From NCBI GenBank assembly GCA_030704615.1, contig CM060731.1:496001-560000 (forward strand): a stretch of DNA of 64,000 bases, written 5' to 3'. The stretch is from Takakia lepidozioides (lineage: Eukaryota > Plantae > Bryophyta). Shown here one piece after another: positions 1 through 64,000 of the stretch (positions within the stretch are counted from its first letter, which is position 1; each line of letters begins with the position of its first letter). The notes below the pieces were generated by a model. The model saw only the letters and a list, made by a program, of their open reading frames with translations. It was not told where the DNA came from and searched no databases. The position numbers were made by a program, and so were the translations under genes.

Positions 1-539
1 ATGGACTATTGCACCGGGGCATCAAGAACTCCCTGGTGTCAAAAGGCCAGCAGCAGGTCTCTGGGGAGTTCATGTACATCTACTCTAGACCCTGATAAGC
101 ACAGATTTTAGTTTGTGTTGTCATTGAAAGCAAATACTGGAAGATAAGCAAATGAATTGAAGTGTGGCTAACTTCACATCTCAAAAGTTGTTGTCACAGT
201 GAGTAATGATGTACAGGAGTTACAAGAGACTTATCAATGTGCCTAGGTATATGCCAAATGCAACTGAAGGGGACCAGCTTTGCTTCCTCGGACCTTAGTG
301 ACAAGTATCAAGGTTTCTAGTTTCTACAAACTAAGCAGTTTATCAACACTTGTTGCACTTACATTTAAACCCCGGGCTACCACAGTTTATGGATGTTGCA
401 TATGAGAAACTCAATTAGAGTTTGCGAGCGAGGCCTTCAATGTCTCACACCCATGTGTGGGAGCCTTAAAGACTCACCCATTTTCAGATTGGGGGTGTTG
501 TCACCATCCACCCTCTTCAGGACCAGCACAAACATAGCC

Positions 540-800
540 CCTGCGCCTCTGTTCAGCAACTTTCAAATTCTGGAAGCTGAGACTAAAGCCCACGGTCTAA
601 TAGTTGGGCAGCTCACACGCAGCAGATAGATGCTTGAGGGAAGGTCTCAGTTCTAGAGGAAATCTGGAGAGCCCGAAGTAATAGTTTATATGAAGGTAAG
701 TCCAGTATCCCTCACAAAGGAGTGTCTGTTCACTATCGTTTTGCCCAAAGTGGGTGCAGGGTCTATGGCAACAACGTCTTATGAGTACATTTCTCTCTCT
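540..800 (+). mobile_element. Non-LTR retrotransposon 3' end (family A, (CT)n tail)
   Basis: Aligns by eye with 38020-38293 and 38320-38589 (shared AACTTTCAAA..TGAG..TAAAGCCC, CAGCTCACAC..CAG, CCCTCACAAAG, CTTATGAGTACATT + CT tail). Boundaries approximate. Confidence 0.6.
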
Positions 801-2010
801 CCAAAGTAACCTCCCCCTCACGGAATCTGCTTTCCACGATTCTAGCAGCTCCCGGCTCCTCTGCCTTCCGCCTCCCCACTGTTTCCAACCTTTCTGCTTC
901 ATCCAAACTGTACGCGGGGTTCTGTGGCCACAAGGCTACAGCAAGCAACAAATAATGACCACCTCATGCTCTCCAGCGTTTGTCACAGAGTGTACCGTTC
1001 ACAGGCACCTAAGAGAGATCATGATTGAGACCCACGGACACGCTGTGACATTGCTTCTTGTTACATGTAAGAGCCTCTGTCGCAGTTTTAGGGGTGAATT
1101 CTGCGTACAATTTATCAATGTCGCCAGGTAGCTATGAAGGCACCACGCCGGGCTGCAGGGTGTCTGCTGAGGTCTGGGGTCCAGGACTTTACCTCTTACT
1201 TGGAGAAGACTGGCTCATATTCACTGTCGGAGTACCATTCCCCCTATACATCTGGGTCCAGTGGGAGGCACATTAGTGACCCACTACCTATGAGTCCAAA
1301 AGTGTCAGCTCATCCATCATTACAGCATCATGAATACAATCCTCCAACATGCCAAAATTGTCTCCTTGTCCATTCTCTGCGTGCTTTCACCTTGAAGCTT
1401 TCACCTCTTGAAGCATGACACCTTAGTACAAGGCCCTCATAAGGTCTCCATGAAATTGATGGTTACATACACATTGTCAGTTAGTGGTACCCCTACTGGT
1501 ATATCAAACCTGACAGCAGGCCTGCAAGTAGGGTCATGAATCCAATGATCAAGTAATTGAGGCCCTCCCTCATATCAATTTTGTCAGGGTCATAGAGTAT
1601 TTGGGGTCTTTGGCTTTGGTGACCAGCTTGGTCTTGATCTGAGTGCTTTGTCTCTCCACTTCAAAGTGTGTAGCTTTATGGTTTTATTTTCATATGTTTA
1701 TAATTGACTGATGTTTTATGCGTCCCTGTCCCCCTTCTGGATTGCAGGGTGTGCTGCCTTTCCAAACCATAAGCCAAATACAAGCAGAAGGCACAGAATG
1801 ACTTGATAACTCAAGTTGTGTTCACATGGTATGTGTCAGAAATGTGTAGACACAATGTGAAGGCGTTTTGATGTGGGATCTACAAACATGCTCAAGTCCT
1901 GTCCCCTTCCCAGCCATATACCAGAAGAATTACACTTCTGCACTCTCCTCATATTTGGCTCTTCTTAGGCGAAGGTGTATCCCTTCTAGAGTCAAGGTTA
2001 TTGAGAGCTT

Positions 2011-4457
2011 TCAAAACAATGCTTGCACCTTAAGTTCATGAGGCCTTGGAACATTCTGCCACCCAGCAAGGGAAGAAACTTTCTTCATCAGCGATTCATC
2101 GGCATGCTCAAGTGTCCATGTGGGATAGAATTCTTCGACCTGGAAGACCTGATCAGGGTTTTTAGAATGCCCTTCAGCGCCTTTCAGAAAAAGATCTTCC
2201 TCAGATCGGAGGCTTCCTGAGCATTCATGATCTTTGTCTCCAGCCTGCATTACAAATAGATAAGGTTGTTTCCAATAGTCTTCTCGTCAAGCAAAAGCCA
2301 AAAAATCTTGCATCCTTGGCCCTCTTCCTCTGACGTTGATGGTATGCATAAAAGCTGTTGGGAGGTAATCCAGAGGCCTATAACCAACTTTACTACAAGG
2401 GCAGTGCCACTCACTACAATGCTAACAGTCCTTTTTCCACTCCTATGCAAGCGATGTCCAATGGGTGTGAAGATTGGGACTCATGACCAGGGGGAATGTC
2501 GTGAAATCCTCCTAGAGCACACTTGGAAAGGCGGAGTGCATTTGAATTTTACAATGGGCCAAGACAGGAGAAGGGGTAACAGAGGGCCTAGATGATTGTA
2601 CACACCTTCTCAGTGTAGTATTCAAAGGCAGTGTTATGGGAGCCTGCTTCATACACACAACTCTGTGACAAAACCTGTCAAAAAGACCACACAGCTCGGA
2701 ATGTTTACTCTAGTTATAGAGAAGGATAGAAATCACATACACCTGGACTCAAGAGACTAGAAACACACAGACTTGGAGTTTATAGAACTTGGAGCAGAAG
2801 TTTCACAAGCAATGCAAGAAATCTTATGAAACAGGCGATGAGGTAGACCGTGCCCTCAACTCCCCTGTAGCCACATAATTCGTCAATGTTAGTTGAAGGA
2901 AGGCAAAGAAGTGGGAATGAAGATACCTGAGCCTCAACACTGGCACACACAGCATATATGGCCCAGTTTCTGGTGTAGTTGTTATAGAGATGAACTTTCC
3001 CAAAACGCACACGAGGGTGACGTTGCCTGGTTCCATCAAAGAAGCAGTGATGGATGGTGACTCGGATACACCGGTCATCCACATGTTTGGGGTCAGCTCC
3101 AATCAGCATGGTCTTATTGTGGTGTTGAAAGTGACACCTGCGGTCCATCTCACAACCCGTGCAGAAGGAATCACATACTGCACGTGTGTTACATCTTTCA
3201 AAACTCCTTTCGTTGTGAATGCTGAATTTTAACTTTCACATCATGGCAAAACAGTGGGAAAAAGGGTCAAATCATGCAGAGGCATCCTGCAAAAGCCATT
3301 CAGGTCACATTACCTTCAACAATAAAGCTTACACTTTTCAGACTATTTCTACATCATCATGACTCTCCTAAGTCTTACCTTGACACAGTGATGTTAGTCG
3401 ATTGGCGTGTGATATCTATACACCCATCATCAAAATCTGAAATTGAGCAGCGATCAATCCATACATTGTTGGTGTGGGGTTTAATTTGGATTCCGTCTGC
3501 ATCAGGACCCTGGCCACGCTCCAACTCCAAATTACAGATAACCACATGCTCACACTCCTTGAGCTGCAGTCCTTTCCCTGTGATCTTTACTCGCTGGCCG
3601 CGCCCATCTATAGTTTTGTAAGATGAGACACGGCAGTATTTCGATAGAGTTATGGTGCCAGACAACTCGAACACAATCCACAAAGGATGCTTTTGACGGC
3701 ACCCTTCTCGCAAGGTACCTGGGCCATCATCTGCTCCCAACATTCAACGACCCCCACTGTCAATTTCTATAGCGGAACAAAACTTGCTGACCAGGCATCG
3801 GCATTTTTGAGCCGCATGTTAAACGGTGGTGTACAGCGCTTGTGAAGTAATTGAAACGGACTTAGCCGAATGAATTAAAACGCTATAGTGGCGTCGAATA
3901 GGACAAAGTCCTCAAAGTCAGTAAGTAAATTCAAGCACGCAAGAGAATTGTGTGAGGGTGCAGAGCAGATAGGGAATCGAGGCATTTTGTAAGATCGTCA
4001 AGCTATCGTTGGTCTTCAACCTCTCGTTCAATGTACAAGACACTGTTGTACACTTTCCGAGTAGGATTTACAATACATCACATATTCCCACAAAAAAAAA
4101 AAACGTAACAATCTATCCCAGTCTCCATTCTGGCTGTAAGAGAGGCCAGCCAAAGCTGAGAAACGAACCCACCACGTGATAGAGAGACGAATGAGGACTG
4201 TATGAGATTATTACAAAAGGGAACAAACACCAGTCCTCACGCAGGCTCTAGCATTCCGAACTAGCATGAATACCAAAAGGCAGAGGCCAGAGATAAGAAG
4301 GAGAGGGTTTGGATTAACAAGGCGCGCTACCAGCAAGAGAGGTGACACAGTAGACTTCTCCATGAAGTCCACCAATTGCCGCACGCCCAAACCCTTCTGC
4401 AGCACCTGCCAATGCACGCAGATGGCTGTCAACATTTGCGTAAGGCCCCACTTCCAT
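2011..4457 (-). CDS. Pectate lyase-like protein (PL1; At3g55140/At3g09540-like subgroup), 5 exons
   Basis: Exons 4457-4331, 3730-3379, 3137-2927, 2674-2606 and 2244-2011 have GT-AG borders and compatible phases. Motifs: PYANVDSHLRALAGAAEGFG, DDGPGTLREG, KTIDGRGQ, DGIQIKP, WIDRCS..DDG.IDI, RHPRVRFGKVHLYNNY. Confidence 0.93.
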
Positions 4458-5891
4458 CGCCTCCTGATGAGCAGAGAGGAGCTGAGGACGCCCGTGAAGA
4501 TGAAACTACTCTGCCTCTACCTCCCTCTCTTCATCTCCAGACTTGAACTCATCTGATCAATCAAATACCGTATGCAAGAGCACCCAAGTGCGAATTTGAA
4601 ATGTAGGGTCACACATGAAGCAAGCAATCCTTTCTGACACATCGCATAGACGTGGCATACTCCCACTATCACACGGCAGGGCAGCAATGCAACGCCTGCT
4701 GCAGGCTCTTGGCCTGCCTCCGCACTAAAGTATGTCCCAGACACCAAGGGGACAGTGCCGGGGCTGCCCAGCCTCCCACCTGCCCGCTGCGCCACGTCCT
4801 CTACGCCACGCTGGCGCACAAGGTAATGGGAAAGCCTTGCCGTGGGCTCTACTCGGGGACCTTGTCTCCCATATCTCACAAGTATATGGCTCATTGCGAC
4901 AACGTATAGAAGATATATACCTGCAGCAGGTACCTCACCCTGGTGGTTCAGGGTTTAAATCCTGCTACTCTGTCCTGTGGGACGTATGTATTCAGCTCAC
5001 TCTCCCTATTAATTAATACATCTATGGTTCATGTTTACGGTTTTTCTTAGGGCCCGAGTGTGTAGAGCCCACTAGGTACTAACTTAGTAAGTAGCAAGAG
5101 GAGGGGGAAGAGAGCGCGCCTCTCCTTTATACAGTCGGACCTGGCTAAATGTTACCTCTACAAGTGTTAAAAACCCATAAGTGTTATGGAAACTTCTACT
5201 CCCTTATAAAATACACTAGCAAGTGTTAAGTGTATAAGTGTTAGAAAAGTTTTACTCCCTTCTTCATTAAAATGACCCATGTAAGTGTTAAGGGTGAGGA
5301 TAATGGATTAGGATCACGATAAGGCTTGCATGAAAGTAACTAGTAATATCTAAAACAAATCCTCTTGATGTCGTCACAATTTGTTTCTAAAAACCACCAA
5401 CCAATCGTGACCATACCTTCATTAATTCCTAATGACCACTTCCACAAACACAACTTTTACCCAAAACCATCGGCGTGAACTCCGATCAGTGAGGAGTTTG
5501 CATACCATGCATAAAACTTTGAAAAAAGAGGCTACGTTGTAAATGCTACTTGAGATTCAAAGTTTTGCCTACTCATTTCTGTTCTTGCAAGATTACAATC
5601 AATCTGTACCAATGATCTAGTTATGGTAGTCTCACCATATTGAGTTTTGGCTCTAGTATAGTTATGAGGTGACTGATCGGTATGCAATATTTTGAATCTA
5701 GATTTTTAGGAAGTAGTTGTTTAGTATCATTTAAGTTTAGGTTTGAGCAATATACTATGGGGAAGCCATTTGAATTCACACTGGTACAGAAACGAGAAAT
5801 TCTCAAACATCATGAGTTGCTATTGTCAAGCGGTCAGATAATCATCAACCGTGCAATGATAGCTTGGGCAAATTGAACGTTTCATACCTCA

Positions 5892-6045
5892 GCTTATCTC
5901 GAGGTTATTGAAACGAAAAGATTTGTTGGTTATGAAGGTCATCATAAGAGTGACTCTATTGATGATCATGTAGTAGAAACTGTGAGTTTCAAAGATGCTC
6001 TTAGTGCACTTGAGGTTTTGAAGCAATTCTTGGAGCAAAGGCCCA
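5892..6045 (+). pseudogene. pogo/Tigger-like transposase C-terminal remnant, left part (interrupted by the 15.6-kb element)
   Basis: Reads ...VETVSFKDALSALEVLKQFLEQRP, resembling pogo/CENP-B-family C-terminal helices. The frame continues beyond the element at 21648. Confidence 0.55.
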
Positions 6046-6075
6046 AACCCTATTTTAATTAATTCTGGACTTTTG
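6046..6075 (+). repeat. Left terminal inverted repeat (30 bp)
   Basis: Reverse complement of 21614-21643 with 2 mismatches; preceded by TSD CCCA. Confidence 0.9.
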
Positions 6076-6479
6076 GCTTAAATGCGGACTAAATTTAATA
6101 TACATTTGTATTAAATTTAATTGAAATATTAATAATATCATGGTGTAATGTGTGATTGAACTTTGTGAAGTTTCAGGTGATGTCATACTTCTTTAAAAAT
6201 GTGTCATAGAAGAGGTCCATTTGACATTGAAGTGCTCAATGTGAAGTAGCAGTATTGAACAATTCATTGAACGCCCACTTGAAAGTCGAATAAAGGTAAA
6301 TTCCATTGCAGATCATCATGTAAACAAATGGGTCGCATCGAACATGGGCCAAACTCGTACTCTACAATACTCGATACAACTTGCTAGTAATTATTGATTG
6401 AATCTTCATATGAAGCACGATGTTCACATACCACGCCATTGGAATGAATCATGTTTTGGATGTGACAAGGGCAATAAAA

Positions 6480-8100
6480 TATTAGAATAGCATGAAACAT
6501 TCGGAGAGGTACTAGGTTAGGAGGTACAATAAGTTTGGGGTGTGTAATTAGAGAGAAGTGTAATAAGGTTTGGGTTTACAGTAAGGGTAAGGGTTTAGGG
6601 TTTGGATTTAAGACAAACAAATATGATGGACTCACACTCGGTAGAATTAAGACATGGTTGAGGAATTTGATATCCCTGTAATTATTCTATCATACCTTAT
6701 CCAACAAAAGAAAATATTAAAAGAGCATGAAACATTGAGAAGATGTAACATGATAGTACAATAAGGTTTGGAGTGTTACTAGGGTATTACACTAAAGTTA
6801 TTGGTTTATGGTAAGATTAATGGTTAGGGGTGATGGTAAAGGGTAGGGTTTTCGGTTTGCCAGGTTAATAACACTATTGGACAAACAAATATGGAGGACT
6901 CACAGTCGCTAGAACTTGGGTGTGTTAGAAGGATAAAAAATAAAATAAAAAATGGAGAAACAAATATTATGGAAGAGTCGTTGGGCCGAAGAAGTATTTA
7001 GATTGAGGATTCGTCCTTGGAACCTGATATTAAGATACATATGGTTATGGTATGGATACTTCATTCCCATTTGCAAGGGAAGGGTAAGGGTTTAGACGTA
7101 ACAATGGCGTAGGGTTTTGTTTAGGGTTTCCGACGAGGGTTTAGGGTTTGGGTTGAAGGCAGAGAATGGTGAGCATGGTGAGCATACATGCGGAAGACTC
7201 GCACTCGCTACAACTTAGTGTTGTTAGTAAGGTAGTACTAAGCAAAATAAAAATGAAGAACCTAATATTAGGGAAGTCTAGATTGCATCGGACAAGTATT
7301 TAAATGAAATACTCGTCCTTGGAACCTGGTATTAAGATACATAGAAAGCAAAGTTCGATATAAAAAAGTAAGTGCATGTCAATCCATACCAAAGGTAAAA
7401 CCTTGCGCAAGGTGAAGGGCGAAGAGATTTGAATAACCATAAATAGTTATGGTTATGGTATGGATACTTCATTCCCAGTTAAAGGGAAATGGTAAGTGTT
7501 TAGACTTAACAATGGCGTAGGGTTTCCTTAGGGTTTTCGATGAGGGTTTAGGGCTTGGGTTGAAGGCGGAAATGGTGAGCATACTGCCGGAAGAACTCGC
7601 ACTCGCTACAACTTAGTGTGTTTAATATGGTACAAATGGAAATTGGTTACATTGAAGAGATTGGATAACCAAAAGGGTTATAATTATGGTATGGATAGTT
7701 GATTCCCTTGCAAAGGGAAGGGAAAGGGTTCTGGGATATTGGGTTAAGGATAATGTTTAGGGTTTTCTAGTAAGGGTTAGGGTAAGGTTTAGGGTTTCTG
7801 TTTAAGTTACAAAATAGACAAACAATAAGTCTTATGGAAAACTCCAGACTTCGCTAGAACTTAGTGTTGTTAGTAGGGTATTAGTAAGCAAAAAAAAAAT
7901 TGAAGAACCAAATTATGGACAAGTATTTAAATGAAAGACTCGTCGTTGGAACCGGACTAGTATTATAAGATGTAACATGCCTAAATGCATTGTCAACCAA
8001 AACAAAGAAAAAAGCTAGCGAAATGTGAAAGGAGAGAAGGAGAGAAGACATTCAAAACCATAATGGTTATGGCTATGGCTTATGGTTATGATATGAATAG
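6480..8100 (+). repeat. Subterminal degenerate tandem array (about 5 units of 250-400 bp) rich in plant telomere-like TTTAGGG
   Basis: Anchor motif GACTCRCACTCGCTASAACTTAG recurs near 6629, 6897, 7196, 7595 and 7840. 7041-7230 is close to 7448-7625. About six perfect TTTAGGG and many variants (TAAGGG, TTTGGG), all on the + strand. Confidence 0.8.
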
Positions 8101-8823
8101 ATTTGGAAAGAGAAAATGGCGGTATATAAACGACTTTTGGGAAGCGCCTGGATCTCATGGGAGAAAATGGATCTGAAGAAACATGAGAGAGGATAAAAAA
8201 TCAGACCACCAAATAAAAACTATGAGAAATAAAAAATGCTTAAAAGTTGAACAACGGAAAAGGACATGTGAAATTCCTCTTAAACTAGGGCCAAAGATTA
8301 GAAGTATGAAAAATGAAATGAAATGAGAATTTGGTGCAGAAAAGTCGTAGAGCGCTAGAGGGAAAATGGAGGAAAACCTCATAGAAAAAACTGGGGAATG
8401 GCAAATAAAAATTGTATGTCAACAACGATTGAGTAGGCTCCCCCTAGTGGGAGACTTCAGTGGGAGAATGGTTATGCGAAAAGCAAGTCCAATGTTTCAA
8501 AGAAGGACTGGAAATGGGCTATTTTCTTCTGTTGTTAAAAACCTCTTTGACCAAATTTGAAAGACTCCAGTGGGTCATTGCTCGACCATGTTGTTTTTGT
8601 GATGTAATATTATGTAGGCGAAACTCCCCCACAGGGTCATCTTTGTACAGGACGTACAGCAGGCCAACATCCAGCAAACCAGAAAAAAGGACGAGAACGT
8701 CACTGGACATTCGAGGTTCAGTGCGACAATAAGAAGAAAGAAAAAATGATCCCCAAACGCAAACAAGAAGGGCCATATAGGGAAGAAAAATTTATTTTTT
8801 AAATCGAAGTACTGGAGTTGACC

Positions 8824-11800
8824 TCAACAATATGTCTTTGGTCTGGAACTTGCTCGCACGACTCGTTTTCTGATGAGATTAGCCTCCTCCAAATTAGCGC
8901 GCACCTTCACTGCCTTCGGCGGCAGTTATTCTCTTAGTGTTATTCTTGTCATATTTTTCGTGGAGGCATTGTCAACAACATTGTTCACGTGGACCATTGA
9001 GAAAGATCTGACGAGTTATACTCCCAAAGTTTTGACCAACAATCCCGTTACCTTCCAAGTCTGTTGGGTTACCACCTTTTCTCGGTCTCCACCACTCCAC
9101 CTTCACCTTCTTAAAATAGGATCCTCCCTTTCGCAGGATCACGTCAGATATTGCAACCCCATCCAGACGGGGCACGTACTTGGGTCATAAGGGCGAACGA
9201 GCACAACAAAAAACCCTTTCTCAATATCCTTGAACGGATTCAGGGATATTCTTGGTCGCTCACACCTCGGGCCACAGTAAGGTTATAGGATTTCATCCTC
9301 TTCTTCACATCTGGCAATATATGTGGATGGATTCCATCTTGTGATGATTCTTGGACCAATTTGTTTTCGGCCAGAATCTCAAGAAGCTGGAATACGGTCG
9401 GGAGCTTTCTGGAATTGGCTTATCCAGCTCGGCGAGAATGTTTCCCAGTACTGGTCGTATGTTCTATTCGACCTTTGTAATGATCGTCAAGCATTTCTCA
9501 TTCCTTCGTCCAAAAAATCCCTGTATTTTTTTATTCCATTATTAAATTAATGACTATTTTTTGGAGGAGTCGTCCCCGACTCCCCAGATAGGTCTCCTTG
9601 GAACGGCATCTGGGTGTCCTTCACGGAGCTTCGGAGTCCCGTCAGGATTGGACTTCCACATCTTCACGCTATTGTTTGTTGTGAAGCCAATCCGAATCAG
9701 TAGCGGACTTCTTGTACTTCATGACGGGAGCCATCCGCATCCTTAAAAAAAAGGAAGACGTGCATTTCCGAAATCCCGACCAACGCCTCTTTTCCATCCA
9801 GAATACAGCCCTTGACAAATTCTTGAAGTCGGGAACCTCCTGAATAATCTGTGGAATGAACTGCAGATCTTGCGAGGTCATAAAAGACCTCATCAAATCC
9901 GAAAGAAGAATGTAGGTTCTTCGTTCCTTAGCTTTTCGAAAGGTAGCTGAAGAACCCGTCGATGTCCTCATGGGGTGTCCGACCATTAGGAACCCTAGCT
10001 GGATTTCTTCAAAAACATCTTTGGGGTCAGGAGGGATAGAAAAACAAGCATCCATCTGGTCTTATTGTCCTTCGCAGAGTTGTCCATTGCAAATCAGTTT
10101 TCTCGGAGAGTGGAACGAGCACCACGTTTGTCTTCGGCCTGCAGGGTTTAAGAGCATCCAAACATCTTGATTTACGTCTTAAAAGTGATTCGAAGAACTC
10201 GTTTTGAAGTCGGTAATCGAAAATGTTCCTGACTCGCGACAGGTTTGGCTCTCCAGCTGGCGCAGGCAACGTGCCAAGAACCAATTATTAAAAGTTTGAA
10301 TTTCCCTTCCAGGACTCAAGAGAATACTGACCGTAAGCTCCATCACCGTGTCCGTGCGTGATCATTCCCGTTAGTGAAACTGGAAGCTGACCCAATCCAG
10401 AGAAATCATCTTATTTGGAGTCTGTAGCTTGGAACAGCTGTTTTTCCTGATGTCCATTTTGTCGTGAATAATAAGAGAGAAACTCCTCGGAATCATAACA
10501 GACTCATTCTTCCAGCTATGGTACAGTCTTCTGCACGACTCTTGGTGCCTCAAATGTTTATCAAGCGTTTCGTTGTGTGTCACCTGTTCCGCACTTCTCT
10601 TGACAAATTCTGATCAGGTCCCTGAACATCTCACACACCGTGCACTTCGCAAATGTACTCCGATTTTTACGAACCTCCACGTTAGGAAAAATCCGACTCC
10701 GGATGCGGCTAACAGCCGACTGCGAGACTCCTTCCAACCCGAAAAGTTTGTTGGTCTGTTACAATAAGGCAGGTCAGGAAAGGAACGTCCACTGGACAGT
10801 GGAGGTAGCAGTTCATGAAGCTAGAACATAGTCGAAAGAGACAAAACGAAGGGAGGATCATTCACATTGAATCAGAAAAAATATCCAGGAAAGAAATTGA
10901 AAAAATGGAGATTTATACCTCGTTGGACTCGTCGGTATTCGCTTCCAGTTCATTTCAGGTGGTAAGAACTTTCAAAGTATCCCTCCTCCCTCCCCAATGA
11001 TCTTGTCTTATGGGGCATGAGGTCAGTTTTCCGTTGACAATGGACATAATGTTACCCTTGCCTGAAGCGTCCTTGGGCGTGGCCTCTTCTCCACGGTTCC
11101 CATGGAGACTTGACAACCAACCCTGTTTACTCAACTTTTTGTACTCCATGTATGTGGACCTGCCAATTCCATGAATTGTCCACCAAGCAGTCTCACATAC
11201 ATCCACACCCTCAATCGTAACATATGCCTGCGAGAGAGGTCCCTTCCACCATGTGAAGTCGTTTCGAAACAATCAGTCCGTGTTCTTTCCTCTCATCGAA
11301 AGTCCAAAAAAAAGGTACGGATAGCCAAGGGTTTTCACCAATCGAAATATTGACAGCAGTGAAGTCTGCAGCAAGGTTTGCTGCTCACGGACCGGACTTC
11401 CTCTAGAGTAAGATTCTTCATTTTTTTTTTGGAGTGTTCAAAATCTTGATCCCTCTTCTTTCTCGTTAAATGCCGATACGCCCCTTTCTTACACTGCTCG
11501 TGTGATCTTCGTACAAGATACTGTCAGAGGATCTAATAAAATTCTCCAGATCATTTGAGAGTAGTTTCCCACTTCCAAAAGTCGTGTTTTTGTTAAGGCC
11601 ATTTTACAAGAGACATCAAAGATCCAGAACTCCAGAAAGTATTCTGGTGACAAGAACTCCAACATCGTCCTCTTCCAGTTTGTCATTGAGGATCACCTCG
11701 TCCGGAATGCAGGCTTGAATCCTCCCCTCGAATAGTGCACCCCCATCATCACCCAACAGTACGCATTGCAAGTTTCTCCAGTTGATTCTTCCGAGTCCTC

Positions 11801-12264
11801 TGCTCGGATTCCCGGAACTCTTCGATGGTCTGTGGTTTGATTCATCCTCGTCATCGTTAGAATTCTCGGCAGTATCTCTTGTCTCCGGCATAAAATCAGG
11901 ATTCATGTCAGGCCCTCCTTGACACTCGTTATTCTCCGCCAGAACTTCGCCAACATTCCACATCACCGAGGTCCCAATGGCTCCTTCAAGGTGTCAGCAT
12001 CCATATGTCCATAATGAGAGAGGACATAATGAGTGTGCTTCGTCACAGGAGATGAGAACTACTGAAATGGTTGAGGAAGATAACTGTTGTCCATGACAGG
12101 TCCCAACCCTGGAGACATTAAGGCAGTCCCCAGTGGCTACTGGAGATGAGGACCGGGGAAGAGTAAGAAACACTCTTTGACCCGTCTCTAAAATCATGAT
12201 CACCGAACCCTCCACTGCACACGCGAGGTTCAAGAGACTGGAAACCCCTCAGTGACGACCTTAC
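8824..12264 (-). pseudogene. Sola-type DDD transposase (DUF7869-like), intron-containing, many 1-bp frameshifts as assembled
   Basis: Pieced across frames: CC..HCC, VCETAWWTIHGI, intron 10918-10756 (GT-AG), STFAKCTVCE, IIHDKMD (about 10452-10470), QLPVSLTGMITHGHGDG, MDNSAKDNK (about 10060-10087), FEEIQLGFLMVGH(T)HEDIDGFFSYLSK, then FVVLVRP..PVWMG..VKVEWWRP. Stop at 8824-8826; 5' end approximate. Confidence 0.85.
10783..10808. repeat. Element-internal 26-bp palindrome copy (in transposase intron)
   Basis: GAACGTCCACTG-GA-CAGTGGAGGTAG inside intron 10756-10918. Confidence 0.85.
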
Positions 12265-12419
12265 TGACAGTAATAAGCAGTATGAGTGAAGACTCTATTC
12301 AGAGATGAATCAATTCAATAAAAGGAAAATACACTCGCGTATGAACGTTTCAGAGAAGTAGAATAGAAATGGAATTGTGTTGGTCGGGAACATGTCATTT
12401 GAAGATTGTGTCTAATTAT

Positions 12420-12445
12420 AAACCTCCATTGTACAGTGGAGGTTA
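12420..12445. repeat. Element-internal palindrome copy (probable 5' UTR intron of transposase gene)
   Basis: AACCTCCATTG-TA-CAGTGGAGGTT; a half copy follows at 12548-12565. Confidence 0.85.
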
Positions 12446-12879
12446 GATGAGATACAGATGAAAAAGTCAGACGGATGAATATTAGTGGATGAACATCGTT
12501 ACGTGGATGAATAATTGTAATGACGGATGGATGTGAGCATTGTCGCGACTGTCCAGTGGAGGTCCACGACTTCAGGTATAATGAAATACAGAAATCGGAG
12601 AGAATTGGACTGTAATTTCTAAACATGCAAATGACAAATAAGTAGATTTTCTAGTAGAGTATAGAAAACACATAGATTTCTTAACATTTTCTAGGGTGAA
12701 AATGCAGTTCACACGAGAGATTATGGAAATTCAGAGAGTTACACCTGCGATGGCCGCAGAGGTACTGGATGCTCAGAGAGGTGCAGTATGGGAAGCGAGG
12801 TGGGAGATGACCAGAGAGGTGCGGGAAACACAATCTGCAAGTGAGAGGTATGGAGATAGAAGTTTGAACAGTTTGCACT

Positions 12880-13620
12880 CAGACCTTATATAGAGGTGGA
12901 AACCAGGTTGCCCGCTGGAACTCCTCCAATGGGATAGTGCGATACATTGTCTCCCGGATCGATTTCCGTCGCCGTTGATATCCGGTATGACCACAATCGA
13001 ATGGGTCTGGATGGTGCAGGAGTGCACTCTTTGACTGATTTCGGAAAAGAGTGTCATTTACTGGTAGATCCCTATGTAACAATTATGATGCCAGAAAGAT
13101 AACGGCCGATAACGGTGGTTCAATGGTCTCGCACTCGTGCTTATAAAGCAGTACGTATATTTTCGCATTCAATGTTGTCCAAGTGGATGATGGCCTGACG
13201 CCGATGACAAGTTGCAGCTATGACACTCGGCCGAGAATGCGGCCAGCGTAAATGAGTGACAGTGGAAATATTCCAAGCCTTAATCCGCCGAATGTAGACA
13301 TGGTCAGGAGCAATTATTCCCGCGGCAAAACGCCGCAAGAGGATCTGACTTGTACATTTCATTTATCGTCACGTGGGGGGTGTGGGAAATATCCCATGGG
13401 GTTATAATTGATGATCCTGTGCAAGGGATCATTAACGTCATATTTTCTCGTTCATTCATCTATTTTTTCATTTCATCTACTCATTCGTAAAATGGATGGA
13501 TAGAATGGAAAGGATGAATTGGATGATATTTGCATGGATGTTGGATAAAACACGCGCGACCGTTCGATTTCGAAAGGACGCGATGGTTCAGATCCTTTGC
13601 GACGGCACCATATAAGGGCT
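12880..13620. promoter_or_regulatory. Putative divergent promoter between transposase (-) and cargo gene (+)
   Basis: TATA-like CTATATAAG on - near 12885-12893 and CATATAAG on + near 13609-13616. Each is followed by a UTR-like exon and a GT donor (about 12743 on -, about 13971 on +). Inference. Confidence 0.45.
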
Positions 13621-15488
13621 GTGGTCGTTCAACCAACTCTTTCGTCACTCCATTGTGTACGCGGAAGCGCTGCGGAAGTGGTAAGACCGAGTTTAGCGCT
13701 AGAAATAGAGAGTTTTGAAGAGCGGAGAGCTGAAGAACAGAGACTGGTTGTGCATGGTGCCGTGAGTGAGAGCTGAGAGAAGAGAGCGTGCAGTTCAGTG
13801 CAGCGTGGAGAGTGCAGTGGAGGAAAGGAAGCAGACAGCGGATTCAAGTGCAGACAGGAGAAGGGAAGGAAGCAGAGCGTAAGGGAGAGCGGAGCGGAGC
13901 GGTGGAAGCTTAAGGGTCAGGCGTTTCAGGTCAGCAACAGAGGCACCGAAATGGCTCACGCATCTAGCAGGTAATGTTCTCGTTTACGCATGTGGTTTGA
14001 TGTCATTTCTTTTTGCTTGCTTGTCATTTCTCTATTCTCTTTTGTTCTGTTTGTTGATTTGTTTTTCTTTTTGTTTTGATGTTGTTTGTTGGTCAGCATC
14101 GCCCACGTCGCTGTTGTTTGCTTATCTTCCTCACTCGCTTTCGTTCCAGGGTTATAGAGCACCATTTGATTCTTGCATGCCATGTTTCGTGAGTGTGTTG
14201 TCTGTTGATGCGGAGCATCTCTTTTTCATTCATGTGGCTCCAAAAGCTGTTTTCATTAGTTTGAATTGATTAAAGTTGTTTAGGTGTTTCAATGCATTGC
14301 TGCTTCTCTGCTGGTGGTTTGTATGGTGGTTTGTAAGGGTGGTTGGTATGGGTGTTTGTGGTCCTGGTTTACTGGTGCTGCTGGATTATTAGGGTTATGG
14401 ATTAGGGTTATGGTGGGTTAGGATCATGGTTTTTAGCGATTGTTTTTCCGAATTTCCGATATTTGTCAACGGATTTTTCTTCGGGGCTAGGCAACTCTAG
14501 TAGACTAGTATCCATAGACACTAGACCCTCTACTAGACCTCCATAAACTCCGACGGACAAACCACACGAACCTCGCTTGCCCAGTGGAGGGTTCTGCGTG
14601 TTACTATGCCAAGGCACAACATAAGGATGTATTGAGATAGACTTATGTGGTTCCTCCCCTGCGTTGATTTTTGTTCTGTCAGTTTAAGAACGGGCGTAGG
14701 AGTTCACCACGGTGGCCAAAGATGGTTTGAGACCGTCGTCGACATCTGTAAAGGCCAAGGAGATGGAATCCAGTAAGCATCAACGAAGCAGAAAACCAAG
14801 ACGAATCAATGGTTGTATCGAAAACAAAAACCTTCAAGAAGAGATTTGAGAATCAAATATCAAATGTGGGCTCTGACGTGCGAACCTTCATAAATCCGGG
14901 CACTGATGAATCAATGTTCGAGGGAGTTATTCGACAGGAGACAACGGAGGAAACAGAGGAAGAGAAAGATGAAAGTGATGACTGTAATCTTCCGTCTGAT
15001 TCAGATAATGACATTTCTGTAGGAGATAGTGAACAGTATTCGGGATCCGTCCTTGCCGCTCTCCAGGATACAGTCTCACTCTCCTCAGTATGCAGTCCTT
15101 GTAAATTCTCCAGAATATGTCCCCGCTGATTCTCCAAGAATATGTCCCTGCAGATTCTTTCAGTACATCCCTGGAGTTCTCCAGAATACATCTCTAGAGA
15201 TTCTCTGACACATACACCTAGAGAGTACTCCCTGAAAACCGTGAGGATGATTCGAGAGAGCCTCTTGTAGTTACAAGAAAATGAAAAGATGAAACTCATC
15301 TTACAAAAGAATATCGATTTCTTATAGAAATTATATATTTGTTATAGGAACAATTTTGAGACCGCATGATGTATGGAGTGGCGAGACGAGCCTTCTCTGA
15401 ATTAATGTATTATTCTTCTTATAAGTGAAATCCTTTTCTCCTCCTGAATTGAACTCTTTATCTGTCAGCTATGAGCGTATGAATTGTT

Positions 15489-15513
15489 GAACCTCCACTG
15501 ACAGTGGAGGTAC
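15489..15513. repeat. Element-internal palindrome copy (probable cargo-gene intron)
   Basis: GAACCTCCACTG-A-CAGTGGAGGTAC, just upstream of a probable AG acceptor at 15530-15531. Confidence 0.85.
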
Positions 15514-16590
15514 AGTCCTGGGAACTTGTAGGGTTGTCATGATAGATGTGTCTGAGGACGAGGGTGGTTTGTTCTGTGGACAACAACATTACCCGAGGGA
15601 TGGATTGTTGGAATGTGCAAACTATCTGTGGTTCATTGTTTCTCGAAAATCTCCGAATTTCAAGATGATCACTGGCAATTTTGAGCTGAAACCGGAGATA
15701 ACACAGAATGGGGCATTTTACCGTTGGCACACTCTTGGACCATAAGTTCCGGTTCCATACAAGATTGGTGCAGAGGTCACCGAGCTCGATATGCAGATGT
15801 GGTCGACCTAGAGCTGGAGATGGATGGAATTTCCGATGTTGGTAATGTTCATGATGGAAGATGGTTAGATTTCCCATAACGTTTGGCCTTCAAACTGGAG
15901 GTACGAATTTTGAGGAAGGCCATGTGAGAGAGTCCATTCAGGCGGGTTCACATATTGCAACGAGGTACTCAATTTACAGATGAGATTTTGTATGGTTTGG
16001 GGTATCTTGGATGTGCTTTACTTTAACGGCAAGGAGCTGCAAAGACGTGGGAGGAGGAGGGCAAGAGCGAAGCCAAGAAGGGAAAACGGAAATCCATTGA
16101 CGACGGTGGTGATGACAATGAAGCCGGTACATCAGGGCGGGAAAAAGAAACAAAAGAAGGAGATGGATCTTGCGTTCATGACAGAACCAAAGAACCCAAG
16201 GCTGCAGCAAATTCGACAAAGACAAGGTGTAAAGAAGATGCTAGAGAGGCTGGAAGCAAGACTACAAGAGACTGTTCCTTTTGGGTTTGAGGGAGACCCA
16301 AGACGTCAAAGGTTCCTGATGGAGCTTGCTCCCAGAGATATATGGTGTACAGGCCCTAAATGTGAAGCACAAAGATGGGTCAAAGCGCGTTTTTACCGAG
16401 GTTCGGGTGTTCGACTCCAAACATCCAGTTTATTTGATTACACGCAACCCGAGAAGCCATGGAGGTTTCTAGTTCGAAACCTCGAAACTGGAAGGAGGTG
16501 GAAAATTCCAAACTGCTTCGTATCGATAGACAAACACGATCATTGTTGCCAAGGTAAATTTCCCGACAAAATCCAATTTTTGTAACAACA

Positions 16591-16615
16591 GAACTCCACT
16601 GGACAGTGGAGGTTC
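16591..16615. repeat. Element-internal palindrome copy (cargo-gene intron 16554-16681)
   Basis: GAAC-TCCACTG-GA-CAGTGGAGGTTC followed by ATGAAC. Confidence 0.85.
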
Positions 16616-18976
16616 ATGAACTTAAAAACAACATGCTTGTTAGGTCGATATCATTCTGACCTTATTTAAGTTCTGTCGCAGGAACTTGTGCAAGACATTA
16701 GACGACGACAATCTTAAGAAGTACTACAGACTGGCCTCACAGATTATATGGTCAAAGGATTTTTGGAGGCCGTGAATCTATCTAAGCTTTCAACGACCCG
16801 AATACGGCGCAGAGATTTGACACAACATTTCCGAGAAGAAATTGCAATGCCCGAAATTTTTCGAGCGGGGGGGGGCCGGAAAAACCGGTAAAAAGTACAC
16901 AATCACCCACAACGAAGTCGGAAGAGGAGACTAGACAAGAAGGTTAAATGATTCATTGTGTTTTCGTTCCTTTTGATAGAGAACCAAAATATCTCAAGCT
17001 TGGATTTATGTGACGAACGGAGAGCACATTACGAAGCAGAAGACAGTTACAAAAAACCTTCATAAGGGACGCGAGAGGGTGCTACAATGAACGAGCGGGA
17101 TGGTTTTCAGCATTCGGAAATTCGACATGATGGGGGTCTTTGTAATGTGTCCTTGTTTGGTAATGAGTGCTTGTCCAGTTCTTATTTTACCAATCTATTT
17201 AGGTTCATCCACATATAACAGTTCCGCAAATGGCCGCAAAAAATACTTGAAACATTCATATGATCATGAGAAACGTGAGTTGTTGTGCGGAAGAACGCTT
17301 CCAAAATCTCTCATGCTCATTGGGTTTTTTCAGGATTTTCTAGGTACACCTTGGAACTGTTCCTGGTGGAGAACATGAACAGATTGGACAAATTTGACTT
17401 GGAGGAGCATCGCATTCCGAAGCAGGAGACGCTACAGAAAGAGCTTCAAATTACAAGGCACAACAAGATGGACGAGAGATGAATTCACAATCGAATCATC
17501 ACTTGGTGTATATAGATAAATTGACAAGATGTTGTGATTATTGTTCATCTCAAGATTAATATCAAATATTGAATGAAATTTCTAACTTTGGCCCTGATAT
17601 TTATTGTAGGAATTTATGCAAGCATATCAACTCATACTGGAGATGAGTAGCGTGAAAGAGGCCATGGTTCTGGTTCTCTGTGATGAAGATGTATGCAACC
17701 TGTGGAATGAGGTTTTCAAACAGTGGGAACAAGGGAAGCTTTGATATTTTCGGGATTCAGTGCAAGGTGAACAGTACCGCTGAATAACCGCTATCGTGAA
17801 ACTGCAAGGACTTAATAGCAGGTATTTGAAAGAGAGGGCGGAGAAAATCCTAAACAGATCATTTGCATTCGGGGAACGAAATTCAAGGGCGCGGACAAAT
17901 CCAAAAACACAATGAGCGCGTATATTGACCAAATGAAATTGCGACGGTTTACTATCAATGATGTAATGGAAGTCTTAGGGTGGCCTCGGAAGAGCAGACA
18001 GAACCCGGAACCGTATACCAAACAAGAGTGGCGTGATGTTAAAAAAAAAATACAACTTCAACAAAGCTGAGTTTGAAACATTTCGAGATAGGTTCGGGAA
18101 CGACTACATTGTTAATAAACAGAAGATGAATATGGAGACGCAGCCAATGACTGTTGCCTTCAAGAAGTATGTCTTGTCGTGCAAGCAGACCTTCGAGGAT
18201 AACCAGAATGCCCTGGCGATTCTACGCACGAGCTTCAGGTCCCATTACACACAGCTAGGGGGGAACCAGAAATTTTCTGATGCCATATCACGGTTGGGAC
18301 TTGCACCAAAGAATCGGTTCGACGACATATCCATGGTATTCGTCAATACAGTTTGTGATGATGACTCTGTTGTCTTCGAGACAAAGGACTACTCAAATAT
18401 CTTGGATGCTTTTGTAGCTCAGCAACTCATGTCCAGTGCTTTTGTGTTTTTCTCCACACAAGAATCATCGGGAAATCTTGTGTCATACATCCGGAATGGC
18501 CCTGGATCAAAATCGTTTATTATCCGACAGGGTTATTACATTCCCGGCGAGTTTGAATCACCTTACAAGAGCTGCACGACTATATTCTCCCGGACGGTCC
18601 TCTGCCTCGATTACGTATTTCCGGCAACAGCTGAGGAGATGGTGAATCCGTACGACCGCATTCAAACTGTTTTGGTATCGCCGGACCCAATTAATCCCAT
18701 TATCCAAGGACCAGATGTAGACCCGACCTCGCAGGAGATGGAGTGTAGGACTTACAATCATGAGCTGAGGCCAGACACCTACGATTACCTGGTTTTTTTT
18801 TTGGACGGGATGTCTTGTGTGAACATTTTCGGAGGACTGGCAATGACATACGTTCTTCTTGTAAGTGGATTCTGCATCTTGGAATTGTCTGTGTTTTCAG
18901 TTTCCGGATTTAACTCTCGTATTATTGACGTTGTCGGAAAAGCGTGTTTAACCTGTGTCTGATTGTTCCATTTTGT

Positions 18977-19002
18977 TAACCTCCACTGGGCAGTGGAGGT
19001 TC
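18977..19002. repeat. Element-internal palindrome copy (cargo-gene intron 18861-19140)
   Basis: AACCTCCACTG-GG-CAGTGGAGGTT with perfect 11-bp arms. Confidence 0.88.
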
Positions 19003-21613
19003 ATGTTATTGGAGTTGTGGGTGTTTGGGTGTTTGTTATTCTGCAAATTAGTGTAATTGTTAGTTGTCTCAAAAGAAAGCCTAACCCTTTCAATCTATCG
19101 ATGGTTGGTGTTCGTCGGATTTATTTTGATATCATTGCAGGAAAGAAATATTCGTGTGCTCGACATAAACTTTGTAACAAAAAAGAAATTTTGTAGAAGC
19201 AAGGTGGAGGCCTATTTCAGGACCCTCCAGATTGACAATCAGACTATCGCAGGAGACGGAGATGACGGAGACTCACTGCAGGATGACGAAGTGGACGAAG
19301 AAGATGATGACGAAGAACACGACAAGGATCAGGACGAGGAAATGGAGGAAAAACAAGAAGAGGACGAGGAGGAGGAGAAAGACGAAGATGAGAACATGAA
19401 AATCGTCAACGGAGTCCAGGGGAAGATGCGGCTAAGAGAAAGAGAAAGAGAGGGCCAGGAAATTGCACGGTTGGATAATCTAGGTAGTACTCCAAATACC
19501 CAAGAACGCATTGCGCCACAAGATGTACACAATCTGGACAACTCTTCCTCCAGTTCCGATAACACCACGAATAAGAATCCGACTTCTCCAGGCGGACAAG
19601 AAGCGACATCGACGGAGTTAGTTGAAACCCTCGGTCAAGGGTTCACACCTGTGGAAGGTGACGAGCCATTGATTATGTCACCGGATCCCATTAACAATCG
19701 TCGTGAGTTGGTGTCCCAGAATGTCACCCAGGATCTGGTTCTGGATGTAGGTAACGAATGACAATTAGTGAAAGTTTATTCATACACACTTCTGAATACA
19801 ATATGACAATATTGTAATTATACATACTTGTGAGTGGAATAATCCGAATGTCTACTCTTGGTCCTTTACAGTAGTCCATTGTCGGGACACTTATGTCTCC
19901 GAAAACGTAGAGGTTACTCTGAAACTAAAAAACACTACATTGTGTTGTTTCTGACGGTAGAAACACTTAAATTGCGCAGGTTGATATCGTCCATCAACCT
20001 TCATTTGCAACATCGGGGAAGAGGAAACGGATGCTGTTAATATTGAGTGTCAACGGTCTCCTTTGCTACCGGCCACCTCCAACCGGCGGTGAATTGTTTG
20101 TTTCAGGAAAGTTACAGTTAATGTTCCCGAAAGACCTTTTGTGGTTCCCCGGCCCGGAGTCTTGGAGTTTCTCAACCTTGCGTTCATACATTTTCACGTG
20201 GCGATCTGGTCATGTGCTGAAAGACATGTTCTTTGTAGGATGCTCGAGTGCTTAGTTCCTACGAAAATTGCGAAGAAGTTTTGCTTCATCTGGTCAGCTG
20301 AGGATTGCAAAGACACTACCGGTTATATCATGCCTGGGATGAAATATCTCGTTAATGATATTCGCACTGTTCTTGTCAAGTACCCTGGTACACCCTTTGC
20401 AACGCAGGGACAAATACTCATTGTTGATGATGAGCCATCAAAGGGCCTCCGAAACCCACCAAATACTGGATTCTTCCATATTTCATACAAGCCATCACCA
20501 AAGGGATTGGTTGACCAGGATGATATGTCAAAAGTTGTGTGGCCATATATATTGAAAATGGCTGCAGCTTCAACAGTCGTAGATTACATCAGCGAGAACC
20601 CTGCCAAGTGTTCTCGTAAGCCTATTGGTTATGACCATGCCTATTGGGCTTGGTATGGAGGATATGTTGATCCTCATGTTTGGATCCCACAACAAAAGGA
20701 ACCTGATTACCTTGGTATGTACTTATCCTACTGTTTGTTGTTTATGGAGAATTTGATCTTGAAAGTGTCTTCCACTTGCACTTTTATTTTATCATTTTTT
20801 CTACAAATGTTCCACATTTCAGCTGACATTTGTCATATGAAAAATTGTTTTGCCCAGTCACATTCAAGGAGCAAATTCGAAAAGAAGAAGAAGAGCTTCG
20901 TGATTGGCAAGAATGGCGGGCTTCCCGGCAGGCTTCAAGGGCATTAAGAGATTCAACAAGTAGAGTTCCAAGTAACATTTCGGATGATAATGTTACTACT
21001 AGGTTCGAGTTCTCCGAAAGTATTTCCGTTTCATCTGGTGCGGAGACCGTTGCAAGTGGTTGTGGTAACCGGAGGCGTCTTCGAACACATGCTTTGACTG
21101 CGAGCCGTTTGGGAGGAGGCTCTGTAATATTAATGGGTTAGTGTAAGCCATTGTATGGCTTCGAGCCGCTGGATAACATTAAGTCCAACGGATGTACAGT
21201 TGACGTTACATTAGGTCTGACTGCAATGCCAAAATTGCAATCTCTAATAAAATATAAATGTTTATCATCAATGTATGCGGACACATTCTTTCATATCATC
21301 CTTTTCATCACATGCCATGATTGTTCTATGTTTGGTTTTGTATGTCATCTGATATGACAACCATTTTCTGCAAATTTTTTTACATATCTGACCTCACATC
21401 ATGGTGTAATTTATTGCATCCTCCCATTTTTTTTCGTGAACGACAACTTGGCAATGGATGTTCTTCTAAAACCACAATACATACTTATATTGTCTCCAAA
21501 AAATGTTTGGAGGATTATATTGTGTATAAAATAACCAAAATAATCATATATATCGCTTTATTTCAATAATAAATTTTGTTTATTCATATTTCTCATATTA
21601 TTTCTGGACCAAA

Positions 21614-21643
21614 CAAAAGTCCAGAATTAGTTAAAATAGTGTT
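21614..21643 (-). repeat. Right terminal inverted repeat (30 bp)
   Basis: CAAAAGTCCAGAATTAGTTAAAATAGTGTT followed by TSD CCCA. Confidence 0.9.
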
Positions 21644-21759
21644 CCCAATGAAGTCATGCCATTTATCAAAAGTGTCTGTGCATTGGAAAAGGAACTGGAA
21701 ATTTGGTGAGTAGGAGACTCTCATCAACCATGATAGATTCATTTTTCCAACATGCATAG
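21644..21759 (+). pseudogene. pogo/Tigger-like remnant, right part
   Basis: Continues the 5892-6045 frame (RP|NEVMPFIKSVCALEKELEIW*). After a shift it ends in Q.TMIDSFFQHA*, a PIP-box-like QxxIxxFF tail typical of pogo transposases. Confidence 0.55.
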
Positions 21760-24549
21760 ATTGATGCCAGGCCATCTCAGTTAGGTCCATCTCAGTTAGG
21801 TGTGATACTCACCGCAACGCTAGCTGATCGATCAATTTATTTTTATAAGTGTTAATTTTAATGACCTGGTATTTCATATGTGTTAATTTTGTAAATGTTA
21901 AAGATTGCCGTTGGAAACTTCCTAACTGTTAAACTATTGATACTCTATTTCTGTTACGTATTTTCCTACTCCCAACCCCTACCACTTAGCCAGATCCGAC
22001 TATACCTCCATCATAGTGCTATTTAATGCTTTGGGATTTGTGATTTGTCCTTGAGGTACAATTTAATGAGCAAGGGAATGACGGCCGCCGTGGGCACAAG
22101 AACATAATGACGGTCAGCAAGCCTATTACCCGGATTCCATTACCCGCCCTAAAAGCATCCACACCCTTGAGCTTGAAAGGCTCTATGTAATGCCAAAGAT
22201 AACGTGATAGATTCAGGCCCTCTTGGATTATGTGGCAGGGTAGTCCTAACTCAGGCACAGCCTTGACTCCTGAATCCCCACACTATTCATCACTTGTCGT
22301 TTCCAACCCCGTTCCCGTATGCTACCCTCTGGCGTTCCCATACTGGTCGTCTTGTGGTCTCTGGCAAGAAGCAGGCTCTTTGATACGGTCATGGTCACGT
22401 TGACTTAGTTTTAGTACCAGGCTCAGGGCATTGTACATTGTGCTACATTGTGCTCGGGTTCATGGCTCCGAATGACATATAGTGCCCGCCCTTTATGGTC
22501 CATAGGGTTTCAAGGGCAATAGTGTGGACGTTTTCAGCCCATTCCGAATCTATATCTCGCCAAATTCTGTTGGCGGGCTGGGTTCAGTCTAGGGTGTGGA
22601 AGCTCTAGTAAGGGTCAGATAAATGCTGGTGTATTACCCTTCATCCGGGTCCGGGGGAAACATACAATGTATGCTTGATAAGGGTCCGGGTATATATGGG
22701 TAACCTTACCTGGTTATATATGGGTAGATCGTATACCCACTCAACACTGGTATCTACACAGACATGAACATTTTGTAGTATGAATCTGGTATGAATACTT
22801 ATATTGTGGGCTATATATGAATATGCTATTGGCATTGATTTTTTTTAGTGATACTGGGGATATATAAGCATTGGCATGGTATTTCTTAGTACTGCTCACT
22901 ATACATAGAAATAAATTATGTCATTAAGCACACAGCTAAGTGTAGTCTAAACTATGGAACACTAGGCAAAGGAAACCCGTAGCATGAAACAACAGTGAAA
23001 GGCACATGAAGTCTGAACTGCAGCAGGGAGCTTTGAATTAACAAAATGGTAGTACAGATTTCGACTAAATCATACTTATATTTCTTACCTAGCTAGGTTC
23101 AACCAGGTATACCGGTCCAACACTAGTAGAAAAGCCAAAGACAATCTTCACAAAGTGTGAGAGGAAAAATCCTTGATTAGACATAGGGTGCTTTGTAGGT
23201 GTTTTTCTTTTATGGGGAGGGGTGGGGTGGGCGGGATAAAAATGGGCTTCTAAATAGTAGCATGTCTCCAAAGACTCACCCGTCCCACATTAATGTAATT
23301 CCACAATCTCCACGGTAAGGAAGTGACTTGGCACACCCCTAAGGTGCTTGTAAGAAAAAATGGATCCACTCGCTAACTTGTCTAAAAATTCAGGTAAAGG
23401 TAGATGACAAGGTTGACATTGATGAGACAATGTGGTGGCCCACTCATGGTTAATGCCAGAGGACATGGAGTATTTTGTCGGAGGACCAACGAATTTAGCT
23501 CTTCATTAGCGTCAACTACCTAGTTGGCCCACCTTGTGCAGCTGGACCATGGAACACAACTTGCGACTGCATTGGGATCGATGTGGGGATCTTGGCAGCT
23601 TGACTTACATCAGTCCTTATCCCGGGGGTTACTTGCGGCTCCAATGCAAATGCACTCCCTGTCCAGAAAAAGACGAGGTCAAGTATTGAAGAACTGTATT
23701 GTGAGCCTCCAAGCAAGCCTATATCAAACAACTCCAAGGAGTTTACCATGCCTATATAATTGAGCAGAAGAAGGAGGGGGAAGAGCATAGAGGAACTAGA
23801 AGAAATCTCAGTGTAGAGTCAGCTAAGGCATTTCTAAAACCACGAAACTTATTATATCTCCAAAGATAGGTAGTGTGGTAGAGTCTCTTTATGTACTTAT
23901 AAACCAAAATCTAAATCTTCCTCACAAATCCACCATATGGACCTTAACTCTTAAAAGCAATCATTGATGTTACGTTGAAGACATATATACCTCCACAAAG
24001 TTTGCTGCCATACATGTATCTTTGGGAATGAATTGTCAGATAAATTGGCATGACTTAGAGCTATACAACTCCTTCTTGCTCATCCAACAATACCATCCAC
24101 ATAGCACACAAGTACTTATCCCTTTTGGCTATCATCTACTAAGGCTACACTCCTGAAACAGCCCCCATACAATATATATATTCAATCTTGCAGAAGAAAC
24201 CGAAGAAAAACTTAAAACTCGTACACTTATACACAAACATACATATGCAAGTGGGTTATCTTCTACATAACCAGCTATTCAACCATTTTTGGGTATCCAA
24301 AGTAGTAACTGATGCACAAATTAGACAATCACTTAATTTGATATGAACAATAGATGGACAATCAAGGACCGTCTTATTCTAACAAACATTGCACATTGTG
24401 TCATACTTACCCCCCAAATAGACACATGGCTACATCTTCTATTACATTGCCATATGCACCCTAAATTAGCGTAGTGGTAAGGTGATGGTAGAGTGGCGGC
24501 GAGGTGCTGGGTTTTGATTCTTGATGGGTGGCTAATAGAACTCCAGCTA

Positions 24550-24820
24550 GTGTAACCGTGGGTCTGTGTAACCCCGGGTAGTGTCAACATGTTTCTTGTG
24601 TAACTCCTCTTAGCACATTTTTATACCTAGCCAAATTTGGACTTGGTCAAATTTCGAGACCAAGGTGAGTTACACCCTGTGGTTATGTTCCTTTTTGTGT
24701 AACCCAGTGTAACCCCGAGTGTAGTTACATCCCCTCCGTGTAACCCGGTGTAGCCCCAAGTGGAGTTTACACTCCTTCCAGTGCATCCCAGTGTCACCCC
24801 GATTGGAGTTACACTCCCTT
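24550..24820. repeat. Cluster of GTGTAACCC/GTTACAC motifs with an approx. 39-bp unit x3; probable non-autonomous DNA transposon remnant
   Basis: Repeated GTGTAACCC(A/G)GTGT..CCCC..TGGAGTTACAC at 24698-24820. Confidence 0.45.
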
Positions 24821-26041
24821 CAGTTCCATCTCACCCTCTCAAGGGGGTGGGAAGACTTGACATGCACCATCCTGTCGAAGATCATTAAGTTCTTACAATA
24901 TTCATGGTGTTCTCCAATCTGAAGGGGTAGGGGCCAACTTCCATGTCCATACTGTGATGCGCATGTGTTATTCTCGCCAGCTTGGCCATATCGCTCAGCC
25001 CAATACTTGGGAGTGGTGACAGATTTTGACTGAGTTCATTTTCCATAATTTGCAATTGACTTTTACCTTTCTATGGACCTTTCCCCTCCCCTCCCCTGCT
25101 GGAACCCATGGTACGCTGGAGGTCACAAACTCAACGGGTAGAAGCCTTGGCAGCAAGTCCCCTACCTCACTTGGAAGTGACGTTCCATAATATATTTTTA
25201 GGCTATGCTCCACGGACCAACACATGTTATGGGAAGGTCAGCTGATGAGGGCCTTCAACCGATGAGGGCGATAGCCAAATTCATTCTAAAACTGTGGAAG
25301 GGCCAAGTCAGCTGCCCCTTCACCGGCGGAAAAAGACCAACTTGCCCCTCCATCCTGCCCCCCAAAAAACCAAAAAAATCGTCTCCTAAGGCCCTAGGTG
25401 TCTTTGGCTTGGTGGAAGGTACGTCCTCCTGTCTAGATGAAATTTCGCGAAATGATTTTAACAAGCCTCAAACGGTGATGGGCTCTCTTGCTTTGGCCGA
25501 ACCCAAGAGGAAGGTAAGACTAGGGACCATGACACGGTGTAAGCTCCTTTGACCACATTTTCTCCGTTGGCTTGAACATGCTGCATAGTCTCCCTCTACA
25601 AGAGTCGGAGCCAACAAAAGAATTTCTAAGCAGTTGTTTCCACAGCGGAAGCGCCCCCCCCCCACCTTCGTGTTAGGGTCACCCTCGGCCTATTCCCCTC
25701 ATAGCATGGTAGGGCCTTGGAGGGGGGACTTTCCCTATACATACAAAACTCAAATGTGATCTGTCGTTTATGATATTACAATATTAGAAGTACTATTTTG
25801 ACTATAACTGTTAACCATCTTCTTTTTATGGTATGCCTCTGAGCCTAGTCATGAAGACATGATGTTTTAACCTTTTCCTTTCCAATTATTCCAAGTAAAA
25901 TATTCTATCTGTTCAGTATTGATAAATACCGGAAGCAACAGGAATTATGTGAGAGCTTAGCAAACTGTTCGTAGCTATCAGTCCCGAGGTCTCATTGGGT
26001 ATTGAGTCTGTGCACAAGTCAGCAACTCCCTTGCGTTTATG

Positions 26042-26752
26042 ATGTGTAGTTTGGAGAGGATCGGAAGAGTGTTCGTGCTGAGGCTCGTGGGGGAGAATGA
26101 GCAGCATCGATTGAACCCATCTGTTTGTTCAGAGATTATCGCAGCTCTAGACACTGTTGAAAAATCGGACGCAGGAGCCCTTGTTACCACGGCTGATGGG
26201 AAGTTTTTCTCAAATGGGCTTGACCTTGACTGGGTACATGTAGACAAAGAGCGTAGAGGTCCAGAACAGAGTGATGCATTTGAACAGCTTATCTTTGCAT
26301 TCATGAAATTAAGTATCCCCACAGTGGCTGCCATCTGCGGGCATGCGTCAGCTGGAGGTTTTATCCTGGCCATGGCTCATGACCACAGACTCATGAGAGG
26401 TGACCGGGGTTTTCTTTATATGAGTGAAATTGATGTCAATGTTGTCATCCCGCCTCGTCTTATGGAGCTTTTGACGCATAAAATGGAACCTCGGGTGCTC
26501 AAAGAAACCATCTTGAAGGGCTTGAGGTACACAGGAACCATGGCGCTGAAGGCTGGCCTGGTGGACTCTGTACACCAGACGGCCAGCGACACATTCGAGG
26601 CGGCCGTAGAAGAAGCTTCGAAGCTGGCCGGCAGGAATTGGTCAAGGTCTGTATACTTGGGCCTGCGAATGGGCATGCATACAAAGTACTTCTTAAAGAT
26701 GGAGGCAAAGCACGACCAACGTGATCAAGTAATCACACTGGCGAAGTTATGA
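26042..26752 (+). CDS. ECI: Peroxisomal delta3,delta2-enoyl-CoA isomerase (crotonase family, ECI2-like), single exon
   Basis: MCSLERIG start like plant ECIs; GKFFSNGLDL, PTVAAICGHASAGG, AHDHRLMRGDRGFLYMSE; C-terminal PTS1 AKL. A preceding in-frame ATG at 26039 is an alternative start. Confidence 0.93.
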   Translation: MCSLERIGRVFVLRLVGENEQHRLNPSVCSEIIAALDTVEKSDAGALVTTADGKFFSNGLDLDWVHVDKERRGPEQSDAFEQLIFAFMKLSIPTVAAICGHASAGGFILAMAHDHRLMRGDRGFLYMSEIDVNVVIPPRLMELLTHKMEPRVLKETILKGLRYTGTMALKAGLVDSVHQTASDTFEAAVEEASKLAGRNWSRSVYLGLRMGMHTKYFLKMEAKHDQRDQVITLAKL

Positions 26753-27724
26753 TTCCTATTCACTGTTATAATTTGACGGTTGCAAAACCGGAGTTTGGCC
26801 TCATGCTTGCACAAAGTATGAAGCACTCTGGACTTGCTCCTGTTGATGCTCTTGTCAAAGGACGACTGATGTGAAGGGGGTGGGCAACCCCCGATGATTT
26901 GTTTCGATAATTGTTCAGTTCACAATACCTCTAGATTTCATACGAGGTGAAAAGAATGCAATCTTGGCTATCGCTGTTTGATTTTAGCGAGTTGTTCTCG
27001 CCAATTAATTTACAAACAAGCAACGTGTTTGAGACATTTAGGACCTGATACATTTGCAGACCCTTGCATCAGGACAAATATAAGGCAGGAATTGATCTCC
27101 AAACAAATTAAACTTCCAAGTGTAAACATTTATGACCCACTGATGAGAACTCGGGTCCCATCAGTCTGAAGAATCCCCACGCGGGATGAGTGACTATTCA
27201 GTGGGGCCGGTCTATCTTCCAAGTCCTTATGATGTTGTTTTACAGGGATTATATACACAAGCTTGCTTTTTGGACATGATGCTCTTGTAATCTTCGTAGT
27301 CGCCCTGCCCTGGCACTCAGGAGCCCTGCACACGTCACAAGTCACAGCTCTGTGAGTCACAAGTTCAGGTGTCTTTTGCTGCTTTAGTTTTCCGATCCCA
27401 CCTTCACTGCTGGTTCAAGGCGGTGCCCAGATCCGTTATCCCTTACTCTGAACTTTGGTGCAGCATCTCTCCTTTAATTACATCATGCAATCCAGGCAGC
27501 TTCGTGTAAGGGCCTCTTCTCTCATTTCTTCTTGTTTGCTCTCAGGTGTTTTGGGGCTTGGGGGTTTCTACTAGGGGACACGGCTCTCCTTTATGCAGCT
27601 TCTTGTAGTCTTGCCCTTGGTGAGCTTGGAGCCTTCAGTAGAGCCTTCAGTAGCAAGCTGTTCTCGCAATATAGTTTGAGAAGATCGGGCTTCTTGTGTT
27701 CTGAGCTCCATGGAGGTCTTCCCT

Positions 27725-28110
27725 TAGACCCCATGCCTTTATGAGGGGCTCACTCCACTACCTTGGTGTAAGCAGATGTCCTCTGGTCCTCGCATGCATC
27801 AATATGCTGTATGAGCTGCCAGCAATTAGACCTCCCCGGGTGCCAGCTTTTAGGCTCAGGTGCAGGAACTATGTTATTGATGTTCCTGAAGAGAGTCACT
27901 CTCTGGTGAGAATACCCCAGACAATGTATCAGAAAAAGGATATAGTCTTCAGGTTGGCCGCACATGGGGCCATTCCAATCTCCTTTTCCTCTCTGCATCT
28001 GTTTATTGCTCAAAGGCAGGCTTCCCTTAAATTTCAGTCTATTGCCAAGGGTAGGTAGGTGAGAGAGAGAATGTGCTCATAAGCCATTATTTGCCATAGC
28101 CTTGTGGAAG
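27725..28110 (-). mobile_element. Two adjacent family A LINE 3' fragments
   Basis: Minus ORF has a CCHC-like PMCGQPEDY..FLIHC..YSHQR..LF, similar to 37996. 28061-28108 is the reverse complement of the family's CCACAAGGCTA...CTTATGAG.ACATTCTCTCTC end. Confidence 0.6.
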
Positions 28111-28746
28111 AGAGAGAGAGAGAGAGACAGAGAGGGAGATTGTTTCCATCCACAAAGGGTGCAGGCCCAACAACAGTCATTTTGTGCATCTACACGACTC
28201 GATCTTCTCCAAATGAAGTGACGAATCTTCTACATCTAGGCTATTACTAGAGGTGTCTAACCACATTCAAAACATGCAAAGATCATGTCACGAGGTACTA
28301 GCCTCTGGAGATCAATAAATGGGGTGACAGGATAGGCCCATGCACCCAATTACAAGTTGACACCTGAAGAAAAGGTCTCATTCATGCTAGCATCAAGGAA
28401 TAACACATCCTTTTCAGACTGCCTGGACCCTGAAGGGATTTCCCTCATTCCTATGGATTATCCGTTAATGTGCACTAGGCATGCAGAGTTTGAAGCTGGC
28501 TAGGTGAAGTTAAAGAAGCTCGAAGCATTTTGATGGATACACCGAGTGGTTGTAGAGTCACAGGAGTTGAGGGCGAACTCCAAAAATGGAACAAGTTGGT
28601 AGGGGATATATCCCAGTGGTCGCAGTTTTGCACCAACAGGTCAAAAGTTCAACACGGTCGGCAGCAAGTCTGTCCCTCTACACCATGTTCCTTGAAGTGT
28701 CTGCACCTTGGACATACTCGATTCAAAAGGTTTTTGAGCTATCATG

Positions 28747-31700
28747 TCATAGAGCCTTTGGTGCCACTTCCATCACTAGCTCGGTTTTTTCTTCCTGATA
28801 TTCCTCGATCACAACATGTCTGTCAATCCATTTCTCATTTGATGGAAGCTCACCTCCTCCCGCCAATGTGGCTGACAATTGAACTGTCCCCTCCTCTCCT
28901 TTTCTATCCTCCTCCCCCTCACTTTCCTCCCCACTCCCAAATGTGTCGTCTTCATCCCATTGGCTCGCAGTTTCACCACCCTGACCCGAACCCTCCCCTT
29001 CAATCTCATTACCTTCTTCATCTTCCTCTTCTGTTTCGTCATCCTCCTCCCATTCATCCTCATTCCAAGCATCAACTCCCCAGTCCTCTTCCTCCTCACT
29101 TTCTTCTTCCTCGCCTTCCTCTCCCTCATCTTTGCCAAGAAGTTTAGCCTCTGCTTCAGTGAGATAACTGTGATCGTTCCCTTGCATAATTTCGTCCTCC
29201 GACCTCATGGCAGCTAAGAGTTCTGGAGAGATGTCTTCATCATCCATGCTGTCCAAATCAGGCCGCTTCTCACCATCGGCCCAGCCACGATACAAAATCA
29301 ACTTGCTTGGCTCTGTGGACACCAACACTCCTCCAGTGGCATCCTGGGAATTGGAATGCAAGCATATAATTGTTTGGGTGCAATTTGACTGCTTTCAAAA
29401 GCAAACAATTCCCTCACAACAGCTGAAACTCTCAGCCCCCAAAGAATGTGCTAAAAGATATTTTGCAGACCAGCTCAACCTACCTATCTCTTCCACTCCC
29501 CAATGTCTTCTCATCCTCAACTGGAAAAGCATTGAGGTACAAAAGAAATATTGAGCATACACTCGCACATAGAAGACAAAATGGAGGCCACCAACTAACC
29601 TCCAACTGTTCGACAATCTCTGCCACGGGGGTACCCTTAGCTCTACCCTTCACACCCACTTTGACGAGAGCATGCTTCTGAAAGTAGAGGCGAATAGATT
29701 TTGCCAGCCCTGCCACCACATTGCTCTTCCCTGCATTCACTCCAACCAGCAGGTACCTCAGACATGGTCTCAGTTTGTTTCCGAAGGTCAGAGGTCCAAA
29801 TTGGCACACCCATAGCTATCAAAATCTCTCTATGGTTCTGTTGTGTGTCCCTGGAACACTAGGCCAGACGTAAGAAACTTCTTTGTTCTGTGTGTGAGTG
29901 TGCCTCCTCTTTTGCTTGTCTCGGTGGTGCCGCTCCCAGGTGAGTAGCAACAGATAGAGAGAGAGAAGACGCCGGTCAAAGCCGGCGTAACTAAGAGCCA
30001 CTTTGCCTTATGGCTACTGACCCCTTTCAGGGGTGGGCCCTAAAAAAAGGACAGGTGCAGCAGCCCCTGTTTTAGGCAACCTAGGAGCAAGAGTTTTCTA
30101 GTTTTCGTTTGTTGGTGACAAGAGCTGTAAGCTGATGGCGGTGAGGTGGATGAGTAGAAACAAATCAATAATTCCGGGAGGGTTAATATTCTACCAGAAA
30201 TCTGCCTCATGGATACACTGTAGGAATCGTTGCAGGGAATGTCAGCTGGGTGGGGACAAATAGGGCAAGAGCACTGACCAACATTGAAGTGAGCAGTCTT
30301 GCCCAGTTTGAGAGCTTGATGCCGCAGCAAAAGCCTTTCTTTCCTTGTTAGAGGCGCAGCCCTGAAAATGGGGTCCAATGTCATACGCCCACCCTCACTA
30401 CTCCCCATAGACAAGCTAAAGGCACTCTCAATATCCAGATCATCAGATTCCTCGTCGTCTTCTTTTGTCACCATCTCCGTGAAGGCTGGGGAGGCCTTCA
30501 TGGACAAGTCATCATCTGACTCGGCCAGAGCTTCACCACTACTCTCTGCAATTTTGTCCTCTTCTTCCATTTTGTCCTGCACACAGCCTTGTAGACATCA
30601 GTTGGCATTGGAGGGCATAACCCTGCTAATGTCTAGTTTCCCCTAATGCGTTTTTAAGGAAATATCTTGCAATACTTCCCCTGTTGTTCAGTTTCATCAA
30701 CATTCTTTCCAGTTTTGTGTGATTCCAGATCAAGAGGAAACAAGTCGAGTAAAAGGAATCAAGCCAATTTGCTGCTAGAAGTGGAGTGGCGTACCAAGCC
30801 TACTCTCATTTTCCCTATCTCCTGCTCCAAAGCCAGAATGTGCTTCTCCAAAGCCTGCCAAGCCCAAATTTCAAAATGAAGGGGTTGAAGTGCAATGACC
30901 AGAACTCAAGTCAGCAACAAAACACGTCACTATATTATCAATCAGGATATCAACTTAGGAGAAGTGGCTCTTAGTTACACTGGCTTCGGCCGTAGTCTTC
31001 TCTCTCTCTCTCTCTGACATGGGACATGGAACTGCCCACCCACGAAGGGGGGCTCTATCTAGAAATAGAACAAAGGTTGAGGGTTGTACCTGCTTCCGCT
31101 GCATCTCAAGAGACCTTTTCAAAGCCTGCCGCTTTGTGAGCAGATGCCGTGGCCGTAACTCAGGAGGACGCTGGTAGTTTTTGCCCCTGTACACTATAAT
31201 GGCTGGGCCCTTTGATGTAGTTACTATCCCAACCAAGATTCCTCCACTCTCTATTTCTAACATTTTGGCAGTCTTCTCAACCTCGATGCTGTTGTGTCCC
31301 TTTGCAAGGATCTTCACAAGTTCCCTGTGCTTCCAATGCAAATGCATGTTCTCAACCACCCCATCAAAAATTCCTCGCCTCCCTGCAGTGGTCATGCCAT
31401 TTTCGAACCGATGAGGGAGAAGACGCAAGCAAACAAAGCTCAGCATCCACTCCTGACTTTTATCCGTTCAGTCACTACAGCTTACCCATGCTAACATTAC
31501 CTCCCTTCAGCAGAAGTATCATACAATCATTGAAGCAGCACCTACACTTGAGATCCCTATAGGCTATCCTACAAGAGATTCAATGTTGTTAGAACCAAAG
31601 ATCTTCCCTCAGGACTTGCCCTTAACAATATCCCCAAAATTAGAGTCTGAAGCTTCTCAAGCTCATCTGTGGATATCATTGAGCAACCAAACCAGAGTGG

Positions 31701-34700
31701 GCATGTGCTCTATAAGGGATTGAATGCTCACCTAGAAGAAGAAATGCCTTCATACGCAAGCCCAGCTTCCGAAACATATACTTCTCCTCATCAGTGAGGT
31801 GCTCCCTATCTACAGGTGGACCTGTAGGCCTGAACAGCTTCTCTAGTTTTGCTAGTTCCATCTCTGCTCTTGCTTTCTTTTGCGTCGCCTGTATCAAGAC
31901 AGTCCAGACAGCATAACAAGCCATTGGCTGATTTTCGATCCTGCTGAGGCACTCAAAAGTTTTTCAAATGCAATTCCAATGATGACCATCAACTGCCTGA
32001 TTTGGCTTGGACTGTCATTCATAGTGTCCCACTCTCCGGAAACCTGCAGCCCACACAAAGGATTGTGGGAGCTAAGTTCAATACATGCCTGTCCCTATCG
32101 CTCAAACCAAAACTGACATGATTGTTCTCTCAAGGAAAGGTAGCAGAACTCACAAGGTTCACTTTTCTCTCTATCCTGTGAGCAGCTGCAAATCTTGCAG
32201 CCTTGCGTGCCTCCAATCTGTTCTTATGTTGTTCCTCGCTATTCTGCCAAACCTCCCATGTGGCCTTTGCCTCCAATGTTTCAGCCAGAGTCCCAACCGT
32301 GCTGTAAATCACAAGAAGAAAGTGAATATACAATAGTGTATGTCAGAAAGCATGAACTCTGTACCCAAAGTTTGCTTCAAATTTCTGCAGGGCCAAATAA
32401 AATATGTGAGAGGGGTTAAGAGTACCACAGATTGCAAACTCTTCCGGAATACCAGAGATTTCTTACAAATTCCCTTGAGAAACAATGCAGTTCTGCTGTG
32501 AAGAAACAACACATCAACATCAAACAAAGTCCCTACAAATTGTTGCATAGTGTTAACCTGGTTTCTACAGGAGCATCTGCAAGCTGCACAACATTGCTAC
32601 GGCTTGCCATGCGAACCCTCTCCTCCTCCTCCTGCAGGGCTTTTGACATTGCGTCTCTCTCCTCCAGAGCTGCCTGGACTGCAGGGGGTAGAAAATCCTT
32701 CCCCCGATACAGCACAATGAACTCCTTGTCTCGGGCTAGGAGAGTGCCCCCCGTTAACCGCTGATGCCAGCAATAACAAAATTCGGTCATTGGAATAGGG
32801 GACTACCACAATAAGGGTTCCATATCCACCATTCCATCATTTTAATCTTGCTGGTTAATCTTCAATACCTCGTTGAGTTGAACAGGAAAAAGGTGCTACT
32901 TAAAGAAGCAAAACTATAGAGAAATGCTATAGAGGGAACCGTGGGACTGGGAATCATGGGGCTCTAGCTGTGTTGTGAATATATATTGCTCCTTTCATAA
33001 GACATAGCAAGAGAGGCAGTAGGCAAAAGAGGATTGGGATTTTGCCACCTTCCAACCTTCTTTTGTCATTCACCATTGTGGTAACCATGGGCCTGATTCC
33101 TGAGAGAAGCCAAGCATCCGGGAGAATCTGGACATAGTTGTCACTCTGAGTTTAAAACAAAGCTAAACACGCAGCAAGCAGGGCAGGTCTTGACCTTGAG
33201 TTCCTCAGCCATTCGCTCATTGTTGGTGTTTTGCACACCCCTCTTCACCCCGATTTTCACAACTTCGCTCTTCTCCCACAACTTCACAATTGCAGCAGCC
33301 AGCCCACTGAGTCCTCTGTTCCTCCCTGGTTGTCACACCATGCCAATGCTCAGATGTTACCCTCTAGATTCAGGTTGATTGGACTGAAGATGCAACAAAG
33401 TGAAGTACATCACGTACATCAAGGCAAGCAGGAAATATTCAGCAGCTGGTTAAAATGTGTGGGAAGTACCTAGGACGAAATGGGGTGCCAGGGGCCTTGC
33501 CAAATGGCGTAAATCTGTCATTTCAAAATTTGACAATTTTGGTTTGATACCATAAGGAAGCAGCCTGAAAGGGCGCTTGAAAACTGCATTAGGACCTAAT
33601 AGCAGGTCCCCATCCACTGGAACTGGCTTGTTCCCTGTCCAGTCTGCATATCGTGGACCAAGACCTTCCAGGATATCTTCGATTGCGTCAAATTCTGTCT
33701 CGTCTGCTGCAGCTCCTTCAGTCTCCCTTGATGCAGGACCGGCTTTAGGGCAAGAGTTGCACAGAAGGACAGGTAAGTCAACTCTGTAAATCTGTCTCGA
33801 TGATTAAGCTCAGTGACAATTTCTAAATCCCATAAACTAGTTTGAGTGGAGCACAGAAGTGAACACACCACTATAAATTTCTAACCTAGGGCTGAAGGAG
33901 CCTGGTAGATCACTACACCAGAATTTGCTTCATTATGAAATGGACAACAGTTTCCTGGACAGGTGAATCGCTATGGTATGATGGATATCAATCAACAAAC
34001 AAAACTTTACCAATTTCCAGCTGTGGGAACAAACTAACCTGAGGAATTGACTGTCTGAGTCTCTGTGGGGACAATTTCAGTCGTGTCCTTCTCCTTGTCT
34101 TCATGTAGAGACATCAGCTTCTTCCTCTCTTCTTCTTCCTTTTCTTGAGCAAGACGGACAGCAGGAGGCACATAGTCCTTCCCTCGATAAACCACTGCTG
34201 CACTCCCTGATCTCCAAATCACCAATCCTCCTGACCGCTTCTGGTAAGGCATAAACCCTGACATGTAAGAAAATAACCACTAAAGGACAAGGTTGGTACG
34301 TACAAGCAGGATATGATTCATGAATACGATAGAAAAGCTAAAGCAAGCCAATCCCGCAGGATATTCTTAGATAAGTAGAGGACTTACTTTCTTGGATATG
34401 TCTCTTGCGATTTAATGATGCAAATGTACATTTTACATCAAATTCATATAGAAGGATAGACCAAGACAAACCTCCAGCTCCTCATGTGTCCTCTTCATGT
34501 TCAGCGCAGGAGGGCCGTCACACTTCACTTTAACAATTTCACAAGTCCGCCACCCATTATGGAGTGCTTCCACAATGCCAGGGGTAACCCCCAGCCGACC
34601 AATCTTGAGCCGTTGCCTCACCATCAATCCCAGTGCCCGCAACCTTTTGAGTTCATCTTCTGGGATGGTGAGCTCCGCCATTGAGGGAGGTTTTACCTTC

Positions 34701-35997
34701 TTCTTTTTCTCAATGAGGTCATCCTCTAAGTCCCCATCATCATCACCTCTCTCCCATGGAAACCTTGCATCCACTGCCTCTTTCACAACTTCAGGGGAGG
34801 CAGGCTTTGGGACCGGGTGGTCAGGGCTACTCCATCCCTTGCCTAGGGCAGGAAACACTGGGTGGCCAGGCCTGATGAAGCAGGGGTAACGAACCAAAAT
34901 TTACCAGGAATTTTGTAGGGTTTTAATTATGTTCTCAATTTTCAAACCATGTTCACTCTTTGGAGCAGATAATAAAATCAAAGGGCACCCAGCACAACAA
35001 CACAGCTCAGAAAACAACCGACGGCTTGGAAGTCTCGCCATGCTTTTAAACTACCAATGTAGAGAAATTCGAGAAACAATATTTTGCTCGTGTGATCTTG
35101 AATTTTAAAAATATAAGCTCCATACCTTGGAAGGAAAACTGAATTTGAAGTGAGAGACCGCTTCTGCTGCAGATTGACCCTGTCAGTCCTAGGCTGGAGT
35201 GCAGGATTGTTCTTTTGTATTTCCCGCAGCTTGTCCACAATGCGAGACATGGCGGACTTCTCTCCTCGCCCATCAAAATGCTTACTATCAACTTCCGCAT
35301 CTTCAGTGTCCTCCATCCCAAATTCTTGCTCTTCATCCCTCAGGACAGGAGGAGACCTTGACACTCCGCTGTTGACACTTCCTGCTCTAGAACGACCCTG
35401 CTCCCATGGAGCCCGGTGCATGTTTCGACCATTGTCAGACGGCGCAGGGCGACTAGAGCGATAGCTATAATTTCCATTACTTCCGGCAGAACTTTGACGT
35501 CCCGCAGGCGCCTCCCTGCCATTCCGCCGCCTGCTCGTTGAAGCACTCTTATCATCAGACTCGTGGAACGATGGCCTCTGGGACTCCCAGGGAGGAGCCT
35601 GCTTAAACCTTGAATGCCCATCGGCAGATGGAGGCCCACTGGGAAGATTCCACGGCAGCTCTTTGGTAGGAGCTCCATCCCATGGTAGCTCCTTCCTGGG
35701 AGCTCCAGTACGTTGACGATACGGTGAATCCCTCGTAGCACCAGGAGTCCGTTGCCTCCGCTGCCACTGAGACGAGTTCTTAAACCCCTCCTCCTCCTCA
35801 ACCTCATAAACCTCCGAGCCGGAACAGGCAACAAAATGTGAGCAACAAACATTCGCAGAGTAATTGCATCGATTGGCATTAAATAAAAGGCATAGAGAGC
35901 TCCCGCCTACATGCGAGGCTGAAGACGACCCCACACGAGAATGCAGGGGTTCCACTGCCCGCATGGGGCCAATGAACCTCCCAGGCAGAAGCGCCAT
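28747..35997 (-). CDS. CFM2: Chloroplast group I/II intron splicing factor with four CRM domains (CFM2-like), multi-exon
   Basis: Transit peptide-like N-terminus. CRM1 ([12 protein letters not shown]...[16 protein letters not shown]), CRM2 ([19 protein letters not shown]...VLYRGKDF), CRM3 ([44 protein letters not shown]), CRM4 ([12 protein letters not shown]...KGRAKGT...[18 protein letters not shown]). Four CRM domains distinguish CFM2 from CRS1/CFM3. Confidence 0.9.
29955..30048 (-). mobile_element. Family B retroelement 3' end (about 90 bp, (CT)n tail), in CFM2 intron
   Basis: GCCGGCGTAACTAAGAGCCACTT core shared with 30961-31016, 51131-51181 and 54632-54718. Confidence 0.7.
30961..31016 (+). 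mobile_element. Family B retroelement 3' end, in CFM2 intron
   Basis: GAAGTGGCTCTTAGTTACACTGGCTTCGGCC...(CT)n. Confidence 0.7.
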
Positions 35998-36268
35998 CTA
36001 AACTCTTTTCCCCAGCCCTCCCTCACTTCCCTACTTCAACAATAAATATCACATCTACCAGAATCCCTCCCTCTCTCTCTCTCTCTCTGAACCCTAATTC
36101 CTAGCTGCGAACACTCGTCTAGCCTGGAGATTGTAAGCTTCCATCGCCAGCCATCTCTCCTGCAGACTCTCTCTCACGAGTGTAACGCGGTCTCGTGGTA
36201 TTGTGTGGATAACACTGATTTTGTTTTTCTTTTCCTATTTTCTTTTTGAAATTTAGTTTCAGCAACAA

Positions 36269-36585
36269 TCAGTAGCTCAGTGGGTTAAGTGCACTAAGTG
36301 CCACCCAGATGATTCTGGGGTCAAATCTTGCTACTGACGGGTGTGGAATACTCTTCTCCTAGGTTCCTGGGCGGTGTTCCATTTCTCAGCCTCCATGGCA
36401 CGGTTACTGTGAAAGAGGTTATTTTCTCCTCTCACTATCAAGGGGCCTGATTTGTGAGCTGTCGCTCCCAGGTGTTTCCCTAAAATAAATAAATCTAACC
36501 TGGGTTAGTGTGACCTAACCTACTCTAAACCGCGGGAGTGATTCGGGTTGCTTAATCACACCGAGATTTCCCTCCAAAAACAAAC
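36269..36585 (+). mobile_element. tRNA-derived SINE-like element in the CFM2/SMC5 divergent intergenic region
   Basis: A box TAGCTCAGTGG, degenerate B box GGGTCAAATC, complementary ends TCAGTAGC (36269) / GCTACTGA (36330-36337), then about 240 bp of body ending in an A-rich tail. Confidence 0.6.
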
Positions 36586-36858
36586 GCGCCATCTCTCTGT
36601 CTGTCTCCTGTGTGTTTAGCTGTGTGTTTGCTGTGGATCTGCGTGTGTGTGGCTCTTTCTCCCGTAAAAAATATGGCATGTGGAGCACCTGCATTGTCTC
36701 TGTTTCATGTGTGATGCAGTGAGGGGTGAGAGTTTTGTCTGTCTCTATCTACGCCTCAAAACTCGTTGTTTTCTCCAAAAATCCTTGCGATTAGGTGCTT
36801 TGTTCTTCTCCGTCTAGCTCTCTTTAGCTAAGCGGGGCGCCTTCCACACGTCCTCTTC

Positions 36859-51904
<15,046 letters not shown>

Positions 51905-52704
51905 TTTTTCTGGGGTTGATATCTAGAAAGGTAAAGGCTTGGGCTTGCGGTAGATGTTGGGGAATGAAAAAGCAGATGAGATTTATGAATACGCTGCGAG
52001 TTGTTTTCCTGTTGAGTTGATTAGAACCAGATCATCAGAAACTGTAGTATTGTAGCAGCAGAAATGTGTCGAGTCTCTATGTTGCAGAAACAATGGATAG
52101 GGGCACACCGATTGGGTGTGATTATAATCAGTTACCGGGAGAATTTTAATGCATATTGAGGATTGTGCACATGGTGTTAAATGTCCTTGCCCGTTTGCAA
52201 CTCCCATGGTTGTAGAGGGCCTGAGTGCAAGAAACTCAATATCAAGCCTTGGATGTGATACTTTCTTGGAGTCAAGTCTGGCAGGGTTTGTCATTAATAT
52301 TCCGGTGGTTAAAATATCTGCTTTTGCAACAAGGCCTTGATTTTCTGGATTGTATGTTGTCGAAACTACTTGAAGTTGTCTCAAGATCCTTGTTGTGTTC
52401 AGATGTGTCCAGATAGGAGGACAGTACCATCATAGCAAGATGCGAGGGAGAGAATTAACAATTGAGATGTATCATATGCAGTTGATGAGGTGGGTGCAGC
52501 TGCGGTGTGGAGTGCTGGTGGTATCCAACAATTGACCAAACAGCATCACTTGGACATCTTTACTGATTTAAATGACTGGAATGTATTTTTAATGATGGCA
52601 CATGCAACATATTACATTATAATTATGTTTGTTTCGCCAACAAAACTCATTGTGCTCAAGATAGTTTTGCCAGAGAAATACTGTTGTTTATACTAATATA
52701 GGGT

Positions 52705-53468
52705 TAAAAGTAGTGTTTTGTATAGGGTAAGGTTTGACATAGATTGTGTTCTCGAGGGGGAGAACCCTAGACCCGAGAGGGCAGTATAATATTAAAAGTA
52801 GTGCTTTGTATAGGCAAAGGTTTGGCATAGATTGTGTTCTCAAGGGAGGACTTAGCCATTTTGGGCCCCATATTGGAAAAATGGCATCGAATTTCCAGTT
52901 TCGGGGCCAGAAATGGCTAAGTCCCGGAGCAGCGTGCACCGAAATTGAAAATTCGGCGCCATTTTTCCAGTTTGGGGCCCAAAATGGCTGCCCCATATTT
53001 CCAGTGTTTGGGCCGGGACTCAAAAATTGGGAATTCGGGGCCATATTTCCAGTTTTGGGGCCGAGATATCTTGGGACTAGAATGGCCATAAAACAAAGAA
53101 CATTACAGCAGGTGTGTAGAGAAGGCGCATTGTCGCTTTGCCCGCGTTCGGCTGATTGGTGAACTGATTAGTGAACGCGTGGCTTCTCCAGGCATGCGGC
53201 ATGATGGAATAGGTCGGTTTTGAATAGCAAAAAGTACCTCGTGATATAGTGAGGCTCTCTGCTCCTGGCGAAATCTCCAGCTTGAACTGATTTGCTTGGG
53301 TCTGCAGCTGCTCTTGGAAATTTGTGGTGACCTGCGAATAGTCTCCATCAGACAACATTTTCAACCCTAGACCGAGGTCAGTATAATATTAAAAGTAGTG
53401 CTTTGTATAGGGTAAGGTTTGGCATAGATTATGTTCTCGAGGGGGAGAGTCCTAGACCCGAGGGTATA
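52705..53468. repeat. Approx. 87-bp direct repeat (3 copies) interrupted by a 500-bp TTGGGGCC-rich insert
   Basis: TTAAAAGTAGTGYTTTGTATAGG..AAGGTTTG.CATAGATT.TGTTCTC.AGGG near 52704, 52792 and 53389. 52850-53090 holds about 6 TT(C/T)GGG(G)CC motifs. Confidence 0.7.
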
Positions 53469-54631
53469 GGGTGTCATCCTGAGAAGACACGCGATATGCC
53501 AGACCTTACGCTCGTAAGATCCGGGTTGCGACAGCTACCCAGACCAACAACTAACATTATGCCCCAAAATTGCCCTAAAAAATGAAGGCAAAAAATTGAC
53601 GAGTTTTTATGCTATTAAATATTTGTGTTTTATAGAGTGTTTGAGCTCAAATATACTTATAGACCATGTAACTGACCCTATAGCATGTAGCTATGGCGTG
53701 AGCCTAGCCCCGTAAGCCTGTGAGTTGGGCTCACGCTTTGTCAGCTAAGCGTGAGAACAAATACAAAAAAACCATATAATGTGCACATGTAGACCGCCTT
53801 TGCATTTTTTATCGGATTCCCTGATCTGGTCGAGGCCCTCAACATCAATTCATTTGTATCATAACCATTTCCTCCAAATTGTCCCCTGAGAAAATTGCGA
53901 TATCTTATTTGCTACGTGAGTGCTTGCACCATGTCGTCTGTGGTAGCAACATACAATTGCGACGTGATTTATCAAATTGCTGCAACCATACATTGTGAAC
54001 TGTTTATGTCAAAATTGCATAATGACATGTCTACAACTTCCTCAATGGACATGTCCTGCAACACAAAGACGGCACAAAGGCGATCGTGACATTATTCCGT
54101 GTTGTAAACAACATCAGACTATCATAAAAAAAGGTAGGGAAAATGTCACGATCGTGACATCTGAAACCTGTTAAAATGTGTTTTAAGGATTTTTTATTTA
54201 TTTTTGGTTCGATATGCGAATGCGATCATAACATTTCCCCAGGCCCACTGCACGTCTAGATTGCTCCACTTGTTAATTAAATAGACATTATTTCTTAGCA
54301 AATGGTTCACCACGGTGATATATGTCTGCACCACAATTGGACAGTCTTTGTCACCATTGTTTCTATGTTGGAAACTCTTCAAAATATTGATAGTGAGCTG
54401 TGGACAAAGTTTCCTCATATCTAAGCTTAGGCTAATAGACTTTGAGTTCACGTCATCAACAAAGTGCATGCAATTGCATTTAGGACATAGATCGGTAATA
54501 GATCAATTTTCCCACGAAATAGGTCATATTTTCGCGATTATAGGTCTACTTTTCGCAGTCATAGGGCCTTTTCTTGCTGGGCAAGCTGGGCTCACGTAGC
54601 TTGTACATGCTCACGATCTAGCATTCCCTCC

Positions 54632-54718
54632 ATAGGGCCCACCCCTGAAAGGAGGTAGTAGTCACAAGGCGAAGTGGCTCTTAGTTACGCCGGCGTCGGC
54701 TGGAGTCTTCTCTCTCTT
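54632..54718 (+). mobile_element. Family B retroelement 3' end
   Basis: TAGGGCCCACCCCTGAAAGG...AAGTGGCTCTTAGTTACGCCGGC...(CT)n; inverse match to 29955-30048. Confidence 0.7.
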
Positions 54719-56102
54719 GCATTCCCCTACTCATGGGATACCAACCCCCTTAGAGTTACCTTATCCAATGGTGCACACTTAGACTCTGTCATTTTGAAAA
54801 CATGCCAACGGATAACTATGCTGAACATGCTACACCTTTTCAAGCAAACATTCTTAGCTATGAAGTTATCCAAAGGTGCACATGACTTGAGTCATTCATT
54901 GAGAAACATCACCTTTGATAGCCCCCCGCCCACGGAGGCCCTGTTTGTTATAAAATTAAGATATCACGAGGAAAAAAAAAACCTGAACGACCGTTTCACT
55001 CACCCTAAACATTCTATCCAAAAACAGACCCTTTGATAGCCATGTTATCCAACACCTGCACAGTCCACCCTATCGAGATCGTCGTTTCAATGGTTTTTCT
55101 GCCACAACTGAAACTCACTCTCTATCACTCTCTATCACACTAGAAAGATGAGGAAACCAAATATTCTGTTGTCAGTCAAGCCATGGTAATTATATGCCAG
55201 GTCATTCTCTAAAGCCAGAGTCTGCCTTCCTGCTAGCTGTCCCGGCTATCTCCTTAAATAAATGAATCAAAAACGAAAAAGAAAACAAAGGAAACCTGGG
55301 AGTGACAGCTGACAATTCAGGCCCTTTACAGAGGGGGGGGAAATTAACCCCCTTTCATATAATCATGAAGCATGCAGGAGACACCATTCCCAGCACGAAA
55401 CCATAGCACACACGACAAGGTAGCAGGGTTAGAGCCCCAAACCACTGGGACGACTCAAAGTGCGCTATAATGCACATTCCGAAGTTGGTTGTACCAAAGA
55501 TTGTTTTCTGGAAAACACCCAACATTCATAACATGCAAAAGCTGTAATGTGAAGGTGGTCTAGCATGTGCCATGGAGAGCGAAGAGATGAAAATTTAGGA
55601 CAGAAGCAGCATGGGACAGCCTGGAGGGACAGGTAGTCTGAGAAAAAGAACAGGAGAGACCAATTGTGATCTAGACATGTCTATGGTCACATGGTACGTA
55701 TGGATAAACACCGTGTCTCATTAAAAAAAATATCCTTGCGCGGAACAACACTGTGTCATTGCAGGAAATATAACTCCAACTCTCTCTTTCTCACAACTGT
55801 GCACCGCAATGACAGCCGCGGGTCACATGTAGCAAAATTAGGAGCTAAAGCGACAGTGCAGCCATCCGCATTTTGTTTCCTAGCCTGATCTGTACACCAA
55901 CAATTGATGCATGTTATCACATTGCTCCTTGTTATGGGGGACTCGTGGTGGGCATATCCTCTTGGAGGGTTGATATGCCTCGGAGGAAATGCCCTCAACA
56001 GTATGTCATAGTAAACGTTCACAGAGAACAGTGCATGAACCAAGCAGTTGGCATGGTTTTAAGTGAAGCAATACACTCACACCTTACAGTGACATCATCA
56101 TT

Positions 56103-59100
56103 TCACCAGTACTCCCCACATGAACACACCCCACCTTCAAATTGGTGAAAGCGATTCGCGTCTCGTACTAGAATTGCTCGCCCAAGAATCTTTGAGATGA
56201 ACTTGGTGGCCGTGTGGCAGTCACCACACACACGAAGGTTCTTGATGACACGAAGAGGCATCCCTGGGGCTGTGCTAATCAGGCCAAAAGCAATGGCAAG
56301 CTTCTCGCTGTGGTGGCAAAGAGAAGATTCTTTCTGCTCCTCCTCCACATCATGCAATACAAAGCGTGTGTCAGGCACATAACCTGCTTCCTTCATCTGT
56401 CCAGACAATCTTCTCAGCTCAGCATGGATTTCCTCAATCTGTGGATGCAATTTGTCATCTACAACAAATGTGTGCACCCTGTTGCTGACCTCAATCCAGC
56501 AGCGACCTGGCTGCTTTCTGACACCCCTGACTTTCATCATTTTTCTGACCTTTGCAGTATCCTCCCACCTGCCAGATGCGGCATAGATATTTGATAGCAA
56601 CACGTAAGTTGTGGCGTCCTGTTGGTCCCACTTGAGAATAGATTTTGCCGCACGTTCTGCCACCTCCACATTGCCATGAATTCTGCAGGCACCAAGCAAG
56701 GCTTTCCATACCACAGCATGCGGTTGGACTGGCATTTCATTAATCAAGTCCTCAGCCTCATCCAATCGCCCCGCACGGCCAAGAAGGTCCACCATGCAGC
56801 CAAAGTGCTCCACGGTAGGATTGAGGCCATGATCTCTACGCAGGGAATCAAAGTAGTGTCTGCCTTCATCCACTAAGCCCCCATGGCTACATGCTTGGAG
56901 AACACATATAAAAGTGACACCGTTCGGCTTCAAGCCTTCCTTTTGCATTCCTTCAAATAGTTGCACAGCCTCCCTACGCCTACCATGCTGGGCATATCCT
57001 GCTATCATTGCACTCCACGACACCACATTTCGTTCAGACATATTGTCAAACACTCCCTTTGCATCCTTGATGCTCCCGCACTTGGCATACATATTCACAA
57101 GAGTAGTGTTCAAAATCATATTTGGTACAATCCCGGCTTTCATGATGTCCGCATGGACCTCTCTGCCCTTTTCCAGGGCTGCCAGTCTCGCACACGCATT
57201 GCAGATGCAAACATATGTGACCTGGTCGGGCTTCAGCCCTTCCTGTATCATCTGCTCATAGGTCTCCAAAGCCTCCATCGAACACCCATGCTGGGCATGT
57301 CCTGCGATCATCGCATTCCATGACACCACATTTCGTTCAGCCATATTGTCAAACACTTCCTTTGCATCCTTGATGCTCCGGCACTTGGCATACATGTCCA
57401 CGAGGGTAGTATTCAGAATGACATCTGGTACAGTTCCAGCTTTCAGGATGTCACCGTGGACCTCTCTGCCCTTTTCCAGGACTCCCAGGCTCGCGCACAC
57501 ATTGCAAATGCATACAAATGTGACCCGATTGGGCTTCACACCTTCCCGTACCATTTTGTCATAGGTGTCCAAAGCCTCCATTCCACACCCATGCTGGCCA
57601 TATCCTGCAATCATTGCACTCCATGACACCACATTTCGTTCACCCATATTGTCAAACACTCCCTTTGCATCCTCAATGCTCCCACATTTGGCATACATGT
57701 CCACAAGGGCATTGTTCAGAATGACACCTGGTACAATTTCAGCTTCCATGATGTCAGCATGGACCTCTCTGCCCTTTTCCAGGGCTGCCACGCTCACACA
57801 CGCATTGCAAACACAAACAAAAGTGACCTGGTCCGGGCTCACCCCTTCCCGTATCATATGCTCATAGGTCTCCAAAGCCTCCGTTCCCCATCCACTCTGG
57901 GCATATCCTGCGATCATCGCATTCCATGACACTACATTCCGTTTTGCCATATTGTCAAACAATCCCTTTGCATCCTTGAGGCTCCCACATTTTGCATACA
58001 TGTCCACAAGGGTATTGTTCAGCGTGACATCTGGCACAATTTCAGCTCTCATGATGTCAGCATGGACCTCTCTGCCCTTTTCCAGGGCTGCCAGCCTCGC
58101 ACATGCATTGCAAACGCAAACAAATGTGACACAATCCGGTTTCATACCTTCCTGCATCATAAGCTCATAGGTCTCCAAAGCCTCCATTTCACATCCATGT
58201 TGGGCATACCCTGTGATCATCGCATTCCATGACACCACATTTCGTTCATCCATATTGTTGAACAATCCCTTGGCATCCTTGAGGCTCCCGCATTTGGCAT
58301 ACATGTCCATGAGAGTATTAGTGAGAATGACATCTGGCACAATTCCGGCTTTCATGATGTCAGCATGGACTTCTCTGCCCTTTTCCAAGGCTGCCAGGCT
58401 CGCACAAGCATTGCAGACGCAAACAAACGTGACCTGGTCGGGCTTCACCCCTTCCCGCATCATTTGCTCATAGGTCTCCAAAGCCTCTATCCCATACCCA
58501 TGCTGGGAATATCCTGCAATCATTGCATTCCATGACACCACATTTCGTTCGGCCATATTGTCAAACACTTGCTTTGCATCTTTGATGCTTCGGCACTTGG
58601 CATACATGTCCACAAGGGTAGTATTCAGAATGACATCTGGTACAATTCCAGCTTTCCTGATGTCACCATGAACCTCTCTGCCCTTTTCCAGGGCTGCAAG
58701 GCTCGCACACGCATTGCAAACACAAACAAACGTAGCACAGTCCGGTTTCACCCCTTCCCACATCATTTGCTCATAAATCTCCAAGGCCTTCTTACCACAC
58801 CCATGCTTGGTAAATCCTGCCATCATTATATTCCACGTGATCAAACCTCGTGCAGGCATTTTGTCAAACACTTGGCGTGCATCCATGATGCTCCCACATC
58901 TGACATACATGTTGAGAAGAGTGTTCTGTAGAAATACGTTTGGCTTGAATCCACTCTGGATAATGTGGGCGTGCACCTGCTTTCCTGCTGCTAGCCCCTT
59001 CATCTTGATGCACTTACGCAAGAGACAGACATAAGTATCTGAATCTGCTGAAATACCTCCATGGTTCAACATTTGCAGAGCCTCTTTCAGTTGTCCTGCC

Positions 59101-59327
59101 TCACATAATGTCCTCACATACCCAGAATAGCCAGAAGAAATCTCCTGTACTCCCTTTCTTTGTCCTCTTTTGGAAGCAGTGGCCATGGTGGAGGTGCCTG
59201 ATTTTATCAACTGTGCTGTCGGTGCTGCTTCCAGTTGACCATGTACCCATGCAGCTTTCTTGTAGCTATCAATCCACAGTGGCTCCTTGGTACTCTTGTG
59301 CTTGAAATCCGGCCCTCTCAGATGGGT
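56103..59327 (-). CDS. PLS-class PPR-E-DYW RNA editing factor (PG-box type, C-to-U), main exon
   Basis: L-S + 6x(P-L-S) + P2-L2-S2, then E1/E2, PG box PGRCWIEV, HSEKLA, CGDCH and terminal EYW. Exon start uncertain (acceptor before 59327 or 59414). Confidence 0.95.
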   Translation of the reverse strand, partial: THLRGPDFKHKSTKEPLWIDSYKKAAWVHGQLEAAPTAQLIKSGTSTMATASKRGQRKGVQEISSGYSGYVRTLCEAGQLKEALQMLNHGGISADSDTYVCLLRKCIKMKGLAAGKQVHAHIIQSGFKPNVFLQNTLLNMYVRCGSIMDARQVFDKMPARGLITWNIMMAGFTKHGCGKKALEIYEQMMWEGVKPDCATFVCVCNACASLAALEKGREVHGDIRKAGIVPDVILNTTLVDMYAKCRSIKDAKQVFDNMAERNVVSWNAMIAGYSQHGYGIEALETYEQMMREGVKPDQVTFVCVCNACASLAALEKGREVHADIMKAGIVPDVILTNTLMDMYAKCGSLKDAKGLFNNMDERNVVSWNAMITGYAQHGCEMEALETYELMMQEGMKPDCVTFVCVCNACARLAALEKGREVHADIMRAEIVPDVTLNNTLVDMYAKCGSLKDAKGLFDNMAKRNVVSWNAMIAGYAQSGWGTEALETYEHMIREGVSPDQVTFVCVCNACVSVAALEKGREVHADIMEAEIVPGVILNNALVDMYAKCGSIEDAKGVFDNMGERNVVSWSAMIAGYGQHGCGMEALDTYDKMVREGVKPNRVTFVCICNVCASLGVLEKGREVHGDILKAGTVPDVILNTTLVDMYAKCRSIKDAKEVFDNMAERNVVSWNAMIAGHAQHGCSMEALETYEQMIQEGLKPDQVTYVCICNACARLAALEKGREVHADIMKAGIVPNMILNTTLVNMYAKCGSIKDAKGVFDNMSERNVVSWSAMIAGYAQHGRRREAVQLFEGMQKEGLKPNGVTFICVLQACSHGGLVDEGRHYFDSLRRDHGLNPTVEHFGCMVDLLGRAGRLDEAEDLINEMPVQPHAVVWKALLGACRIHGNVEVAERAAKSILKWDQQDATTYVLLSNIYAASGRWEDTAKVRKMMKVRGVRKQPGRCWIEVSNRVHTFVVDDKLHPQIEEIHAELRRLSGQMKEAGYVPDTRFVLHDVEEEQKESSLCHHSEKLAIAFGLISTAPGMPLRVIKNLRVCGDCHTATKFISKILGRAILVRDANRFHQFEGGVCSCGEYW

Positions 59328-60265
59328 CTGGACCCACCCTCCATCCCTGTCACCTTCAGCAATCCCTTGCCTCGGTAACAATAATGCACAGATCCTCCCC
59401 CTTGCTGCTAGCAACTGACAATGAAAGCCTAATATTCATCTAGCAAACACCACACACTAATTCCTATCTCTCGCAAGACTTGTTAAAAAGTGTTGGAGAG
59501 AGAGGGAGGATGGAAATTCGCAAGAAAACTTTTCAAGGCATATTGTTGTATGGTTCTTTCTGTAGCATTCACCTGCTGCGTCAATCATCCTACCATTGAC
59601 TAGGGTTCCATTAGGGGGCAGTGCTAGTGTAGCTTTCAACAACTAACATGCAAGTCACTCTGGGCTTTATTGGATGTAACACAAGGAGGAACATACAAAC
59701 ATGTCCACATCTCCAGATGCTAAACAAGCTTGTGCATGATAAGGTTGCCCCTCTAATCAGGCGTCATACTCACTTTCATCGTCAAGCTTGGAAGGAGCTC
59801 CACCATCCACACCGGCATCAGAACCACACTTTGATAGCTTTCCACCATCACTAGACTGTTCTCCAACTGGTGCCACGTCCATTAGCTTTTCTTTCAGGAT
59901 TGAACCAGCCCTCAATCCAAATGACCTCTTGTGCGCACACCTTATGTCTGTGATCAGGAGAATCTGGATTTGTCCGTGACACCCACAAGGGAGCAGCTGA
60001 GCAGCCACCGTCTTAACCAAGCCACGACCATCAACCCTCCCAAGTACCTTGCAAACTCCAGGGAAAAGACCTTGCGCATCCTACTTTCATGCCCTGCTCA
60101 GGAAGAACAGCCTACAACCCGGACACTACTGACAGTAAGATCAGTTCTTGCAGAACAAATCGAGACCCAACAGCTGGGGGTTATAATCCAGTCCAACAAA
60201 CATCATCATGCCAGAGTCTGTCAAACCCCTCAGATTCCCCCACATCCTACAAGAAGAAAGCTCAC

Positions 60266-60335
60266 ATCGTCAACGCTGTAGTCCCACCATCGTGAAGGAT
60301 CTTTACAGAACTCCTGCCAGCGCTGTTCCGTTGAC
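60266..60335 (-). CDS. Probable upstream exon of the PPR gene encoding the first half of an OSB-type PDF motif
   Basis: STEQRWQEFCKDPSRWWDYSVDD followed by a GTGAG donor (phase 0), in phase with THLRGPDFKHKSTKEPLWID in the main exon. Exon(s) further 5' are unresolved. Confidence 0.65.
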
Positions 60336-61511
60336 CTACATGCCAGATATATCAATTACAGGCCGTGTGTGACTATCCTGCGTGCTTTCTTGCTTCATCG
60401 TCCAGTAGATTGGCTTCAGCTGTGGGAGGCGCCATAGCCACAACTCGCAAGGAACTCCGTCCTTGGCAATGCGCATTGCCAAGGGGAATGCCGCTTTCAG
60501 CTCCACAGCCACGCCCCTTCATCTGCAGCATCATGTGACAGACACGAGAAGACAGGGCCTTGGGTCTGGAGTCCACATGCGCGCTCAGCACCAAACAATC
60601 CCTCCCACAGACCGATGTGTGCAGACTGCTCAAGAGCCGATCGCCATCTCCGGAAGCGAGTGAGAGAGAAGCGCAAGATATTTTTTGGTCCATGCACTAG
60701 GAACCCCGGCGCAAGAAACATGAGTTTACAGTGATAAGCTTGGCTGTATGCAGGGTACAATGCAGGGTGTGGGCAGAGGAGTACTGGAGTTGAAGCAGCA
60801 CAATCATATCTCCTTCACATACTTCATCTTTTATTACAGTCTGTATAGATAGTGCTGTGCAGTGACCGGTTGTCATTCACCTTGCAAAGCCTAAGCTCTC
60901 TACTCATTAGAAGCTTTGTGACTACTGCCATGCGGGGAGAGTATCGTTGTGCCTCACCAAAAATGAAACATTGGTTCCATGCAGAGATGGCAATTCTTCG
61001 CTCCATGGATTGTCATGCCAAGCTACAGCTTTCTGACTGACAAGAGCATCCATTCACCATCTTGTGTGTTTGGTTAGTGTAGCAGAAAAACTATTACAAC
61101 TTTAGCAAGCCAAAGACAGATGAACTGCACCACCAAATGTCCAGTGCACATAAGCAGATGCTACTTACTTAATTCCATAATCCCTGTTTGCTACCCAAAC
61201 AGAAAGCAAACTGGCGTGTGGGTATTTACTACTATGAGGGTCTGTCGTTTGATGGTCTGCCACTAACTTACATTTGGGCATGGGGAAAACAGTGAACAGC
61301 CCAGCCCACCCATCATTAGTGACTTGCCAAATTCCTTGCATTCTCTAAGACATTGAACACACATATCACAATATACTACTAAATTTTATTGCACAGTTTC
61401 AAACACAATAGGGAATACACAGCCTGGAACAAAAAACCGATCTATCCTCAATTCATGAGAATTATACAGATCACAATCCTTTGGCGAAATATTCCCCGTT
61501 CAACTTGCATT

Positions 61512-62643
61512 CTAACATGAAATTGGTGGGGGCTCTAAATATTCTCCTGTCAAAAATAACTTTGCTATGATTTTGTAGAAGGCCTCCGTAAAGTGTACCC
61601 CATCCCATATAATATAGTTGTTGGGATTCCTAGATCTGTATACATCTAAACCCACAACTTTATCTCCGACTGTTGCGTTAATGTTTCCGCACATGGCATC
61701 CAAGTTGAAATTGTATGGATGTCCATACCCACAAGCCGCTTGTAATATATTCTCTTTTGGGAATCCATATTTTTCTGGACTCTTCACAATGTCCACGTTA
61801 ATGTCATAATATCGACCAAAATGAACAGAAATTCCCGGTAGGCGTTGCTGGAGATCTTGAATCATACTTTTCAAGCCTTTTGTTGTAAGCTAAAACAACC
61901 TCATTGAAAGGAATCAAACACCCGTGCTCGTCTCTTGAAACCTCATGACTTCCCCAATTTGAGAGGAAAATAGTGGAGCAACCTTCGGCAGGATTGTTGT
62001 AAATAAAAAAATGTCTAAGCCCCTGCATTATATAAATTTTCCGCATCCACCGATTGAGGGACAATGTTTTTCATTACATCGGTGGGTCCCATGTCTCGGA
62101 GATACTGATATGAGAAATCATTGCCTCCGGCGTGTACACTGTATAATCCATTCACATAAATTTCTGAAGTGGGTATCAATTCTCTTGACAATCTTATTTT
62201 GCATTGGTTTTAAAATCCAAAAATTGTTCAACTTGAAGCTCGAGATGATATGGAACCAAGTAGTCATCGTTTCGTGCAGTAGCTCCAGCATAGGCAAAAT
62301 TAATGCCATGTCGAAAATTGGAATTTGTACGGTTTGTTATATATGCTTGAATTGGAGTGAGGAAAGGAAGTCCAAATGCGTGAGCCACGAAATCAATCAC
62401 AATACGTCCATTCGAAAAGCGACCTGCTGGATGTCCGAAAAATGTTTCTCCGTAAGGTCTATTCAATTGCAACTGTTGGTTTGATGGAAATGCTAGTTGA
62501 TCATTTCCAGTATCAGAGAGCGAATCTCCAAACATGAACACGGCACCCGATGGACAAACTGCTTTGACCGGATTCAAAGCTGAGGCTAAGATCACCAAAA
62601 GCAACAACACGCCTCTCATAACATGAAGCATAGTGTTTGTCAT
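61512..62643 (-). pseudogene. GDSL esterase/lipase, intronless, three frameshifts as assembled
   Basis: Signal peptide, FGDSLSDTGN, GRFSNG, GINFAYAGA, HAGGND (third frame) and WDGVHFTEA. Frame breaks near 62190, 62020 and 61872. Confidence 0.85.
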
Positions 62644-62739
62644 TGCCACCTACCCAAGATTACGCACCTCAAACTTGATGAGTGCAACTAAATACCAAAA
62701 CTATCAATCAACAAGACCACAAAAAAGCTAACAAGATCA

Positions 62740-62910
62740 AAGAGAGAGAGAGAGTTACTACAACTAATGAGCAACTACAAAGGCCGTGAGGAAGTGAACA
62801 AGACCTAGAAGAGAGAGAGAGACTTACTAAAAGTATTGAGCAACAAAGAACATAAGGAAGTGAGCAAGATTTAGAAGAGAGAGAGCTACCACAACTATAT
62901 TTGAGCAATA
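62740..62910. repeat. Approx. 66-bp degenerate tandem repeat (about 2.5 units) upstream of the GDSL gene
   Basis: GAGCAAC...GGAAGTGA.CAAGA..TAGAAGAGAGAGAG recurs. Confidence 0.6.
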
Positions 62911-64000
62911 GAGACCAAGAGGAAGGGAGGAAGGTCGAAGATGAAGTGTGAAATATGATAGAAAACTGCACTCTTATATACACTTTGTCTCAAGTGCTTT
63001 TTTCTTCTCTTTTGCATGCCAATTTAGTTTTTCTTAAAAGTACGATAAAACTGGCACCGTTTGTCCTATCAATAGAATTTGATCTTTCATAAAAGAAGCA
63101 AAAGTTCAACTTTCTTTTGAGCATTCAAAGAGGAAAAGAAGCAATTCTTAGTTAGCCTTCACAAAATGGTAGCTTTTAGGCTCCGTCTATCACTATTGCA
63201 CATCGTGTGGTCGTGGATTGAGATGGGGTTCCAGTTTTATTCTAGCTATCGATTTAGAAGATGTGACTCTCCGACTTGGCCAACTGTTTTGAGGCCATCT
63301 GTTCTCGACCCTCTTGGGTGAGATTTGTATTTTCTTTTTGCCAGACGAAAAGGGCTGTGTGAACAGTTGAACATTTCCAAAGGTTTTTGCATTCTGGTCG
63401 GCGGCCGCTATTTTATTGAGTACAACTCATTGTACGCGACAATGTAAAAGAGAGAGAGAGAGTCATTGTGAGCGTTGGCTCTGACATATCCTGTAAGGAC
63501 TAATCCTCGGTATCACCCAAGGTTGGTAGTGGAGTGAGGATGTGGGATAAAATTGTTGATTTGCCTAAGCGGAGTCGATCCATTTGATGACATGGAGTTA
63601 GGAGTGTTGCTCCACATGTTCGTTAAAATTAGAATTTGTTGGTTAGTTTCACTTTGAGCTTTCAAATCAAGATACGTTCACCTCCACATTTCAGTGGCAT
63701 TAGTTTTAAGATCCGAGACGAAGTTAGATAAATTAGAGATCAATGGATGCATTTGTTTGTATATAAAAACCAAAACGGACAGACCACATAGTGGAAATGA
63801 AGATTGAAGAACCTCAATTCTGAGTAGTTGAAACTTCAGTAGCAAGTATCCTAATCTTCTTTTGAATGCTTGCTGGATATGCCGACCATTAAAACGAAGC
63901 CAATATCTGGCGAGGAGTGGGCGTTATCACTACTTTACCGCCTGCTTCTGCTGTTGTAACATATAGGTATTCACATTACAACCTCCATTGCCACAACGTT

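Follow-up and report, generated by a model that had tools for sequence, protein, structure and literature searches.

Results

Organization and ends of the element

The window, the whole 64,000-nucleotide stretch of Takakia lepidozioides DNA that was analysed, contains a cut-and-paste DNA transposon of 15.6 kb (6042-21647, target-site duplications included). It carries two divergently arranged genes, a transposase pseudogene on the minus strand and a larger multi-exon accessory gene on the plus strand (Table 1), and both are broken in this copy. When duplications of 2-11 bp were tried on this one copy, a length of 4 bp alone fitted the flanks, and in silico excision of the element with one CCCA left a reading frame that is continuous over the junction. 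The 30-bp terminal inverted repeats (TIRs) with exact ends, the perfect 4-bp duplication and the divergent larger gene had all been proposed in a first-pass annotation, and each was borne out.

Table 1. Features of the element, in window coordinates.
Feature	Position	Strand	Remarks
Left target-site duplication	6042..6045		CCCA
Left TIR	6046..6075	+	30 bp, starts AACCC
Degenerate subterminal repeats	6473..7953	+	G-rich, scattered telomere-like words; units about 230-400 bp, 69-83% alike
Sola1-type (DUF7869) transposase pseudogene	8880..12185	-	About 1,060 codons
Transposase intron	10756..10918	-	GT..AG, 163 nt, contains one palindrome; absent from most homologues
Palindrome copy 1	10786..10805		In transposase intron
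Palindrome copies 2-4	12209, 12423, 12543 (12209..12562)		Upstream of transposase coding region, two in probable 5'-UTR intron
Probable 5'-UTR intron of transposase	12264-12744	-	Holds two palindrome copies
Accessory gene, multi-exon, divergent	13950..21141	+	Possibly more than one gene; start and end approximate
Palindrome copy 5	14571..14590		In probable first intron of accessory gene
Palindrome copy 6	15492..15510		1-nt spacer; probably non-coding; eighth copy, beyond the seven matches
Putative ParB-like domain	16250..17506	+	From position relative to Riccia and L305 genes, motifs by eye
Palindrome copy 7	16593..16612		In intron at about 16554-16681
Helical region	17610..18067	+	Weakly homologous to Riccia and L305 accessory proteins
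Putative degenerate beta-class N4C/N6A methyltransferase fold	18250..19260	+	Three exons; not significant by profile
Palindrome copy 8	18980..18999		Perfect; in intron at about 18862-19140
Acidic low-complexity linker	19240..19750	+
FCP1/NIF-like HAD domain	19981..20716	+	Pfam PF03031, above gathering cut-off
Right TIR	21614..21643	-	28/30 complementary to left TIR
Right target-site duplication	21644..21647		CCCA

Sequencing contigs from the same species show a multicopy family in which the second gene is included and whose right end is at 21643. Three contigs part at this position (agreement 0.56), mixed flanks or loose ends start there, and the summed read depth drops about 30-fold. The depth, about 14-25x that of unique flank, corresponds very roughly to 15-25 close copies. 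The evidence for dispersed copies from reads comes from the right end; a contig of run X5 with a loose end at 21614 has the left TIR and, next to it, a variant form of the inner sequence on that side. Further copies, which the first-pass annotation had wished to see sought at full length, are seen at their right ends, with differing flanks. The TIR pattern had no match in metagenome contigs.

The subterminal repeats (about 6470-7950) contain 4.2 telomere-like words per kb versus 0.19 per kb elsewhere. TRF found no tandem array in this region and the relatives' elements are not enriched in such words, so a true telomere array was rejected. The description of this region as a telomere-like array was an overstatement, of which the degenerate repeats with telomere-like words remain.

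A Sola1-type transposase

In this copy the transposase is disrupted by some 20 frameshifts and 6 stop codons; it aligns over nearly its full length with intact DUF7869 proteins, at 33-46% identity (Pfam E 1e-47 to 1e-50). The order of its motifs IIHDKMD, MDNSAKDNK and FLMVGH..EDID agrees, by eye, with that of the curated Sola1-1_Ec32 transposase. The alignments and the motif order uphold the earlier call of a Sola-type transposase on the minus strand and place it among the Sola1-type DDD/E transposases. Sola2 was rejected on the AAC termini and the MDNSAKDNK motif of the window, as against G-R-G type termini and a DGCAxQYK-type motif; the Ectocarpus Sola2 has GGCGG termini and other motifs (PMC12477816). 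In a tree built from one transposase exon, read through with X at the breaks, the nearest transposase was P0097 (46% identity, SH-aLRT 100). A homologue search with a transposase piece from the window returned nothing, and the transposase motif had no match in viral contigs.

Palindromes and related elements

A palindrome with the consensus CCTCCACTG-NN-CAGTGGAGG matched seven times in the window, where 0.03 matches were expected, and every match fell within the element, confirming the element-specific repeated motif of the first-pass annotation. The same divergent layout, accompanied by an intron-borne palindrome of its own, was found in an element of Riccia sorocarpa and beside the nearest transposase relative (P0097, L305). 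The palindrome sequence differs element by element. Copies number 8 in the window element, about 30 in Riccia and 35 in L305 (33 of the 35 outside called genes); they are mostly non-coding, often intronic, and concentrate at promoters and introns, away from the element ends. In all three elements some lie within introns of the accessory gene. Palindromes also lie upstream of transposases for which no cargo was detected (L016, L059, L101-L103), and relatives such as L101 and L107 have palindromes, with no accessory gene detected within about 10 kb upstream. A 12-bp match between the end of contig L306 and the window TIR was not counted as a TIR because the other contig end has no partner.

The accessory gene and its domains

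The accessory gene has suffered frameshifts, stops and the loss of a splice acceptor at 18803. Near its end is a NIF domain (PF03031, E 3.9e-7) in which LSVNG takes the place of the catalytic DxD, as it does in L003 and L306. Since the nucleophile motif has become SVN, a change found in three sources, the domain is probably a pseudo-phosphatase.

From the relatives we infer ParB-like and methyltransferase-like parts in the window copy as well. The divergent gene of Riccia has an N6_N4_Mtase domain (Pfam E 0.0012, hhalign 90%) that retains a good motif I, DFFSGG. The gene paired with P0097 has a GGQH ParB-like motif, a helical region and acidic repeats, and of its two NIF domains the final one contains LSVNGLLCY as in the window; the motif I of this gene is degenerate, and the intron that comes after it occupies the same position as in the window gene. 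A GQH motif is common to the Riccia and L305 proteins, and their comparison with the window gave the helical region as the top match of the whole window (iE 0.05). In the putative methyltransferase fold of the window NIFGG stands at the position of motif I and VFVNTV at that of motif IV. The (D/N/S)PP(Y/F) motif is absent there, the residues aligned with it by eye being VNTV in the window, DLTHP in Riccia and VCPF in L305. Similarity to the relatives over this region is weak and collinear. Scans that tolerate frameshifts, run with exons of Riccia and L305, scored no better than shuffled queries; nonetheless, the top matches of two Riccia exons were collinear within the cargo.

Profile searches, done exon by exon, found no ParB or methyltransferase in the window pieces (Pfam, PHROG, NCBIfam, hhalign, PDB), and the profile sets parbN and mtN were negative. 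An HMM of phage methyltransferases (164 sequences) and hhalign do detect the Riccia domain and gave no match in the window exons; no profile matched ParB in the relatives' accessory proteins either. A homologue search with the NIF piece from the window returned nothing. The cargo core, compared with 1.84 billion representatives, had a single match, P0001/L001, which was rejected as a spurious repeat protein, and atlas searches gave weak leads only. Two structure predictions were of low confidence (pLDDT 32 and 37).

Domain order and orientation are kept across the three distant elements, and similarity among their cargo genes is low. That the transposase is accompanied by a dedicated accessory gene, as first suggested from the window, is supported by its presence in multiple copies in the species and by the same layout in Riccia and the P0097 relative.

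CpG retention

The CpG observed/expected ratio is 0.77 inside the element versus 0.40 outside (p 1e-7), with a step at both ends. In Riccia it is 0.8-1.07 in the element versus 0.23 in a stretch with an LTR-like remnant. By this measure the land-plant versions appear to escape DNA methylation. The CpG retention fits a VANC-like anti-silencing activity; alternatively, it could stem from the youth or the origin of the family.

Discussion

The window copy is best explained as a dead member of a recently amplified Sola1 family in a non-seed land plant; its value is limited to pointing at that family. The ends, the 4-bp duplication, the multicopy family, the joint inheritance of transposase and accessory gene, the palindromes in non-coding DNA, the NIF-like domain with its altered motif and the CpG retention are all observed. 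What the accessory gene does is inferred: with about even confidence we assign it to the group of ParB-methyltransferase genes described in algal transposons and propose that it may keep methylation off the element and/or aid its transcription. The ParB-like part would bind the family's own palindromes in a parS-like manner, and the degenerate methyltransferase fold and NIF domain would act without catalysis. Host cytosine methylation would be kept off the element and/or transcription favoured, as VANC does for VANDAL. The window copy could only have been served in trans. Against this reading count the profile searches, negative for ParB and a methyltransferase in the window and for ParB in the relatives, the low-confidence structure predictions, the other possible sources of CpG retention, and the palindrome-bearing relatives such as L101 and L107 at which no accessory gene was detected within about 10 kb upstream.

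ParB clamps are known to load onto palindromes and to bridge DNA, and these elements are unusually long; the accessory protein might be a cofactor of transposition, comparable to CACTA TnpA or MuDR MURB, that binds the palindromes and compacts or synapses a 15-27-kb element with no role in chromatin. The degenerate catalytic motifs of both enzyme-like domains would suit such a role. We nevertheless think it unlikely: palindromes are concentrated in promoter regions and introns rather than at the ends, CpG retention and the NIF domain are left unexplained, and published cassettes switch between unrelated transposase superfamilies, which argues against a transposase-specific partner (10.1101/2025.02.11.637652). 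Somewhat less likely still is that the transposase itself binds the palindromes, or that they arose by local expansion of repeats, with the second gene as a passive captured cargo, as in Pack-MULEs. The low similarity among cargo genes and the palindromes upstream of transposases for which no cargo was detected speak for it, but the constant domain order and orientation, the common SVNG change and the presence of palindromes within introns of the cargo gene itself in each of the three elements do not.

Lower again we place an accessory protein that, in intact copies, is an active N4C or N6A methyltransferase marking the element's DNA. The same has been proposed for the algal proteins (10.1101/2025.02.11.637652; PMC12477816), plants can use 4mC (Marchantia DN4MT1) and Riccia keeps a good motif I; however, this motif is degenerate in the window and L305, and by eye (D/N/S)PP(Y/F) is missing at the aligned position in all three plant proteins. 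A composite of unrelated fragments between chance TIR-like matches is very improbable and largely refuted. Both genes are broken and reads were placed on one end only, but we rejected it given the frame restored at the empty site, the exact read breakpoint at 21643, the single palindrome family spanning both genes and the CpG steps at both ends.

The anti-silencing reading of the accessory gene can be extended, as a tentative proposal that we hold to be rather less probable than not. Non-seed land plants may harbour a transposon self-recognition module, in which a ParB-like clamp that reads the family's own intron palindromes is fused to a pseudo-methyltransferase and to FCP1-like (pseudo)phosphatase domains, which would protect the element against 5mC and modulate RNA polymerase II. 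Plants would then have a second anti-silencing system, of prokaryotic origin, that is not related to VANC and that different transposase superfamilies share. The Bostrychia paper names VANDAL/VANC as the sole system in which a transposon-encoded protein has been demonstrated to bind and unsilence the transposon's own sequence, and for algal ParB-methyltransferase genes a similar role has only been proposed (10.1101/2025.02.11.637652). The land-plant versions supply matched pairs of protein and palindrome from several lineages, a footprint that can be measured in the sequence (CpG retention) and relatives of model plants that can be transformed (Riccia, Marchantia, mosses), so the anti-silencing hypothesis is directly testable. 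Sequence-specific anti-silencing tools could result.

Comparison with known systems

The first-pass annotation knew of no description of this architecture; it is not new, as Dinatale et al. 2025 (PMC12477816) and Petroll et al. 2025 (10.1101/2025.02.11.637652) show. Sola1-1_Ec32 of Ectocarpus is a 21.5-kb Sola1 with AACC termini, a 4-bp TSD and, on the opposite strand, a gene that combines a ParB-like domain with an N4C/N6A methyltransferase domain; the best Repbase match of the element is Physcomitrella Sola1-1_PPa (PMC12477816). The Takakia element resembles it, as there described, in giant size, opposite-strand second gene, transposase motif order (by eye), 4-bp TSD (biased to A at the end in Ec32) and termini (AAC, compared with AACCG); the accessory genes are likened by published description rather than by sequence. 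Unlike ours, Sola1-1_Ec32 has a brown algal host and a TIR of 282 bp versus 30 bp; its methyltransferase is predicted functional, and the available description reports no NIF domain or palindromes. Sola1 was already recorded from a moss, as the earlier annotation stated: the Physcomitrella element (Bao et al. 2009; Repbase Sola1-1_PPa) is listed in PMC9033089.

The Plavaka PAG1-3 cassette of Bostrychia and other red algae, carried by DNA transposons of 17-19 kb, has ParB-like and PF01555 methyltransferase genes, with inverted-repeat arrays beside the ParB gene, and moves among transposase superfamilies (10.1101/2025.02.11.637652). It shares with the window a giant element, an accessory gene, in the window only putatively of the ParB-like/methyltransferase class, and inverted repeats. 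It differs in its EnSpm transposase, the absence of NIF, and the fusion of ParB to a 2OG oxygenase and of the methyltransferase to SET, in separate genes.

For function the model is VANDAL/VANC of Arabidopsis, where a transposon-encoded protein targets non-coding motifs peculiar to each family, with loss of methylation, an anti-silencing shown by experiment (PMC5735166). The likeness would lie in an element-encoded protein acting on non-coding motifs of its own family. The VANDAL transposase is of the Mutator type, unlike the DUF7869/Sola1 enzyme here, and the accessory protein shows no apparent homology to VANC. With the FCP1/SCP (NIF) CTD phosphatases the window domain shares PF03031, without the DxDxT/V catalytic motif. 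We found no description of a land-plant version with NIF domains; these phosphatase-like domains, and what appears to be escape from DNA methylation, are what the land-plant versions add to the known systems.

Ends, target site and copy number

The element is real and is a dead member of a multicopy Sola1 family. The exact ends proposed in the first-pass annotation are borne out: besides the terminal inverted repeats (TIRs), CCCA lies at both borders and is the only duplication among lengths 2-11 that fits, and excision in silico of the element with one CCCA joins ..FLEQRP to NEVMPF.. in a continuous reading frame, which confirms the ends independently. The interrupted frame, a decayed ORF split by the element (5900-6045 joined to 21648-21710), looks similar to the C-terminus of a pogo-like (pogo/Tigger) transposase; this flank is itself repeated, as judged from reads. 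The telomere-like subterminal array of the same annotation was overstated: telomere-like words do abound at 6473-7953, but TRF found no tandem array there and the words were little enriched in relatives.

Features of the element and of the surrounding window
Feature	Position	Strand	Description
Left TIR	6046-6075		28/30 complementary to right TIR
Right TIR	21614-21643
Degenerate subterminal repeats	6473-7953		units 230-400 bp; rich in telomere-like words
Accessory gene	~13950 to 21141	+	many exons, broken like the transposase
Dispersed repeat family	554-960, 27941-28143, 37900-38600	both
Multi-exon gene	28700-36000	-	CRM-domain chloroplast splicing factor-like (by eye)
Small mobile repeat	29958-30042, 30958-31017, 51123-51188, 54633-54717		shared with introns of the 28700-36000 gene
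LINE-like fragment	47080-47601		adjoins possible MITE
Possible MITE	47646-48858		65-nt inverted repeats, 1,083 nt apart
Direct and inverted repeat cluster	52697-53462		81-nt units, 54-nt hairpin, GGGGCCC cores; may mark one end of a further TIR element
PPR-DYW gene, PLS class	56103-59414	-	single ORF, 6.4 near-identical 303-nt triplets

The PPR-DYW gene in the table is of a type characteristic of RNA-editing factors of non-seed plants; together with the plant telomere word, it suggests that the host is a non-seed land plant.

Four public runs (X1-X3 being from one sample) were aligned to 17250-23150. Contigs cover the whole second gene, summed depth drops ~30-fold immediately beyond the right TIR, and three contigs diverge from the reference at 21643 into mixed sequence. 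Unique flank contigs, with zero differences, had depths of 65-72 in run X1 and ~9 in run X3, against 966-1621 and 122-210 for the main family contigs; these values suggest roughly 15-25 close copies, contig depth not being equal to copy number. The window copy is ~1-6% divergent from the family contigs and has lost the splice acceptor at 18803, which they keep. This stretch was absent from the RNA runs, a result uninformative about expression.

Transposase and accessory gene

Single transposase pieces of the window gave only a weak match to DUF7869, the Sola1-type transposase domain (E 0.018). A degenerate motif search of metagenomes recovered intact transposases of ~1,070 aa (DUF7869 E 1e-47 to 1e-50), to which the window aligns from ~12185 to 8880 at 33-35% identity. 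The motif order, compared by eye, is that of the curated Ectocarpus Sola1-1, in keeping with the Sola-type transposase originally proposed; assignment to Sola2, where the order differs by eye, was rejected. The reading contains ~20 frameshifts, 6 stops and one 163-nt intron, and an active enzyme cannot come from this copy. A distant lineage is represented by a complete element with a DUF7869 motif at locus L054 (~200-9630; TIRs >200 bp, ~9.4 kb span).

The larger multi-exon gene on the plus strand was also recovered. Its only significant domain is a C-terminal FCP1/NIF-like HAD phosphatase domain (NIF, PF03031; E 4e-7), with SVN in place of the DxD motif. Searches of the window exons for ParB or methyltransferase with Pfam, PHROG, NCBIfam, a phage methyltransferase HMM and hhalign were negative, and structure prediction gave no usable fold, so this assignment rests on relatives; homology searches were run exon by exon, with correspondingly limited sensitivity.

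In Riccia sorocarpa (L100), a DUF7869 transposase is co-inherited with a divergent gene whose product has an ISGQH motif and a helical region and ends in a beta-class methyltransferase (Pfam E 0.0012; M.RsrI match; hhalign 90%). This locus also holds a duplicated ORF of ~165 aa upstream of the transposase (9295-10462, +) and, downstream of the ParB-methyltransferase gene, a further gene cut by the locus edge (1-1329, -). The nearest relative of the window transposase is on ENA ERZ25039595 contig_2542 (46%; SH-aLRT 100, from a quickly built tree in which the window branch is long). Its divergent gene encodes an IGGQH motif, acidic repeats, a helical region homologous to that of Riccia (z 8) and a degenerate motif I, after which comes an intron that the window has in the same position. 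It also encodes two NIF domains, and LSVNGLLCY in the second of them is identical to the window (E 1e-15 and 2e-6, two pieces). Along this repeat (L306, 6001-8437) the catalytic motif is lost stepwise, from DLNG in NIF 1 to SVNG in NIF 2. L003, presumably from a peat moss-associated source, has three tandem NIF-like remnants (9800-12330, -), of which the first retains DLDG and the third reads SVNG. They are separated by ~9-12 kb from a DUF7869 gene, measured to its catalytic motif; more than one element may be involved.

In the window, the helical exon 17646-17741 is the best match to the Riccia/L305 profile (L305 being part of contig_2542) in all 128 kb of translation (iE 0.05), and frame 17979-18650 aligns weakly but collinearly to the N-half of the Riccia methyltransferase. 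These matches are suggestive, not proof, of homology to the Riccia and L305 accessory proteins.

The architecture is not, as had been supposed, undescribed. The report on Ectocarpus Sola1-1_Ec32 (Dinatale et al. 2025, PMC12477816) describes a 21.5-kb element with AACCG termini and a 4-bp target site duplication favouring a final A, closest to Physcomitrella Sola1-1_PPa; its opposite-strand gene encodes a 1104-aa ParB-like/N4C-N6A methyltransferase, which the authors suggest binds and modifies the element that encodes it. Petroll et al. report a mobile ParB-methyltransferase cassette (PAG) with inverted-repeat arrays in red algae (10.1101/2025.02.11.637652). The giant two-gene Sola1 layout had thus been described; the literature searched, mostly open-access papers, gave no account of a version from land plants, nor of the NIF domains, degenerate catalytic motifs and intronic palindromes that go with it.

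Palindromes, CpG retention and the accessory protein

The repeated cis-motif claimed for the element stands: CCTCCACTG-NN-CAGTGGAGG has 7 matches at <=3 mismatches, all within the element (0.03 expected), and an eighth copy there has a 1-nt spacer. The inferred exon model places them in introns or on the upstream side of the transposase. The Riccia element has its own family of ~30 copies, some of which sit in introns of both genes, and L305 a separate one of 35, 33 of them outside called genes.

CpG is retained within the element (median o/e 0.77 over 15 bins, whereas the 48 bins outside have 0.40; Mann-Whitney p 1e-7, neighbouring bins not being fully independent). Ratios are 0.8-1.07 in the Riccia element and 0.6-1.0 across the L305 genes; next to the Riccia element, a stretch carrying an LTR-like remnant has 0.23. 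Transposases without a detected accessory gene have 0.18-0.39, a comparison confounded by other hosts and short contigs. The pattern is consistent with long-term escape from CG methylation.

The most likely model, to which we give an even chance, is one in which the accessory protein would recognise palindromes of its own family via a ParB-like domain and shield the element from silencing without catalysis; through its NIF domain it might also contact the Pol II CTD. That it serves instead as a transposition cofactor seems unlikely. Palindromes also adjoin transposases where no accessory gene was found, so the transposase itself may be the binder and the second gene passive cargo, which we hold to be somewhat less probable still. 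An active self-marking methyltransferase, as proposed for Ectocarpus, appears the most doubtful of these.

Each of six DUF7869 loci (L016, L059, L077, L101, L102, L103) has a different repeated palindrome upstream of its transposase, even without a detected accessory gene.

Across elements the kind of site is conserved and its sequence is family-specific. The same holds for the targets of VANC, the VANDAL anti-silencing protein of Arabidopsis (PMC5735166), and for parS sites.
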